Source: Alphaproteobacteria bacterium
GTDB taxonomy: Bacteria > Pseudomonadota > Alphaproteobacteria > Micropepsales > Micropepsaceae
Direction: 5' to 3'
Length of the DNA stretch: 64,000 bases
Assembly (NCBI GenBank): GCA_017308475.1
Contig: JAFKEU010000004.1
Location: 643,226 to 707,225 of the forward strand
Position numbers and translations under genes: made by a program
The notes under the pieces: generated by a model
Told to the model about the DNA's origin: nothing
Seen by the model: the letters and a program-made list of their open reading frames with translations, nothing else
Database searches by the model: none
Shown: piece after piece, positions 1 through 64,000 of the stretch
Position numbering within the stretch: position 1 is the stretch's first letter
How the letters are laid out: each line of letters starts with the position of its first letter

Positions 1-1
1 C

Positions 2-1264
2 GGGGAAGCCGAAAAAGCCAGCAACACCGGTTGCTGGGCACAGATTTCGGTCGATCCCGAATTGGGCCTGGCCTATCTGGGCATCGAAATCCCGCCGGCC
101 GACGAAGTGGGCATCCATCGCCAGGGGCCAAGCCTGTTCTCGGGCTCGCTGGTGGCAGTCGATCTCCACACCGGCCAGCGCAAATGGCATTTCCAGCTTG
201 TCCATCATGACATCTGGGACCGCGATGTGCCCTGCGCGGCGATCCTGTGCGACATCCCGCACGAGGGAAAAATCGTCAAGGCGCTGGCCCAGCCCAGCAA
301 ACAGGCGTTCCTGTATGTGCTGAACCGCGAAACGGGCGAGCCGATCTGGCCCATCGTGGAGCGCAAGGCGCCGCTGCCCGGCGACGTGCCGGGCGAATGG
401 TATTCGCCCACCCAGCCCATTCCCACGAAACCCGCGCCATACGACGTGCAAGCGGTGACGGCCGACACCATCATCGATTTCACGCCCGAACTGCACGCCA
501 AGGGACTGCAGTTGATCTCCTACTATCGCCATGGCGCGGTCTATACGCCGCCCACGCTGGCGACCTGGTCGGGCAAATGGGGCACGCTGACTTCGCTGGC
601 GACCCAGGGTGGTACCAACTGGGCCGGTGGTTGCTATGACCCCGAAAGCCACATTGTCTATGCTTTCTCCGAGACGACCGTGTCGCCGACCATGATCGTC
701 CCCTCGGTGCCGGGCACATCCGACTATGAATATGTGCGCGCGCGGTCCTTCCCCGTGCCCAAGGGCGCGGTGTCGCCCGACGGCTTCAAGCCCGGCGACG
801 TGACCGTGGACGGCCTGCCGCTGATGAAACCGCCCTACGGACGCATCACCGCCATCGACCTGACGAGCGGCGACTTTGCCTGGCAGATTGCCCATGGCGA
901 GACGCCGGATGAGATCAGGAACCATCCCGCACTGAAGGGCTTGAACATCCCGCGCACCGGCCAGACCGGTCTTATCGGCCCCACCGTCACCAGGTCGCTG
1001 GTGATCTGCGGCGAGCCGCAATTCACCACCACCGCCACCGGCCAGAAGGGCGCCATGCTGCGCGCTTATGACAAGGCGACGGGCGCCGAGCGCGGCGCGG
1101 TCTATATGCCGGCGCCGCAGACCGGCTGCCCCATGACCTACATGCATGAAGGCCGGCAATATATCGTGCTGGCGATCAGTGGCCGCGACCATCCGGGCGA
1201 ACTGATTGCCTACCGCCTGCCGTCCGGCGAGGCGCAGCCGACACCGCGCAGGCGCGGCGCATGA
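2..1264 (+). CDS. PQQ-dependent (quinoprotein) aldose/alcohol dehydrogenase, C-terminal part; 5' end outside window
   Basis: The frame is open from base 2 with no start in the window. It contains the PQQ beta-propeller stretch LVAVDLHTGQRKWHFQLVHHDIWDRDVP and is paralogous to the 3179..5026 gene. Its TGA overlaps the next start (ATGA at 1261-1264). Confidence 0.85.
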   Translation, partial: GEAEKASNTGCWAQISVDPELGLAYLGIEIPPADEVGIHRQGPSLFSGSLVAVDLHTGQRKWHFQLVHHDIWDRDVPCAAILCDIPHEGKIVKALAQPSKQAFLYVLNRETGEPIWPIVERKAPLPGDVPGEWYSPTQPIPTKPAPYDVQAVTADTIIDFTPELHAKGLQLISYYRHGAVYTPPTLATWSGKWGTLTSLATQGGTNWAGGCYDPESHIVYAFSETTVSPTMIVPSVPGTSDYEYVRARSFPVPKGAVSPDGFKPGDVTVDGLPLMKPPYGRITAIDLTSGDFAWQIAHGETPDEIRNHPALKGLNIPRTGQTGLIGPTVTRSLVICGEPQFTTTATGQKGAMLRAYDKATGAERGAVYMPAPQTGCPMTYMHEGRQYIVLAISGRDHPGELIAYRLPSGEAQPTPRRRGA

Positions 1265-2223
1265 AGAGGCTGGCTCTTCTGGCGGCGGCGCTGCTGGCCA
1301 ACGTGGCCAATGCCGCACCCCTTCCCAATCCATATCGCGCACCCGAACGGCACTGGGCCCACCTGCCGGACGGACGGCGCTGGGGCTCCAGCGCAGGGAT
1401 CGAGATCGGCCCCCATGGCGAATTGTGGGCCATCGACCGCTGCGCCGCCAACAGCTGCGACGGCTCTTTCCTGCCGGCCGTCTACCAGCTTGATCCGAAG
1501 ACCGGAAAGCCGATCCGCAGCCTGGGGGCGAAAATGTTCGCCTTCCCTCATGGGCTGCACGTCGACAGGGACGGCAATGTCTGGGTCACTGATCCCGCCG
1601 TGTCCAAGAACGGCAGGATGGGCGAGCAGGTGATCAAGATGACGCCCGCGGGCAAAGTGCTGATGCGCCTGGGCCAGGCCGGAAAATCGGGCGGTGGGCC
1701 AAAGCTGTTCCACGATCCGGGTGACGTGATCACCGCGCCCAATGGCGACATCTTCGTTGCCGACGGCCATGGCACCGTGGCACTGGACCTTCCGCCCGAT
1801 ACCGTCACGCGTATCATCAAGTTCACCCCCGACGGAATGTTCGTCAAGGCGTGGGGCAGCCTGGGTTCGGGCCGCAGCCAGTTCCGCAATCCGCACGCGC
1901 TCGCATTTGATTCCCACGGCCGGCTATTCGTGGCCGATCGCGTCAATGGCCGTATCGAGATCTTCGACCGGGACGGCAAGTACCTGGCCGAATACCATGC
2001 CTTCAACCATCCCAGCGGGCTGTTCATCGACAGCCATGACCGGCTCTATGCCGTGGACTACAACAGCGAAGGGCAGAAGGGCATCTATATCGGAGACGCG
2101 GCGACGGGGAGGCTGGAAGCCTTTGTGCCTGATGATCAGGCCGGCGAAGGCGTGGCGGTGGGACCGGACGACACGATCTATGAGGCCACGCCAGGCGGCA
2201 TCACCCGCTTCCGGAAGAAATAG
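1261..2223 (+). CDS. Secreted NHL-repeat six-bladed beta-propeller protein (possible lactonase/lyase fold)
   Basis: Sec-type leader MKRLALLAAALLANVANA. NHL-like blades are present (NGDIFVADGHG, HGRLFVADRVNGRIEIFDRDGKYL, HDRLYAVDYN). The start overlaps the upstream PQQ dehydrogenase stop (ATGA). Confidence 0.75.
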   Translation: MKRLALLAAALLANVANAAPLPNPYRAPERHWAHLPDGRRWGSSAGIEIGPHGELWAIDRCAANSCDGSFLPAVYQLDPKTGKPIRSLGAKMFAFPHGLHVDRDGNVWVTDPAVSKNGRMGEQVIKMTPAGKVLMRLGQAGKSGGGPKLFHDPGDVITAPNGDIFVADGHGTVALDLPPDTVTRIIKFTPDGMFVKAWGSLGSGRSQFRNPHALAFDSHGRLFVADRVNGRIEIFDRDGKYLAEYHAFNHPSGLFIDSHDRLYAVDYNSEGQKGIYIGDAATGRLEAFVPDDQAGEGVAVGPDDTIYEATPGGITRFRKK

Positions 2224-2237
2224 TCAGCCAAAGAATC

Positions 2238-3182
2238 TCAGGAAGGCTGCGCGCTCTCGCGCGCCGTCCAGCGATAGATCGCCAGCGAATTGCGCCAGAA
2301 ATATTTTTCGGCCCATTCGCGCGGCTTGCCGGCGAAATAGGCGCGCATCAGAGATACCGCCTGGGGGATTGTGGCCGTGCCCACGCTGTTGGGCCAGTCG
2401 CCACCGAACATCACCCGGTCCGGCCCGAAGGCTTTCATCAGCATGTCCAGCCGGTCCCTATGCGCGGCCAGCGATGGATCCAGCGCGGCCGGGCCACCCT
2501 GGTGGATCACCTGGGACAGCTTGATGAAGAAATTCGGGTGCGCCGCAAGCTCGCGGATCAGCGTGTCGTATTCGCTCCGGGTTTCTGGCGCGGGATCGAG
2601 CGAGGGCATGTGATCCATAACCACCCGCAGGTCGGGGGCCGCCTCCATTGCCAGCAGGGCACCGCGCAACAGTTCGAAGGACGGATTGGCCATGTCCAGC
2701 GTCTGGCCCGTGCCGGCCAGGCGCCTCAGCCCATCTGCCATGCCGGGTTTGAGAACCTGTTTACCGTTTTCGACATTCCAGACGCGCGCATGGCGGATGC
2801 CGCGCCATAGCGGGTCTTTCGAGAAGCGGGCCAGATATTGCGGAAAGTCGGGCTGATCGGGCGCGAGGCTGCCGACCACGCCGACAAACAGCGGATCGCT
2901 GCTGGCTCGTTCCAGAATCCACAGATTGTCTTCCACCCAACCGCTGGCCTCGACCACGATGGCGCCGACGATGCCGGCAGGCGTGGCGAGATCGCGATAG
3001 ATCTCCGGCAACGCGAGTTGCGGCGGCTGGCCCTTCGGCCCTGAATAGGGCACGCCCTGTGGGCGGCGCGGATCGAACAAATGGACGTGCGTGTCGATGA
3101 TCGGGACTTCCGGACCAGCCCGTGCCGCGCCGGCGACAAGTGTTGCCGCGGCGCCCGCCATCACATCGCGCCGCCGCATCAT
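2238..3182 (-). CDS. Amidohydrolase_2-family metal-dependent TIM-barrel hydrolase with twin-arginine leader (putative periplasmic lactonase)
   Basis: HxH motif IDTHVHLFD follows directly after the leader MMRRRDVMAGAAATLVAGAARA. The start is set at 3182 because ATGA (3179-3182) overlaps the stop of the upstream PQQ dehydrogenase. The longer 366-aa ORF N-terminus lies inside that gene and is discounted. Confidence 0.8.
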   Translation of the reverse strand: MMRRRDVMAGAAATLVAGAARAGPEVPIIDTHVHLFDPRRPQGVPYSGPKGQPPQLALPEIYRDLATPAGIVGAIVVEASGWVEDNLWILERASSDPLFVGVVGSLAPDQPDFPQYLARFSKDPLWRGIRHARVWNVENGKQVLKPGMADGLRRLAGTGQTLDMANPSFELLRGALLAMEAAPDLRVVMDHMPSLDPAPETRSEYDTLIRELAAHPNFFIKLSQVIHQGGPAALDPSLAAHRDRLDMLMKAFGPDRVMFGGDWPNSVGTATIPQAVSLMRAYFAGKPREWAEKYFWRNSLAIYRWTARESAQPS

Positions 3183-5026
3183 TTCTCCTCTGGCAACGCA
3201 AAGGCGATCACATCGTCGGCCCCGGCGGGATCGCCCCAGAAGCCGCCAGTGAACACCCCGCCCACATATTGCCGCCCGCTCTTGCCGCGCCAGGTGAGCG
3301 GCGTGCCATAGAGAGAGGCGGGCACCTTCACACTCCAAAGCTCCTTGCCGGTCTTCGTATCGAAGGCCCGCAAGCGCCGGTCATCGGTGGAACCGATGAA
3401 GATCAGCCCGCCCGCCGTGGTGATCGGCCCGCCCATGTTGGGCCGACCTGTGTCAGGGTTTGCCAGGCCATCGGTCACGCCCAGATTGTGCCGCCATACG
3501 ACCTGGCCGGTATTGACGTTCACCGCATAGAGGCTGCCCCAGGGCGGTACCTGGCAGGGCATGTGGCTCACCTTGTCCCAGAACCACTGATAGCCGTCAC
3601 GCAGGTTATAGGTGCCGTCCGCCTCGCGCTTCATCACCTGGGGCGACGCCATGTCGGTGCTGTTGACGATGTAATAGCCGGTGGCGGGATCGAAGCTGGC
3701 ATGGCTCCAGTCGACGCCGCCCCAGCTTCCCGGAAAGCGCGCCACCCCGGAATCGGCGCGCTGCGGCTGGAAGAAGCTGCCATCGACAATGTTCATGTCC
3801 CTGATGATCCTGTTGCAGCCTTCTGTCTGCTGCGGTGCCAGGTTGGCCAACTCGCTCATCTTGAAGGATGTGCGGCCCAACGGCGGCGTCACCGACATGG
3901 GCTGGGTGGATGACGGGCTTTCGCCGACCAGGTCGGTGTCGGTGGGCACCGGCACTTCGCGGATATCGAAGATGGGCTTTCCCGTCACGCGGTCCAGCAG
4001 AAACAGCAGGCTGGCCTTGCTCATCACCGCGATAGCGGGAATGGTGCGGCCGCCCTTCTTCACATCGACCAGCGTGGTCAGCGGCAGGTCATAGTCCCAC
4101 AGATCCTGATGCACCGCCTGGAAGTGCCACAGATATTTTCCCGTCGCCGCATCCACCGCCACCAGCGAATTGGAGAAAAGCGAAGGTCCCTTCCGGTCGC
4201 CGCCATACTGGTCGAAGGTCGGCGCACCAAAAGGCAGATAGGCGATGCCGCGTTTGGCATCCAGCGACAGCCCCACCCAGACATTGACGCCGGAGCGTTT
4301 CTCCCAGCTGTCGCCGTCCCATGTGCCGTGGAATTTCTCGCCCGGCTGGGGCACGCCGTTGAAGTGCCAGACCTCGCGCCCCGTCCGCACGTCGAAGGCC
4401 CGCACCTGACCCGAGGCACCTTTGGCCGGAATCTCCTGGGTGCGCGAACCAGTGATGACCAGGTTCCTGTAGATCACGGGCGCCGAGGTGACGCCGAAAT
4501 AGGCGTGTTCGAAGCCCTGCATCACCCTGGGCGATTTCAGGTCGATCACGCCGTCCGCGCCAAAGCCGCTGGCGGGCGCACCGGTCTTGGCATCAAGCGC
4601 AATCATCAACCCCGCACGGGTGCCGAACACGATTCGCGGGGCAAGCCCGCCGCCACCCGGCCACCAGGCGACGCCGCGCGTGGCAGGCTGGTCGCCGCCA
4701 GGCACATGATACGCCCATCGTTCCTTGCCCGTCTCCGCGTCCAGCGCCAGCACCCGCCCGTAAGGGGTGGAGACAAACATTACGCCATCCACCACGATGG
4801 GCGTGTTCTCTGAGGCAGCGAATTTCCCTGTTACGTCTGCAGGACGCATGTGGAACGTCCAAACGGGCTTCAGGCGTGCGACATTTGCGGGCGTGATCTG
4901 GCTGAGCGGGGAATGGCGGGTTTCGCCATAGTCATGGCCATAGGTGCGCCATTCCTGATCGGCCGGCGCGGCCAATGCCGGTGCGGCAGCCACAAGAATG
5001 GCAACACCGAAAATGCCTGTTCGCAT
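3179..5026 (-). CDS. Soluble periplasmic PQQ-dependent dehydrogenase (glucose/aldose dehydrogenase-like)
   Basis: Signal peptide [22 protein letters not shown]. PQQ propeller signatures include [28 protein letters not shown] and WGGVDW. No N-terminal multi-TM anchor. Start taken at the ATG at 5026, preceded by GGGGAAAGG. Confidence 0.9.
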   Translation of the reverse strand: [615 protein letters not shown]

Positions 5027-5107
5027 CCTTTCCCCTCGCCCGCGCGTCTTCTTGGCGACGGGGCAACTAGGCCGCAAAAACCTGCGGAGGGCAATTGCGA
5101 GAAGAGA

Positions 5108-6103
5108 TCAGGGCACCAGCACGGCCGCGCCCTCGAAGCGCCCGGCACGCAGATCCTCCAGCGCCTGGTTGGCCTTTTGCAGCGGATAGGCGGTTGTGCG
5201 GGTGCGGATGCCCACCCGGGGCGCCAGGGCCAGGAAATCCAGCCCGTCCTGCCGCGTCAGGTTGGCGACCGAGACAAGCTGGCGTTCCTCCCACAGCAAG
5301 TCATAGGAGAAGGCGGGAATTGGGCTCATGTGAATGCCGGCACAAACGACGCGCCCGCCCTTCTTCACGCACTTGAGCGCCTGCGGCACCAGCGCGCCCA
5401 CTGGCGCATAGATGATGGCCGCATCCAGCAATTCGGGCGGCATCTCGTCAGAGCCGCCGGCCCAGGCCGCGCCCAGGCTGACGGCGAAGCTTTGGCCCTT
5501 CGCATCGCCCCGCTGGGTGAAAGCGTAAACCCGGCGCCCCTGCCAACGCGCCACCTGGGCAATGATATGCGCCGCCGCGCCAAAGCCGTAAAGCCCGATC
5601 GCTTGGGCCTCGCCCGCCATCACCAGCGAGCGCCAGCCGATCAAACCGGCGCACAGAAGCGGCGCCAGCGCCACATCGTCCCCCGCCTCACCCTCGATCT
5701 CTTTCAGGGGAAAGGCATAGGCCGCATCGGCCAGCGCATGAGTGGCAAATCCGCCGTCGCGGGTATAGCCGGTAAAGAGCGGATCATCGCACAGATTCTC
5801 CCGCCCGCTACGGCAATAGAGGCACACGCCGCAGGTATGGCCCAGCCAGGGAATGCCCACCCGCATGCCGGGATGAAGCGTATCCACGCCCGCACCGACC
5901 TGCTCGATCCGTCCAACGATCTCGTGGCCGGGAACGATGGGCAGCTTCGGATGGGTCAGCTCGCCATCCACCACATGCAGGTCGGTGCGGCATACCCCGC
6001 AGGCCGTCACTTTCACGGTGACCTGACCGGGTCCCGCAACGGGATCGGGCAGTTCAACCCATTCCAGCGGAGTTCGGGGCTGGTTCAGGACCATCGCATG
6101 CAT
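5108..6103 (-). CDS. Zinc-dependent alcohol dehydrogenase (MDR family)
   Basis: Catalytic and structural Zn motifs are present (CGVCRTDLHVVDGE, GHEIVGRI, and a Cys cluster CGVCLYCRSGRENLC), together with a Rossmann GxGxxG-like segment LYGFGAAAH. Confidence 0.9.
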   Translation of the reverse strand: MHAMVLNQPRTPLEWVELPDPVAGPGQVTVKVTACGVCRTDLHVVDGELTHPKLPIVPGHEIVGRIEQVGAGVDTLHPGMRVGIPWLGHTCGVCLYCRSGRENLCDDPLFTGYTRDGGFATHALADAAYAFPLKEIEGEAGDDVALAPLLCAGLIGWRSLVMAGEAQAIGLYGFGAAAHIIAQVARWQGRRVYAFTQRGDAKGQSFAVSLGAAWAGGSDEMPPELLDAAIIYAPVGALVPQALKCVKKGGRVVCAGIHMSPIPAFSYDLLWEERQLVSVANLTRQDGLDFLALAPRVGIRTRTTAYPLQKANQALEDLRAGRFEGAAVLVP

Positions 6104-6143
6104 GCGAATCCTCCTGGGAAACGGTCAGGACGTTGCGCGCCCC

Positions 6144-6530
6144 TCAGGACGAATGCAGCGTGGCGCCGGGCACCAGCATTTTGCCGCTATGGCCGGGGCG
6201 GATGTTCAGATAGCTGCTGCTCATGATTCCCGAGTTGACCGCCAGAGTCGAATCGCTGGGGATGGGTATGCCCTGGCGGATGTTCATGCTGACATCCACG
6301 CGATAGCCGCCATGCTTGAGGGTCAGGCCGGTGATGGTACCAACCTTGACGCCAGAGATGCGCACATCGGCGCCCGCCTTCAGGCTGTCGACACGTCTCA
6401 TCTCGGCATTGAGGGGATAGGAGCTGAGGCCACCGATGCCGGTCTGGAGCCGCATATAGACCAGAAAGCCCACGGCAACGCAGAGGATGGCAGCCCCCAG
6501 GACGAGATCGAAGAAACTGTGATTGCGCAT
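6144..6530 (-). CDS. mlaD: MlaD/MCE-domain protein (outer-membrane lipid asymmetry maintenance, short alphaproteobacterial form)
   Basis: N-terminal TM anchor (FFDLVLGAAILCVAVGFLVYM) followed by an MCE-domain-like segment (VDSLKAGADVRISGVKVGTITGL). Start at MRNHS (ATG at 6530). No mlaE/mlaF genes are adjacent. Confidence 0.7.
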   Translation of the reverse strand: MRNHSFFDLVLGAAILCVAVGFLVYMRLQTGIGGLSSYPLNAEMRRVDSLKAGADVRISGVKVGTITGLTLKHGGYRVDVSMNIRQGIPIPSDSTLAVNSGIMSSSYLNIRPGHSGKMLVPGATLHSS

Positions 6531-6642
6531 GAAAATCCCGGCAGGAAGTTGGGCGCATGATACCGCGCCCGGCCCCGGCCATGTCAAATCCGCCTCACGG
6601 TCCGATGGCGCGGCCCCCCGCTAACCGGCTAGGATCGCGCGC

Positions 6643-7845
6643 ATGAGCGCCGAGCCGCCAGCACCCGCAATTGAGGACGCCAGTTTCGACTGGACGGACC
6701 CACTGCTGCTCGGTTCCGAACTGACCGGCGAGGAGCGCATGGTCCGGGACGCCGCGGCAGCCTTTGCGCGCGAGGTGCTTGTCCCCCGCGTGCGCGAGGA
6801 CTTCCGCCATGAACGGTTCGACCGCGCCCTGTTCGCGCAGATGGGTGCACGTGGCCTGCTGGGCATGACGTTGCCGGAAGCCCTGGGCGGTGCGGGTCTG
6901 AATTACGTCGCCTATGGCCTGGCGGCGCGGGAGATCGAGCGCATCGATTCCGGCTACCGCTCGGCCTTCAGCGTCCAGAACTCGCTGGTGATGCATCCCA
7001 TCTTCGCCTTCGGCAGCGACGTGCAGAAGCGCCGCTGCCTGCCCAGGCTGGCCAGCGGCGAATGGGTGGGCTGCTTCGGCCTGACCGAGCCAGACCATGG
7101 CTCCGATCCCGGCGGCATGACCACACGCGCGGTGGCGGACGGCGCGGGGTTCCGCCTGAACGGTACCAAGACCTGGATCACCAACGCGCCCATCGCCGAC
7201 CTGGCAGTGGTGTGGGCAAAACTGGACGGCGTGATCCGCGGCTTCCTGGTGGAGCGTGGGACGGAAGGATTTTCCACGCCCGGGATAGAGGGCAAATTCT
7301 CGCTGCGCGCCTCGGCTACCGGCGAGATCGTTCTGGCCGACGCCTTCGTACCCGCCGATGCGCTCCTGCCAGACGCAGCGGGGCTTTCCGGTCCCTTCGC
7401 GTGCCTGAACCGTGCGCGCTATGGCATAGCCTGGGGCACGATGGGCGCGGCCGACGCCTGCTGGATGGCAGCGCGTAACTATGTGCTGGAACGCAAACAG
7501 TTCGGGCGCCCGTTGGCCGCAAACCAGCTTATCCAGAAAAAGCTGGCCGACATGCAAACCGAGATCGCGCTCGGTCTTGGCGGAGCGCTGCGACTTGGCC
7601 GGATGATCGAACAGGGCACCGCCGCCCCGCCCGCCATCTCGCTGATGAAGCGCAACAATTGCGGCAAGGCGCTGGATATCGCACGCGCCGCCCGCGACAT
7701 GCTGGGAGGCAACGGCATTTCCGACGAATATCCGGTGATCCGCCATGTGCTGAACCTGGAGGCGGTCAACACCTATGAGGGCACTCACGACGTCCACGCC
7801 CTGATCCTGGGGCGGGCGCAGACGGGCATTCAGGCATTCACGTGA
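6643..7845 (+). CDS. gcdH: Glutaryl-CoA dehydrogenase (acyl-CoA dehydrogenase family)
   Basis: 400 aa with the N-terminus [24 protein letters not shown] typical of GcdH. ACAD middle and C-terminal domains are present ([27 protein letters not shown]). Confidence 0.85.
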
Positions 7846-8960
7846 ACGCGCGCCCTCTTGCCGGCCTGAAGGTGCTGGAATTGTCGCGCATCCTGGCGGG
7901 GCCCTGGGCCTGCCAGATGCTGGCCGACCTGGGCGCCGACGTGATCAAGGTGGAACAGCCCGGCAAGGGCGACGAGACGCGCCATTGGGGACCGCCCTTC
8001 ATCGGCGCCGACGCCGCCTATTTTCATGCCGCAAACCGCGGCAAGCGCTCCATCGCGCTGGATCTTGCCAGCGCCCGTGGACAGCAGGTGATACGCGCAC
8101 TGGCGGCCCGCAGCGACGTGCTGGTGGAGAATTTCCGCGTTGGCGCGCTAAAGCAATTCGGGCTGGATCATGAAAGCGTGAAAGCCGCAGCGCCGCGGCT
8201 GGTCTGGTGCTCGATTACCGGCTTTGGACAGGACGGGCCATATGCCCATCGCCCGGGCTTCGACGCCATCATCCAGGCCATGGGCGGGCTGATGAGCATC
8301 ACCGGCGAAAAGGGCGCACCGCAAAAGGTGGGCGTGGCCATCGCCGACATCCTGACCGGCGTCTACGCCGTGGCCGCAATCGAGGCTGCGCTTTTGGAAC
8401 GGCAGCACACCGGCATGGGGTCCCATATCGACATGGCGCTGATGGACGTGCAGGTGGCTATGCTGGCGAACCAGGCGATGAACTATCTTGCGTCCGGCAT
8501 ACCGCCTGCCGCGATGGGCTCAAGCCATCCCAACATCGTGCCTTACCAACCCTTTGCCACGAAGGATGGCGCGGTGATGGTGGCAGCCGGCACCGATGGG
8601 CAATACCGCGCCTTCTGTGCCGTTCTGGGGGCGGACGGCCTGGCATCCGATCCGCGCTTCCAAGCCAATGCCGGACGCGTGGCGGCGCGCGATGAACTGG
8701 TTCCTGCGCTGGCGGCACATGTGGCGGCATGGGACCGCAGCACCCTGCTGGCGGCACTGGAAGCGGCGGGCGTGCCGGCGGGCCCGGTCAACGACATCGC
8801 CCAGGTCTTTGCCGATCCCCAGGTGATCCATCGCGCAATGCGGACGGATGCGGGTGTGCGTACGCCCATCATGCTGGATGGACTGGTCGCAACCAGCGGC
8901 CGCCCGGCCCCGGCACTCGGCCAGCACACCGACGAGATATTGCGCGAATTGGGGCTTTAA
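7842..8960 (+). CDS. Family III (CaiB/BaiF) CoA-transferase, likely glutarate/dicarboxylate CoA-transferase
   Basis: N-terminal signature [38 protein letters not shown] overlap with gcdH (7842-7845) suggests co-translation. Confidence 0.85.
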
Positions 8961-8974
8961 CGAAGGGGATATCC

Positions 8975-9844
8975 ATGGCCATCGACTGCGACCGCTTCCG
9001 CGTGGAGGAAGGCAAGAAGATCGACCTGGGCGAGTGGCCGACACGGGTCAAGCCGGTCTACAAGTCCAGGAAACATTATGAGGAGATGCTGGCCGAGCAT
9101 GTGGCGCGGCTGGATGAGCAGCAACAGCTTCTCTATGCCTCGGACAGCTATGCGCTGCTCGTGATCTTCCAGGCGATGGACGCCGCCGGCAAGGATGGGG
9201 CGATCCGCCATGTGATGTCGGGCGTCAATCCGCAGGGCTGCCAGGTCTTCAGCTTCAAACATCCCAGCATCAGCGAGCTGCAGCATGATTTCCTGTGGCG
9301 CACCACGCGCGACCTGCCGGAGCGCGGCCGCATCGGCATCTTCAATCGCTCGTATTACGAAGAGGTTCTGGTGGTACGGGTGCATCCCGAAATCCTGCGC
9401 AGCGAGGGACTGCCCGGCGCACCGAAAGATGACCAGAAGCTCTGGCATGGCCGCTACCGTTCGATCAACGATCTGGAGAAGCACCTGACACGCAACGGTA
9501 CGCGCATCGTAAAATTCTTCCTGCACCTGTCCAAGGACGAACAACGCAAGCGCTTCCTGGCCCGCATCGATGAACCTGAGAAAAACTGGAAATTCAGCAC
9601 CGCCGACATAGAGGAGCGCAAATTCTGGAAGCAGTATATGCACGCCTATGAGCAATGCCTGTCGAACACCAGCACAGATGAGGCGCCCTGGTATGCCGTG
9701 CCCGCCGACGACAAGGAGAATGCGCGCCTGATCGTCTCGCAGGTCATCGTTGAGGCGCTGGAAAGCCTGAAGATGCGCTATCCGCAGACCAGCGACGCAC
9801 GCAAGCGCGAGCTGCAGCAGATCCGGCGCCGCCTAGAGAAATGA
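8975..9844 (+). CDS. ppk2: Polyphosphate kinase 2 family protein
   Basis: PPK2 core [47 protein letters not shown] at 8975 follows the CoA-transferase stop. The ORF-track N-terminus (from 8729) overlaps the previous gene. Confidence 0.9.
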
Positions 9845-9955
9845 CGGCTGACGATGGGGCCGCCGTCGGGCTGGCTGACATGTGCCGCGCCAGGCTATAG
9901 GCTCGCTATCAGTTTGGACAAAAATGGCGCCCGGCGGGCGGATGGGGAGGCAAGG

Positions 9956-11143
9956 TTGCGATTTCCGGCGATAAGGCAGGTCCGCGCCTTCGTGGTACGG
10001 GGCGGCGGCGCGGACTATCACGACCAGGGCGAAGGCCATTGGATCGACGACCACATCGCCACGCCGATGGCGCGCTATGCCGAGTACCGACAGTCGCGCC
10101 AGAGCTTTGGCATCAATGTGCTGGGCACGCTGGTGGTCGAGATCGAGGCCGCCGACGGCACCATTGGCTTTGCCGTGACCACGGGCGGCGAGCCGGCCTG
10201 CTATATTGTGGAAAGGCACCTTTCGCGCTTCCTGGAAGGGCGTGATCCGATGGAAGTGGAGAAAATCTGGGACCAGATGTATTTCTCCACCCTGTTTTAT
10301 GGGCGCAAGGGACTTGTGGTCAACGCCATCTCGGGTGTGGACCTGGCGCTCTGGGATCTTCTGGGCAAACTGCGCGGCGAGCCGGTGCATCAGCTTCTGG
10401 GCGGCGCCGTGCGCGAAGAACTGCAATTCTATGCCACCGGGGCGCGGCCCGACCTGGCCAAGGACATGGGCTTCATTGGCGGCAAGATGCCGCTGCATTA
10501 CGGCCCCGGTGAAGGCGAAGAAGGCCTGAAAAAGGCGCTGACCGAGATCGCCGATATGCGCGGCCGCGTCGGTCCCGATTTCTGGCTGATGTTGGATTGC
10601 TGGATGTCGCTGGACCTGAACCATGCCACAAGGCTGGCGCGCAATGCCTGGGAAGAGTCGGGGCTGAAATGGATCGAGGAAGCCCTGTCGCCCGACGACT
10701 ATTGGGGTTATCGCGAATTGAAACGCAACGTGCCACCCGGCATGCTGGTGACCACCGGCGAGCATGAAGCCACGCGCTGGGGCTTTCGCATGCTGCTGGA
10801 GATGGATTGCTGCGACATCATCCAGCCCGATGTAGGCTGGTGCGGCGGCGTAACCGAGTTGATCAAGATCGCCAATCTGGCCGACGCGCACGGCAAACTG
10901 ATGGTACCGCACGGCTCATCAGTCTATTCCTATCACTTCGTCATCACCCGCCATAACAGTCCCTTTGCCGAATATCTGATGATGGCACCAAAGGCCGACA
11001 AGGTGGTGCCCATGTTCGCGCCGCAATTGCTGGGCGAACCGGTGCCGCAGAATGGCCGCATCAAACTGTCGGCGCTGGACAAGCCGGGGTTCGGAGTAGA
11101 GATCAATCGCGCGATCGAACTGCATCGGCCCTATCCCCGATGA
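9956..11143 (+). CDS. rhmD: L-rhamnonate dehydratase-type enolase-superfamily acid-sugar dehydratase
   Basis: Matches my recollection of E. coli RhmD/YfaW almost motif for motif ([91 protein letters not shown]). The start is uncertain; TTG at 9956 is preceded by GGGGAGG, and the ORF opens at 9854. Confidence 0.85.
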
Positions 11144-11171
11144 TGCTTTTTCTCACGCGGAGCAAACGCCC

Positions 11172-12224
11172 ATGAAAATGTCTTTCCGCTGGTATGGCGA
11201 CAGCGACTCTGTATCGCTGGCCTATATTCGCCAGATTCCCGGCATGCATGGCATCGTGTCGGCCATCTATGACGTGCCGGTGGGCGATATCTGGCCGCTG
11301 GACAAGATCAGGGCGCTGAAGGACAAGGTGGAGGCACATGGCCTGGCGCTGGAGGTGATCGAATCCGTGCCGGTCCACGAAGACATCAAGCTCGGCAAGC
11401 CCAGCCGCTATGGCCTGATCGCCAACTACCAGCAGACCATCCGCAACCTGGGCTCCTGCGGCATCAAGGTGGTCTGCTACAATTTCATGCCGGTGCTGGA
11501 CTGGGTCCGCACCAGCCTGACCAAGACGCTGCCGGACGGATCGACCACCCTGGCTTTTGACGTTGAGGAAGTCGCCGGTTTCGATATCAGCCAGGGGCTG
11601 AACCTGCCGGGCTGGGATACCAGCTATACCGCCGAAAGCTTGAAGAGCGTGCTGGCGGACTATGCGAACATCGATGCCGAAGGGCTGTGGGACAATCTGG
11701 GCTATTTCCTGAAGGGGATCGTACCGGTCGCCGAGGAAAGCGGCGTCTTCATGGCGATCCATCCCGACGATCCGCCGCGCCCCATCTTCGGCCTGCCGCG
11801 CATTGTCAAGGATCGCGACGACCTGGCGCGCATCCTCTCCATCGTGGACAGCCCGGCAAACGGGCTGACCCTTTGCTCCGGCTCGCTGGGCGCGGGGCCC
11901 CAAAACAATGTCGAAGCGCTGGTGCGCGAGTTCGGCGGCCGGGGGCGCATCCATTTTGCCCATCTGCGCAATGTCAAACTGGACGCCAACGGCAATTTCG
12001 AGGAGACGGCGCACAAATCCGACTGCGGCTCGCTGGACATTGCCGCCATCGTCAAGGCTTACCACGATGTCGGTTTCGAAGGCTACGCGCGGCCCGATCA
12101 TGGCCGCATGATCTGGGGCGAGACCGGCAAGCCCGGCTATGGCCTTTATGACCGTGCGCTGGGTGCGGTCTATCTGAACGGCCTGTGGGAGGCGATCGAC
12201 AAATTCGCGGCTGCGCGGGACTGA
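11172..12224 (+). CDS. uxuA: Mannonate dehydratase family (UxuA-type)
   Basis: N-terminus [33 protein letters not shown] and a length of about 350 aa are characteristic of the UxuA family. It starts 28 nt after rhmD. Confidence 0.85.
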
Positions 12225-12277
12225 CGCGCGCGCGACCAAACGGGCCTATATACCTATATATAAGAGGGGGCGGGGAA

Positions 12278-13543
12278 ATGCCGAGAATTCGCTGGCTGAT
12301 GATCTGGCTGTGCTTCCTGGCCAACGCCATCGGCTATATCGACCGCGCCAATCTCGCGGTGGCAACGCCGTTCATCCGTGCCGAACTTGGCATCGACGCC
12401 GCCGCCATGGGCCTGGTGCTCAGCGCTTTCTTCTGGACCTATGCGGTCATGCAGCTACCCGCCGGCTGGATCATCGACAAGCTGGGCGTGCGCATCAGCC
12501 TGGCTGCAGCGGTGGCCTGGTGGTCACTGTTTACCATGGCGACGGGTCTGGCGCGCGGTGTCACCCAGTTCATCGGCATGCGCCTAATGCTGGGCGTTGG
12601 CGAGGCGGCCTCCCAGCCGTCCTTCGCCAAGGTGGCGTTCAACTGGTTTCCCCGGCGCGAACGCGCCACCGCCTGTTCCATCTTCAACAGCGGATCGACG
12701 GCGGGATCGGCCCTGTCCTTGCCGCTGGTCACCTGGCTGATCATGATGCTGGGTTGGCGTGGCTCCTTCATCGTCACCGGCCTTCTGGGCGTAGCTTGGG
12801 CGCTGGCCTGGTGGTTCATATATCGCGACCCGGAACGCTACCGCGCGATCGCACCGGAGCAGGTGGACCGCCTTTTGGCCGAGCGCGGCGCGCCGGTCGC
12901 ATCGGCCGTGCCAATCCGGTGGCTGGACCTGTTCCGCTACCGGTCGGTTTGGGGCCTGATGATCGGGCTGTTCTGCCTGAATTTCGCGATCTATTTCTTC
13001 ATCACATGGTTTCCTTCCTATCTGATTCAGGCGCGCGGCTTCTCGCTGGCCTCGCTGGGCACGCTGGGCATGCTGCCCGCAATCATGGCGATCTTCGGCA
13101 ACTGGATCGGCGGCTGGACCTCGGATCGGCTTATCCGGGCAGGTTGGAGCCCGACGCGGGCGCGCAAGACCTGCCTGGTGGGCGGCATGTTGATGTCGTC
13201 CTGCATCGGGCTGTCGGCCTTCGTGGAAAGCACCTGGGCGTGCCTGGCGCTGTTCACCCTCGCCTATGCCAGTCTCTCTTTCACCGGCGCCAATTGCTGG
13301 ACGGTGGTGAGCGAGATCGCGCCGACGCCCGCCCATGTCGCTTCCATCGGCGGCATCCAGAATTTCGCAGGCAACCTGGCGGGCATCCTGATCACCACCT
13401 TCACGGGCGTTATGTTGACCATCACCAGCGGTTCCTTCCTGGTCCCGCTGGCGGTGGCGGGGGCGCTCTGCGTGCTGGGTGCGATGTCCTATCTGTTCCT
13501 GCTGGGCATGGTCGAACCGCTGCCGCCGCTTGCGACCCGCTAG
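12278..13543 (+). CDS. MFS transporter, anion:cation symporter (ACS) type (aldonate/hexuronate-like)
   Basis: Twelve hydrophobic segments. ACS-type N-terminus WLMIWLCFLANAIGYIDRANLAVA. ATG at 12278 is preceded by GAGGGGGCGGGG. Confidence 0.85.
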   Translation: MPRIRWLMIWLCFLANAIGYIDRANLAVATPFIRAELGIDAAAMGLVLSAFFWTYAVMQLPAGWIIDKLGVRISLAAAVAWWSLFTMATGLARGVTQFIGMRLMLGVGEAASQPSFAKVAFNWFPRRERATACSIFNSGSTAGSALSLPLVTWLIMMLGWRGSFIVTGLLGVAWALAWWFIYRDPERYRAIAPEQVDRLLAERGAPVASAVPIRWLDLFRYRSVWGLMIGLFCLNFAIYFFITWFPSYLIQARGFSLASLGTLGMLPAIMAIFGNWIGGWTSDRLIRAGWSPTRARKTCLVGGMLMSSCIGLSAFVESTWACLALFTLAYASLSFTGANCWTVVSEIAPTPAHVASIGGIQNFAGNLAGILITTFTGVMLTITSGSFLVPLAVAGALCVLGAMSYLFLLGMVEPLPPLATR

Positions 13544-14304
13544 GAGAATTCCCGCAACCAGCCAAGGCCGGCCAGCGTGCCGGCAGCGGGCCGGTATTCG
13601 CAGCCGATGAAACCATCATAGCCTAACCGCTCGATGGTCTTCAGCACCATCCGGTCATCCAGTTCGCCCGTCATGGGCTCGGCGCGGTCCGGCACCGAAG
13701 CAATCTGGATATGCCCGGTGATGGGCATCAGAGCTCCCAGCCCCCTGATGACGTCGCCGCGCAGAACCTGGCGATGATAGATGTCGAACTGCAGTTTCAG
13801 GTTTGGGCGGTTCACATCGGCAATAACCTGCTGTGCCAGCTCGAAATCGTTCAGCAGATAGCCGGGCACGTCACGCCGGTTCAGCGGCTCGATGGTTACG
13901 ATGATGCCGTGCGCCGCGGCGACCTCACAGGCCAGAACCAGCGAGTCCTTGTAATTGGCGAGCGCGGCGGGCCCCTCGGCGATGCCCGCCATCACATGCA
14001 GACAATTTGTTCCGGTCGCCTCGGCATAGCGCAGCGCCGCGTCCAGCGCGGCGCGGAAATCCCCCCGCCGCTCCGGCAGGGCCGCAAGGCCGCGTTCGCC
14101 CTTCGCCAGATCGCCTGGCGGCAGGTTGATCAGCGCCATTGCCAGCCTGTAACGCGCCAGATGCCGCGCGATCGCATCCGCATCGTGGTCATATGGAAAC
14201 AGGCATTCCACAGCGGAAAAACCGGCATCCGCCGCGGCGGCGAAGCGGTCGAAGAAATCCCATTCCTGGAACAGCCAGGAGATGTTGGCGGCGAACTTCA
14301 GCAT
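13540..14304 (-). CDS. Hydroxypyruvate isomerase / 2-oxo-tetronate isomerase (Hyi/OtnI) family TIM barrel
   Basis: N-terminus MLKFAANISWLFQEWDFFDRFAAAADAGFSAVECLFPY is typical of the Hyi family. ATGA overlap with the upstream DUF126 gene at 14304. Its stop shares the CTAG tetranucleotide with the convergent MFS gene. Confidence 0.8.
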   Translation of the reverse strand: MLKFAANISWLFQEWDFFDRFAAAADAGFSAVECLFPYDHDADAIARHLARYRLAMALINLPPGDLAKGERGLAALPERRGDFRAALDAALRYAEATGTNCLHVMAGIAEGPAALANYKDSLVLACEVAAAHGIIVTIEPLNRRDVPGYLLNDFELAQQVIADVNRPNLKLQFDIYHRQVLRGDVIRGLGALMPITGHIQIASVPDRAEPMTGELDDRMVLKTIERLGYDGFIGCEYRPAAGTLAGLGWLREFS

Positions 14305-14711
14305 CAGCGACTCAGTATGGTGACGCGGCCCTCAACCGGCTCGACCAGAAGTTCGTCTCCGGTCCGGATCAGCGCCGTCACGTCGCCGTCGAACCGGTCC
14401 AGCAGCGGTACGCCGGCAAAGGCCGCGCCCTGGGCCAGGATCGGATTGACGCGGTTGAACAGGAACGCCGCCGGGATCAGCCCGCGCGCCGCCATGTCGC
14501 GCAGCATCCAGGCAGAGGCCACGCCGCCCTTTACGGTGTTCAGCACCAGGATGCGCCCGGCATAGCTTTGGCCGTAAAGTGCATGGCCGGGGCGGGAAAA
14601 GATGCCCTTGATTCGGTCCAGGTCGTAGCGCGCACTGAAATTGTCCTGCGCCACCAGCGCGATGCCCCGGACCGCCGCACCGATGCCGCAATGGGCGAAT
14701 AGGACAGCCAT
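14304..14711 (-). CDS. Aconitase X swivel-domain subunit (DUF126)
   Basis: 135-aa protein (ALVAQDNFSARYDLDRIKGIFS, ILVLNTVKGGVASAWML) resembling the DUF126/AcnX small subunit. ATGA overlaps on both sides (14711 and 14304). The rest of the 349-aa ORF is antisense noise. Confidence 0.75.
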   Translation of the reverse strand: MAVLFAHCGIGAAVRGIALVAQDNFSARYDLDRIKGIFSRPGHALYGQSYAGRILVLNTVKGGVASAWMLRDMAARGLIPAAFLFNRVNPILAQGAAFAGVPLLDRFDGDVTALIRTGDELLVEPVEGRVTILSR

Positions 14712-15952
14712 CACATCCTTCCCGCCACGGCAGCGTCGATGCATTGTTCGGTGGTGCCCAGGCTGGGCAGATAGCCATAGCCGCCAATTATATTGACCAG
14801 CTTGGCGGAGTTGGACATCAGCCGCTTCCAGCCATTGGCCTCGGCTATCTCGCGCGCATAGCTTTGATAGAAGCAGACGCCCGACAGAAGCAGCGCGCCC
14901 GAGGCTTCGATGCGCGCCGTCAACCCCATTCGGTCGGCGGCAGCCTTGTTTTCGGGCGAGGTTGCAATCAAAAGCGCCGTGTCCCGGTGCACGCGGCGGC
15001 CGCCGACCAGCGCGGCGATTTCTTCCAGCTCGAACAGCGAAAGCTGCGGCGCTGCGAAGACCACCACATCCACTTTCTCGCCCGGCGCGGCATAGCGCGC
15101 CCTGAAGGCATCGAGATCGGCGCGGGTCACGATCGCCGGGACGGGCGGCGGACCGTCGAACACCTCGTGCGCCTTGCGGCATTCCGGCGTCACCCCTTCC
15201 ATGTGGAACAGCGCCACCGAGCCAAAGCTGGCCAATGCCGCGCCGAAATGCTTCAACTCGTCCGAGGTCGGCGCGCCGTCGATGCCTTCCAGTACCGGCA
15301 CCTCCCAATAGCTGCCGGCGATGCTGCCCACGATGCCGCCCAGGGCGCCCCATTCGCTCCAGTCGCGGGGCCGGTCCCGGACCACGATGCGCTTCGTGCC
15401 CCGCCGGCCGCTATCCAGGTGATAGCCATAGCGTGGGGTGCGCCCAGTCAGCGCGGCGGCGACGGCCGACGGGCCACCCTCGAAATTGCTGCGTGCGCCC
15501 ATCACGCTGTTGGAATAGATCACAACGCCCGTGTCACCCATTGCCAGATGCTCGCCCAGCACCGGGGGAAACACGGTTTGGTAATTGATGCAGGTGTTGG
15601 TCATCAACACGCCAAGCGCTTCCAGTGCATCGCTGGTGCGTTTCTCCAGCGCCGCCATCGCGTCGGTCTGCTTCAGCCTGGCATAGGAGGAAAAATCCAG
15701 TCCGCGCGGATCGGTTATGGTGGGAATGCGCACCCGCCGCTGGTCCCTTGGCGCCGCGGCCAGTCCCTCCAGAAACGCAATACCGGCCTCGCCCAGTGAT
15801 TCGGTGTCGCCCATGATGTGCGCCTGAGATACTGGCACCAGGTCTTCGGCGTCGAAGAAATGGCCCACGGCAAGCTGGTGCGCGATCGCCCAGCGGCGCG
15901 GGCTCCCCGCCTCGCCCGCCAGCATGGCTTTTTCCTCGTCATTCAGGCGCAT
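14711..15952 (-). CDS. Aconitase X catalytic subunit (DUF521)
   Basis: N-terminus MRLNDEEKAMLAGEAG..WAIAHQLAVGHFFDAEDLVPVSQAHIMGD and a length of about 413 aa fit the DUF521 family. Start at the ATG at 15952. Confidence 0.8.
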   Translation of the reverse strand: MRLNDEEKAMLAGEAGSPRRWAIAHQLAVGHFFDAEDLVPVSQAHIMGDTESLGEAGIAFLEGLAAAPRDQRRVRIPTITDPRGLDFSSYARLKQTDAMAALEKRTSDALEALGVLMTNTCINYQTVFPPVLGEHLAMGDTGVVIYSNSVMGARSNFEGGPSAVAAALTGRTPRYGYHLDSGRRGTKRIVVRDRPRDWSEWGALGGIVGSIAGSYWEVPVLEGIDGAPTSDELKHFGAALASFGSVALFHMEGVTPECRKAHEVFDGPPPVPAIVTRADLDAFRARYAAPGEKVDVVVFAAPQLSLFELEEIAALVGGRRVHRDTALLIATSPENKAAADRMGLTARIEASGALLLSGVCFYQSYAREIAEANGWKRLMSNSAKLVNIIGGYGYLPSLGTTEQCIDAAVAGRM

Positions 15953-17168
15953 GTTCCGGTTCCACAAATTTCCGCTCTGGATGCATATAAAAGGCCGCAA
16001 CCACGCCCGCCAGCATCAGGATCGCGGACATGGCAAAGGGCAGGTGCCAGCTTCCTGTGGCATCGATGATCCAGCCGAAGAACCAGGGCGAGATGATGCC
16101 CGCCACCGCCGAGCCGAAATTCATGAAGCCGCTGGCGGTGCCGGCGTAGGCCGGGGCGATGTCCATCGGCACCGCCCAGAGCGGGGCGATCACCAGTTCC
16201 ATTGAGAAGAAGGCAAGAGTCAGAGACAGCGACACCAGCGTCAGGTCATGCAGCGCCACCACGGGGATGAAAAACAGCGTGGAGCCGGCCAGCCCCGCCG
16301 CGATCAGGTTGCGCCGCGCCTTCACCACACTGCCGGTGCGCGCCAGGATGCGGTCGCTCATCAGTCCGCCCAGCGTGTCCCCCACGATCCCAGCCAGGAA
16401 GATGCCCGAGGTAAATAGCGCCGAGGATTGCAGCGACAGGCCATAGCTGTGGCGGAAGAACAGAGGCAGCCAGTTCAGGCACACCCAGAGCGACCAGCCA
16501 TAGCAGAAGTCGGTGACGATCACCGGCAGCATCCGGCGGAACAGGGCACGCACCGGGGCGCGCAACGTCTGCCTGGGAGGTTCCGCCGCCCGGTCGGGCG
16601 GATGATCGCGGAAGAAAACGAACCAGATAGCCACCCAGACCAGCGACATCACGCCTACGATGATGAAGGAGCCGCGCCAGGACACCTCCAGGATCAGCGC
16701 CGCCACAAAGACCGGCGTTACGGAATTGGCGATGCGGGAGAAAGTATGAGCGATGCCCTGCGCCAAGCTCCAGCGCGCCGGATCGATCCAGTTGGTGATC
16801 ACCCGGGTGGCCACCGCAAGGCTGGGCCCCTCGCCCACGCCCAGAAGCGCGCGCACCGCCACCAGCGATCCCAGTCCGCCGACAAAGCCGGTCAGCACCG
16901 TGGCGGCGGAAAAGATCAGGCCGGAGATGGTGAAGACCAGGCGCGGTCCCAGCCCGTCGGCCAGCCAGCCGCCGATCAACTGGATGAAGGCATACGGGTA
17001 GCTGTAAGCGGAAAAGGCATAGCCCAGCTGGGTATTGGTGAGATGGAATTCGCGCTGGATGTCGGCGGCCGCGGTGGCCAGGTTCACGCGGTCCATATAG
17101 GTGATGAAATAGATGGCGCAGACCATCACCAGCACCCAAGTGCCGCCGCGCCCGCGCGATACTGTCAC
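15939..17168 (-). CDS. MFS transporter (ACS-type), second copy
   Basis: Multi-TM protein with FITYMDRVNLATAAADIQ near the N-terminus. GTG start at 17168 forms a GTGA overlap with the stop of the upstream enolase-family gene. Its 3' end overlaps the DUF521 start by 14 nt. Confidence 0.8.
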   Translation of the reverse strand: MTVSRGRGGTWVLVMVCAIYFITYMDRVNLATAAADIQREFHLTNTQLGYAFSAYSYPYAFIQLIGGWLADGLGPRLVFTISGLIFSAATVLTGFVGGLGSLVAVRALLGVGEGPSLAVATRVITNWIDPARWSLAQGIAHTFSRIANSVTPVFVAALILEVSWRGSFIIVGVMSLVWVAIWFVFFRDHPPDRAAEPPRQTLRAPVRALFRRMLPVIVTDFCYGWSLWVCLNWLPLFFRHSYGLSLQSSALFTSGIFLAGIVGDTLGGLMSDRILARTGSVVKARRNLIAAGLAGSTLFFIPVVALHDLTLVSLSLTLAFFSMELVIAPLWAVPMDIAPAYAGTASGFMNFGSAVAGIISPWFFGWIIDATGSWHLPFAMSAILMLAGVVAAFYMHPERKFVEPEHAPE

Positions 17169-18391
17169 GAGGTCACCGCATAACGTGCCGCGATTTCCTC
17201 GTTGAGTGCCAGCCCCAACCCCGGGCGCCCATTCAACACCAGTGCGCCTTTTTCCACCTGTTCCGGCGGATCGGTCAGTTCGGCGCGCCACGGCACTTCG
17301 CCATAGGAAAATTCCAGGATGTTGAAATTGGGAGCGGTAGCGACGACATGGGCGGCGGCGGCGTTGCCGATCGGGCTGGCCGGCCCGTGCGGCGAAACCA
17401 GCAGCCCGGCACCTTCCGCCAGCGCAGCGATCTTCTTCAGCTCCAGCATGCCACCACATACCTTTACGTCAGGCATCACAATGTCGGCGGCGCCGGCCCG
17501 GATATAGGGATAAAAGCCCTCGACCCCGTGAATGCCTTCGCCGCCGGCTGTCGGCATGGGCGCAGCCTTGCGGATGACCGCCAGGTGCTCGGCATTCTGC
17601 GCGGGCGTCACCTCCTCAAGCCAATAGAGATTGAGGGAACGCATCCGCGCCATCAGGTCGATGCCCTCCGAAGGCGTGAAATGACTGTGGGCGTCGACCA
17701 GCAGATCGCGCTGATCGCCGATGGTTTGACGCACGGCTCCGGCACAGGCAATGCCCGCCTCCATCGCCCGCTCGAATTTGACCCGATCAGCGCCGCCGTT
17801 CGGCAATAAGTGGATGCCGCGCGGCATGTCGTCGAAGGGCGCCAGCTTGAATGCGTCGAAGCCGTCCGCCAACGCCTTTCCGGCCATCGCGGCAAAACCG
17901 TCGGGCGTACGCGGATCGGTGGAGCGGTTGATATTGGCGTAAAGGCGGATGTGCTGCTGGATGCGCCCGCCCATCAGGTCATGGCAGGGCAGAGACAGCG
18001 CCTTGCCCTGAATGTCCCACAGGCACTGCTCAAGCGCACTGGCAGCCACCGCGGCGGGCGTGCGGCCATACGATCCCGTTATCGCCAGCGTGGGCGCCAC
18101 GGCTCGGCGGAACCATTCCACCTCCAGCGCGGCACGGCCCTTCAGCAGATCGGCAAACTGTTTGAGATAGGTCAGGCACTGGGCGTCGTTCAAGCTTTGC
18201 GAAGCATCGCCCAAACCGGTCAGACCACTGGTGGTGGACAGACGAGGAATAATCCAGTTGCCGCGCCTGTTGACATGAATCCGAAAGACTTCAAGCCTGC
18301 CGATGGAAAGGCGCGCATTTTCTGCCCGCGCCGCGCGCGACGACAGCAGCGGCAATGCGCCCAATCCCTGCAGCACCGAACGGCGCTTCAT
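17165..18391 (-). CDS. Mandelate racemase/muconate lactonizing enzyme (enolase superfamily) protein with twin-arginine leader
   Basis: Leader MKRRSVLQGLGALPLLSSRAARA-EN. MR/MLE barrel segments with plausible metal ligands (LLVDAHSH, LYWLEEV, TAGGEGI) and PDVKVCGG. Confidence 0.85.
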   Translation of the reverse strand: MKRRSVLQGLGALPLLSSRAARAENARLSIGRLEVFRIHVNRRGNWIIPRLSTTSGLTGLGDASQSLNDAQCLTYLKQFADLLKGRAALEVEWFRRAVAPTLAITGSYGRTPAAVAASALEQCLWDIQGKALSLPCHDLMGGRIQQHIRLYANINRSTDPRTPDGFAAMAGKALADGFDAFKLAPFDDMPRGIHLLPNGGADRVKFERAMEAGIACAGAVRQTIGDQRDLLVDAHSHFTPSEGIDLMARMRSLNLYWLEEVTPAQNAEHLAVIRKAAPMPTAGGEGIHGVEGFYPYIRAGAADIVMPDVKVCGGMLELKKIAALAEGAGLLVSPHGPASPIGNAAAAHVVATAPNFNILEFSYGEVPWRAELTDPPEQVEKGALVLNGRPGLGLALNEEIAARYAVTS

Positions 18392-18482
18392 GCGAATTCC
18401 CCCGTCACGCGCCTGCCGGCGTCCTGTTATGGTGCCAGCATAGCGGCAGGAGCAGCGCCGGCGCAGCAATTTTTTGGGGCGT

Positions 18483-20150
18483 TCAGGGAGCCTGCCAGTC
18501 GAGTTGCAGCAGCGAGATAGCCTGGCGCGGCAGATCAGTTGTCACGGTAACGGTACCCTTCGACACCGCCAGCCAGCGTGGCGATTCCAGCAACTGCAAG
18601 CCTTCCTGCGCCTTCAGCGCCGCAAGCTGCTCGGGGGTCGGCTTCTGCGGCGATCCCATCGCCTTCCACGCCGTATAGGCATTGGAATGCGTGTCGTCGA
18701 TCCGGTAGTGGATCAGCCGCGCACGGCCTGCCGTGGGGGGCAATCCGCGCACCGTCACAGTGACAGAAGCCGCAGGTGCGGGTCGGTCTTCATCGTGGTA
18801 ATTCCACACCATCACCGCCGCGCCACGGCCATTGGCGGTGGCAAATGCGTCGATATCGGGCGCGCCGCGCACGCCATCGGCGATAATCTGGCCAGAGCCC
18901 ATCGCGCCATTGGCGGCCGCCGCCACGCGGCTTCCCTGCATCAGACCGGCCATGCGGAAGAAATTGAGCACCGGCTTGTCGATGCCATTGGTCGACAGCG
19001 AGCGGAAGCCTTCGAAATAGTCGCGGCCTTCGAACTCGAACGACCAGCTCAGCATCGAAATCAGGTCGATGCCGTAATGGTCCGCCAGTTCGAACAGCCG
19101 CTTGTACGCCGCCGCCGTATAGGCGGGATAGAGCGTGCCATTGCGATAGGCATTGGCGGGATTGATCTTCATCGAGCAGGCCGCGCAGCCTTCCGGGTCG
19201 GCTTCCGACAGGATCACCGGCAGCTTCCGGAACTGCGGGTACCGCGCGATGATCGCAAACCCTTTGTCGGCGTCATTCAGCTCCTTGGCCAGACCCATGG
19301 TCACTTGGCCGTCCTGGATGTGCGGCTGGCCCTTCACATGGAACGAGATGAAATCCATCGGCACTTTGGTGGATCCGACATGGTCGAGAAAATCTTCCAG
19401 GAATTTTGCCGCCTTGGGATTGCCCGGCCCGGTGGTGGCCGGCCCGCCAACCCTCGCCTCCGGCAATGCCGCCCGCACGCCCGCCACAGTGCGATCATAG
19501 AGTTCGAAATATTGCTGCGGCGTGCCGTGCCAATAGGAAATGTCCGGCTCGTTCCAGACTTCGAAATACCATTTCGCGACCGTGGCACGGCCATAGCGCT
19601 GCACCATGTGTGCCACGACCTGGCGGATCATTGCCTGCCATTTGGCATAGTCATTCGGCGGACTGTGCACCGCACCGCCAGTGGATGCGCCAGGATAATG
19701 GTCCGCATATTCGCCGCTGCCGCTTGCCAGCGCCTTGGGGGTGAAGCCCAGCTCGAACATCGGCACCACACCGGCATCGCGATATTCATCAAAGATGGAA
19801 TCCAGGATGCGGAAGTCATAGACCGGCCGGCCCTGCGCATCCTCGGAATAGACGTTGGTGGAACTCCATTTCAGGTCCGCCACGCCGTCGCCCGAACTGA
19901 GCAGGTGATGGGTGCGGATATGCACCGGCACCGGCGCCAGATCGTGCAGCTCGCGCAACAGCTTCCTGCCGTCGCGCATGGTCGTGTAATTGGCTTCGTC
20001 ATAGCCGAACCAGGCATAGATCGGCTTATAGGGCCCAAGCCTGTGGGAAACATCCACCGTGACGGCGACGGGTGCAGGCTGCTGCGCCATGACGGCTCCG
20101 CCGCACAGCAGCGGCAGCAGCATCGCCAAGCAATACCCGATCGGCTTCAT
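18483..20150 (-). CDS. Secreted glycoside hydrolase family 39 (beta-xylosidase / alpha-L-iduronidase-like)
   Basis: Signal peptide MKPIGYCLAMLLPLLCGGAVMAQQ. GH39 acid/base region KWYFEVWNEPD. ATG at 20150 is preceded by GGGAGGGACA. Confidence 0.85.
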   Translation of the reverse strand: MKPIGYCLAMLLPLLCGGAVMAQQPAPVAVTVDVSHRLGPYKPIYAWFGYDEANYTTMRDGRKLLRELHDLAPVPVHIRTHHLLSSGDGVADLKWSSTNVYSEDAQGRPVYDFRILDSIFDEYRDAGVVPMFELGFTPKALASGSGEYADHYPGASTGGAVHSPPNDYAKWQAMIRQVVAHMVQRYGRATVAKWYFEVWNEPDISYWHGTPQQYFELYDRTVAGVRAALPEARVGGPATTGPGNPKAAKFLEDFLDHVGSTKVPMDFISFHVKGQPHIQDGQVTMGLAKELNDADKGFAIIARYPQFRKLPVILSEADPEGCAACSMKINPANAYRNGTLYPAYTAAAYKRLFELADHYGIDLISMLSWSFEFEGRDYFEGFRSLSTNGIDKPVLNFFRMAGLMQGSRVAAAANGAMGSGQIIADGVRGAPDIDAFATANGRGAAVMVWNYHDEDRPAPAASVTVTVRGLPPTAGRARLIHYRIDDTHSNAYTAWKAMGSPQKPTPEQLAALKAQEGLQLLESPRWLAVSKGTVTVTTDLPRQAISLLQLDWQAP

Positions 20151-20877
20151 TGTCCCTCCCCCGGGGGCGCCCAAGTGTGAAGACGCTGGACCAATATTCT
20201 GGCGGGCCAGTGTTCCGGCCGGCCTGCCCTGCCGGACGAATCCCTGGAACAATAGCATCCCGACTCGCATGAGCGAATGGCTGGCCCCCGGCAGAAACAT
20301 CATGGCTGCATCAAACGTCGTCCGCTTTGCGCCAAAAGCCGCCTTTCAAGGCGGTAACAGGGCGACGGCAACCGCCTGGTGGAGATTCCCCGCCCTGCCC
20401 ATATCCCGAAACAGCCCGTTCCACTCGCGCAGATTCGGGCTGGGTGATGCCATCCTGTTCGGGCGGCTGCTCTCTGCCGCCGATGCCACGGCAATCGAAC
20501 GGCGCATGATGGCTGCGTAGCCGGGGACCTGACGAGAAATCTCGGTCTAGCACGAGGGTTTTGGAACGCGGAATTGCGCAGGCGAACACTCCCCCGCTTT
20601 GTGCAATCGCTAACAGCGACTGTACAGGGCGTTGCAGTGTGTATGAGACCCGCTCCAAATGGGCGGGATGCGACGATGCTTCCCATTCGGAGGCGGGCGA
20701 TCGCGATCGACACCTGTGACATTTTGGAGACGCCAGGTGCCCCTGTGACGAAAACACCGCCAGGCGGTGCCCTGGGCACATTCCGGTATCGGATCTGCCC
20801 GGCAAAAACCCCATTCCCGCCATACTGTGTGCGCAAGCTGCATGCTGATGTCGCTAGGGTAATAGGAGAGAACATCA

Positions 20878-21462
20878 ATGCAGAGAATTAAGCCTGCAAT
20901 CGTCGCAGCCATAACCGCTGGCGCCTTCAGTCTCGGAGGCTGCGCAACCAAAGACTATGTCAATGAGCGGGTGGCGGCCGTGAACGCCAAAGCGGAGACC
21001 ACCCAAAACCAGGTGAATCAGCAACAAGCACATTTGGCCAAGCTCGACCAGACGACCCAGGATGCCCTCAACCGCGCCGAGGCCGCCGGCAAACTCGCCG
21101 AGGGAAAATTCCTCTACTCCATGGTTTTGTCAGACGATTCGGTGAAGTTTCCGCTGGACAGCTCCAAACTCTCGACAGAAGCCCAGCAGCGCCTGCTGGA
21201 CTTTGTGGACAAGCTGAAAAACGAAAACCGCAATGTCTATCTGGAAATCCAGGGCCATACGGATTCGAGCGGATCGAAGCCCGTCAACCAGAGGCTGGGT
21301 GAGGAGCGAGCCGAGGCCGTGCGTCTTTTCCTGAACGAGCACGGCGTGGCCCTGAACCGCATGTCGACCATCTCTTATGGGGAACAGAACCCGGTAGCCG
21401 ACAATAAGACCCGGGTTGGCCGCGCAGAAAACCGGCGCGTGGTGTTGATTGTAATGTCATGA
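20878..21462 (+). CDS. Lipoprotein with Lpp-like coiled coil fused to an OmpA C-terminal (peptidoglycan-binding) domain
   Basis: Lipobox FSLGGC. Heptad-like segment VAAVNAKAETTQNQVNQQQAHLAKLDQTTQDALNRAEAA. OmpA_C motifs are present (LEIQGHTDSSGS, NQRLGEERAEAV, NRRVVL). Confidence 0.85.
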   Translation: MQRIKPAIVAAITAGAFSLGGCATKDYVNERVAAVNAKAETTQNQVNQQQAHLAKLDQTTQDALNRAEAAGKLAEGKFLYSMVLSDDSVKFPLDSSKLSTEAQQRLLDFVDKLKNENRNVYLEIQGHTDSSGSKPVNQRLGEERAEAVRLFLNEHGVALNRMSTISYGEQNPVADNKTRVGRAENRRVVLIVMS

Positions 21463-21510
21463 TCGATCGGGGGCTGGCCTAGTGTCGGGCCGGCCCCTAT
21501 CCTGCCCGTT

Positions 21511-22272
21511 TCACAGCCTGCCTTGGCCGCGCAAACCCAGAAGGTCTGACCAGCGCCAGTCGCCCCCGCCAATAGCAAAGCGCGTGCCTCCTTCCGCCAG
21601 TGACAGCAGTACCAGTCCGTGCATTCTTGCCTCGCGGCAGGCCCGCGGCGCGAACGCCACTTCCCACATGACTGCCTCACGCACGGCCGCGAGACCCTTT
21701 CCCTCTTGACCGCTCGACCGCACCCAATCGCCATTCCAGAGCAGAATAGCTTTCCCCATCAAGCGGGCGTCCGCCACCGCGGTGTGCACCAGTGCATCGC
21801 GCCGTAGGGCCTCCTGCACCAGCCGCCCCGTGTCGCAGCCCCCCCCACCTGCACCGCCTTCGCCTGCGCGCATTGCCCCGGCAAGTTGAGATTCACTAAG
21901 CAAGTTCGAATCGGCCAAAGGCTCGCTTTCAGCCGTGACCACTTCGGGCATAACCGGGTGCGGCAGCGTTGGCTGTATGAGATTGATCTCAGGTGCCCCC
22001 TCAGTCTGGACTTCTGTGGCCCTGGGCAGACCCGGTTGCATGGGGGCCTCAGTCAGGCTCACCAATAATGGCGGAGGTTCTGTGTGCGGCGGCGGCGCGG
22101 CATAGGGCCAAAACACTGTGGCCAACACTATCAGGTGCACGGCCACGCTGAACACCACAGCCAGGAAGCGGATGCGACCGCTGCTTGACGGCGGACCCGC
22201 GCCGCCGTCGTGCGGCAGTCCTTTGCGCAGCGCCGCCTCTTCCAAACCCCTATCCACCACGGACGGCCTCAT
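21511..22272 (-). CDS. Hypothetical membrane-anchored protein with Pro-rich linker (family not recognised)
   Basis: One TM segment (FLAVVFSVAVHLIVLATVFW) followed by a Pro-rich spacer (AAPPPHTEPPPLL). The frame looks codon-biased, but I recognise no family for the C-terminal domain. Confidence 0.5.
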   Translation of the reverse strand: MRPSVVDRGLEEAALRKGLPHDGGAGPPSSSGRIRFLAVVFSVAVHLIVLATVFWPYAAPPPHTEPPPLLVSLTEAPMQPGLPRATEVQTEGAPEINLIQPTLPHPVMPEVVTAESEPLADSNLLSESQLAGAMRAGEGGAGGGGCDTGRLVQEALRRDALVHTAVADARLMGKAILLWNGDWVRSSGQEGKGLAAVREAVMWEVAFAPRACREARMHGLVLLSLAEGGTRFAIGGGDWRWSDLLGLRGQGRL

Positions 22273-22706
22273 CCGACATCACAGTAGGCCTGCCAAAACA
22301 CCACGCTCGGTAGCATATTATCCCGCGTTCGCTATTGACCCGCCTCCGAAAACAACATCATCGCCGCATTCAACCGACCACTGATCCGCAAGACACCGAA
22401 AATCAAAAAAATCTAATTACGGCGAAACGCCCCCTTCGCCGGTTCCCTCTCAGAAGAACCGGAAAAGTCGGCAGCATTTGGACCTCGCGCGTGGGTTTTC
22501 AGACAGAAACCTGCGTTTTCTTGAAATTGTGGGGGGCTAGCCGGTACTTCATTTGCAGGAAAAGCCCGCTACCGATCGGGGAAGGGGTTTTCAAAAAACA
22601 ACTAGGAAGCCGGCGGGCAGAGTTGCCGGTAAACCGGTGCTGCCTTTATCAAATCGCCCACCGGCTCTGATGGACGCGGCGGGACGGGATTGGGGGCGCC
22701 GCTGCA

Positions 22707-23015
22707 TCAGGCCGGGGCGTATTTGCGGAATTCGCCCTCGGTCTGGTCGATCTGGCCGGCCAGGCTGCGCATCGTGGCCTGGTCGCTCTCCAGAACCAGG
22801 CGGTAACTCAGCCGGGAAATCTCGGCGCCCGCAAGTCGCAGCCGCACGGCATCCACCCAGCTGACGGCGTCCTTGTCGATGAAGCTCGAATAGCTGGAAT
22901 CCATCGAACGCATTTCGGTCACGGTGAAGGCGGTGCCACCGAGAATGATCAGCGCGAGCACGGCGATTGGGCCGATGACCTTGCTGCGGATTGTCAAATT
23001 CTGAAACCAGTTCAC
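22707..23015 (-). CDS. 102-aa protein resembling only the N-terminal TM + 4HB sensor start of a methyl-accepting chemotaxis protein (probable gene remnant)
   Basis: VNWFQNLTIRSKVIGPIAVLALIILGG... resembles the canonical MCP N-terminus. GTG at 23015 has a good SD (AAAGGAGGGG). There are no HAMP or signalling domains, and the ORF stops inside what would be the sensor domain. Confidence 0.45.
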   Translation of the reverse strand: MNWFQNLTIRSKVIGPIAVLALIILGGTAFTVTEMRSMDSSYSSFIDKDAVSWVDAVRLRLAGAEISRLSYRLVLESDQATMRSLAGQIDQTEGEFRKYAPA

Positions 23016-23208
23016 GTTCCCCTCCTTTGGGTTTGGCAGGAGGAAGGGATAGGCGCGGTGCTTGCCGGGGATTTTGCCACGATGCGTCGGAATGCGTCGG
23101 AGTGTGTCCGAGCGTGTCGGCCCGGGTTCCGGCAGGGAACTTTCAGGGTTTGGTAACCATAACGGGCCTATGCAATCGCCCGAGATTGCCGGGGACAGGC
23201 TATCGCCA

Positions 23209-23928
23209 ATGACCAAGCATGTGACGATCGTCGAAGACGATCCTGACGTTCGCTCGCTTCTGACGCGCAGTCTGGGTGCCGATGGCTACCAGGTCACGGC
23301 TCTGGAAAATGGCGACGGCATCGACGCGATGATTGCCGCGGGCCATGTGGACCTGGTCATCCTGGATATTGGCCTGCCCGATGTAGACGGACTGACCATC
23401 ACCCAGCAGATCCGGCGCAATTCCGACGTCGCCATCATCATTGTCAGCGGCCGGGGTGATCTGGCCGACCGCGTGGTGGGCCTGGAAATTGGCGCGGACG
23501 ACTACATCACCAAGCCGTTCGAGCCGCGCGAGATCCTGGCCCGAGTGCGCAGCGTGCTGCGCCGGGACGCCCGCGCCCGCTGCGGCACACCGGCCCTCAG
23601 CGAACACCATGTGTGCTACGAATTCGACGACTGGGTGCTGGATGCCACAACCCACACCCTGTCCGATAGCGCCGGCCGGCCGGTGGTCCTGACCAGCGGT
23701 GAATACCGCATGCTGGAGGCGCTGGTGACCCGCGCCAACCGCGTCCTGTCGCGCGATCAGCTAATGGATGCATGCTACGGCAACAATGCCCCGGCCTTTG
23801 ACCGCAGCATTGATGTCTGCGTGGGGCGGCTGCGCCGCAAGCTGAATGACGATGCGCGCAACCCCCGCATCATCCGAACGGTGCGCAACGGCGGCTATAT
23901 TTTCGCCACTCGCGTTACCCGAATTTGA
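23209..23928 (+). CDS. OmpR/PhoB-family response regulator (receiver + winged helix)
   Basis: Receiver motifs are present (VTIVEDDPDV, DLVILDIGLPDVDG, DDYITKPF), followed by a C-terminal winged helix (LTSGEYRMLEAL, IRTVRNGGYIF). No histidine kinase gene is adjacent. Confidence 0.9.
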   Translation: MTKHVTIVEDDPDVRSLLTRSLGADGYQVTALENGDGIDAMIAAGHVDLVILDIGLPDVDGLTITQQIRRNSDVAIIIVSGRGDLADRVVGLEIGADDYITKPFEPREILARVRSVLRRDARARCGTPALSEHHVCYEFDDWVLDATTHTLSDSAGRPVVLTSGEYRMLEALVTRANRVLSRDQLMDACYGNNAPAFDRSIDVCVGRLRRKLNDDARNPRIIRTVRNGGYIFATRVTRI

Positions 23929-24083
23929 GCCTTGCGGGAATAACACGCCGGCAGCCCTGCCGGATTCCGCGCCGCTTCCCGTGGCGAACGGTGCCCGGGT
24001 TTCTGAGCGCAAAAAACCGCGTGCCGACCGGCTGCCTCAACAATTTCGGTTCGGCGCTGGCCGGCAACAAATGCAGTAAACAT

Positions 24084-24160
24084 TGGTGGGCCCGGCAGGA
24101 CTCGAACCTGCGACCTAACCGTTATGAGCGGTCAGCTCTAACCAACTGAGCTACAGGCCC
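24084..24160 (-). tRNA. tRNA with CAT anticodon (elongator tRNA-Met or lysidine-type tRNA-Ile2; not initiator)
   Basis: The reverse complement GGGCCTGTAGCTCAGTTGGTTAGAGCTGACCGCTCATAACGGTTAGGTCGCAGGTTCGAGTCCTGCCGGGCCCACCA folds by hand into a cloverleaf. It has a 7-bp acceptor stem, GCTC/GAGC D stem, GACCG/CGGTT anticodon stem, loop CTCATAA, GCAGG/CCTGC T stem and an encoded CCA. A paired G1-C72 and the lack of three GC pairs in the anticodon stem argue against an initiator. Confidence 0.9.
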
Positions 24161-24255
24161 TTCGCGCAAAGGGGTATATCAGGATTTTCCGCGCCGCCAA
24201 CCGCCCCTATTTTGCCCGGGTTGACGGTCAGCATTGGTCTCTGACGAGCCCCCAT

Positions 24256-24963
24256 ATGAAGGATTCCACCGTGATGCTTCGCCCCCTGACCCGGTCTTTG
24301 ACCGCCAGCCTGGTGCTGATGACCGCCGTGCCCGCTTGGGCAGCCGATACCCATACCATCTCCATGAGCGGCCATGGCGAAGCCAAGGCCGCCCCGGACT
24401 TGGTCACTATCAACGCCGGTGTCACCACCAGCGCACCCACCGCCGCGGCGGCCCTGGCCGCCAACACCGCCAGAATGAAACAGGTCTTTGCCGTCCTGGA
24501 GAAAATGGGGGTGCCCCAGAAGAACATTCAGACGACGAATTTCTCCGTCGCGCCCCAGTACAACAATACCCCGGGCAATGAGAGCCCGCGGCTGACTGGC
24601 TATCAGGTAGCAAACCAGCTGGCGCTGAGGCTTGCTGACGTGGGAGGACTGGGCAAGACGCTGGACACGCTGGTGGCGGCCGGCGCCAACAACATGAACG
24701 GCATTGATTTCGCCATCCAGAACCCCGCCCCCCTGCTGGAAAAGGCACGCGCGGACGCCATTGCCGATGCGCGGCTGAGGGCAGAGACCTATGCAAGAGC
24801 TGCCGGCGTGGCGCTCGGGCCGATCCTGTCTATCAGCGAGGGCAGTGAAGGCCCGCGCCCCATGTACCGGCTGATGGTGATGGCGGCTCCCCCGCCCGTG
24901 CCGGTTGCAGCTGGAGAGGAAACCGTCTCGGCAAACGTCACGGTGACGTGGGAAATCCACTGA
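24256..24963 (+). CDS. SIMPL-domain periplasmic protein (BP26/OMP28-like, DUF541)
   Basis: A signal peptide ending AWA-AD is followed by ISMSGHGEAKAAPDLVTINAGVTT and TGYQVANQLALRL, which are typical of the SIMPL/BP26 family. Confidence 0.85.
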   Translation: MKDSTVMLRPLTRSLTASLVLMTAVPAWAADTHTISMSGHGEAKAAPDLVTINAGVTTSAPTAAAALAANTARMKQVFAVLEKMGVPQKNIQTTNFSVAPQYNNTPGNESPRLTGYQVANQLALRLADVGGLGKTLDTLVAAGANNMNGIDFAIQNPAPLLEKARADAIADARLRAETYARAAGVALGPILSISEGSEGPRPMYRLMVMAAPPPVPVAAGEETVSANVTVTWEIH

Positions 24964-24982
24964 GACGGCCTATATTCGATCC

Positions 24983-27037
24983 ATGAGCAATCCCTTCTTC
25001 GAAGCCTGGACGACGCCTTTCGCCGCCCCGCCCCTGGACCGTATCAAGCCCGAACATTTCCGGCCCGCCTATGACCGCGCCCTGGCCGAACATGCCGCTG
25101 AGGTGGCGGCCATCGCCGCCGATCCTGCCCCGCCATCGTTCGACAATGTAATCGTGGCGCTGGAGACATCGGGCCGGCTCCTGACGCGTGTCGAGGGTGT
25201 ATTCCACAATCTGGCATCCAGCGCGACGAATCAGGCGTTGCAGGCCATCGAGCTGGAAATGGCCCCGCGCCTGGCCGCGCATTGGAGTGCCATCACGCTC
25301 AACGCTACCCTGTTCGCGCGCATAGACCGGCTGTATCAGCGCCGCGACGGTTTGGGACTGGACGCGGAATCCTTGCGAGTGCTGGAGCGCTACCATCTGG
25401 ATTTCGTGCGCGCCGGCGCCCAGCTGAAAGGGGAACGTCGCGACCGCTATGCCGTCATTGCCCAACGCATGGCGGCACTGGGCACGCAATTTTCCCAGAA
25501 TGTGCTGGGCGATGAAGAAGACTATGTTCTGGGCCTTAGTGACCGGCAGATGGGGGGCGTGCCCGGTTCGGTGCGCGATGCAGCGGCCGCACTGGCAAAG
25601 GAGCGCGGGATCGACGCCCCTTTTGCTGTCTCGCTTTCGCGGTCCAGCGTCGAGCCCATGCTGCAATTCGCAGACGACCGGGCGTTGCGCGAAACGCTGT
25701 TCCGCGCCTGGACCGCGCGCGGAACTGGCCAGGGCAATGGCGGCGGGCGCGACAATGGCGGCATCATTACCGAGATGCTGGCGCTGCGTGCCGAGCGCGC
25801 CGCCCTTCTTGGCTATGAGAATTTCGCCGCCTTCAAATTGGCGGATTCGATGGCGGGCACACCGGCCAGGGCACGCGCCCTGCTGGAAGATGTGTGGGAG
25901 CCGGCACGCGCCCGCGCGCTGGAAGAACGCGATGCGCTTCAGGACCTGATTGCGCAGGAAGGCGGGAATTTCCGCCTGGCGCCCTGGGACTGGCGTTACT
26001 ACGCTGAAAAGCTGCGGCGCGCGCGCTATGATTTCGACGAAGGCGCCGTCAAGCCCTATTTCGAACTGGGCAACATGATCGAGGCGGCCTTCTTCACCGC
26101 TTCACGGCTGTTCGGCCTTTCCTTCCGCGAGCGCAATGACATTCCCGTCCATCATCCCGATGTCAGGGTCTGGGAGGTAATGCGCGAGGGCAAGGCAATC
26201 GGCCTGTTCTATGGCGACTATTTCGCCCGTCCCGGCAAGCAGGGCGGCGCCTGGATGTCCAGCTTCCGCGACCAGGAACGGCTGACGGGCGCGCGCCCCG
26301 GCGAGGACGTCCTGCCCATCGTCATCAACAACTGCAACTTTCCAAAGTCCGATCAGTGCCTTCTGTCCTTCAACGAGGGCGAGACGCTGTTCCACGAATT
26401 CGGCCATGCGTTGCATGGGCTGCTCAGCCAAGCGCGCTTTCCGCGCCTTTCGGGGACAAATGTGGCGCGCGATTTCGTCGAATTGCCGTCGCAGCTTTAC
26501 GAACACTGGCTGGAACAGCCCGAGGTTCTTGGGCAATTTGCACGCCATCACCAGACTGGCGAGCCCATGCCACCCGCGCTGATGGACAAGCTGCTGAAAA
26601 CGCGCCATTACGGCCAGGGCTTCGCCACGGTGGAATTCCTTGCCTCCGCCATTATCGATATGGACTTCCACAGCCAACCGCTGCCAGCCGCTCCGCTGGC
26701 GGCGCAGGACGAGATCCTGCGGCGCATCGCCATGCCGGAGGAAATCGTGCCCCGCCACGGCGCCCCGCATTTCGGTCATGTCTTCGGCGGCGACGGCTAT
26801 GCGGCGGGCTATTATGCCTATCTCTGGTCGGAGGTGCTGGACGCCGACGGCTTCGGCGCCTTTGAAGAAGCGAAGGACCCCTTCGATCCGGCGACGGCGC
26901 AGCGGCTATGCCGCTTCATCTATTCGGCTGGCGGTACGCTCGACTATGCCGCCGCCTATCGCGCCTTCCGCGGTCGTGATCCGCATGTCGATGCCTTGCT
27001 GGAAGGACGTGGGCTGAAGGCCCCCGTGGCGGCCTAG
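24983..27037 (+). CDS. dcp: M3-family peptidyl-dipeptidase (Dcp-like zinc metallopeptidase)
   Basis: 684 aa with the HEFGH zinc motif (TLFHEFGHALHGLL) and a downstream Glu region (FVELPSQLYEHW). The overall layout is M3A. Confidence 0.9.
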   Translation: MSNPFFEAWTTPFAAPPLDRIKPEHFRPAYDRALAEHAAEVAAIAADPAPPSFDNVIVALETSGRLLTRVEGVFHNLASSATNQALQAIELEMAPRLAAHWSAITLNATLFARIDRLYQRRDGLGLDAESLRVLERYHLDFVRAGAQLKGERRDRYAVIAQRMAALGTQFSQNVLGDEEDYVLGLSDRQMGGVPGSVRDAAAALAKERGIDAPFAVSLSRSSVEPMLQFADDRALRETLFRAWTARGTGQGNGGGRDNGGIITEMLALRAERAALLGYENFAAFKLADSMAGTPARARALLEDVWEPARARALEERDALQDLIAQEGGNFRLAPWDWRYYAEKLRRARYDFDEGAVKPYFELGNMIEAAFFTASRLFGLSFRERNDIPVHHPDVRVWEVMREGKAIGLFYGDYFARPGKQGGAWMSSFRDQERLTGARPGEDVLPIVINNCNFPKSDQCLLSFNEGETLFHEFGHALHGLLSQARFPRLSGTNVARDFVELPSQLYEHWLEQPEVLGQFARHHQTGEPMPPALMDKLLKTRHYGQGFATVEFLASAIIDMDFHSQPLPAAPLAAQDEILRRIAMPEEIVPRHGAPHFGHVFGGDGYAAGYYAYLWSEVLDADGFGAFEEAKDPFDPATAQRLCRFIYSAGGTLDYAAAYRAFRGRDPHVDALLEGRGLKAPVAA

Positions 27038-27678
27038 CCGCCGACCCGGGTGTTGGAAGCCACCTGGCGGGTGGACCCCGTCGGCTGCAGGACCTTGTCG
27101 ATTACCTGAATTACGCCATTCTTGTCGTGAATGTCGTAAATGGCGATGTCGGCCACGTTGCCGTTCTCGTCCATCAGCATGATGTTGGTCGGACCGTTCA
27201 TCTTGGCAATCAGGGTACCGCCTTCGGCGGTTCTGAGACGCACGTCGCCGCCCTTCTCGTTGATCATGCGCAGCAGCGTCGCCGAGTCATAAGTGCCCGG
27301 CACGATCAGATAGCTCATGCGCCGCGCCAGTTCGGCGCTGCTCATCCGGCCGGCCTGGGCGAAGGCCGCATTGGTAGGCGCAAAGACCGTGAATTCGCCA
27401 TTGGCCTTCAGGGCCGAGACTATACCGGTCTCCTTCAGCGCTTGCGCCATTCTGGTATGCATGGGGGAGGCCGCCAGATTTTCGGCGATGTCGCGCTGCG
27501 GCAGCATGGCCTGGCCGTCGATCATGGGATTCATGATGCCGGTATCAAGCATGGCATCGGGCGCGGGGTCGGACCCCGAGACGGCGCCCACTGCCCCACC
27601 AATCATCATGGCGACACCTGCGGCAAATCCGGCTGTGGCTGCGCGTCTCATGGCAGAAACTTTCCCGCGGTTTGCCAC
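27034..27678 (-). CDS. Secreted fasciclin (FAS1) domain protein
   Basis: FAS1 motifs FTVFAPTNAAF and GVIQVIDKVL. N-terminal hydrophobic leader; the start may instead be the internal MRRAATAG. Confidence 0.85.
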   Translation of the reverse strand: MANRGKVSAMRRAATAGFAAGVAMMIGGAVGAVSGSDPAPDAMLDTGIMNPMIDGQAMLPQRDIAENLAASPMHTRMAQALKETGIVSALKANGEFTVFAPTNAAFAQAGRMSSAELARRMSYLIVPGTYDSATLLRMINEKGGDVRLRTAEGGTLIAKMNGPTNIMLMDENGNVADIAIYDIHDKNGVIQVIDKVLQPTGSTRQVASNTRVGG

Positions 27679-27715
27679 GAATCAACGTGGAGGCAGCGCA
27701 AATGTTCCCGCCCGG

Positions 27716-29578
27716 TCAGCCTTCCGTCTGTTCGGTATCGATCTGTTGCAGGCCGGCCAGTTCCAGTGCCTCGCGCTCCATTTCCAGCGCAAGCCAGCGT
27801 TCCTCGTCGGCGTCCTTGAGTTGTCGCAATTCTGCCAACTCTGTTGAGATGCTCGCAAAGCGCGCCGGTTCGCGGACATAAAGCGTGGAATCAGAAAGGC
27901 TTTCTTCCAGCGCCGCGATCTTCGCCTCGGCCGCCGCGATTTTCTCCGGCAGCACTTTCAGGGCGTGTGCGTCGGCGAAGTTCATCTTGGAACCGCCGCT
28001 CCGGGGCCGCTTTTCCACTGTTTTCTTTGGTTTGGAAGACCGGGGCGCCTCTGTCCCGGCGGGGTGATCTGCCGCCCTGGGCGACCGCTGCGCCATCATG
28101 TCGGAATAGCCGCCGGCATATTCCGTGAAGCGCCCATCGCCTTCAGCCAACACGATGGCCGTGGCGACACGGTCCAGGAAGTCGCGGTCATGGCTGACCA
28201 GCAGCGCTGTGCCCGGATAGTCGGCGATCACTTCTTCCAGAAGATCCAGCGTCTCCAGGTCAAGGTCGTTGGTCGGCTCGTCCAGCACCAGGAAGTTCGA
28301 GGGGGTGGCGAACAGCTTGGCCAGCAGCAGGCGCGCTCGCTCGCCGCCGGACAGCACCTTGACAGGGGTGCGCGCCTGCTGCGGCGTGAACAGGAAGTCC
28401 TGCAGGTAATTCATCACATGGCGCGGCTTGCCGGCGACCATCACCGTGTCACCGGCGGCACCCTCCACCCCGTCCGTGACGGCGGCCATCAGGCTTTGCT
28501 CAGGATGAAGGCGCGAGCGGTTCTGATCCAGTTCGGCCATCAACAGGCCCTGGCCCAGCTTCACATTGCCGGCCTTCGGTTTCAGCTTGCCGGTTAGCAG
28601 CTTGAGCAGAGTGGTCTTGCCGGCCCCATTGGGCCCGACAATGGCAATGCGGTCACCGCGATGGATGCGCAAGGTCGCATCGCGCACGATGGGCCGCTCT
28701 TCGTCATAGGAAAAGCCGACGCCCTTGGCGTCGATCACCTTGGTGCCGCTGCCGGCGCCTTCCGCCGCTTCCATCCGCACATTGCCCAGCGCGCGCACCT
28801 GTTCGCGCCGCTCCGTGCGCAGGCCCCTCAGCCGTTCCAGCCGCCCGACATTGCGCTTGCGCCGCGCCGACACGCCATAGCGCAGCCAGTGTTCTTCGGC
28901 TGCTATCTGGCGCTCCAGCTTGTGACGCTCTACCTCCTCCTGTTCCAGCATGGCATCGCGCCAGGCTTCAAAGGCGCCGAAGCCCTTTTCAAGCCGGTGG
29001 GTGCGGCCACGGTCCAGCCACACCGTGACGCGCGACAGGCCTTCCAGGAAGCGGCGGTCATGACTGATCAGGACCAGCGCGCTTTTCATCCCCTTGAGTT
29101 CGCCTTCCAGCCATTCGATGGCATGGATATCGAGATGGTTGGTGGGCTCGTCCAGCAGCAATATGTCGGGCTTTGGTGCCAGGCAGCGCGCCAATGCCGC
29201 GCGCCGCGCCTCGCCACCCGACAGGGTGGCGGGATTTTCCAGACCCGTCAGCCCCAGATGGCCCAGAAGGTAGAAGGCGCGATTGGGATCTTCATGGGGG
29301 TTCAGCCCCGCCTCGACATAATCGCGGGTGGTGGCGAAGCCTGAAAGATCGGGTTCCTGCGGCAGATAGCGAACGGCAACACCAGGCTGAATAAAGCGGG
29401 TGCCGCCGTCCGGCTCCGCCAGCCCGGCCGCAATCTTCAGAAGGGTCGATTTGCCCGAACCGTTTCGGCCCACCAAGCAGATCCGGTCACCGGGCCCGAC
29501 ATTCAGTTCGGCACCGTCCAACAGGCGGGAGCCGCCGAAAGCGACGGTGATGTCTTTGAGGTGCAGAACAGGCGCCAT
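27716..29578 (-). CDS. ABC-F family ATPase (Uup-like, two ABC domains plus C-terminal coiled coil)
   Basis: Two Walker A sites (GRNGSGKST, GPNGAGKTT) and two signature motifs (LSGGE). No TM domain. Charged helical tail. Confidence 0.9.
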   Translation of the reverse strand: MAPVLHLKDITVAFGGSRLLDGAELNVGPGDRICLVGRNGSGKSTLLKIAAGLAEPDGGTRFIQPGVAVRYLPQEPDLSGFATTRDYVEAGLNPHEDPNRAFYLLGHLGLTGLENPATLSGGEARRAALARCLAPKPDILLLDEPTNHLDIHAIEWLEGELKGMKSALVLISHDRRFLEGLSRVTVWLDRGRTHRLEKGFGAFEAWRDAMLEQEEVERHKLERQIAAEEHWLRYGVSARRKRNVGRLERLRGLRTERREQVRALGNVRMEAAEGAGSGTKVIDAKGVGFSYDEERPIVRDATLRIHRGDRIAIVGPNGAGKTTLLKLLTGKLKPKAGNVKLGQGLLMAELDQNRSRLHPEQSLMAAVTDGVEGAAGDTVMVAGKPRHVMNYLQDFLFTPQQARTPVKVLSGGERARLLLAKLFATPSNFLVLDEPTNDLDLETLDLLEEVIADYPGTALLVSHDRDFLDRVATAIVLAEGDGRFTEYAGGYSDMMAQRSPRAADHPAGTEAPRSSKPKKTVEKRPRSGGSKMNFADAHALKVLPEKIAAAEAKIAALEESLSDSTLYVREPARFASISTELAELRQLKDADEERWLALEMEREALELAGLQQIDTEQTEG

Positions 29579-29621
29579 GGCGGGGCTTATGCCGTCGCCA
29601 TCGCGCCGGGATCAAGCCTCT

Positions 29622-30767
29622 TTATCGCGGACCGCCCGGCACCGCGATGGCGCCCGGCCGGCTGGCGAAGGTCAGGCGCAGCCCCGGCTGTTCCACCGCC
29701 GTTTTTCCGTCGAAATCATAGGTGCGGATGTCGCGTTCCACCGAGCACTGCACAAGAATGCGCTTGCCGTCCGCGCTCCACACCGCGCCCTGGCAGGCAT
29801 GGCCCAGCTGGACGTCGGTTACATGCTCCAACTTGCCCCTGACGGGGCGGAAAATCACCAGCTTGCCGAAGACCTCGTTAAAGTTCTTGGCCTTGAGTAC
29901 CGTGGCCGAGCCATTGCCGACCACGATGGCGACATATTTGTCGCCCGGCGACAGGTTCACGGATTCGGGCAGCGCGCCCACTTCCTGCACATCAGTGACC
30001 TTGCCGCTGCGGGTATCCAGCATGGCGGTCGCGCCCTTGTCGGTCATTCCCGGCACACCGCCGAACACATTGACGATCAGGTACCGGCCGTCCGCGGTGA
30101 TCGAGCCGCCGTCCGGCTGGGTACCCACCGCGAAGTCCGCCACGCGCGACAGGCCGTCGGCCTTGACCGCCAGCTTCGTCACCTTGCCATCGCCGAAGCG
30201 CAGCGCCCAGGCGGTCTTGCCGTCCGGTGCGAACATCACGTCGCGCGGCTCCGCCTTGGCCTCCAGCTTCACCTGTGCAACCTGGGTCAGCTTGCGGTCC
30301 TTGATGGCGTAAAGCGTGATTGTGTCGTCGCCGACGCCTGTCACCAGCGCCATCGTGCCCGCCCGGTTGATCGCCACCGCCGTCGCGCCCTGGCCGGCCT
30401 GAACGGTCTGCAGCAGCCTGGGATGGGTGGGATCGTCAAGGCCGATCACATTGACCTCGTTGTCGGGCACATTCTTGCCTTCCGGCCCGATTTTCTGGGG
30501 GCAGGCCGCCAGCGCGAAGCCGGCATCGGACGCCACCGCGATCGCCACGGGCGGGCCCAACAGGGTACCGCAGGCACCGATCTCGCCAATCACCGCCGGC
30601 TTGGACATGCTGGAAAAGGAGATGATGGAGACGCTGTCGGGCGTGGGGGTCATGGGCAGCCCGTCGCCCGCCCGCACCTGCTTGCCGTCATTGCCGGAGA
30701 CCGCCAGGTCGGCAAATGCCGCTGCCGGAAGAAGTACCAGGGCCGTGGCCAAAAGAATCGCGCGCAT
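29622..30767 (-). CDS. Secreted beta-propeller protein (YncE / 7-bladed lactonase-like fold)
   Basis: Signal peptide MRAILLATALVLLPAAAFA. Repeated about 40-aa blades contain D/SPDG-like turns (FAPDGKTAW, ITADGRYLIV, LSPGDKYVA, WSADGKRILV). Confidence 0.7.
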   Translation of the reverse strand: MRAILLATALVLLPAAAFADLAVSGNDGKQVRAGDGLPMTPTPDSVSIISFSSMSKPAVIGEIGACGTLLGPPVAIAVASDAGFALAACPQKIGPEGKNVPDNEVNVIGLDDPTHPRLLQTVQAGQGATAVAINRAGTMALVTGVGDDTITLYAIKDRKLTQVAQVKLEAKAEPRDVMFAPDGKTAWALRFGDGKVTKLAVKADGLSRVADFAVGTQPDGGSITADGRYLIVNVFGGVPGMTDKGATAMLDTRSGKVTDVQEVGALPESVNLSPGDKYVAIVVGNGSATVLKAKNFNEVFGKLVIFRPVRGKLEHVTDVQLGHACQGAVWSADGKRILVQCSVERDIRTYDFDGKTAVEQPGLRLTFASRPGAIAVPGGPR

Positions 30768-30829
30768 GAATGGAATCTCCCCTCGACTTATTGTTTATGG
30801 GACGAACCTAACCTTTCCGCCCCCCAAGG

Positions 30830-30856
30830 AAAAAGGGCGGGATTTGCGCCCCGCCC
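30830..30856 (-). terminator. Intrinsic terminator downstream of the aldehyde dehydrogenase gene
   Basis: The minus strand reads GGGCGGG-GCGCAAAT-CCCGCCC-TTTTTCC, a perfect 7-bp GC stem plus a U-tract. It lies 28 nt after the stop at 30884. Confidence 0.6.
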
Positions 30857-30883
30857 ATTTCCGAACCGCATGTGGCCGTTCCC

Positions 30884-32323
30884 TTACGACCAGGAATAGG
30901 CGGTCTTGGTCTGGGTGTAGAACTCCACCGCGGCGAAGCCCTGCTCGCGCGGGCCGTAGGAAGAGCCGCGCGAGCCGCCGAACGGCACGTGATAATCCAC
31001 GCCCGCGGTCGGCAGGTTGATCATCACCATGCCCGCCTTGACGTTGCGCTGATAGTGGCGCGCATGCTTGAGGCTGGAGGTGACGATGCCGGCGGAGAGG
31101 CCGAAATTGATGCTGTTGGACAGCTCCAGGCCCTCATCATAGTTCTTGATCTTCACCACAGAGACGACCGGGCCGAACACTTCCTCGTTGTTGATGCGGT
31201 CGCCCGGCTTGGTGTCTACGATCAGGGCCGGACTCATGAAGAAACCGGGGTTCTCCGTGTTGAGGCGCGCGCCGCCGGTCAGAAGCCTGCCGCCTTCCTT
31301 CACGGCGATGTCGACGTAATCCAGGTCGCCCTTGAGCTGGCTCTCGGTCACCACCGGGCCCATCTGGGTTGAGGGATCGCAGGCATCGCCGACCTTCAGC
31401 GCGGCGGCCCGTTCGGCCAGCGCCTTCACGAAACGGTCATAGATGCCTTCCTGCACGAAGACGCGGCTGGAGGCCGTGCAGCGCTGGCCGGTGGCGAAAT
31501 AGCCGCCATCGAGCGCAATCTGCACGGCGCGGTCGAAATCTGCGTCGTCCAGGATCACCAGCGGGTTCTTGCCGCCCATTTCCAGCTGCACGCGAGCCTG
31601 GCGGGCCACCGCGTTCATCGCCACCTTGGCGCCCACACCCTGGCTGCCGGTGAAGGAGATGGCGTTGACGTCGGGATGCTTGGTGATGGCATCGCCCACG
31701 CCGCCCCTGCCCAGCACCAGGTTGAACACGCCGGCCGGCGCGCCCGCCTCATGGATGATCGAGGCCAGCGCATGGGCGGTGGCAGGTGTGGGGTTGGCGG
31801 GCTTGAGGACCACGGTGTTGCCGAAGGCCAGCGCAGGCGCGCTCTTCCAGGCGGGAATGGCGATGGGGAAGTTCCAGGGCGCGATCACGCCATAGACGCC
31901 GACCGCCTCGCGGTAGGTCTGGATTTCGACGCCCGGGCGCACCGAGTCCAGGTTCTGGCCATGGCGGCGCAGCGCCTCGCCGGCGAAATATTTGAAGATG
32001 CGGCCGGCGCGCACCGTCTCGCCGATGGCTTCGGGAAGGGTCTTGCCTTCCTCGCGGGCGAGCAGGCGGCCAAGGGCTTCCTTGCGATCGATGATCATGG
32101 TGCCAACCTTGTCCAGAAGGTCGGCGCGCACCTCAGGGGTCTGCCCGGCCCAGCCCGGGAACGCGGCGCGGGCTGCCTCAACTGCCTTGTTCACGTCCTC
32201 CGCCGAGCCGTCGGGGAACTTGGCGATGATTTCATTGGTGTTGGAGGGATTGAGGCTTTCCAGCGGGCCGCCGGCATTAACCTGCTTGCCGCCGATGAAA
32301 TGGGTCAGGGTCTCGGTCATCAA
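30884..32323 (-). CDS. NAD(P)+ aldehyde dehydrogenase, alpha-ketoglutarate semialdehyde (2,5-dioxovalerate) dehydrogenase-like
   Basis: ALDH motifs are present (VIAPWNFP, catalytic-Glu region LEMGGKNP, catalytic-Cys region GQRCTASSR). The N-terminus THFIGGKQV..ESLNPSNTNEIIAKFP resembles KGSADH of Weimberg-type pathways. The family call is firm; the substrate is an inference. Confidence 0.85.
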   Translation of the reverse strand: MMTETLTHFIGGKQVNAGGPLESLNPSNTNEIIAKFPDGSAEDVNKAVEAARAAFPGWAGQTPEVRADLLDKVGTMIIDRKEALGRLLAREEGKTLPEAIGETVRAGRIFKYFAGEALRRHGQNLDSVRPGVEIQTYREAVGVYGVIAPWNFPIAIPAWKSAPALAFGNTVVLKPANPTPATAHALASIIHEAGAPAGVFNLVLGRGGVGDAITKHPDVNAISFTGSQGVGAKVAMNAVARQARVQLEMGGKNPLVILDDADFDRAVQIALDGGYFATGQRCTASSRVFVQEGIYDRFVKALAERAAALKVGDACDPSTQMGPVVTESQLKGDLDYVDIAVKEGGRLLTGGARLNTENPGFFMSPALIVDTKPGDRINNEEVFGPVVSVVKIKNYDEGLELSNSINFGLSAGIVTSSLKHARHYQRNVKAGMVMINLPTAGVDYHVPFGGSRGSSYGPREQGFAAVEFYTQTKTAYSWS

Positions 32324-32899
32324 ATCTCTCCGGGATGGGTGCGAGGGTATTTAAGGGGTTGAGCGGCCCAATCCAACCCTGTTGACGCATCGCAGCGGTG
32401 CCAGGGTGACATGCCTTGCCAAAAGATTACCCCTCGCCCCCGGATGGCCCGGGCGGCACGAATAGCGCCGCCAGCCTTGCCCTGGACCGCGCCTGTTCCG
32501 CCGCCAGCCACTGCGCCGCCGCGGCGGCCTGTCCGCACGCGCCGATCAGACGCTCGAGGCGGGCGAAACGCAGCCGGTCGGCGGCCGTTTTGGGGCGAAA
32601 TTTCCTCACCCCTCCCCCTTGTCCAGCAGGGGCCTGTCCACCGGGCGTCTGGCCACCAAGCGTCTGGCCACGCGGGCGCGCGGGCGCCGGAGAATTGTGA
32701 GGATTGCCGATGGGGACCGCTTTTCCATGCCGCCATTCTAGCCAGCCTGGACACCGTGTGGATTGGCGCACGCGGCGGACTGGCCCCGATGTGCCGGACG
32801 ACAATGGCGAAAATAAAGTCTGCCGGGAGGTGGACAAGGGCACGAACGGGCGGCCGCCCTGTTCATGCCCCCAAGGATCGCCCACCAGCAATCTCGCGC

Positions 32900-32996
32900 G
32901 TCATGGCCCACTTTACGTGGGCCATCCAGGGCAACCGCAGGATTTTCGAAATGCGTGCCACTTGCCCTGGATGGCCCGGTCAAGCCGGGCCATGAC
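32900..32996. repeat. REP/MITE-like palindromic element: inverted pair of 35-nt hairpin units
   Basis: Left unit GTCATGGCCCACTTTACGTGGGCCATCCAGGGCAA (32900-32934). The right unit (32962-32996) has reverse complement GTCATGGCCCGGCTTGACCGGGCCATCCAGGGCAA. The outer 10 and inner 16 nt are identical, each centre forms its own hairpin, and the spacer is 27 nt. Confidence 0.6.
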
Positions 32997-33035
32997 AATT
33001 CGTTATTTTGATTATCGGCAATCGCGCGCAGACCC

Positions 33036-34184
33036 TCAGATCAGCCCGCGCCGGACCAGATTCTTCATCAGGTCGGCGATGCCGAAATTCCACGGGGGCG
33101 CGGCCTTTGATGTGGTGACCCGGTTCTCCAGCACCCCAAGTTTGGGGGTGGAGATGCGCACCACGTCCCCCTCCTTGTGGGTGAAGCCCATGCCGGGATT
33201 GTCGCGGTCCTGGGTCGGGGCGAACAGCGTGCCCAGGAACAGCACGAACCCGTCGGGGTACTGATGCTCCTTGATGGTCTGGCCGACAAGATCGAGCGGA
33301 TCGCGGCTGATCTCGCTCATCCTGCTGCGCCCTTCCAGGCGGTAATTGTCGGCGCCGACGATCTCCAGCTCCACCACCGCGGCGCGCACATCGTCCATGG
33401 TGAACTTGTCGTCGAACAGCCGAATGAAGGGACCGATGGCGGTGGAGGCGTTGTTGTCCTTGGCCTCGCCCAGCAAAAGCGCGCTGCGCCCTTCATAGTC
33501 GCGCAGGTTCACGTCATTGCCCAGCGTGGCGCCCAGGGTGCGGCCCTTGCGGTCCACCACCACCACCACTTCCGGCTCGGGATTGTTCCAGGTCGAGGTC
33601 GAGCGCACGCCGATCATGTCGCCCCAGCCCACGGCGGAGAGCGGGGGCGCCTTGGTAAAGACTTCCGCGTCGGGGCCGATGGCCACTTCCAGATATTGCG
33701 ACCACATGCCGTCTGCGATCAGCGTCTCCTTCAGCCTGGCAGCCTCCGGCGAGCCTGGCACCACCGACTTGATGTCGGTACCGATCTTGGCGGCCAGTTC
33801 CTGGCGGATCGACTGGGCGCGGCCGGGCACGCCCTTGGCGCGTTCCTCGATCACCCGCTCGATCGCCGAGACGGCAAAGGTCACGCCGCACGCCTTGATG
33901 CATTGCAGGTCCACCGGCGCCAGCAGCTTGACCTTCGCCTTGCCGTCCCAGGCCCTGGTCAGGCCCAGATCGTTGATGTCGCCCAGCGGGCGGCCTTCGG
34001 GCAGCGTGCCGTCCCACGTCTCCAGCAGCAGCGAGACCGTCGGCGCGGCGGCGCTGACGTCGAAGACCTGGCCGTGCCTGACCAGGACGGGGACGGGGCC
34101 TTCGCCCAGATCCATGCGGCCGACAAGGATGGCGTCACGCCAATCCGCCGGCAGGGGAAAGGGTGAAGAAGCAGGCATGGTCAT
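33036..34184 (-). CDS. Fumarylacetoacetate hydrolase (FAH) family protein, XylX-like 2-keto-3-deoxy-aldonate dehydratase/hydrolase
   Basis: 382 aa starting at MTMPASS (ATG at 34184). The FAH C-terminal fold ends in GDVVRISTPKLGVLENRV. The long N-terminal extension matches the XylX-type class. The 859-aa ORF in the track is an artefactual upstream extension. Confidence 0.8.
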   Translation of the reverse strand: MTMPASSPFPLPADWRDAILVGRMDLGEGPVPVLVRHGQVFDVSAAAPTVSLLLETWDGTLPEGRPLGDINDLGLTRAWDGKAKVKLLAPVDLQCIKACGVTFAVSAIERVIEERAKGVPGRAQSIRQELAAKIGTDIKSVVPGSPEAARLKETLIADGMWSQYLEVAIGPDAEVFTKAPPLSAVGWGDMIGVRSTSTWNNPEPEVVVVVDRKGRTLGATLGNDVNLRDYEGRSALLLGEAKDNNASTAIGPFIRLFDDKFTMDDVRAAVVELEIVGADNYRLEGRSRMSEISRDPLDLVGQTIKEHQYPDGFVLFLGTLFAPTQDRDNPGMGFTHKEGDVVRISTPKLGVLENRVTTSKAAPPWNFGIADLMKNLVRRGLI

Positions 34185-34195
34185 GGATATATCTC

Positions 34196-35341
34196 TTACA
34201 GTTCGAGCTTGAGCACGGTGCGGATGTAGTGGGCGGTGATGCGGGCACTTTCCATGGGCGGACGCCAGGGGGATGTGTCCAGTTCGACATTGAGATCGCC
34301 CTGCCACTTGATGGAGCGCAGATACGCCATGATCGCGGGAAAATCCACGCCGCCCTCGCCCAGAGGATAAAAATAGGGATCGTTCATCATGTCGCGCTGG
34401 GGTGTGGGCACATTCTTCGTGCCGCCGCGATCGGATTTGGCGGTATCCTTGAAATGATATTCGATCACCCGGTGACCCAGCTTTTTCGCCAGCGCCACGG
34501 GGTCCATTCCCGCCATGGTGATATGGCCGGTGTCCAGAACCAGGCCGACATTCTCGGGCCGCGTCGCGTCCATGATGACGTCGATCTCGTGCTGGTTCTG
34601 GATCTGGCTGCCCAGATGGGCGTGAACGCCGAACTTCATGCCGAGCTCCTCGCGGATGCGCCTGCCCAGAAGGTCGAGCGTCAGCGCGATCTCTTTCAGG
34701 TCGGCGTCGGGCGTGCCGTTCGGCTGCTTGCGCGGGCCCGTATTGGTCTTCTGGTGATCGCAGCCGAAGCGGCGCGAGAAGCGGGTCATGTTGAAATGAT
34801 TGTCCACGACCGCCTTTCGCTGGGCCGGATCGTGGAAGGCGACGGACCCGCCCGCCGCCCCGCCGGTGATGGCGACGAACTGCGCGCCGATTTCGTACAT
34901 GCGGTGCTGCAAGGCTTCCCAGCGGTCGGGATAATAGACCTCGCGCTTCGGCCGGGGCCCGGTGGGATATTTCCAGCTGTAGCCGCCCGGCCAGACTCTC
35001 ATCTTCCGGGTGTCGCGCGGCGGCGGCTCCAGCCCGTCCTTGGTGGCGCAGAAGGAGGAGCCGAAAATCTCGAAATAGCGGAAGCCGATCTCGCGGCCCT
35101 GTGAGATGCCGACGAAGGGATCGCCTTCCCAGCCGCCGCGCGTGTTGGTGGTATAGCCGATGCGGAATTGCTGCTGGCGCGGATAGTATTTCTGCACTTC
35201 CATCGCCGGCGCCCCATTGTAGGCGGGCCCTGTCACCTGCGCCTTCGCCTGCTCGCGCGAGGCCAACAGCCCGCCCGCGGCGACGGGCAGGCCGATGAGT
35301 GGCAAGCCAAAGAATTTCCTGCGATCCATCCTGTCCTCCAC
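34196..35341 (-). CDS. Xylose-isomerase-like TIM-barrel protein (sugar phosphate isomerase/epimerase family) with twin-arginine leader
   Basis: Leader M(EDRM)DRRKFFGLPLIGLPVAAGGLLASREQAKA-Q. AP-endonuclease-2/xylose-isomerase-like barrel segments (GVHAHLGSQIQ, VLDTGHITMAG, IEYHFKD). It ends 11 nt before the FAH gene start. Confidence 0.8.
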   Translation of the reverse strand: MEDRMDRRKFFGLPLIGLPVAAGGLLASREQAKAQVTGPAYNGAPAMEVQKYYPRQQQFRIGYTTNTRGGWEGDPFVGISQGREIGFRYFEIFGSSFCATKDGLEPPPRDTRKMRVWPGGYSWKYPTGPRPKREVYYPDRWEALQHRMYEIGAQFVAITGGAAGGSVAFHDPAQRKAVVDNHFNMTRFSRRFGCDHQKTNTGPRKQPNGTPDADLKEIALTLDLLGRRIREELGMKFGVHAHLGSQIQNQHEIDVIMDATRPENVGLVLDTGHITMAGMDPVALAKKLGHRVIEYHFKDTAKSDRGGTKNVPTPQRDMMNDPYFYPLGEGGVDFPAIMAYLRSIKWQGDLNVELDTSPWRPPMESARITAHYIRTVLKLEL

Positions 35342-35479
35342 TGTTTTTCTTTTCCCGCGCTGTCCGGCGCGCGGCGCACCTTAGACAAGCCCGCGGCGCT
35401 TCACCATCGCGTTTCGCGGCATGTGCGCCCCAGGATAAGGCCGATACGAGCCCCGATATGCAGGCGAAGATGCCGGCAG

Positions 35480-35508
35480 AAAAAAGCCCGGCGCTTTCGC
35501 GGCCGGGC
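35480..35508 (-). terminator. Intrinsic terminator downstream of the IclR gene
   Basis: The minus strand reads GCCCGGC-CGCGAAAGC-GCCGGGC-TTTTTT, a 7-bp GC stem followed by six U. Confidence 0.65.
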
Positions 35509-35648
35509 CAGGGTGTCCAGGCCACAGGGAATATGGCCCGGACCTCACGCATTCGCTGGAATGTTTCGCCGGCGAGACCACGGCTGTCAACGAGGAGTGA
35601 CCCGTGGTTTCGCATTGCGAAACGCGGCCGTGCGCCGTGCGCGGGGCG

Positions 35649-36521
35649 CTATCGCGCCGCGCGGGCTCTGTCCCGCTGCGCGGGGCTTCTGTCCCGCTGT
35701 ACAGGGCTTCTGTCCCGCTGCGCGGGACCGGCCGCCGGCTTCTCCCGGATGGGGTGCTGCAGCGCAAGGCCCGGCGGCAGCGCGGGGCCGATGCATTCGC
35801 CCAGCATGCGCGCCAGCGCCGTCTGGCGCCGGCCATCCATGCGTTCGACCGGGGCGGTGATGGATATGGCCGCCACCGGCTGGGTGCCGCGCAGGATCGC
35901 CATGCCGATGCAGGTGACACCGGGTTCATTTTCCTGTTCCTCGCGGGAGAAGCCGCGGCGGCGCGCTTCCAGAAGCTCCTGCCACACCAGCTTCAGCGAG
36001 GCGCGCGTCTGGGGCGCACGGCGCGGGACCGAGCCCGGAAAGGCCGCGGCGAAGCTTTGAAAATCGACATATTTCTGGGACAGGATCGCCCGGCCAAGCG
36101 CGGTGGTCAGTGCGGGATTTCGCCAGCCGATCTCGGACCAGATGCGGATGGCGCGCTGCGGCTCGACCTTGTCGATATAGACCACCTGTTCGCCGGTCAG
36201 CACGCCCAGATGACAGGTCTCGCCCGCCTTGATGCACAGCGCCGCCAGCGCGTCATGGATGAGGCTGCGCAGCGATTCATCGCGCAGATGGGAATCGGCA
36301 ATCGCCAGCAGCGAAGGTCCCAGCCGGTAATTGCCGTCCTGGGTCTGTTCGACGAAGCCACGATGGCGCAGGGCGGCCAGGGTGCGATGGATCGAGGACT
36401 TGTTGAGGCCCAGATCGGCGGCCAGCCGGGTCAGAGGCAGGCCCTCCGCACCGGCATCGCCCAGGCGCTGCAGCGCCCTGAGCGCCTTGTCGACGCTTCC
36501 CAGCGGAGAATTCCCGGCCAT
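35649..36521 (-). CDS. IclR-family transcriptional regulator with repeat-encoded C-terminal tail
   Basis: HTH region VDKALRALQRLGDAGAEGLPLTRLAADLGLNKSSIHRTLAAL. An IclR effector domain follows. Start at MAGNSP (ATG at 36521). The last ~30 aa are encoded by the 21-bp tandem repeat. Confidence 0.9.
   Translation of the reverse strand: MAGNSPLGSVDKALRALQRLGDAGAEGLPLTRLAADLGLNKSSIHRTLAALRHRGFVEQTQDGNYRLGPSLLAIADSHLRDESLRSLIHDALAALCIKAGETCHLGVLTGEQVVYIDKVEPQRAIRIWSEIGWRNPALTTALGRAILSQKYVDFQSFAAAFPGSVPRRAPQTRASLKLVWQELLEARRRGFSREEQENEPGVTCIGMAILRGTQPVAAISITAPVERMDGRRQTALARMLGECIGPALPPGLALQHPIREKPAAGPAQRDRSPVQRDRSPAQRDRARAAR
35663..35724. repeat. Tandem repeat, 3 copies of about 21 bp (GGGCTTCTGTCCCGCTG + CGCG/TACA)
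   Basis: The copies lie at 35663-35682 (20 nt, one T missing), 35683-35703 and 35704-35724. On the minus strand they encode AQRDRSP / VQRDRSP / AQRDR.. at the IclR C-terminus. Confidence 0.8.
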
Positions 36522-36653
36522 TTTTCGCCTTGTGATCTGGCGCCGCCCATTGCGAGGGACGCGGGTTTGCCCATAAGAAACACCAGCGGACGCGGGCACG
36601 CAATCGTTTCAGGCTCCCGCCCGGCCCAGGACCGCATTTGGGGAACAGGACAT

Positions 36654-37403
36654 ATGAGCATCTATCAAGGCCGCTTTGCCGGTCGCACCGCGGTCATCAC
36701 CGGCGGCGCCTCGGGCCTGGGACTTGAAACGGGGCGGCGCATCACCGCCGAAGGCGGCAAGGTCGTGCTGTGGGACTTGAACCCAGACCCGCTGGCGGCG
36801 GCGAAACAGCAAACCGGCGCGGTCCATGCCATCGCGCTGGACGTTTCCGATCCCGGCGCAGTCGAGGCGGTGGCCGCCGAAAGCAGAAAACTGCTGGGCC
36901 GGATCGACATTCTGGTCAACAGCGCCGGCATCACGGGCGCCACGCATCCGGTGATCGGCTATCCCATCGACAGCTGGATCAAGGTGTTCGACGTCAACGT
37001 GCACGGCCTGTTCTATTGCTGCCGCGCCATCGCGCCGATGATGGTGGAAGCCGGTTATGGCCGCATCGTCAACATCTCGTCGGTGGCGGGCAAGGAAGGC
37101 AATCCGAATGCCAGTTCCTATTCCGCCTCCAAGGCGGCGGTGCTTGGCTTCACCAAGTCGCTGGGCAAGGAGCTGGCCACTCAAGGGGTGATCGTCAATG
37201 CGGTGACACCCGCCACCTTCGACAGTCCGATCCTGCAGCAGGTGCCGCAGAGCCATATCGACTACATGAAGTCGCGCATCCCGATGGGCCGACTTGGCAA
37301 GTCCGAGGAGATCGCCGCCGCGGTGTGCTGGCTGGCCAGCGAGGAATGCTCTTTCACCACCGCCGCCACGCTGGATACGTCGGGCGGCCGCACGACCTAT
37401 TAG
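36654..37403 (+). CDS. Short-chain dehydrogenase/reductase (SDR, FabG-like)
   Basis: TGGASGLG cofactor motif, NSAG, and catalytic YSASKAA. ATG at 36654. Divergent from the IclR gene. Confidence 0.9.
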   Translation: MSIYQGRFAGRTAVITGGASGLGLETGRRITAEGGKVVLWDLNPDPLAAAKQQTGAVHAIALDVSDPGAVEAVAAESRKLLGRIDILVNSAGITGATHPVIGYPIDSWIKVFDVNVHGLFYCCRAIAPMMVEAGYGRIVNISSVAGKEGNPNASSYSASKAAVLGFTKSLGKELATQGVIVNAVTPATFDSPILQQVPQSHIDYMKSRIPMGRLGKSEEIAAAVCWLASEECSFTTAATLDTSGGRTTY

Positions 37404-38497
37404 GCCGTCGCTTTCGCCTCTTCGTTCGCGTGGCAATCCTGCATTTGCTCCGCTGGGGGAAGGGACAGGCAGAGGTCCAGCACGAACGGGCCGATCTTCT
37501 CCAGCGGCAGCTGGTGCAGCACCGCGCCGGTCTCGAAGGCGGCGCGCGGCATGCCATAGACGACTGAGCTGGCTTCATCCTGGCCAACGGTCTGTCCGCC
37601 CGCACTGGCCAGTGCGCCAAGCCCGTCAGCGCCATCGCGGCCCGTGCCCGTCAGGATCACACCCACGGCCTTGCGCGCGCAATGGCGCGCCAGGGAATGA
37701 AACATCCGGTCCACGGAGCCGCGATGACCACCGACAGGACCGTCCGTCAGGCGGCAGCGCGGGTTGGTGCGGCCGCCCACCTCCAGATGGGCGCCGCCGT
37801 CCGGCACCAGCCACACCTGGCCGGGGGTGAGCGGTGCGCCATCCACTGCCTGGTCGACATGCGGCGCGCACAGCCTGTCCAGCCGCGCCGCAAATGAAGC
37901 CGTGAAGCCCGCCGGCATGTGCAGGGCGACCAGTGTGGGCGGGCAGTTGGCCGGAAAGTGGGAGAGCAGTTGCGCCACTGCTTCCACTCCGCCCGTCGAT
38001 GCGCCAACGGCGATGATGCGATCGTCGAAGCAGCGCGGCGCGGAAGGTACGCTGGCGGCCCGCATGAACGGCCGCACCTTCGCGGAGGCGGCGCCGCGCA
38101 CCTTGGCAATCAGTTCCTGTGCCGCGCCGTCCAGATGGGCCGCGACATTGTGCGTCGGCCTGGCGAAGCAGTCGACCGCACCCAATGCCAGCGCATCCAG
38201 CGTCACTTCGGTGCCGCGCGCGGTGAGCGTGGAGATCATCACCACCGGCGTGGGGCAGGCGCGCATCAGCCCTTCCAGCAATTCCAGCCCGCTCGTCCCC
38301 CGCATTTCCACATCCAGGGTCAGGACGTCGGGATCCAAACTCCTGATCAACGCGCGCGCAGCATCGGGGTCGGGCGCCTCGCCAACCACTTCGATGCCCG
38401 GGTCTCGCGAAAGGACGGCGCGCAGCAGCCCCCGCATGGCGGCGCAGTCGTCGACGATCAGCACGCGTATCTTCCTGCCGGGCGATCTGCTGGCCAT
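37400..38497 (-). CDS. cheB: Chemotaxis response regulator protein-glutamate methylesterase
   Basis: Receiver domain (IRVLIVDDCAAMR, DVLTLDVEM) plus a methylesterase domain with triad contexts (AVGASTGG, VALHMPAGFT, GTGRDGADGL). Confidence 0.9.
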   Translation of the reverse strand: MASRSPGRKIRVLIVDDCAAMRGLLRAVLSRDPGIEVVGEAPDPDAARALIRSLDPDVLTLDVEMRGTSGLELLEGLMRACPTPVVMISTLTARGTEVTLDALALGAVDCFARPTHNVAAHLDGAAQELIAKVRGAASAKVRPFMRAASVPSAPRCFDDRIIAVGASTGGVEAVAQLLSHFPANCPPTLVALHMPAGFTASFAARLDRLCAPHVDQAVDGAPLTPGQVWLVPDGGAHLEVGGRTNPRCRLTDGPVGGHRGSVDRMFHSLARHCARKAVGVILTGTGRDGADGLGALASAGGQTVGQDEASSVVYGMPRAAFETGAVLHQLPLEKIGPFVLDLCLSLPPAEQMQDCHANEEAKATA

Positions 38498-38621
38498 GTC
38501 CTTGGGTCCGTTCCGCCAATGGGCGGCTTGTGGTTGTACGATAGAAAAACACCCGCATAGATTGCATTCGAGCCGTTAATGCCCGGTTAACGACGCCGAA
38601 AGAGCCGGATTTTCTGCTTGC

Positions 38622-40664
38622 TCAAAGGGCCGTGCGGAACTGCAGGTAGAAGCGGGGAACCGTCCGTAGGCGGATCAGCTGCACGCTCGGGGCGCCGTTC
38701 TGGTCGCGCGGACCGGGATAGTCGAACTGGTCGATGCCCAGCCGCCAGGGCAGGAAATTGTCCGCCCCGACGGTGACCTTCCAGTCCGGGGTCGGCTTGT
38801 AGGACCAGAAGATACTGAGCAGCGGATTGTTGTGGATCGACACGCGCCGGATTTCGGAGATACGCCAGGTGGTGCGGCTGAAGCTGGTGCCCCATGACAG
38901 GCCCCAGGTGGATTTCCAGGCATCGATGTCCTGGGTGAAGTTGTAATAGGAGCTGATGTCGCGCTGGCCCGAGATGCGCCGCCGCTCGCCGGTCACCGGA
39001 TCGATCAGACTGCTGTCGGTCCAGTAGACATTGGGCTTGAGCAGGCCATTCTTGATGCCCAGGAAATCCAGGGGGATGGTGCCGCTTACGGTGATCTGTT
39101 CGCTGGTGGCATTGGGAATGTTGCCCGGCGCATCCAGCCCGCCGCCGACCGGGATGTAGTCCTGAAGATCGGTGATCTCTTCGTGCAGGTAGCTCACCAC
39201 CAGGGCGCCACGGCCCCAGAAGTGCCGCTCGCCGGCCAGCTCGAACTGCCAGCGCTGGTCGGGCCTGAGATTGGCGCCGCCCGCTGCCACGCCATAGGCG
39301 GGAAGATTGGAGGAGGCGACAAAGTTTGCAAAGTCCAGCTGGCCCAGCACTTTTTCGGCGCGCAGGCGAAACTGGGTCTGGTCATCCGGCGACCATGACA
39401 GCAGCACGCGCGGCTTGGGATAGAAGAAACTGCGTGTGGACTGGCTGTCGCCGGTTTCGTGGATGGTGGAAAATTCAAAGCGGGAGCCGGCTTCCAATGA
39501 CAGCGTGCTGAGGAATTTCCAGGTCGCGCTGCCGAACATTTCACCGCGCTTTTCATCCACCCGCACATTGGCGTTGGGCAGGCTCACCGCGGCGCCATTG
39601 TCGACATAGCTGGAGTGGCCGTCGAGATAGTTGTAGGCGAGCTCGCCGCCGCCTTCGAAGCTGAGGTCGGGCGACAGCGTATAGCGTACCGTGGTGCGGA
39701 AGATGCTCTCGCCCGTATTCCTGCGGGACAGGAACAGCGCATTGTCGGTGGGCGTGTTGCTGCTGCTGCTGTCTTCACGATGACCCAGACGCTGCAGGAA
39801 CAGCGTCTCGATGTTGAAGCCGCCGAAGATGCCCTGCCAGTGGCTGCCGAACTCGCCGGTGCGTTCCTTTGTGATCGAGGGATAGCGCGAGATGTCGGCT
39901 GAACCGGCGTAGACGATGCCGTAAGGATAGTCGGTGGTCTGCAGGGTCAGATTGTTGTTCCACTCGCCGCTCAGCAGCGGCACGGTGGCGCTGCCGTGCG
40001 CGCTGTAGCCGGAGCGGATGATGCCCCAGGACTGGGCATGGTCGCGCTCGGTCGTGCCGCCCGCCGGCGTCAGCAGGCGATAGCCGACGCCGGGGCCATC
40101 GTCCCAGACCTGGCCGATGCGGCTGATTGTGCCCTCATAACGCAGCGTGCCGCGCTGGCCGTGATATTCCAGGCTGCCATATGGCACCCATTGCCCCGAG
40201 CCCAGGAACGTGGTGGCGGCATCCACGATCAGCTGGTCGCTTCCCCCGTTGCTGCGGATGATATTGGCGACAACGCTCTGGCCCTGCATGTCCACGCCCG
40301 GCGCGCCGCCGCGAATGACCTCGATGCGTTCGACACGGGAGGCCGGGATTCGCTGCAGGATTGTGGAGATGTCGTCGTTCTTGGCGGTGGGCCGCGCACC
40401 GTCAATGAGGATGTTGCTCGCCGTTCCGGCAAAGCCGCGCACTGCTGTCGAATTGTCGGTGTCGAGCGTAAACCCCGGCAGGCGCTGGACCATGTCATAG
40501 GCGGTCGCGGGCCGGGCCTCGGCGAAGAAGTCGGCCTGGTAGACCGATATCGCTTCCCCCTCCGTCGTGGCCGCGGCATCCGGCCCGGCGCCGAGGGCCG
40601 GCCCGACCGCCGCTCCCATCAGCCAGATTGCCAAAATCCAGGAAATCCCCGCATTTCTGGACAT
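38622..40664 (-). CDS. TonB-dependent outer-membrane receptor
   Basis: Signal peptide, a plug domain (RLPGFTLD, VRGFAGTASNILIDGARP, RVERIEVIRGG) and a long beta-barrel of alternating-pattern strands. No FecA-type N-terminal signalling extension. Confidence 0.9.
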   Translation of the reverse strand: MSRNAGISWILAIWLMGAAVGPALGAGPDAAATTEGEAISVYQADFFAEARPATAYDMVQRLPGFTLDTDNSTAVRGFAGTASNILIDGARPTAKNDDISTILQRIPASRVERIEVIRGGAPGVDMQGQSVVANIIRSNGGSDQLIVDAATTFLGSGQWVPYGSLEYHGQRGTLRYEGTISRIGQVWDDGPGVGYRLLTPAGGTTERDHAQSWGIIRSGYSAHGSATVPLLSGEWNNNLTLQTTDYPYGIVYAGSADISRYPSITKERTGEFGSHWQGIFGGFNIETLFLQRLGHREDSSSSNTPTDNALFLSRRNTGESIFRTTVRYTLSPDLSFEGGGELAYNYLDGHSSYVDNGAAVSLPNANVRVDEKRGEMFGSATWKFLSTLSLEAGSRFEFSTIHETGDSQSTRSFFYPKPRVLLSWSPDDQTQFRLRAEKVLGQLDFANFVASSNLPAYGVAAGGANLRPDQRWQFELAGERHFWGRGALVVSYLHEEITDLQDYIPVGGGLDAPGNIPNATSEQITVSGTIPLDFLGIKNGLLKPNVYWTDSSLIDPVTGERRRISGQRDISSYYNFTQDIDAWKSTWGLSWGTSFSRTTWRISEIRRVSIHNNPLLSIFWSYKPTPDWKVTVGADNFLPWRLGIDQFDYPGPRDQNGAPSVQLIRLRTVPRFYLQFRTAL

Positions 40665-40779
40665 CGTTCTCGCGATCCCATGCTTAGCAGTACAGCCTGT
40701 ATTGCATTATACCTTGCATAACATGGTATGATTGTCTATACCGCTTCCAGATGCTCTCGCCCCTCGATGGAGATCCGCC

Positions 40780-41472
40780 ATGAAAAGCTTCGTCGCCCTC
40801 ACCGTCTTCGCACTGTCGCTCTGCGCCACGGTGTCCGCCAGCGGCCAGTCCTGCGAGCTGGACGCCTGCACCTGGAGCGATGGCTTCATTCCGCAGCAGC
40901 CCAGCGTCTCAAAGCCCGGCTACCGGGAATGGGCGTGGGACGGCAAAGACGGTCTTGGCGTTTCGGTGCCGGCCACGGTGCATTACGAACGCGGCGGCCC
41001 CGCCCGCATCGTGATCACGGGACCGGAAGACACACTGACGCATCTGCGGGTGGGCCAAGGCCAGATCCGTCACGACAACAGCCGCGACCTGTTCCGTGAG
41101 GGCCGCCTGGAGATCACGGTCAGCGGCGTGACGCTGCGCGCGGTGATGCTGGCGGGCTCGCCCACCATCGAGCTGGGACGACTGGATCAGGACAGGCTCA
41201 GCCTCGCCATCAATGGCAGCGGCGTGGCCGGCGGCGAAGGCCGGGTGGATCAGGTCAAGCTCGCCATTCACGGCTCCGGCAAAGCCGATTTCGGCGGCGT
41301 CACCGCGCGGCGCGCCGACATCAGCATTGCCGGCAGCGGCACGGTCAGTGTCGGCCCGCGGGAAGCTGCCAACATCGCGATCACCGGGTCCGGAATTGTC
41401 CGCCTGACGGCAAGACCGGCCGAGTTGCATCGCGCGATTACCGGCTCCGGCGATATCCGGGTTGTCGACTGA
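40780..41472 (+). CDS. Secreted DUF2807 / GIN-domain (beta-helix, LiaG/YvlB-like) protein
   Basis: Signal peptide MKSFVALTVFALSLCATVSA. Periodic GSG repeats (INGSGVAG, IHGSGKADF, IAGSGTVSV, ITGSGIVRL, ITGSGDIRV). Confidence 0.75.
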   Translation: MKSFVALTVFALSLCATVSASGQSCELDACTWSDGFIPQQPSVSKPGYREWAWDGKDGLGVSVPATVHYERGGPARIVITGPEDTLTHLRVGQGQIRHDNSRDLFREGRLEITVSGVTLRAVMLAGSPTIELGRLDQDRLSLAINGSGVAGGEGRVDQVKLAIHGSGKADFGGVTARRADISIAGSGTVSVGPREAANIAITGSGIVRLTARPAELHRAITGSGDIRVVD

Positions 41473-41502
41473 GCGGGAGCATCAGGGCCGGGCGGCGACG
41501 CG

Positions 41503-41913
41503 TTGCGAGAGGAACCACCGACCGCTAGCCTTGCGGGCGAGTCCCAGACGCCATCCTTTCCGCCGCCAACCCCGGACGAAACGCATTTGCCCGAAAGCAT
41601 TCAGACACAGCTCAGGAAAGGCGTGCTGGAATTGTGCGTGCTGACCCTTCTTTCCCGTGCCGACGCCTATGGCTACGAAATCGCCAGCCGGCTGATGCAG
41701 GAGGTGGGCATGGGGGAAGGCACCATCTATCCCCTGATGCGGCGCATGCAGAACGACGGGCTGGTCACCACCTATCTGGTGGAGGTGCCGGGCAGTCCGC
41801 CGCGCAAATACTACCGCATGACCGATCTGGGCAGGACCACGCTGGCGGCGCAGCGCGGGGAATGGAAAGGCTTCATGGTCGCAGTCGAAAAACTGCTGGG
41901 GGACGAACCATGA
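41503..41913 (+). CDS. PadR-family transcriptional regulator
   Basis: LRKGVLELCVLTLLSRADAYGYEIASRL..GTIYPLMRRMQNDGLV..PRKYYRMTDLG is a canonical PadR winged helix. The start is uncertain (TTG at 41503 or TTG at 41587). Confidence 0.85.
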   Translation: MREEPPTASLAGESQTPSFPPPTPDETHLPESIQTQLRKGVLELCVLTLLSRADAYGYEIASRLMQEVGMGEGTIYPLMRRMQNDGLVTTYLVEVPGSPPRKYYRMTDLGRTTLAAQRGEWKGFMVAVEKLLGDEP

Positions 41914-42467
41914 CACGCGCGCTGTTCATCGCCCGCCTGCGCCACGGCCTGCAGGGCCTGGCTGCGGATGATATCGACGAGATTGTGGCCGATTACGAAG
42001 CCCATTTCAGCGATGCGCTGGCGGCGGGGCGTGACGAGACCGATGTCGCCGCATCGCTGGGCGATCCCTTGCAGCTGGGACAGGAATTGAAAGCCGAAAC
42101 AAGGCTGCGCCACTGGGAGGCCAGGCGCAACCCCACGAACTTCCTGCGCGCGGGCGCGGCCCTGCTGCCCGCTTTCACCCTGGCGGTGCTGATTCCGGTG
42201 ATTGGAGCGCTGATCGTCTGCGCCGCCGTGGCCGCCTATGTGCTTTACATCGCGGCGGGCACGGGCCTGCACCTGGCGGCAGGACTGATGGCGGGCGGCG
42301 TGCTGGTGCCCTCGCTGATCGGTATCGGCCTGATCTTCGGCGTGGCCGGCATCGGCACGCTGATCGCGCTGGCGCTGGACAGCGGCCTGCGCCTTCTGGG
42401 CCGCCATGTGCGGCTGAACTATCAGCTTCTGCGCACGCCGGTCGCCGGCCGCGGGGATGAGGACTAG
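41910..42467 (+). CDS. DUF1700/HAAS-type membrane protein (PadR-associated sensor/anchor)
   Basis: ATGA overlap with padR. The N-terminal helical part FIARLRHGLQGLAADDIDEIVADYEAHFSDAL is typical of DUF1700. It is followed by several TM helices. Confidence 0.7.
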   Translation: MTRALFIARLRHGLQGLAADDIDEIVADYEAHFSDALAAGRDETDVAASLGDPLQLGQELKAETRLRHWEARRNPTNFLRAGAALLPAFTLAVLIPVIGALIVCAAVAAYVLYIAAGTGLHLAAGLMAGGVLVPSLIGIGLIFGVAGIGTLIALALDSGLRLLGRHVRLNYQLLRTPVAGRGDED

Positions 42468-43614
42468 GCCCATGTCCAGGATGCTCGCCATCATCGCCGC
42501 CGTCTGCCTGACCCTCAGCGCCGCCACGCTGGGCCTTGCCTATGTCATCGGCGGCGAAGCGGTGTTTCACGATCCCCGGTCGCTGGAGGGCATCCGCCCC
42601 CTGATCGACCTTGCCACCCACAAGGAATGGCACTGGGCCGGCGGCGACAGCCTGGCGGTGAACGCCCCGGTCAACCTGCGCTATGAACCCCATGCCCTGC
42701 CCGAGGGGGCAAAACCCAACATCACCGTCACCGGCCCCGCCGGCATGGTCGAGCATGTCCAGTTCGCCGACGGGCGCATTGCCACCGACAGCGTTATCGC
42801 CAGAAAGCCGGGCGAAAAACTGCAGGCCGTGGTCAGCGGCGTGCCGATCCGCAAATTCGTGGTCAATGGCCGCGAGACGCTGGAACTGGGCCATGTCGAT
42901 CAGGACAGCCTGGACATTCACGTCAACGGCCAAGGCTCTGTGCGCGGCGACGGCAAGGTCGGCAAGCTGACGGTGGTGGTGAACGGATCGGGCGAGGCCG
43001 ATCTGGGCGCGCTGATCGCCCAGGCTGCCAAGGTCGCCATTCTGGGCAGCGGCACCGCCATCGTGGCGCCCCGCGTGTCGCTGGAGGCGCTGATCGCGGG
43101 CAGCGGCCATATCGGGCTGACGGTCAAACCCAAATCGATCCGGCGCAGCATCATCGGATCGGGCGAGATCGACGAGGAAGGCGCGCCCGAACCGCCGGCC
43201 CGGCCCGCGCCGCCGCCGCCGGAAGGACCCGCGCCGCCGCCTCAGCCGCCCTTCGAGCCCGGTGCGCACGCCATCGCGGGCAACACCGTGACCATAACCG
43301 GCAACCAGGATGTGAATCTGGGCCGCGTCGAACAGGATGAACTGACCATCAATGTCGTGAGCCAGGCCGTCGTCACCGCCACCGGCCGGGTGAAACGGCT
43401 GAAAGTCTCGCTCGCCGGATCCGGCGAGGCCAGGCTCGGCGGTCTTCAGACCGGCGACGCCAATGTGTCCATCGCCGGCAGCGGCGACGTCACCATCGCG
43501 CCCAGCGGCGACGTCCGGGTCAACATCATGGGTTCGGGCGACCTGCACCTTGCGACGCATCCCAGATCCATCACGCGGTCGATTGTCGGTTCGGGCCGGG
43601 TGATCGAACCATAG
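42457..43614 (+). CDS. Membrane-anchored protein with two DUF2807/GIN domains separated by a Pro-rich linker
   Basis: Anchor MSRMLAIIAAVCLTLSAATLGLAYV (alternative start at 42472). GSG-periodic beta-helix repeats lie on both sides of PEPPARPAPPPPEGPAPPPQPP. Confidence 0.75.
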   Translation: MRTRPMSRMLAIIAAVCLTLSAATLGLAYVIGGEAVFHDPRSLEGIRPLIDLATHKEWHWAGGDSLAVNAPVNLRYEPHALPEGAKPNITVTGPAGMVEHVQFADGRIATDSVIARKPGEKLQAVVSGVPIRKFVVNGRETLELGHVDQDSLDIHVNGQGSVRGDGKVGKLTVVVNGSGEADLGALIAQAAKVAILGSGTAIVAPRVSLEALIAGSGHIGLTVKPKSIRRSIIGSGEIDEEGAPEPPARPAPPPPEGPAPPPQPPFEPGAHAIAGNTVTITGNQDVNLGRVEQDELTINVVSQAVVTATGRVKRLKVSLAGSGEARLGGLQTGDANVSIAGSGDVTIAPSGDVRVNIMGSGDLHLATHPRSITRSIVGSGRVIEP

Positions 43615-43626
43615 CGGCAACGGAAA

Positions 43627-44019
43627 TCAGGACGCCCTGGACGGCAGCTTGCGCCGGGCCGCGCGGCGCGGCGCGGCATCGGCCTGCACCAGCGCGGCGA
43701 GCGCCTTCAAATCCGCCTCGGCCGCCTGGGCAGCGCGGCTTTCGATCCTGCGATAGGTCTTCAGCAGAAGCATGCCCAGCTCGGTCAGCTGCGCACCCCC
43801 GCCGCTGGTGCCGCCGACCTCGGTCGTCACCACCGCGCCGTTGAAGGTCTTCTGCATCTCCTGGATCAGAAGCCAGGCCTTGCGATAGCTCATGTCCATC
43901 GCGGCCGCGGCCTTGCGGATCGAGCCCAGCCGGCCGACTTCTTCCAGCAGGCGAACCATGCCGGGCCCCAGCGAGCTTCCGGAGGGTTCGAAATCGATGC
44001 GGATGGAAAGCGGGGACAT
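43627..44019 (-). CDS. ModE N-terminal-domain-like HTH regulator lacking Mop (molybdate-binding) domains
   Basis: GSIRKAAAAMDMSYRKAWLLIQEMQ....VGGTSGGGAQLTELG parallels the E. coli ModE N-domain (ISYKSAWDAINEMN...GGKGGGGAVLT). At 130 aa there is no di-Mop C-terminus. Confidence 0.75.
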   Translation of the reverse strand: MSPLSIRIDFEPSGSSLGPGMVRLLEEVGRLGSIRKAAAAMDMSYRKAWLLIQEMQKTFNGAVVTTEVGGTSGGGAQLTELGMLLLKTYRRIESRAAQAAEADLKALAALVQADAAPRRAARRKLPSRAS

Positions 44020-44167
44020 TGCGGAAAGAATGGCGAAGACACTGTAAGCCGTCCAGCAAAACCGCCCGAAATCCGCCGTTGTGTACGGGCGCATATAACG
44101 TATTCGTCTTGAAGCGGCAATTTTTCAGCCGCAGACTGCGCGCCGCACCAAAAACAGGGAGAGGGTC

Positions 44168-44620
44168 ATGATGCGTCTTCAGGTCAATGGCGAGGAACGC
44201 GTCATCGGCGATGACGTGACACCCGACACGCCGCTTCTTTGGGTATTGCGCGACAATCTGGGGCTGGTCGGCGCCAAATATGGCTGCGGCATCGGTTCGT
44301 GCGGCGCCTGCACGGTGCATGTCGACGGCAAGGCGGTGCGTTCCTGCACGCTGCCGGTTTCCCAGGTCGCGGGAAAGCCGGTGACCACGATCGAGGGCCT
44401 CGCCAGGGACGGCAAGCTGCATCCGCTGCAGGTGGCCTGGATCGAGAATGACGTGCCGCAGTGCGGCTATTGCCAGGCCGGCCAGATCATGAATGCCGCG
44501 GCCATGCTCAAGGACAAGCCCAAGCCCACCGACGCCGACATTCGCGGCGCCATGACCGGCAACATCTGCCGCTGCGGCTGCTATGTCCGCATCCATTCCG
44601 CCATCCTTGAATCCGTCTGA
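44168..44620 (+). CDS. [2Fe-2S]-binding small subunit of a xanthine-oxidase-family molybdoenzyme (IorA/aldehyde oxidoreductase type)
   Basis: Two Fe-S cluster motifs are present: [11 protein letters not shown] and [10 protein letters not shown]...CRCGCY. Confidence 0.9.
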
Positions 44621-44636
44621 TCGGGGAGGGAACACG

Positions 44637-46910
44637 ATGAACACGCACACAAAGCTGAATTTCGCGGCCTCGGATGCCTATACCGCCCAACTGATCAATG
44701 ACGTCGAACGCCTGCCCGCCGACACCGCCCTCAAACTGGGCCGGCGCGGATTCCTGAAGCTCGGCGCCGGAGCCGGCGCGGGGCTTGTGCTGGCCTTCGC
44801 GCTGCCATCGGGCAGGGCCGAGGCCGCCGAGGGCAATCCCCGGCTGATCAACGCCTTTGTCCGCATCACGCCGGAAAACAGGGTGATCGTCTATTCCAAG
44901 GGCCCGGAAATCGGCCAGGGTATCAAGACCGCATTCGGCCTGATCATCGCCGAGGAGCTGGATGCCGACTGGAAGACGGTCGAGGTCGACCAGGCCCAGG
45001 TCAATTCCAAACTCTATGGCTATCAGGGCGCGGGCGGCTCCACGTCCATCCCGCGGGCCTGGGATCAGCTGCGCCAGGCCGGCGCCGGCGCCAAGGCAAT
45101 GCTGGTCGCCGCCGCCGCCAAGGAATGGAACGTGCCCGCCGGCGAGGTCGTGGCCCAGGATTCCATGCTGACCCACAAGGCCAGCGGCAAGTCCGGGACC
45201 TATGGCCAGTTCGCGTCGGCCGCGTCCAAGATGCCGGTGCCGGAGCCTGCCTCGCTCAAGCTGAAGAAGACCAGCGAATACCGCCTTCTGGGCAAGCGCC
45301 ACACCGGCGTCGACAACCACAAAGTGGTCACCGGCCAGCCGCTGTTCGGCATCGACGTACAGATGCCCGGCATGGTCTATGCCACCTACACCAAGTGCCC
45401 GGCGGTCGGCGGCAAGGTGACGAGCTTCAACGAAGCCGATATCCGCAAAATGCCCGGCGTGATCGATGTCTTCGCGCTGGAAGGCACGGGTCTTCCGGTC
45501 GAGGTGATGCCGGGCGTCGCCATCGTCGCCAACAGCACCTGGAACGCCTTCAAGGCCAAGGATGCGCTGAAGGTGACCTGGGACGAGAGCCAGGCCTCCA
45601 AGGATTCCCTGACGGCCGCCGATGCCAAGGCCAAGGAAATCGCCAGGACCTTCCCGGCCAAGACCGACGCCAATGTCGGCAATGTCGATGCCGCCTTCGC
45701 CAAGGCGCCGCACGTGGTGGAAGCCTATTACGATTACGCTTTCGTCTCGCACACGCCGCTGGAGCCGATGAACACCACGGCCCACTGGCATGACGGCATC
45801 CTGGAAATGTGGGTTCCTACCCAGCAGGCGAACCGCGGCCAGACCATGGTGGCCGAGATGGTGGGCCTGCCTGAAGACAATGTCGTCGTCCACCAGACGC
45901 GCTGCGGCGGCGGCTTTGGCCGGCGGCTGATGAATGACTACATGATGGAAGCGGCCGCCATCGCCCAGAAGGTGAGGGCGCCGGTCAAGCTGCAATGGAA
46001 GCGCGAGGACGATTTCGCCCACGACTTCTTCCGCCCCGGCGGCTATCACCAGCTGAAGGGCGCCGTCGACAGCGGCGGCAAGCTGGACGCCTGGCAGGAG
46101 CACTTCATCACCTTTACCGCCGACGGCAGCAAGGAAGTGTCGGGCGGCAATTATTCCGCCAACCTTCCGCACACCACCCTGGCGCCGAATGTGCGCCGGG
46201 CCACTTCCATGATGCCGCTGATGACGCCGACCGGCCCGTGGCGGGGCCCGCGCGACAATGCCCAGGTCTTCGTCAACCAGAGCTTCATGCATGAGCTGGC
46301 GGTGGCGTCGAACCGGGACTTCGTCCAGTTCCTGCTGGATGTCGTGGCGCGCGACGTGCCGGAACTGCGGGTGCCCGATGGCCCCAACATCAACTTCAAC
46401 AAGGACCGCGCCGCCGGCGTCATCAAGCTGTGCGCCGAGAAAGCGGGCTGGGGCAGGAAGCGTCCCAAGGGCACGGGGCTGGGCCTGGCCTGGGCCTTCT
46501 CCTATGGCGGCCACATTGCCGAAGCCGTCGAACTCAGCGTCGACGACAAGAAGCACATCACGGTGCACAAGATCATCGTGGTGGCCGATGTCGGCCCGGT
46601 GGTCAACATGTCCAGCGCCGAGAATCAGGCGGAAGGCGGGGCGATCGATGGCCTGTCCACCGCCATGGGGCTTGATATCGGGGTGGAGAATGGGCGCGTC
46701 CAGCAGGCCAACTTCAACTCCTATCCCGTACTGCGCATCCGCAGCGCCCCGCTGGTGGAGGCACATTTCATCCAGTCCGACTTCCGGCCGACGGGCCTGG
46801 GCGAGCCGGCGGTGCCGCCGCTGGCCGGCGCGCTGGGCAATGCCATCTTCGACGCGTCGGGTGTGCGCGTGCGCACCATGCCGCTGAAGAGACTGGGCTA
46901 TACCATCTGA
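44637..46910 (+). CDS. Molybdopterin-binding large subunit (IorB-type) with Tat leader
   Basis: Tat motif GRRGFLKLGAGAGAGLVLAFALP. Aldehyde oxidase/xanthine dehydrogenase a/b-hammerhead-like and Moco-binding regions (RCGGGFGRR). ATG at 44637 is preceded by GGGGAGGG. Confidence 0.9.
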   Translation: MNTHTKLNFAASDAYTAQLINDVERLPADTALKLGRRGFLKLGAGAGAGLVLAFALPSGRAEAAEGNPRLINAFVRITPENRVIVYSKGPEIGQGIKTAFGLIIAEELDADWKTVEVDQAQVNSKLYGYQGAGGSTSIPRAWDQLRQAGAGAKAMLVAAAAKEWNVPAGEVVAQDSMLTHKASGKSGTYGQFASAASKMPVPEPASLKLKKTSEYRLLGKRHTGVDNHKVVTGQPLFGIDVQMPGMVYATYTKCPAVGGKVTSFNEADIRKMPGVIDVFALEGTGLPVEVMPGVAIVANSTWNAFKAKDALKVTWDESQASKDSLTAADAKAKEIARTFPAKTDANVGNVDAAFAKAPHVVEAYYDYAFVSHTPLEPMNTTAHWHDGILEMWVPTQQANRGQTMVAEMVGLPEDNVVVHQTRCGGGFGRRLMNDYMMEAAAIAQKVRAPVKLQWKREDDFAHDFFRPGGYHQLKGAVDSGGKLDAWQEHFITFTADGSKEVSGGNYSANLPHTTLAPNVRRATSMMPLMTPTGPWRGPRDNAQVFVNQSFMHELAVASNRDFVQFLLDVVARDVPELRVPDGPNINFNKDRAAGVIKLCAEKAGWGRKRPKGTGLGLAWAFSYGGHIAEAVELSVDDKKHITVHKIIVVADVGPVVNMSSAENQAEGGAIDGLSTAMGLDIGVENGRVQQANFNSYPVLRIRSAPLVEAHFIQSDFRPTGLGEPAVPPLAGALGNAIFDASGVRVRTMPLKRLGYTI

Positions 46911-46913
46911 CGC

Positions 46914-47912
46914 TTACACGGCATGGGCCTTGACCAGGGCCCATGCCGGTTTGCCCTCGGCCAGAGCCAGTTCGCTGCGTGCTTCTTCGGTGATGCGCGA
47001 CAGGATGGGGCCTGCACCCGTCGCCAGTTCCACCATCAGGCTTCCGCCATCCTCCCGCGCAATGCCTGCAACCGTGCCGGCAAGGACATTGCGGGCCGAT
47101 ATGGAACGCGGCGCTTCGGCCGACAGCAGGACATGATCGGCCCGGAGCCACAGGAAGCGCGCGCCATCGTGACCGGCACTGCGCAGGCGCTGCGCCGGCA
47201 CTGCGCTGCCGTGATCGTGCCGGTCCAGCAGCGCCTGAAAGGCGGCGCAGGCCGAGGCGGCGGCGAATTCGCCCGCCGCCGCGACCCGGCCGTCCTTCAG
47301 CGCGACCAGGTGCGAGCCCAGCGCGGCGGCGTCGTCGATGTCATGCGTCACCACCAGCATGGGCAGGGAAAAGCGCCGCTGCATGTCCAGGAGCACCCTG
47401 ATGAATCCGCGCCGCCGAACCCCATCCAGCGCCGCAAAGGGTTCGTCCAGCAGCAGGAAGTCCGGTGCGCTGGCGACGGCGCGGGCCAGCGCCACACGGC
47501 TTTTCTCGCCGCCGGACAGTCTTTCCACCGGCCGGTCGAGCCGGCCCGCGATGTCGAAGAAGCCCGCGACATCGTCGATGGCCGGGCGCGTCGCCGGCGG
47601 CGCGCGCTTCCACGCATAGGCGATGTTCTGCCGCGCGGTCAGATGCGGAAACAGGCGCGCGTCCTGGAAGACCAGGCCCAGCCCGCGCCGGTGCGCCGGC
47701 ACATGGGCGGCACCGTCATCCAGCACGCGCGAACCAAGCGCGATGCGCCCGCTGTCCGGCCGCTTAAGGCCCGCCAGCATGGACAGAAGCGTCGACTTGC
47801 CCGCGCCGGAAGGCCCGAACAGCACGGTAATGCCGTCTCCCGGCGCGGTGATATCCGCCTCCAGCGTAAAACCACCCTGGGTCAGGCCAACCCTGGCCGA
47901 AAGATTGTTCAT
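46914..47912 (-). CDS. modC: Molybdate ABC transporter ATP-binding protein
   Basis: Walker A GPSGAGKST, signature LSGGEKSRVA, Walker B FLLLDEP, and a C-terminal Mop/TOBE-like domain. ATGA overlap with modB (47909-47912). Confidence 0.9.
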   Translation of the reverse strand: MNNLSARVGLTQGGFTLEADITAPGDGITVLFGPSGAGKSTLLSMLAGLKRPDSGRIALGSRVLDDGAAHVPAHRRGLGLVFQDARLFPHLTARQNIAYAWKRAPPATRPAIDDVAGFFDIAGRLDRPVERLSGGEKSRVALARAVASAPDFLLLDEPFAALDGVRRRGFIRVLLDMQRRFSLPMLVVTHDIDDAAALGSHLVALKDGRVAAAGEFAAASACAAFQALLDRHDHGSAVPAQRLRSAGHDGARFLWLRADHVLLSAEAPRSISARNVLAGTVAGIAREDGGSLMVELATGAGPILSRITEEARSELALAEGKPAWALVKAHAV

Positions 47913-48592
47913 CCGGCGTGCCGTCTTGTGGACCAGCGTTGCAACAGTCCCGCAAGCGCCAGGCCCGCCAGCGCCAGAAGGATCGACAGGGTGGCCAGGC
48001 GCATCGCCTCTGCTTCGCCGCCCGGCTGCTGCAGCACCGCATAGATCGCCAGCGGCAGGGTCTGGGTCTGGCCCGGAATGTTGGCGGCAAATGTGATCAC
48101 CGCGCCGAACTCGCCCAGCGCCGCCGCGAAGGCCGTCACCGTTCCCGCCAGGATGCCCGGTCCCGCCAGCGGCAGGGCGATGGAGACGAAGCGGTCCCAC
48201 GGCCCCGCGCGCAGCATGGCCGCCGCCTCGAACAGCCGGCGATCGGTGGCCTCGAACGCCAGGCGCACGCTGCGGACGAACAGCGGAAAGGCCATCACCG
48301 CCGTCGCCAGCGCCGCGCCATTGCGGGTAAAAGGCAAATGGATGCCCAGCCCGGCCAGCCAGCCGCCCAGGAGGCCGCCCCGCCCAAGCAACATCAGCAG
48401 CAGAAAGCCCACCAGCACGGGCGGCAGGATCAGGGGCAGATGCGCCAGCCCGTCCAGCACCAGCTTGCCGGGAAGATTGGGCCGCGAAAGGACCCAGGCG
48501 GCGCCCACCGCGAAAGGCAGCGACCACAATATGGCGCGCGTCGCCACGGCGAAGCTGGTTGAGAGAATCTCGATCTCCGCCCCGGAAATCAT
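47909..48592 (-). CDS. modB: Molybdate ABC transporter permease
   Basis: 227 aa with five or six TM segments and an EAA-like loop (FEAAAMLRAGPWDRF). Positioned between moeA and modC. Confidence 0.9.
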   Translation of the reverse strand: MISGAEIEILSTSFAVATRAILWSLPFAVGAAWVLSRPNLPGKLVLDGLAHLPLILPPVLVGFLLLMLLGRGGLLGGWLAGLGIHLPFTRNGAALATAVMAFPLFVRSVRLAFEATDRRLFEAAAMLRAGPWDRFVSIALPLAGPGILAGTVTAFAAALGEFGAVITFAANIPGQTQTLPLAIYAVLQQPGGEAEAMRLATLSILLALAGLALAGLLQRWSTRRHAG

Positions 48593-48593
48593 G

Positions 48594-49793
48594 TCAGCAC
48601 GTCCACGTCAGCGAATCCAGCGGCAGCACATCGACCATCGCGCCTTCCACCAGTGCAGGTGCATTGGCAGGCAGACGAACCAGCGCATTGGCGGCAGCGA
48701 ACACCGACAGAAGCGATGAATCCTGGTTCTCGAATGTGCGTGCCGCATAATGGCCGTCGCCGGCCAGCTTCAGTTCGCCGCGCAGATAATGTTCGCGCGC
48801 ACCGTTTGCCGGCAAATCGTGGAGAAGGCGCGCCCGCACCATCGGTACCGCGCCTTCGCCGCCCAGCATCCCGTCGATCAGCGGCTTCAGGAACAGATGC
48901 GCGCAGACCAGTGCCGAAGCGGGATTGCCCGGAAGGCCCAGGACCGGTCCATCCGGCGTCACGCCGAACCATACCGGCTTGCCGGGCCTGACCGCCACGC
49001 TGGCCAGGGCGAGCACCAGCCCCAGCCGCTCCAGCGCCGGGCGCGCATGATCGTGATCGCCAACCGAGGCACCGCCCACCACCACCAGAAGATCGCTCTG
49101 CGAAAGCCCGCGCGCGGCGGCGGCGGCGATCGCGCCGGCGTCGTCGCGCGCAATGGCCAGCCGCTGGACCTTGGCGCCCCATCCGCGTGCCAGGGCGGCG
49201 ATGCCGTAAGTGGTGCTGTCAAAGACCTGCCAGGGGCCGGCAGCGTGGCCCGGCATCGCCAATTCGTCGCCGCTGGACAGAAGCGCGACGCGCGGACAGC
49301 GGCGGACAAGAAGATCGCCGCGCCCTGCCGCTGCCGCCAGCGCCAGTGCCACGCCGTCCAGCCGCCGTCCCGGTTCCAGCAACACGGTGCCGGCGCGGAA
49401 ATCGCCGCCGCGCCGGCGGATATTGATGCCGGGCGGCGTGGCCGGAACGGTGACGCGATCCCCGTCGCGGGCGACATTTTCCTGGATCACCACCGTGTCG
49501 GCACCGTCCGGCACCGCGGCACCGGTGGAGACGCGCACCGCGGCGCCGGGCGCAAGCGTGCCTTCAAAACCATGACCAGCCGCAGATTCTCCTGCCAGCA
49601 CCAACGTGCCCGGCGCATCGGCACCGCGGAGGGCATATCCGTCCATGGACGAGACATCGAAGGGCGGGCAGTCGCACATGGCGGCGATGTTTTCCGCCAG
49701 GGTCCGGCCCAGCGCCGCTTCCAAGGGAACGCTTTCATGTGCCATCGGCGCCATCGCAGCCAGCATGGCGGCGCGCGCAGCTTCCACCGCCAT
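48594..49793 (-). CDS. moeA: Molybdopterin molybdenumtransferase
   Basis: 399 aa from the ATG at 49793. MoeA motifs are present (PPFDVSSMDGYA, GAAVRVSTGAAVPDGADTVV, VVGGASVGDHD). The upstream part of the 707-aa ORF is antisense to modA and is discounted. Confidence 0.9.
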   Translation of the reverse strand: MAVEAARAAMLAAMAPMAHESVPLEAALGRTLAENIAAMCDCPPFDVSSMDGYALRGADAPGTLVLAGESAAGHGFEGTLAPGAAVRVSTGAAVPDGADTVVIQENVARDGDRVTVPATPPGINIRRRGGDFRAGTVLLEPGRRLDGVALALAAAAGRGDLLVRRCPRVALLSSGDELAMPGHAAGPWQVFDSTTYGIAALARGWGAKVQRLAIARDDAGAIAAAAARGLSQSDLLVVVGGASVGDHDHARPALERLGLVLALASVAVRPGKPVWFGVTPDGPVLGLPGNPASALVCAHLFLKPLIDGMLGGEGAVPMVRARLLHDLPANGAREHYLRGELKLAGDGHYAARTFENQDSSLLSVFAAANALVRLPANAPALVEGAMVDVLPLDSLTWTC

Positions 49794-49889
49794 CAGATGG
49801 ATCTGCGGCTTGGCTTGGCCTTCACCCTGTGCCACGTTATTCTCCGGCGTATCGAACGCTGCCCCAACGCTAGGCCCCGAGGCCATCGC

Positions 49890-50672
49890 TTGTCCACCAA
49901 TCCCCTTGGCATTGGCCGCCGCACCCTGTTGGCCCTGCTGCTGCTTGCATTGCCGGCGGGGCCCGGCCTGGCCAAGGGCCGGACCGTCACGGTCTTCGCC
50001 GCAGCTTCGATGACCGACGCGCTGAAACGCGCCGCCGCCGCATGGCAGAGCCAAAGCGGCGACACCGTGGTCTTGTCCTTCGGCGCCTCCTCCACCCTGG
50101 CGCGCCAGATCGACCAGGGCGCGCGGGCCGACATGTTCCTGTCCGCCGACACCGACTGGATGGACTTTCTGGAAAAACATGCGCGGCTGGCACCGGACAC
50201 GCGCGCCGATCTTCTGGGCAACAGGCTGGTTCTGATCGCCGCGCCCGGCACGGGCGCGGTGCCTGCCATCAGGCCCGGCTTCGATCTGGCGAGAGCGCTG
50301 CATGGCGGGCGGCTGGCGCTGGCCGATCCCGCATCGGTCCCCGCGGGCAGATATGCCAGGGCGGCACTGACGTCGCTTCATGTGTGGAAGAAGCTCGCCC
50401 CGCATCTGGCACCCGCCGAGAATGTGCGCGTCGCCCTGGAATATGTCGCGCGGGGGGAGGCGCCGCTGGGCATCGTCTACGCCACCGATGCGAAAGTGCA
50501 GCCCACCGTGCGGATCGTGGGCACCTTTCCGGCAGGCAGCCACCCGCCCATCATCTATCCGGTAGCGCTGACCAAAGATGCCGCGCCCGCCGCGCGCCGG
50601 TTCCTGGATTTCCTGAGGGGCGAACGGGCGGCAGCCATCTTCCGCGCCGCGGGCTTCACGACAAAACCCTAG
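49890..50672 (+). CDS. modA: Molybdate-binding periplasmic protein
   Basis: A signal-like [19 protein letters not shown] is followed by [39 protein letters not shown], typical of ModA. No ATG is available; TTG at 49890 is the proposed start and is uncertain. Confidence 0.85.
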
Positions 50673-51157
50673 CGGGACCAGTCGCCCGACACACCACCGC
50701 TTTTTGCGGTCAGGCATATGCCTTCGATCACCATGCCCCGGTCGGCGGCTTTCAGCATGTCATAGATTGTCAGGCACGCCACCGACACGGCAGTCAGCGC
50801 CTCCATCTCCACGCCCGTCTGGCCGTTGGTCTTCGCCCGCGCGGTCACGGTCAGCGCGCCGGCGGCTTCGTCGGCGACGATCCGGACCTTGATGCTGGTC
50901 AGCGGGATCGGATGGCACAAGGGAATCAGCTCGGCGGTTCGCTTGGCCGCCATGATGCCGGCGATTTCGGCGGCGGCGGTGACGCTGCCCTTCTTCGCGT
51001 TGCCGCCGAGCGCCAGCGCCAGCGTATGCGGCTCCATGCGAACACGCCCTTCGGCCACCGCCTCGCGCCGGGTGACGGGCTTTTCGCCCACATCGACCAT
51101 GCGCGCGGCGCCGGCTGCATCCAGGTGGGTCAACTTGGCGGACATTTTTCCGGGCAT
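50669..51157 (-). CDS. moaC: Cyclic pyranopterin monophosphate synthase accessory protein
   Basis: [47 protein letters not shown] and [18 protein letters not shown] are canonical MoaC motifs. ATGA overlap with moaB at 51157. Confidence 0.9.
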
Positions 51158-51726
51158 CAGCGTTCCCGGAATCGCGGCGTCAATTCCGCCAGGTTGCAGG
51201 GCTTGTGGCGGGCGTCGAGCTGGATGCGGATCAACCTGTCCCAGCCGTCCTTGCACGCGCCATTCGAGCCCGGCAGGCAGAAGATCAGCGTGCCGCCGGC
51301 CAGCCCGGCGCATGCGCGGCTCTGCATGGTGGAAAGACCCACACTCTCAAAACTGATCATGTGCCAGACCACCTCGAATCCTTCGATGGCCTTGTCGAAC
51401 AGGGGACGCACTGCTTCGGGCGTCACATCGCGCCCGGTCAGGCCGGTGCCGCCGGTCGAGATGATGACCTCCACCTCCGGATCGGCGATCCATGCCTTCA
51501 CCCGGGCCTGGATGGCCGCGATGTCGTCGCGCACAAGGGCACGGTGCACCAGCACATGACCGTCGCGGGCGACGCGCTCGGCCAGCAGCCGGCCCGATGC
51601 GTCATCCTCCGGCGTGCGGGTGTCGGAGACGGTCAGGACCGCAATCCGCATGGGACGGAAATCGCGCGTTTCATCGATCCGTCCGCCGCCCGGCGCTTCC
51701 GGCAGGGCCGGCATGTGCCCTGTCAT
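51157..51726 (-). CDS. moaB: Molybdenum cofactor biosynthesis protein B
   Basis: Aligns by eye with E. coli MoaB ([57 protein letters not shown]). ATGA overlap with moaE (51723-51726). Confidence 0.9.
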
Positions 51727-52181
51727 GTCGAAGTCTCCGCCGCCGCGCGGCGCGCATGGTCTTCCGCGCGCGGCTCGATCCAGCGCGCCCCGTCCGGCCC
51801 GGTTTCCTTCTTCCACAGCGGCGCGTCGGTCTTCAGATAGTCCATCAGCACCTTTACCGCCTCGAAGGCATCGGCGCGATGCGTGGACAGGCCAGCCACC
51901 AGAACGATCGCCTCGCCCGGCTCAATCGGGCCCACCCGGTGGATCACCAGCAAGTCGGCAACGGCAAATCGCTCTGCCACCTCGCCGGCCAGGCGGGCAA
52001 TCTCCTTCTGGGTGAAGCCGTCATAATGGTCGATGGTCAGCCGGGTGACGGCGCGACCCGCCGTTTCGTTCCGGCAGGTGCCGACGAAACTGACCAGCGC
52101 CCCGGCATCGGCGCGGCCCGCCATGAAGGCGGCGCATTCGGCCGAGGGGTCGAAGGATTGCGCGGTGATCCGGATGTCCAT
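51723..52181 (-). CDS. moaE: Molybdopterin synthase catalytic subunit
   Basis: 152 aa. GALVSFVGTCRN, the HYDGFT-type context and LKTDAPLWKKE are typical of MoaE. Confidence 0.9.
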   Translation of the reverse strand: MDIRITAQSFDPSAECAAFMAGRADAGALVSFVGTCRNETAGRAVTRLTIDHYDGFTQKEIARLAGEVAERFAVADLLVIHRVGPIEPGEAIVLVAGLSTHRADAFEAVKVLMDYLKTDAPLWKKETGPDGARWIEPRAEDHARRAAAETST

Positions 52182-52182
52182 C

Positions 52183-52434
52183 TCAGCCCCCGCTCATCGG
52201 CGGCAGAAAGGCGATCTCGTCGCCCGCTGCGACCGGATGGGAGAGATCGCGCACCAGCGCCTGGTTCACCGCCACCCGTGTGGTGGTCAACGCCATCGCC
52301 CGGCCAAGCGGCGGGGACTGGCGCGCGATCCAGCCTTTCAGGTCGGCCAGGGTGCGTACGCCGTCCGGCAACGCGGGACTGTGCAGGCTCTCGGGTGCGA
52401 GTTCGCCGAACTTGCCCAGGAAGACCAGCCGCAT
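52183..52434 (-). CDS. moaD: Molybdopterin synthase sulfur-carrier subunit
   Basis: 83 aa ending in the diagnostic C-terminal Gly-Gly (FLPPMSGG). Sits between moaA and moaE. Confidence 0.85.
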   Translation of the reverse strand: MRLVFLGKFGELAPESLHSPALPDGVRTLADLKGWIARQSPPLGRAMALTTTRVAVNQALVRDLSHPVAAGDEIAFLPPMSGG

Positions 52435-52437
52435 CCG

Positions 52438-53457
52438 TCAGCCTCCCGTCATCGACATGTGCCGGGCGACGGCGGGCCGGGCGCCGCGCACCGGCAGCAT
52501 GAAGTCATGCGCCTTGGGCTTGAGCTGCATGGCCCTGTCCAATGCCGTGTCCAGGGCCGCATCCCGCCCGGCATCGTCCGGCGCGCCGCGCAGTACATGG
52601 CGCAGATCGACGGACGAATCCTGTCCCAGGCACATATAAAGCGTGCCGGTGCAGGTCAGCCGCACCCGCCGGCAGTTGTCGCAGAAATTGTGGGTCAAGG
52701 GCGTGATGAGGCCCAGCCTGCCGCCCGTCTCGGCCACGCGGACATAGCGTGCCGGTCCGCCGCTGCGCTCGGCCAGATCGGTCAGGGTCCAGAAGGATTC
52801 CAGTTCACGGCGCACATCCGTCAGCGACAGGAACTGATCGGTGCGATCCTCGTCCACCACGCCCAGCGGCATGGTCTCGATCAGGGTGATGTCCATGCCC
52901 TTGCCATGCGCCCACCGGATCAGTTCCGGCAGCTCGCCATGGTTGTCGCGCTTCAGCGCCACGGTATTGATCTTGACCTTCAAGCCTGCATCGCGCGCCG
53001 CCTCGATGCCGGCCAGCACCTGGTCCAGGCAGTCGTTGCGGGCGATGCGGGCAAAGGTGGCGCGGTCCAGACTGTCCAGCGAAACGTTCACCCGCCGCAC
53101 GCCCGCCGCCGCCAGCGGCCCGGCGAATTCGGGCAACCGCACACCGTTCGTGGTCAGGGTCAGTTCGTCCAGCGCCCGGCTTTCCAGATGGCGCGACAGG
53201 CCGTTCACCAGCTCCATGATCCCGCGCCGCATCAGCGGCTCGCCACCGGTGAGACGCAGGTGCCGCACCCCGCGGCGGATGAAGGCGGCGCACACAAGCT
53301 CCAGCTCTTCCAGAGTCAGCAGGTCCTTGCGCGGCAGGAAGGTCATCTCCTCGCTCATGCAATAGGTGCAGCGCAGGTTGCAGCGGTCAGTGACCGAGAC
53401 CCGCACATAGTCGACGCGGCGGCCGAAGCTGTCGATGAGGGGGGCGGAGGAAGCCAT
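52438..53457 (-). CDS. moaA: GTP 3',8-cyclase (radical SAM)
   Basis: CNLRCTYC radical-SAM cluster motif. The C-terminal second cluster region is [14 protein letters not shown]. Start at MASSAPLID (ATG at 53457). Confidence 0.9.
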
Positions 53458-53587
53458 TCGCTGAGTATAGGCGGGAACAACGCCAGCCAACAACCGCAGG
53501 CACGGGGAGCGAATATCTCGCCGCGCCAAGGGCTTGCACCGCCAGCGGGCGGATGCGCGACGCCTCGCTTTTGGCTAGGATCACCCC

Positions 53588-55159
53588 ATGAACGCCGAGG
53601 CCGACGAGACCGCCATCCTCGAGACTGCCGCCGGCTGGCTGCGGGCGGGCCATGCCGTGGCCCTTGGCACCGTGATTTCGGTCGCCGGGTCCGCGCCGCG
53701 CCAGCCCGGCAGCCATGTGGCAATCCGGGCCGACGGCGCCTTTGCCGGATCGGTTTCGGCCGGCTGCGTGGAAAATGCGGTGATCGCCGAAGCTCTCGCC
53801 GTCATCGCGGAGGGCCGACACCGCCGCATGACCTTCGGCGTCAGCGACGATGGCGTTTTCACCGTCGGGCTGATGTGCGGCGGCCAGATCGAGATCGTGA
53901 TCGAACCCCTGACGGATGCCGCCGTGATCGACGCGGTGCTGGCCGCGCGCGATGCCGGCCGGCCGCTGGTGCGGGCAATGGAGCTGGAAAGTGGCCAATC
54001 CCGGCTGATCGATCCGGCGCACGACCCCTCCCTGCCGGGCCGTGCCGCGGCGGTAGCGGCGCGCGCCGATGCCAGCGAAAGGATGACACTGGACGGCCGC
54101 GACTGGTTCCTGTCGGTCTATAATCCACCGCGCGAACTGGTAATCGTGGGCGCGGTGCATATCGCCCAGGCGCTGGCACCGCTGGCGCTGGCCGCCGGAT
54201 ACAAGGTGCGGATAATCGATCCGCGCGCCGCGTATGCCACGGCCGAGCGTTTTCCCGGCCTGCCATTGATTTGCGCCTGGCCGGAAGTGGCGCTGGCAGA
54301 AACGCCACTGACCGGCCGCAGCGCCGTCGTGGTCCTGGCGCATGATCCCAAGGTCGACGATGCGGCGCTGGCTGCCGCGCTGCGTTCTGAGGCATTTTAT
54401 ATCGGCGCTCTGGGATCGGCGCGCACCCATGCGCGGCGGCTGGCGCGGCTTGGGAAGCTGGGCTTCAGCGAACCCGAGCTTGAACGCATCCGCGGTCCCG
54501 TGGGCCTTGCCATCGGCGCGCGCGCGCCGGTGGAGATCGCCATCGCCATCCTGGGCGAACTGGTGCAGCGCCTGCGCGGGCCGAAGATCGCCGGGATCGT
54601 GCTGGCGGCGGGCACCTCCAGCCGCATGGGCCAGAACAAGCTGGCAATGGCGGTGGCCGGCAAACCGATGATCCGCCATGTGGTGGAAAATGCCCTGGCC
54701 AGCGGGCTGGAGCGCGTGCTGGTGGTGACGGGCCATGAGGCGGACAGGGTTGAAAGCCTGCTGGCCGGCCTGCCCGTCGCCTTTGTCCGCAACCCCGACT
54801 ATGTGGCGGGCCTCAGCACCTCGCTGCGCGCCGGCATCACCGCGGTGCCGGGCGGCTCAGCCGGCGCCATGGTGTTGTTGGGTGACATGCCCGGCATCGA
54901 CGCGCGGTTGATCGACCGCACCATCGCCGCCTTCGACCCGGCAGCAGGGCGCGGCATCTGCGTGGCCAGCTGGCAGGGCGCGCCTGGCCATCCCGTGCTG
55001 TGGGCCAGGCGCTATTTTGGCGAGATGACGCAGCTTTCCGGCGATGCGGGTGCCAAAGCCCTGTTGCGGCGCCATGCGGGCGATGTTCATGCCGTTGAAG
55101 CGTCCAGTGACGCCCCCCTTTACGACATTGATACGCCTGAAGCCCTGCCTACTGCCTGA
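53588..55159 (+). CDS. Fusion protein: XdhC/CoxI-type Moco-insertion chaperone + MocA-like molybdenum cofactor cytidylyltransferase
   Basis: The N-terminal ~330 aa carry XdhC/CoxI motifs (ALGTVISVAGSAPRQPGSH, SGGCVE-like SAGCVENAV, Rossmann LVIVGAVHIAQAL). The C-terminal ~190 aa form an NTP-transferase domain (IVLAAGTSSRMGQNKL, LLGDMP). Confidence 0.85.
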   Translation: MNAEADETAILETAAGWLRAGHAVALGTVISVAGSAPRQPGSHVAIRADGAFAGSVSAGCVENAVIAEALAVIAEGRHRRMTFGVSDDGVFTVGLMCGGQIEIVIEPLTDAAVIDAVLAARDAGRPLVRAMELESGQSRLIDPAHDPSLPGRAAAVAARADASERMTLDGRDWFLSVYNPPRELVIVGAVHIAQALAPLALAAGYKVRIIDPRAAYATAERFPGLPLICAWPEVALAETPLTGRSAVVVLAHDPKVDDAALAAALRSEAFYIGALGSARTHARRLARLGKLGFSEPELERIRGPVGLAIGARAPVEIAIAILGELVQRLRGPKIAGIVLAAGTSSRMGQNKLAMAVAGKPMIRHVVENALASGLERVLVVTGHEADRVESLLAGLPVAFVRNPDYVAGLSTSLRAGITAVPGGSAGAMVLLGDMPGIDARLIDRTIAAFDPAAGRGICVASWQGAPGHPVLWARRYFGEMTQLSGDAGAKALLRRHAGDVHAVEASSDAPLYDIDTPEALPTA

Positions 55160-55218
55160 ATGCCCTTTCTCCCCTGCCCCGATCTTGGCAAGATGGCCAA
55201 AAACAAGAAGGGCGGGAA

Positions 55219-58161
55219 ATGAAACGCATCCTGGTTCTGCTGGCGCTTGGCCTGAGCATGTCCCTGGCCGCCGCCGCGCCCGTCCATGCGCCCCAGTCCG
55301 TCACCGTCACGGTGCGTGAAGGCACCTCCATGTCGGTAGCGGTGTCGCCCGACGGCAGGATGCTGGCGATCGACCTGCAGGGCAGCATCTGGGTGATGCC
55401 GGCGGCAGGCGGCGAGGCCCACCGCATCACCGACCTGTTCAATGACGCGCGCCAGCCGGTATGGTCGCCCGACGGCAGGACCATCGCCTTCTTCGCCTAT
55501 CGTGACGGCGGCTACGACCTGTGGGCCGTGGCGCCCGATGGCAGCCATCAGCGCCAGCTCACCTGGGGCGCGTTCGACGACCGCGAACCCGCCTTCAGCC
55601 ATGACGGTACCCGCATCGCCTTTTCCTCGGACCGCGGCAACCCGCTGGGCAGCGACTACAATATCTTCGTGCTGGACCTCACCACCGGCGCGATCCGCCA
55701 GCTCACCAGCAATCCGGCCGAAGACGTCATGCCCAGCTGGTCGCCGGACGACCGCCGCATCGCCTTTGCTTCCACCCGCGAGGAAGGACGCGGCGTGTGG
55801 GTGGTGGATGCGGCGGGCGGGCCGGACCAGCGGCTAGTGGAAACGAAATCGCGCATCGACGCGGTGGGCTGGGCACCCGGCGGCGCCATCATCGCCCACG
55901 GCGTGGACCGCGTTGATGGATGGCTGGAAGTAGACGGCAAGACCATCTCCGGCAGCGAGCATGTCTTTCCCTTCCGTCCCAGCTTCTTCAGCGGGACGGG
56001 GTTCTACTACACCTCCGACGGGTTGATCCGCCGCCGTGACCTCGACAACGGCGCTGTCCGGACCATCCCTTTCACCGCCCGGCTTGAGGTGACACCGGCG
56101 AGCGATACCTATGTCCGGCGCAAGCGCGACTTCGACAGCCAGGCACCGCGCAAGGCGCTGGGCATCGTGCGTCCGGTCCTGTCGCCGGACGGCAAGACCA
56201 TCGCCTTCGCCGCGCTGGGCGACATCTATGTGATGCCGGTTGGCGGCGAGCCGCGGAACATGACCCATGATGCGGCCTATGACACCGATCCGGCCTGGTC
56301 GCCGGACGGGGGCACCCTGGTCTGGACCTCCGACAGGGCGGGCGGGCTGCTGCAGTTGTGGCTGCGCGACATGCAGACAGGCGCCGAGCGCCAGCTGACC
56401 CATATTCCCACCCAGCCGATCTCACCCGCCTTCTCGCCCGACGGCAGGCGCGTCGCCTATCTGGACGTGGACGGCATGTGGCGCCGCTCCGGCGTGGCGG
56501 TGGTGGATGTGGATACCGGCAAGGTCTCCCAGGTCCATGCATCGATCTTCGCGCCGGGCGCGCCCAGCTGGTCGGCCGATGGCAGGCGGATCGCGGTGGC
56601 GATGGTGGCGCCCTATTCGGTCAAATACCGCGAAGGCACCAACCAGGTCCTCACCATGTCGGCCACCGGCACGCCGGACAACAGCGACGACCAATGGTAT
56701 GCGCCGGTGCCCAACCTTTCCATCGACAGCCGCGGCTGGAACGGGCCGGTCTGGTCGCCCGACGGCACGCGCATGGCGGCCATTTACGAAGGCGTGCTGT
56801 CGGTATTTCCGGTCTCTGCCGCCGGCGCGCCTCTGGGCCCGCCGCGCCGGCTGACCAGCGAGATCGCCTATGCGCCAAGCTGGGCCGGGGACAGCCGGCA
56901 CATTCTCTATCAGTCCAACGACAGGCTGCGCATGCTCGACACCGAGACGGGCGAGGCAGTGACCGTGCCGCTGGACCTGACCTGGCGGACTTACGTCCCC
57001 AAGGGCCGCATGGTGCTGCATGTCGGCCGGTTGGTGGACGGCATCTCGAAAACCGCGCGCCGCGACATGGATATCGTGATCGCGGGCAACCGCATCGCCG
57101 CCGTCGAACCGCATGTGGCGGGCCGCGCCGCGATCGAGGCACCCGGCCTGACCGCCATGCCGGGGCTGATCGATTTCCACACCCACCGGCAGAGCGATTC
57201 CGGCGAGCAGCAGGGGCGCGAATTTCTCGCCTGGGGCGTGACCACCATTCGCAGCCCCGGCGGACTTCCCTACGAGGCGGTGGAGGACCGCGAGGCATCG
57301 GACGCGGGCATCCGCGTGTCGCCGCGCATCTTCGATACCGGCCACCTGATGGAATGGCAGCGCGTCTATTACAAGATGGGCATCGCAATCTCCTCCAACC
57401 GCCAATTGGAGATGGAGCTGGAACGGGCGCGCATCCTGGGCTTCGACATGCTGAAAAGCTATGTCCGCATGCCCGACATCCAGCAGCGCCATATCGTGGA
57501 TTTCGCCCATGCGATGGGCGTTCCCGCCTCGAGCCACGAAATCTATCCCGCCGCCTTCGACGGCATGGACAGCGTCGAGCACGTGGAAGGCACTTCGCGG
57601 CGCGGCTATTCACCCAAGATGACGCTGGGCCGCAGCTATCAGGATGTTTCCACGATCATCGGCGCCGCCCACATGACCATGACGCCCACGCTGGGCCCGC
57701 GCCTGTATGACTTCCTGACGAAACACCCGCAAATGCGCAATGACCCCCGGCTGGCGCTGGACCCGCCCTGGCTGAAACAGCAGATCCTGTCGGCGCCGGC
57801 GCATGCCGACTACAGCGGCACCGCCAAGCTGGTGATGGATGTGTACAGGGCCGGCGGGCGCATCGTGGCCGGCACCGATCAGCCCGGCCCCATCTACCTG
57901 CATTCCGAGCTTCAGTCCTATGTCGATTTCGGCATGTCGCCTTACGAGGCGCTGCGCGCCGCAACTGCCGTGCCCGCGGGGTTCCTGCAACTGGATGCGG
58001 GCGTGATCGCGCCCGGCAAGCTGGCCGATATCGTTCTGGTCGAGGGCAACCCGCTGGAAGACATCGCCAGCACGGCCAATGTCCGCCAGGTGATCGCCAA
58101 CGGCCGCCGCTTCACCGTCGAAGACCTGGTTTCCGGCAAGGCCAAGGACACACCGCGCTGA
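55219..58161 (+). CDS. Secreted 980-aa fusion of TolB-like PD40 beta-propeller repeats and a C-terminal amidohydrolase domain
   Basis: Signal peptide. There are many S/WSPDG(R/K)xIAF repeats (at least ten by eye). The C-terminus has the amidohydrolase HxH motif (LIDFHTH) and AGTD. Confidence 0.85.
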   Translation: MKRILVLLALGLSMSLAAAAPVHAPQSVTVTVREGTSMSVAVSPDGRMLAIDLQGSIWVMPAAGGEAHRITDLFNDARQPVWSPDGRTIAFFAYRDGGYDLWAVAPDGSHQRQLTWGAFDDREPAFSHDGTRIAFSSDRGNPLGSDYNIFVLDLTTGAIRQLTSNPAEDVMPSWSPDDRRIAFASTREEGRGVWVVDAAGGPDQRLVETKSRIDAVGWAPGGAIIAHGVDRVDGWLEVDGKTISGSEHVFPFRPSFFSGTGFYYTSDGLIRRRDLDNGAVRTIPFTARLEVTPASDTYVRRKRDFDSQAPRKALGIVRPVLSPDGKTIAFAALGDIYVMPVGGEPRNMTHDAAYDTDPAWSPDGGTLVWTSDRAGGLLQLWLRDMQTGAERQLTHIPTQPISPAFSPDGRRVAYLDVDGMWRRSGVAVVDVDTGKVSQVHASIFAPGAPSWSADGRRIAVAMVAPYSVKYREGTNQVLTMSATGTPDNSDDQWYAPVPNLSIDSRGWNGPVWSPDGTRMAAIYEGVLSVFPVSAAGAPLGPPRRLTSEIAYAPSWAGDSRHILYQSNDRLRMLDTETGEAVTVPLDLTWRTYVPKGRMVLHVGRLVDGISKTARRDMDIVIAGNRIAAVEPHVAGRAAIEAPGLTAMPGLIDFHTHRQSDSGEQQGREFLAWGVTTIRSPGGLPYEAVEDREASDAGIRVSPRIFDTGHLMEWQRVYYKMGIAISSNRQLEMELERARILGFDMLKSYVRMPDIQQRHIVDFAHAMGVPASSHEIYPAAFDGMDSVEHVEGTSRRGYSPKMTLGRSYQDVSTIIGAAHMTMTPTLGPRLYDFLTKHPQMRNDPRLALDPPWLKQQILSAPAHADYSGTAKLVMDVYRAGGRIVAGTDQPGPIYLHSELQSYVDFGMSPYEALRAATAVPAGFLQLDAGVIAPGKLADIVLVEGNPLEDIASTANVRQVIANGRRFTVEDLVSGKAKDTPR

Positions 58162-58170
58162 TGCCAGGCT

Positions 58171-59793
58171 TCAGACGATCCCCTCGCCGTCGATCTTGAG
58201 GGCGACGCCATAGTCATGGCTGGCCCCATCCGGAATCGTGACATGCAGGCCCTCTCCGTCCTGGCGAAAGGCCAGCGGACCGGGCGTGCCCACCACCTCG
58301 ACCCGCCGGACTGTGCCCACGCCCGCCAGGGATTTGACAAGCATCCCGCCCGCCGGCTTGCCCAGCGTCATCGCGAACAGCGTATTGCCCCTGGTGGTGA
58401 AGCGGATATCGGCAGCCTCGAACGGCTTGAGCTTGCCTTCACCGAAGGAACCGGATGCCACCTGCGTGGGCCCCTCGCCCGACAGCCGCCAGGGGCGCGA
58501 GGCAAAGATCGCCTCGCCATAGCGGCCGGTCCAGGAGGCGATGCCTTCGACGATCTTGTGCTCCTCTTCGTCGATGGTGCCGTCACCCCGCACGGGAATG
58601 GAGAGCAGCAGGCAGCCGTTCTTGGAGACGACATCGCACAGCCGGTGGACCACCGCGTCCGCGGGCATGTAGGACTTGTCGAGGAAACGCTCCCGATTAT
58701 AGTGCCAATCACCAATGCACGTATCGGTCTGCCAGGGATGGGGCACGACTTCCGAGCGGAAACCGCGCTCCACATCCTCGACCAGGGCGGCACGGTGTTC
58801 TTCGGGCAGCATCTTGGCGTTGAGCACCGGCAGCGCGCCGGCCCTCGCCAGCGTGCTGTTGTAGAAATGTGCCGCCATGTCCAGCCCCGCCTGGCCCAGC
58901 GGCAGGCCGGTATTGTCGAAATACAGCAGATCGGGCTGATAGCTGTCGATCAGGTCCTTGCAGCGCAGCCACCACATGCGCACGAAGGCCGGATTGGCCA
59001 GCGGTGGGTCTTCATTCCAAACCCGGTCGTGGCTTTCGTGGAAGGCGTCCGCCTCCCTGATCGAGCGGATGCCGTCCGGCATGGGCATCACCGCGCCCGC
59101 GTACAGCTCCTGCGGGTCCAGTCCCTCCCACCATTTACCCTTGCCGTCATATTTGGTGAGCCTGAAGGCGTCATAGCGCTCACCGGCGCGTGCGCCTTCC
59201 GGATCATAGCCGTATGCCGGCTGGAACCAGTGCCAGGCATGGGCGGAGTGGTTGGAGACACCGAACTTCAGGCCGCGTTCGCGCGCCGCCCTGGCCCAGG
59301 TGCCCACGATGTCCCGCTTCGGCCCGACGCGCGTGCAGTTCCAGTCGTGAAAGCGCGAGGCGAAATTGTCGAAATTGTCGTGATGGTTGGCCAGCGAGAC
59401 GAAATAGCGCGCGCCTGCCTTCACATACAGGTCCAGCAATTCCTCGGGCCGCCAGTTCTCTGCCTTCCAGCGGTTGTTCATCTCCATGAAGCCGGTGTCG
59501 GCTGGATGGCCGTAATGCTCCAGGTGATGGCGGTATTGCTTCTGGCCTTGCAGGTACATGTTGCGGGCATACCAGTCGCCCGCTTCCGGCACGCACTGCG
59601 CCGACCAATGGGCCCAGATGCCGAACTTGGCATCCCGGAACCAGTCCGGCGCCTGATACCGCGACGTCAGCGAAGCCCAATCCGGCTTGAATGGGCCGGT
59701 GGCGATGGCATCCGCGCCCCAGGCGGTACCCGGCAGCGCCGCGCCCGCCAGCAGCGCCGATCCCTGTTTCAGCAATTGGCGTTTGTTCAACAT
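58171..59793 (-). CDS. Glycoside hydrolase family 29 alpha-L-fucosidase (secreted)
   Basis: Leader MLNKRQLLKQGSALLAGAALPGTAWGA. GH29 core segments are present (FGIWAHWSAQCVPE, YFVSLANHHDNFDNF, PDLLYFDN). Confidence 0.85.
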   Translation of the reverse strand: MLNKRQLLKQGSALLAGAALPGTAWGADAIATGPFKPDWASLTSRYQAPDWFRDAKFGIWAHWSAQCVPEAGDWYARNMYLQGQKQYRHHLEHYGHPADTGFMEMNNRWKAENWRPEELLDLYVKAGARYFVSLANHHDNFDNFASRFHDWNCTRVGPKRDIVGTWARAARERGLKFGVSNHSAHAWHWFQPAYGYDPEGARAGERYDAFRLTKYDGKGKWWEGLDPQELYAGAVMPMPDGIRSIREADAFHESHDRVWNEDPPLANPAFVRMWWLRCKDLIDSYQPDLLYFDNTGLPLGQAGLDMAAHFYNSTLARAGALPVLNAKMLPEEHRAALVEDVERGFRSEVVPHPWQTDTCIGDWHYNRERFLDKSYMPADAVVHRLCDVVSKNGCLLLSIPVRGDGTIDEEEHKIVEGIASWTGRYGEAIFASRPWRLSGEGPTQVASGSFGEGKLKPFEAADIRFTTRGNTLFAMTLGKPAGGMLVKSLAGVGTVRRVEVVGTPGPLAFRQDGEGLHVTIPDGASHDYGVALKIDGEGIV

Positions 59794-59800
59794 GGCGGCC

Positions 59801-60856
59801 TCACTGCTGCTCGAAGGAAAGCGTGTTGCTGAAGAACGGCATCACATGATCCTGGAAGCGGAATGCCACATTGCTCACATGCGTGCCGGGATAGACTTCG
59901 AAGGTGTTGGCGATGCCGTATGTGTCCAGAATGTCGTGCAACTTGCCGGTGTCGATGCGAAGCCCGTCCTGGTCGCCCACGTCCAGCGCGATGGCGCGGT
60001 AGCGTTTCAGCCCGGCGACATACTGGTCGATGAAGGCCAGCGGCGCATTGGCCGCCCATTTGGCAAGCACCCGGTTCTGGTCGTCGCCGGTCGGCAGGTC
60101 AAGATAGAGCGGCGGCTTTTTCGGATCGGGCGACCAGGCTGCCGCGCTGGCGAGCTGCGCGCGGGCAAAGAACGGCAGCTTCGCGGAATCCTCCGACGTC
60201 TTGACTGCTTCCAGCGCCGCCAGGTCTTCCGGCTTAAAGGAGCCTGCGTCGCGCGGCGACAGGCAACAGGGGCTCATGATGTAAAGACTGCCGAAGACGT
60301 CGGCGTGTTTCATGCCGATGCGGATTGCGCCATAGCCCCCCATGGAATGACCCACCAGGCCCCGGCTCTCGCGGCGCGGGATGGTGCGGTAATGGCTGTC
60401 GATATAGGCGACCAGGTCGCGGGCGATGAAATTCTCGAAGTCACCCGTGGTAACCGAGCTGGAATACATCGAGCCGTTGTGTACCGTCTTGGAATCGGGC
60501 AGCACCACGATCATCCCCTTCGCACCCTTGGCATAGGCGCCTTCGATCGTCTGCGGCACATGGATTTCCTGGCTCCACTGCTCCGCGCCGATGGAATAGC
60601 CGTGCAGGGCATAGACCACCGGATAGCGGCGCGATGTGTCGCTGGCGTATGAGGGCGGCAGGAACACGATCACGTCGCGGTCCACTGCGTCGCCTTCCAG
60701 ATTGCCTTCCAGCGACGCGCCATGGACCTTGATGTGCTCCACCGTCACCGTGGGCGCGCCGAGTATGGGATCGGGCACGTTATTCTTGGCCTGCCCCCAT
60801 GCCGCACTGCACAAACCTGCGGCCAGGCACAATGCGGCGATGATCGTTCTTGTCAT
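59801..60856 (-). CDS. Secreted alpha/beta-hydrolase esterase (esterase D / CE1-like)
   Basis: Signal peptide MTRTIIAALCLAAGLCSAAWG. Nucleophile elbow GHSMGGYGA. YPVVYALHG is typical of the 'putative esterase' family. Confidence 0.8.
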   Translation of the reverse strand: MTRTIIAALCLAAGLCSAAWGQAKNNVPDPILGAPTVTVEHIKVHGASLEGNLEGDAVDRDVIVFLPPSYASDTSRRYPVVYALHGYSIGAEQWSQEIHVPQTIEGAYAKGAKGMIVVLPDSKTVHNGSMYSSSVTTGDFENFIARDLVAYIDSHYRTIPRRESRGLVGHSMGGYGAIRIGMKHADVFGSLYIMSPCCLSPRDAGSFKPEDLAALEAVKTSEDSAKLPFFARAQLASAAAWSPDPKKPPLYLDLPTGDDQNRVLAKWAANAPLAFIDQYVAGLKRYRAIALDVGDQDGLRIDTGKLHDILDTYGIANTFEVYPGTHVSNVAFRFQDHVMPFFSNTLSFEQQ

Positions 60857-60922
60857 GTGGTCCCTCCCTTTCCCGGAAAGTCACATAACACAGGTCAGCG
60901 GGGACTGTTAGCGATCACAGGA

Positions 60923-61255
60923 TTACAGCGTGCCCATCATTGCCGGCGCCAGCGCGACCATCGCGAGCATCGCGGGCACGGCATAAAGATAGTGGCGGCG
61001 ATTGAGCAGCGCCACGACGGTGAAGAACAGCAGCATCCCCGCCAGAATGCCGCCCCAGATGCGCGTCTGCTCCACCCACAGGAACAGCGCCGTCAGTGCC
61101 TGCAGCGCGCCGGCCACATAATGAAAGCCTCGCGCATATTGCCAGCGCCGGTACAGGTCGGCCAGGGGACGCACGGCCAGAAGATGCGCCGCGGCGAGAA
61201 GGGCAAACAGGATCGACAGCGCCTGGGCGGCGGTGTGGGCGAACGCCAGGCTCAC
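60923..61255 (-). CDS. Small (110 aa) multi-TM membrane protein, DoxX-like, translationally coupled to the RND pump
   Basis: GTG at 61255 is preceded by GGAGG and forms a GTGA overlap with the RND stop. There are three or four hydrophobic helices. RWQYARGFHYVAGALQALTALFLW resembles the DoxX-like pattern. The family call is tentative. Confidence 0.5.
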   Translation of the reverse strand: MSLAFAHTAAQALSILFALLAAAHLLAVRPLADLYRRWQYARGFHYVAGALQALTALFLWVEQTRIWGGILAGMLLFFTVVALLNRRHYLYAVPAMLAMVALAPAMMGTL

Positions 61256-64000
61256 GATGCGCCTCCCGGTTCGGTGACATGGCGATGCACCGCTTCGGTT
61301 CCGGTCAGCCGTTTTTCCAGTGCCCGCAGCAGCACATAGAAGACAGGGGTCAGGAACAGGCCGAAGAAGGTCACGCCCAGCATGCCGAAGAACACCGCCA
61401 CGCCCATGGCATGGCGCATCTCCGCGCCCGCGCCGGACGACAGCACCAGCGGCACCACGCCCATGATGAAGGCGAAGCTGGTCATCAGGATGGGCCGCAG
61501 CCTGAGGCGGGCGGCGTGGATGGCCGCCTTCATCGTGCTTTCCCCGCCGATCTCCAGCTCGCGCGCGAACTCCACGATCAGGATGGCGTTCTTGCACGCC
61601 AGGCCGATCAGCACGAACAGGCCGATCTGGGTGAAGATGTTGTTGTCGCCGCCCGTCAGCCACACGCCGGTGATGGCCGAAAGCAGGCACATCGGCACGA
61701 TCAGGATGATCGCCAGCGGCAGGAACAGACTTTCATACTGGGCCGACAGGACCAGGAAGACCAGAAGCACGCAGAGTGGGAAGACCAGAAGCGCGGTGTT
61801 GCCGGCCAGGATCTGCTGATAGGTCAGGTCGGTCCACTCATAGGTCATGCCCTTGGGCAGCGTCTCGTCCAGGATCCTGGTCATGGCCGCCTGGGCCTGG
61901 CCCGACGAATAGCCCGGCGCCGGCCCGCCATTGAGGTCCGCGGCGCGGAAGCCGTTGTAGCGCAGCGCCGTGTCCGGGCCGTTGGTCTCCGACACCGTGA
62001 CCAGCGAGCCCAGCGGCACCATCTCGCCGGCCGCGTTGCGCACCTTCAGTTGCGCGATGTCGGACGGTTTTTCGCGGAACGGCGTATCGGCCTGGGCGAT
62101 CACCTGATAGGTGCGGCCGAAGCGGTTGAAGTCGTTGACGTACATTGAGCCCAGATAGGTCTGCATGGTGTCGAACACATCCGACACATTCACGCCCAGC
62201 TGCTGGGCACGGGTACGGTCCAGATGCGCGAAGAGCTGCGGCATGGTGGTGTTGAAGTTCGAGAAGACGCCGGCCAGCGACGGCTCCTTCATCGCCTTCA
62301 TCTGAACCTCGCCGACCGCCTTGGCCAGCGCGGCATTGCCCAGGTCCGTGCGGTCCTCGATTTCCAGCTTGAAGCCGCCGATCGTGCCCAGCCCCTGCAC
62401 TGGCGGGGGCGGGAAGATGGCGATGTAGGCATCCTTGATGCCGGCATATTTGGCCTGGAGTGTCTGGGAAATGGCAAAACCCGACAGGTCGGACGAACGG
62501 CGCTGATCGAACGGCTTCAAGGTCACAAACACGATGCCAGCCGACGGGCTGTTGATGAAGCCGTTGATGGAGAGGCCCGGGAAGGCGACCGCTCCGGCCA
62601 CGCCCGGCTGCTTGAGCGCGATGTCGCTCATCTGCCGGATCACCTTTTCGGTGCGGTCCAGCGTGGCGCCCTCGGGAAGCTGGGCGAAGCTGACCAGGTA
62701 CTGCTTGTCCTGCAGCGGCACGAAACCCGGCGGCACCATGCGAAAGCCCAGCACGGTGGCGGCCAGCAGCCCGCCATATACCAGCATCGCCGCCGATTTG
62801 TGGCCCAGAATGCCGCTGACGCCCTTGCCGTAGCCATCGGAGCTTCTGTGGAAGAAGCGGTTGAAGCCGCGGAAGAAGCCGCCCAGGAAGCGGTCCATCA
62901 CCCGCGTCAGCCGGTCCTTTGGCGCGTCATGGCTCTTGAGCAGAAGCGCCGCCAGCGCCGGCGACAGGGTCAGCGAGTTGAAGGCCGAAATGATGGTGGA
63001 AAAGGCAATGGTCAGCGCGAACTGGCGGTAGAACTCGCCGGTCAGGCCACTGATGAAGGCGATGGGCACGAACACCGCGCAAAGCGTGAGCGCGATGGCG
63101 ATGATGGGGCCCGTCACCTCGCTCATCGCCTTCAGCGCGGCATCGCGGGGTGACAGTCCGCCCTCGATGCTGCGCTCGACATTCTCGACCACCACGATGG
63201 CGTCGTCGACCACGATGCCGATCGCCAGCACAAGGCCGAACAGCGACAGGGCGTTGATGGAAAAGCCGAACATGTACATGGCGGCAAAGGTACCGACGAT
63301 GGAGGTCGGCACCGCCAGCAGCGGAATGATGGAGGCGCGCCAGGTCTGCAGGAACAGGATCACCACCAGCACGACCAGCAGCACCGCTTCCAGAAGCGTA
63401 TGCACCACCGCCTCGATCGAGCCGCGCACGAAGACCGTCGGGTCATAGACGATCTGGTAGTCCAGCCCCGGCGGGAAATTCCTTTTCAGCTCGGCCATGG
63501 TGGCGCGCACCTGGTCGGAGATCTGGATGGCGTTGGAGCCGGGGGCCTGGAATACGGGAATGGCAACCGCCTGTTGGTTGTTCAGCAGCGAACGCAGGCC
63601 ATATTCCGAGGCGTCAATTTCCACGCGCGCCACGTCGGACAGCCGCGTGACGACGCCGCCGGCGTTCTTGATGACGATTTGCTTGAATTCTTCCGGGTCG
63701 CTCAGGCGGCCTTCCACGGTGATGGGAAGCTGCAGTTCGCCCTTGGCACTGTAGGGCGGGCCGTTGATCACGCCGGCGGCGACCTGGACATTCTGCTGGC
63801 GGATGGCGGCCACCACCTCGTCGGCGGTCAGGCCGCGCTCGGCGACCTTCTCCGGGTTCAGCCAAACCCGCATGGCATAGTCGCCGCTGCCGAACAGGCG
63901 CACCTGGCCCACGCCTTCAATCTTGGCCAGCTGGTCCCTGACGTTCAGCACCGCATAGTTGCGCAGGTACAGCATGTCATAGCGGCCGTCCGGCGAGATC
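61252..64000 (-). CDS. RND (HAE1/AcrB-type) inner-membrane efflux transporter; N-terminus outside window
   Basis: The frame is open to base 64000. It shows the AcrB-like porter/TM architecture (VVDDAIVVVENVER, repeated 6-TM bundles, AILIVEFARE). Confidence 0.9.
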   Translation of the reverse strand, partial: ISPDGRYDMLYLRNYAVLNVRDQLAKIEGVGQVRLFGSGDYAMRVWLNPEKVAERGLTADEVVAAIRQQNVQVAAGVINGPPYSAKGELQLPITVEGRLSDPEEFKQIVIKNAGGVVTRLSDVARVEIDASEYGLRSLLNNQQAVAIPVFQAPGSNAIQISDQVRATMAELKRNFPPGLDYQIVYDPTVFVRGSIEAVVHTLLEAVLLVVLVVILFLQTWRASIIPLLAVPTSIVGTFAAMYMFGFSINALSLFGLVLAIGIVVDDAIVVVENVERSIEGGLSPRDAALKAMSEVTGPIIAIALTLCAVFVPIAFISGLTGEFYRQFALTIAFSTIISAFNSLTLSPALAALLLKSHDAPKDRLTRVMDRFLGGFFRGFNRFFHRSSDGYGKGVSGILGHKSAAMLVYGGLLAATVLGFRMVPPGFVPLQDKQYLVSFAQLPEGATLDRTEKVIRQMSDIALKQPGVAGAVAFPGLSINGFINSPSAGIVFVTLKPFDQRRSSDLSGFAISQTLQAKYAGIKDAYIAIFPPPPVQGLGTIGGFKLEIEDRTDLGNAALAKAVGEVQMKAMKEPSLAGVFSNFNTTMPQLFAHLDRTRAQQLGVNVSDVFDTMQTYLGSMYVNDFNRFGRTYQVIAQADTPFREKPSDIAQLKVRNAAGEMVPLGSLVTVSETNGPDTALRYNGFRAADLNGGPAPGYSSGQAQAAMTRILDETLPKGMTYEWTDLTYQQILAGNTALLVFPLCVLLVFLVLSAQYESLFLPLAIILIVPMCLLSAITGVWLTGGDNNIFTQIGLFVLIGLACKNAILIVEFARELEIGGESTMKAAIHAARLRLRPILMTSFAFIMGVVPLVLSSGAGAEMRHAMGVAVFFGMLGVTFFGLFLTPVFYVLLRALEKRLTGTEAVHRHVTEPGGAS

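Follow-up and report, generated by a model that had tools for sequence, protein, structure and literature searches.

Two groups of AcnX enzymes have been characterized, the cis-3-hydroxy-L-proline (C3LHyp) dehydratases and the mevalonate-5-phosphate dehydratases, and bacterial AcnX of Types IIc to IIf have already been flagged as uncharacterized (PMC8184944). We analyzed a 64,000-nucleotide stretch of DNA (the window) in which an initial annotation had described an AcnX pair within a six-gene operon and had proposed an undescribed acid-sugar pathway. A literature search turned up no pathway published for this operon. The host is the metagenome-assembled genome "Alphaproteobacteria bacterium 64-11," which is close to Rhizomicrobium.

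Results

Open reading frames and profile searches confirmed the coordinates and families of the six minus-strand genes at 13540-20150, which run in the order GH39, MR/MLE with an RR leader, ACS-type MFS porter (MFS1), AcnX large subunit (AcnXL), AcnX small subunit (AcnXS), and Hyi/OtnI-like isomerase (Table 1). Read directly from the sequence, four junctions are overlaps and one is a gap. The GTGA overlap of MR/MLE and MFS1 (17165-17168), the 14-nt overlap of MFS1 and AcnXL (ATGCGCCTGAATGA, 15939-15952), and the gap, in which no Rfam match was found, are as first annotated. The ATGA reported at 14711 and again at 14304 was a misreading: the AcnXL/AcnXS junction is GTGATG, at which AcnXS may begin with GTG at 14714 (GTGA overlap of 4 nt) or with ATG at 14711 (overlap of 1 nt), and the AcnXS/Hyi junction is TGATG, with a 1-nt overlap at 14304. 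Neither correction changes the picture of tight coupling. The four overlaps are kept at ~90% identity in independent metagenome contigs (L095-L097) and were also seen in L081/L083 after alignment extension; therefore, the arrangement is not an accident of assembly. None of the terminator-like hairpins inside the genes is strong, and every one of them falls in coding sequence; the six genes very probably form one transcript in the host organism.

Table 1. Features of the six-gene string and the convergent operon
Feature	Position	Strand	Profile match or signal
GH39 glycoside hydrolase, Sec-type signal peptide	18483..20150	-	PF01229, 207.6 bits
GH39/MR_MLE gap, 91 nt, only intergenic gap in the string	18392-18482	-	SD-like GGGGGA 8 nt before MR/MLE ATG
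MR/MLE enolase-superfamily protein, twin-arginine leader	17165..18391	-	PF13378, 184.6 bits; PF02746
MFS1, ACS-type organic-anion porter	15939..17168	-	PF07690 (MFS_1)
AcnX large (catalytic) subunit, uncharacterized bacterial Type-II subclass	14711..15952	-	PF04412, 367.9 bits
AcnX small (swivel) subunit	14304..14714	-	PF01989, 75.8 bits
Hyi/OtnI-like xylose-isomerase-fold isomerase (TIM barrel)	13540..14304	-	OtnI model NF043033, 318.2 bits (cutoff 325)
MFS2, second ACS-type porter	12278..13543	+	TIGR00893, 312 bits (cutoff 395); start ATG 12278 with SD
UxuA, D-mannonate dehydratase	11172..12224	+	TIGR00695, 410.6 bits (cutoff 199.55, passes)
L-rhamnonate dehydratase, enolase superfamily (RhamD/LRA3 type)	9956..11143	+	NF011968, 752.7 bits (cutoff 393, passes)

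We compared the AcnX pair with TkAcnX (7CNR) and AtAcnX, to which AcnXL scored 182 and 113 bits, respectively. The pair falls in the Pfam AcnX and AcnX_swivel families, and the only NCBIfam match for AcnXL is the C3LHyp dehydratase model, as would be expected of a C3LHyp or mevalonate-5-phosphate dehydratase; however, at 191 bits that match falls short of the cutoff of 700. C121 and C360 of AcnXL are conserved and correspond to two of the three cluster cysteines, and the third ligand is missing. A301 takes the place of Tk C283/At S449, D140-T141-G142 that of the E-S-S/N motif, and M47 that of At D203, while K384 is retained. In AcnXS, the archaeal GKGSTVGSY aligns gap-free with the clade's AKGGVASAW, and G64 thereby occupies the position of Tk Ser62/At Ser70, the catalytic serine having become an invariant glycine; R29, inside an invariant FSARYDLD motif, sits at the position of Tk Leu27/At Trp35. 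Over both subunits, residues D203, T72, W35, I206, and S70 of AtAcnX and C283, N53, N79, and S62 of TkAcnX are all substituted. The carboxylate/3-OH-binding residues (K384, the acidic residue 140, and T141) and the two cluster cysteines are invariant in 80 AcnX homologues. Additionally, the ~35 commonest annotated neighbor families of 80 related AcnX loci include no hydroxyproline or mevalonate enzyme, which bears out the earlier remark on missing hydroxyproline neighbors. Either of the two known activities is thus highly improbable for this pair, which by its sequence lies outside both characterized groups, as the initial annotation had supposed. A clade that has neither the serine base (G64) nor a third cluster ligand may carry out a chemistry other than simple dehydration.

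The best NCBIfam match of MFS1 was TIGR00893, the D-galactonate-transporter subfamily (195 bits, cutoff 395). Orthologues of MFS1 (54-71% identity) immediately precede AcnXL in Rhizomicrobium (L002 and L099), where a gene for a Sec-exported NHL/SGL beta-propeller precedes MFS-AcnXL-AcnXS, and in Methylobacterium (L008 and L014), where the same three genes adjoin a GntR/UTRA regulator. MFS1 is the uptake partner within this MFS-AcnX cassette.

GH39 starts at the ATG at 20150 behind the SD GGGAGGG, carries a Sec-type leader (MKPIGYCLAMLLPLLCGGAVMA/QQ), and is far from the solved beta-xylosidases (130 bits) and alpha-L-iduronidase (72 bits). It occurs in L003, L091, and L095/L097 and is missing in L081/L083; GH39 is an accessory gene of what would be an exported front end. 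The MR/MLE protein reached no NCBIfam equivalog cutoff, the top model being gluconate/galactonate dehydratase (175 bits, cutoff 750), and its closest solved structure is 2QQ6, of unknown function (160 bits). Aligned to 2QQ6 and 2OX4, it keeps the motifs VD233AH235, LE259E260, GGE285, and PH335G, and it resembles an acid-sugar dehydratase. Its annotated RR leader (MKRRSVLQGLGALPLLSSRAARA/EN) was confirmed and is conserved, with the motif found in 103 of the 120 closest homologues. Homologues elsewhere adjoin genes for periplasmic or outer-membrane proteins, and on these two grounds the MR/MLE protein is probably periplasmic.

At the other end of the string, the Hyi/OtnI-like protein scored 271.5 bits against the Hyi model TIGR03234 (cutoff 353) and 175 bits against E. 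coli YgbM. Its gene is convergent with MFS2, and the stop codons at their 3' ends overlap by 4 nt. The L-rhamnonate dehydratase of the convergent operon, which starts at a TTG at 9956 with an SD, scored 760 bits to 2OZ3 and 549 bits to the Salmonella/E. coli RhamD structures. The convergent pairing of Hyi with MFS2-UxuA is kept in L081, L091, L092, L093, and L095, whether AcnX is present or not; in evolutionary terms, Hyi belongs to the MFS2-UxuA module. In L095, the convergent operon adds RhaT, Amidohydro_2, and an SDR and resembles the LRA1-3 L-rhamnose route. The same window also encodes two PQQ dehydrogenases, lactonase-like proteins, an FAH-family protein, an aldehyde dehydrogenase (ALDH) like alpha-ketoglutarate-semialdehyde dehydrogenase, and an SDR. 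Since these are enzymes of a nonphosphorylative type, the lack of a kinase and an aldolase noted in the initial annotation is not peculiar. With three sugar-acid dehydratases already present at the locus, a fourth one would require a substrate of its own.

We then considered whether the six genes make up one dedicated linear pathway, in which a sugar set free by GH39 would be processed by MR/MLE in the periplasm and the product taken up through MFS1, with dehydration by AcnX and then isomerization by Hyi to follow. All six genes point the same way and are coupled at their junctions, and the whole string recurs in L095-L097. An exported enzyme precedes MFS-AcnX in two lineages (Tat-MR_MLE here and the NHL beta-propeller in L002/L099), and L099 also has a Tat-MR_MLE orthologue, 4.5 kb away from the cassette. 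However, among relatives at ~72 to 93% protein identity, there is for every element a close relative that does without it and retains the rest. MR_MLE has been lost from L003 and the P0004 contig, leaving a remnant of 26 to 37 amino acids; L081-L084 are without GH39; and L091 has GH39-MR_MLE-Hyi without MFS-AcnX, a difference that may come from insertion or from loss of the cassette (no deletion scar was found). L092-L094 have Hyi and the convergent MFS2-UxuA alone, with GH39, MR_MLE, and AcnX all absent. Hyi thus covaries with MFS2-UxuA and not with AcnX, and, as a matter of chemistry, the 2-oxo-3-deoxy product of either dehydratase would have no alpha-hydroxy-carbonyl for a Hyi/OtnI-type isomerase to act on. 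Farther away, GH39 or MR_MLE neighbors occur at none of 77 more distant AcnX loci, among which there is a single Hyi-like gene (38% identical), 7 kb from AcnX in L014. The annotated operon therefore stands as a tightly coupled string and does not stand as one conserved linear pathway: the six genes are a mosaic of three independently gained and lost modules. Because they are not a conserved unit, a flow from GH39 through MR/MLE, MFS, and AcnX to Hyi has no comparative backing, and we consider it unlikely.

The contexts of AcnX differ by identity tier. All AcnXL relatives checked at ≥72% identity, a tier of few loci that are mostly MAG derived, adjoin enolase-superfamily, aldolase, or lactonase-like genes, in four architectures: the lineage of the window itself; NHL-MFS-AcnX with GGT-TatMR_MLE-DHDPS (MR_MLE at 61%) at a distance of 4.5 kb in L099; IclR-HpcH aldolase-MR_MLE-SDR-AcnXL-AcnXS-TctC-TctC; and L001, with two MR_MLE genes upstream. 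By comparison, none of the 77 AcnX loci at ≤71% identity has an enolase-superfamily, HpcH, DHDPS, NHL, UxuA, or GH39 neighbor. The acid-sugar link drawn in the initial annotation is therefore supported for the ≥72% subclade. Relatives at 58 to 71% identity share all of the invariant active-site residues and lie in nonsugar contexts, namely, TctC/TRAP transporters, an AKR with a TauD-like protein, a DUF3604-like protein, a sulfatase, a ComDE-like TPP enzyme, glcB-glcDEF, and fumarase/SDH-like genes. This could mean that AcnX acts on a small C2-C4 hydroxy acid rather than on an aldonate.

These contexts raise the question of whether the MFS-AcnX cassette of the window itself handles a small C3-C4 hydroxy (di)carboxylate, such as tartrate, glycerate, or malate, converting it by a single reaction into a 2-oxo or enoate compound of central metabolism as a mere passenger of the operon. 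In most relatives, AcnX is accompanied only by a GntR regulator and a transporter of carboxylates (TctC, TRAP, or MFS). In Pseudorhizobium NT-26, an operon with malate synthase G and GlcDEF begins with the AcnX pair, which in Sulfitobacter adjoins split class-I fumarase-like and SDH-like genes and in Bradyrhizobium/Afipia follows a ComDE-like 2-oxo-acid decarboxylase. In addition, the invariant Arg29 of AcnXS occupies the site at which the distal part of the substrate is contacted in solved AcnX structures, which points to a substrate with a second, anionic or polar group. Nevertheless, the ≥72% subclade is always in acid-sugar contexts, and hexonates and hexuronates are also among the substrates of ACS-type MFS porters. 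A small-acid substrate is a possibility to which we give some weight, though we doubt it for this locus.

Discussion

The best explanation of the locus, to which we assign a probability of about 0.5, is a modular, kinase-free sugar-acid locus of three modules in which AcnX acts as a cytoplasmic Fe-S dehydratase. The substrates of all modules and the AcnX reaction are what we propose here. The first module would be an extracytoplasmic front end made up of the Sec-exported GH39 and the Tat-exported, dehydratase-like enolase-superfamily protein. The second is a self-contained uptake-plus-enzyme cassette, with the ACS-type porter followed by both Type-II AcnX subunits. In this cassette, AcnX would use its Fe-S cluster to dehydrate an imported acid sugar or other 2,3-dihydroxy/3-hydroxy carboxylate, removing the 3-OH and the 2-H to give a 2-oxo-3-deoxy acid, the same regiochemistry as that of IlvD/EDD, UxuA, and the enolase-type sugar-acid dehydratases. 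The third module would be the OtnI/Hyi-like isomerase, which may interconvert 2-oxo-3-hydroxy and 3-oxo-2-hydroxy acids and whose partner would be the convergent MFS2-UxuA-L-rhamnonate dehydratase operon. Taken together with the PQQ dehydrogenases, lactonase-like proteins, FAH-family protein, ALDH, and SDR, these modules would give the organism an oxidative, kinase-free catabolism of several sugar acids.

Gene content and junctions of the six-gene string

ORF listing and translation returned six minus-strand genes where the initial annotation had placed them, and Pfam and NCBIfam agreed with it on the family of each (see the table). The GH39 protein matched PF01229 at 207.6 bits over residues 98 to 515, across the catalytic (beta/alpha)8 domain, and is thus a GH39 member, far from the beta-xylosidases and iduronidase. 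Base-by-base reading also bore out the GTGA overlap at 17165-17168, the 14-nt overlap at 15939-15952 and the 91-nt gap. Two junctions that had been read as ATGA needed correction: they are GTGATG between the genes for the large, catalytic subunit (AcnXL) and the small, swivel subunit (AcnXS) of AcnX, with a 4- or 1-nt overlap, and TGATG between AcnXS and the Hyi-like gene, with a 1-nt overlap. Together, these junctions are strong evidence for a predicted single transcript of the six genes.

A hairpin scan of the string found 12 weak hairpins against 6.2 expected, every one inside a gene, and promoter and terminator consensus scans carry little information in this 65% GC genome. With zero Rfam matches at E<=0.1 in 9000-23000, no riboswitch or leader was identified. 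The 727 nt upstream of GH39 (20151-20877), divergent from an OmpA-family gene, contain no convincing gene; ORFs there had no Pfam match, and the region matched nothing in Rfam and did not resemble the corresponding stretches of two related loci (L003 and L091). The MFS-AcnX cassette does not stand out as compositionally foreign by GC or GC3 per gene. The nearest named relatives of the source genome are Rhizomicrobium MAGs.

Features of the window discussed in the text
Feature	Position	Strand	Evidence or content
Oxidative gene group	62-6103		Two PQQ dehydrogenases, Sec-exported NHL/SGL lactonase-like protein, Amidohydro_2 protein, Zn-ADH
L-rhamnonate dehydratase (RhamD)	9956-11143	plus	NF011968, 752.7 vs 393 bits (equivalog cutoff passed); 760 bits to PDB 2OZ3
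UxuA mannonate dehydratase	11172-12224	plus	410.6 vs 199.55 bits
Second ACS-type MFS porter (MFS2)	12278-13543	plus	Converges on Hyi
Xylose-isomerase-fold protein (Hyi/OtnI-like)	13540-14304	minus	Pfam/NCBIfam
AcnX swivel subunit (AcnXS)	14304-14714	minus	Pfam/NCBIfam
AcnX large subunit (AcnXL)	14711-15952	minus	Pfam/NCBIfam
ACS-like MFS porter (MFS1)	15939-17168	minus	Pfam/NCBIfam
MR/MLE enolase-superfamily protein (MR_MLE)	17165-18391	minus	Pfam/NCBIfam
GH39	18483-20150	minus	Pfam/NCBIfam
Second catabolic cluster	29622-37403		Beta-propeller (lactonase-like), ALDH, FAH-family, IolE-like TIM barrel, IclR regulator, SDR

Close relatives shuffle the string as three modules

The initial annotation had read the six genes as a candidate linear pathway. 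A scan with one genome per species gave 80 AcnX loci, and most of the related loci (numbered with L) are MAG contigs. Outside the window's lineage, GH39 and the RR-leader MR_MLE gene never adjoin AcnX, and the sole Hyi gene is 38% identical and lies 7 kb from AcnX (L014). Within the lineage, the complete string with identical junction overlaps was present in L095 to L097. In L003 and the P0004 contig, the order is GH39, an MR_MLE remnant of 26 to 37 amino acids, MFS, AcnXL, AcnXS and Hyi. A C-terminal remnant of MR_MLE between GH39 and MFS1 (at 8708-8785 of L003; a 37-aa ORF in the P0004 contig) means that this lineage deleted the gene and retained the others of the string. L081 to L084 have MR_MLE-MFS-AcnXL-AcnXS-Hyi and no GH39, and L091 has GH39-MR_MLE-Hyi and no MFS-AcnX. 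L091 is as close as the other relatives (UxuA 91%, RhamD 89%, MR_MLE 85%), and its 177-nt MR_MLE-Hyi spacer shows neither a scar nor any trace of MFS1 or AcnX, which is compatible with insertion as well as with clean loss of MFS-AcnX. The more distant contigs L092 to L094 hold just a convergent trio, Hyi facing MFS2-UxuA.

The string is therefore conserved only in the nearest relatives and is unstable even there. The five variants resolve it into three modules, namely a front end predicted to be exported (GH39 and MR_MLE), an MFS-AcnXL-AcnXS cassette, and the isomerase together with MFS2-UxuA-RhamD. With its parts shuffled in this way inside one lineage, comparative genomics gives no support to the single linear pathway.

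The AcnX pair differs from both characterized AcnX groups

Both subunits passed the AcnX family test (PF04412, 367.9 bits with a cutoff of 31.5; PF01989, 75.8 bits with a cutoff of 27), and in each of the 80 related loci their genes lie side by side wherever the contig permits seeing both. To our knowledge, only two AcnX activities have been described. Against the equivalog for one of them, cis-3-hydroxy-L-proline (C3LHyp) dehydratase (NF051439, cutoff 700 bits), AcnXL scored 191.1 bits and AcnXS 23.8 bits, both below the cutoff. Residues were compared using HMMER and MAFFT alignments with AtAcnX and TkAcnX (At and Tk numbering; L and S mark the subunit), and equivalences were taken from PMC8184944.

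The best solved match to the pair is the Type-IIb mevalonate-5-phosphate dehydratase of Thermococcus kodakarensis (TK1249/TK1248; PDB 7CNR; 182 bits for the large subunit and 37 bits for the small), which likewise has separate large and swivel subunits. The two share Tk Cys110 and Cys342 (kept in AcnXL as Cys121 and Cys360), Lys361 and, in the 3-OH/carboxylate site, an acidic residue followed by one with a hydroxyl. There the Glu-Ser-Ser/Asn motif has become Asp140-Thr141-Gly142 (Tk Glu129 is Asp140); Lys384 is retained. However, the phosphate-binding residues are replaced (Tk Asn79 by Asp81; Asn53 is not kept), the host is bacterial, and there is no mevalonate context. Type-IIb enzymes hold a [4Fe-4S]/[3Fe-4S] cluster with three Cys ligands (Cys110, Cys283 and Cys342). 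Because Ala301 stands at the Tk Cys283/At Ser449 position and Tyr362 at that of At Cys510, the third cluster ligand is lost in the AcnX pair, leaving two homologous cysteines only, like Type-IIa as reported (PMC8184944).

The Type-I/IIa C3LHyp dehydratases (Agrobacterium tumefaciens Atu4683 and Azospirillum-type enzymes; PDB 7CNP) belong to the same family, and At Lys530 is conserved, but each residue at the proline nitrogen and ring is replaced: At Asp203 by Met47(L), Thr72 by Ala66(S), Trp35 by Arg29(S), and Ile206 by a non-Ile residue. In a gap-free alignment (GKGSTVGSY versus AKGGVASAW), Gly64(S) stands at the position of the swivel-domain serine, the residue that abstracts the proton from C2 (Ser62 in Tk, Ser70 in At; PMC8184944). 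All of these features are invariant in 80 homologues of 61 to 89% identity.

Judged by scores and residues, the AcnX pair belongs to neither the C3LHyp nor the mevalonate-5-phosphate dehydratase group and is still a member of the AcnX family. That it lies outside the characterized C3LHyp clade (191 versus 700 bits, with landmark residues replaced) agrees with the initial annotation, as does its gene context: no hydroxyproline enzyme (proline-racemase-like, D-amino-acid-oxidase-type or Pyr2C-reductase-type) is among the approximately 35 commonest annotated neighbor families of the 80 loci. Since the whole clade is without the catalytic serine and one cluster ligand and has kept the carboxylate/3-OH site, its chemistry or its catalytic base must differ.

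Watanabe et al. (2021, PMC8184944) described bacterial Type-IIc to Type-IIf enzymes as being without the landmark residues and uncharacterized. Our pair, which is bacterial, two-subunit and free of landmark residues, fits the description of this group; that paper mentions neither the replacement of Ser by Gly nor a connection with acid-sugar genes. We found no later literature assigning Type-IIc to Type-IIf, and literature on AcnX, aconitase X, DUF521 and DUF126 yielded nothing characterizing the present subclass or the six-gene operon.

Genomic neighbors of AcnX relatives

The related loci were grouped by AcnXL protein identity. The cassette of MFS (54 to 71%), AcnXL and AcnXS recurs in Rhizomicrobium (L002 and L099) and in Methylobacterium, where it adjoins a GntR/UTRA regulator. 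Directly upstream of the Rhizomicrobium cassette lies a Sec-exported NHL/SGL beta-propeller (7312-8676 in L002 and 6333-7676 in L099; 91% identical between the loci), an arrangement that parallels the window's order of an exported enzyme followed by a porter and AcnX. L099 also carries a 61%-identical RR-leader MR_MLE gene 4.5 kb away, in a GGT-MR_MLE-DHDPS operon. In L098, from a 5.6-Mb genome with AcnXL at 73%, there is a tight operon, IclR-HpcH aldolase-MR_MLE-SDR-AcnXL-AcnXS-TctC-TctC; its MR_MLE has 4GGB as the best solved match, and the nearest matches of its aldolase are HpcH and 2-dehydro-3-deoxygalactarate aldolases. Two enolase-superfamily genes lie upstream in L001 (76%). By tblastn, every genome locus with AcnXL at 72% or above, a tier of few independent lineages, had an enolase-superfamily or NHL neighbor. 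At 71% and below, 0 of 77 loci had an enolase-superfamily, HpcH, DHDPS, NHL, UxuA or GH39 gene within 10 kb by the same method.

Neighbors in this distant tier included TctC and TRAP transporters, GntR regulators, an aldo-keto reductase with a TauD-like protein, a DUF3604-like protein, acyl-CoA ligases, a sulfatase and a ComDE-like split TPP enzyme. An organosulfonate role was considered from TauD-like, sulfatase, ComDE-like and TauE neighbors (13, 3, 2 and 2 loci, respectively) and was not adopted because these neighbors are scattered and their NCBIfam matches weak or absent. On plasmids of cultured bacteria, the distant tier lies with malate synthase G-GlcDEF (Pseudorhizobium NT-26) or with fumarase-like and SDH-like genes (Sulfitobacter); these relatives, at 62% identity or less, serve as context and are not orthologues of the tier at 72% and above. 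On plasmid p1 of Pseudorhizobium banfieldiae NT-26 (L102, 8001-17215), an operon begins with an AcnX pair of 58% identity and also encodes malate synthase G, a GlcG-like protein, GlcD/E/F glycolate oxidase and acetyl-CoA synthetase; a GntR regulator and TRAP transporter are divergent from it. The content of this operon links the wider AcnX clade to C2/C4 acid metabolism.

The initial annotation's view that AcnX function is probably related to acid sugars holds for the tier at 72% and above, and the distant tier has other contexts. A serious rival to a sugar acid is a small hydroxy (di)carboxylate as the AcnX substrate. More distant relatives whose active-site residues are identical are found in C2-C4 acid contexts, the pair lacks both the canonical base and one of the cluster ligands, and the invariant Arg29 suggests that the substrate bears a second group that is polar or anionic. 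The reasons for proposing instead a 2,3-elimination on an acid sugar are that the carboxylate/3-OH site is kept, that partners in the tier at 72% and above are lactonase-like, aldolase and enolase-type proteins, and that both known AcnX reactions have this regiochemistry.

An RR-leader MR/MLE family

The MR_MLE protein matched both enolase-superfamily domains (PF02746 and PF13378), and in alignments with 2QQ6 and 2OX4 its D233, E259/E260, E285, H235 and H335 fall on the metal-ligand and acid/base motifs, roles that are assigned by homology. It reached no functional equivalog (GalD, ManD, RhamD, TalrD and others; best scores 175 versus 750, 150 versus 311 and 149 versus 550), and its closest solved structures have no assigned function. 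The leader, MKRRSVLQGLGALPLLSSRAARA/E, has the RR-x-hydrophobic motif, h-region and AxA cleavage site of a putative Tat signal. Of the 120 closest homologues (60 to 85% identity), 103 carry the RR motif and start M(N/K)RRS(V/L)LQ, and most of the exceptions resemble truncated gene calls. Members of this family neighbor sulfatases with FGE-sulfatase, TonB-dependent receptors, a PQQ dehydrogenase, a Pel9A-like protein and gamma-glutamyltranspeptidase, each of which functions outside the cytoplasm (seen in L085, L087, L089 and L099). The protein belongs to a large, unstudied family that is apparently exported; our literature search on Tat-exported enolase-superfamily (MR/MLE) enzymes found none.

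The isomerase, the convergent operon and the wider window

The Hyi-like protein scored 318.2 bits over its full length against the OtnI equivalog (cutoff 325), a marginal value below the cutoff, and 271.5 bits against hydroxypyruvate isomerase TIGR03234 (cutoff 353.45), also below. OtnI/YgbM is the 2-oxo-tetronate isomerase of the L-threonate and D-erythronate pathways, and it isomerizes the C6 2-oxo-aldonate 2-oxo-L-idonate in vitro (PMC12994016). Its partners, the DUF1537 kinase OtnK, the class-II aldolase-type decarboxylase OtnC and LtnD/DenD, were absent from the window region and the related loci, and the conserved partner here is MFS2-UxuA instead. By scores and neighbors, this protein is a paralogue close to OtnI whose gene context is not that of OtnI.

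The Hyi and MFS2 stop codons overlap by 4 nt (13540-13543), which leaves no terminator space between the genes. The same overlap is found in L081, L091, L092, L093 and L095, and it is kept even where all other neighbors differ. The flanking RhamD and UxuA are ordinary. With the non-phosphorylative LRA1-LRA4 L-rhamnose pathway (E. coli yfaXWVU), the cluster shares L-rhamnonate dehydratase and an MFS porter; unlike it, the cluster is without the L-KDR aldolase (HpcH) and the LRA5/6 pair and has UxuA and the OtnI-like isomerase interleaved. In L095, the convergent operon is extended by RhaT, a lactonase-like Amidohydro_2 protein and an SDR in divergent orientation, a set that resembles the LRA1-3 steps. 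A PPK2 polyphosphate kinase gene (8975-9844, plus strand) lies between a CoA-transferase gene and the rhamnonate dehydratase gene; it is also present in L091 and is reduced to a 61-aa remnant in L081 and L083.

The window holds further genes on both sides of these operons. The proteins of the oxidative group could jointly carry out periplasmic oxidation of aldoses to aldonates; its Amidohydro_2 protein is a weak match to L-fucono-1,5-lactonase. The second catabolic cluster looks like a non-phosphorylative sugar-acid route, and its ALDH resembles alpha-ketoglutarate-semialdehyde dehydrogenase at approximately 500 bits, below that model's cutoff. In that cluster, an 859-aa ORF (33036-35615, minus strand) with a domain (FAH) in its 3' third only overlaps a 381-aa ORF (34196-35341) in another frame of the same strand that has coding-like GC3; the longer ORF is probably a high-GC artefact. 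The initial annotation had remarked on the missing kinase and aldolase. Since these further genes of the window encode enzyme types of oxidative, non-phosphorylative sugar routes, a string without a kinase and an aldolase is not unusual in itself.

A proposed kinase-free route for sugar acids

Taken together, these results suggest that the locus could be a modular, kinase-free sugar-acid utilization island, in which we infer every substrate, the export and the co-transcription. Sugar acids would be produced or modified outside the cytoplasm by GH39, the Tat-MR/MLE protein, the nearby PQQ dehydrogenases and the lactonase-like proteins, and the two ACS-type porters would import them. AcnX, UxuA and RhamD would act as dehydratases of different folds, each for other stereoisomers, and the OtnI-like enzyme would isomerize 2-oxo/3-oxo hydroxy acids. 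AcnX itself may convert the imported acid sugar to a 2-oxo-3-deoxy acid by Fe-S-assisted 2,3-elimination. The [Fe-S] dehydratases of the IlvD/EDD family (L-arabinonate and D-xylonate; Weimberg/Dahms) provide an analogous, kinase-free Fe-S Lewis-acid 2,3-elimination, although they are unrelated to AcnX in fold and family and the AcnX reaction is a proposal; cluster coordination is similar between the two (PMC8184944). The idea that AcnX is a second dehydratase of the Weimberg type, acting on 2-oxo-3-deoxy acids, was rejected on chemical grounds, since the OH to be eliminated would lie gamma to the carboxylate.

A more far-reaching reading makes the AcnX subclade at 72% identity and above a new structural class, the fourth, among sugar-acid (2,3-dihydroxy-acid) dehydratases, one whose Fe-S site would have two Cys and whose base would not be the canonical swivel serine. 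In this lineage it would act downstream of an undescribed family of Tat-exported, periplasmic enolase-superfamily enzymes, and the two would constitute a kinase-free route that carries glycan-derived sugar acids from periplasm to cytoplasm. We give this reading roughly one chance in four.

For genome interpretation, the locus is a reminder that a tightly coupled operon is not to be read as one pathway when close relatives shuffle its parts. For the AcnX family, in which four bacterial subclasses are unassigned in the literature, one subclade is now tied to acid-sugar clusters in four independent architectures, and MFS-AcnXL-AcnXS is a minimal testable unit that gives a concrete handle on an orphan subclass. 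A side gain is a possible periplasmic enolase-superfamily clade: if the RR-leader proteins are periplasmic, sugar-acid dehydration would be possible outside the cytoplasm.
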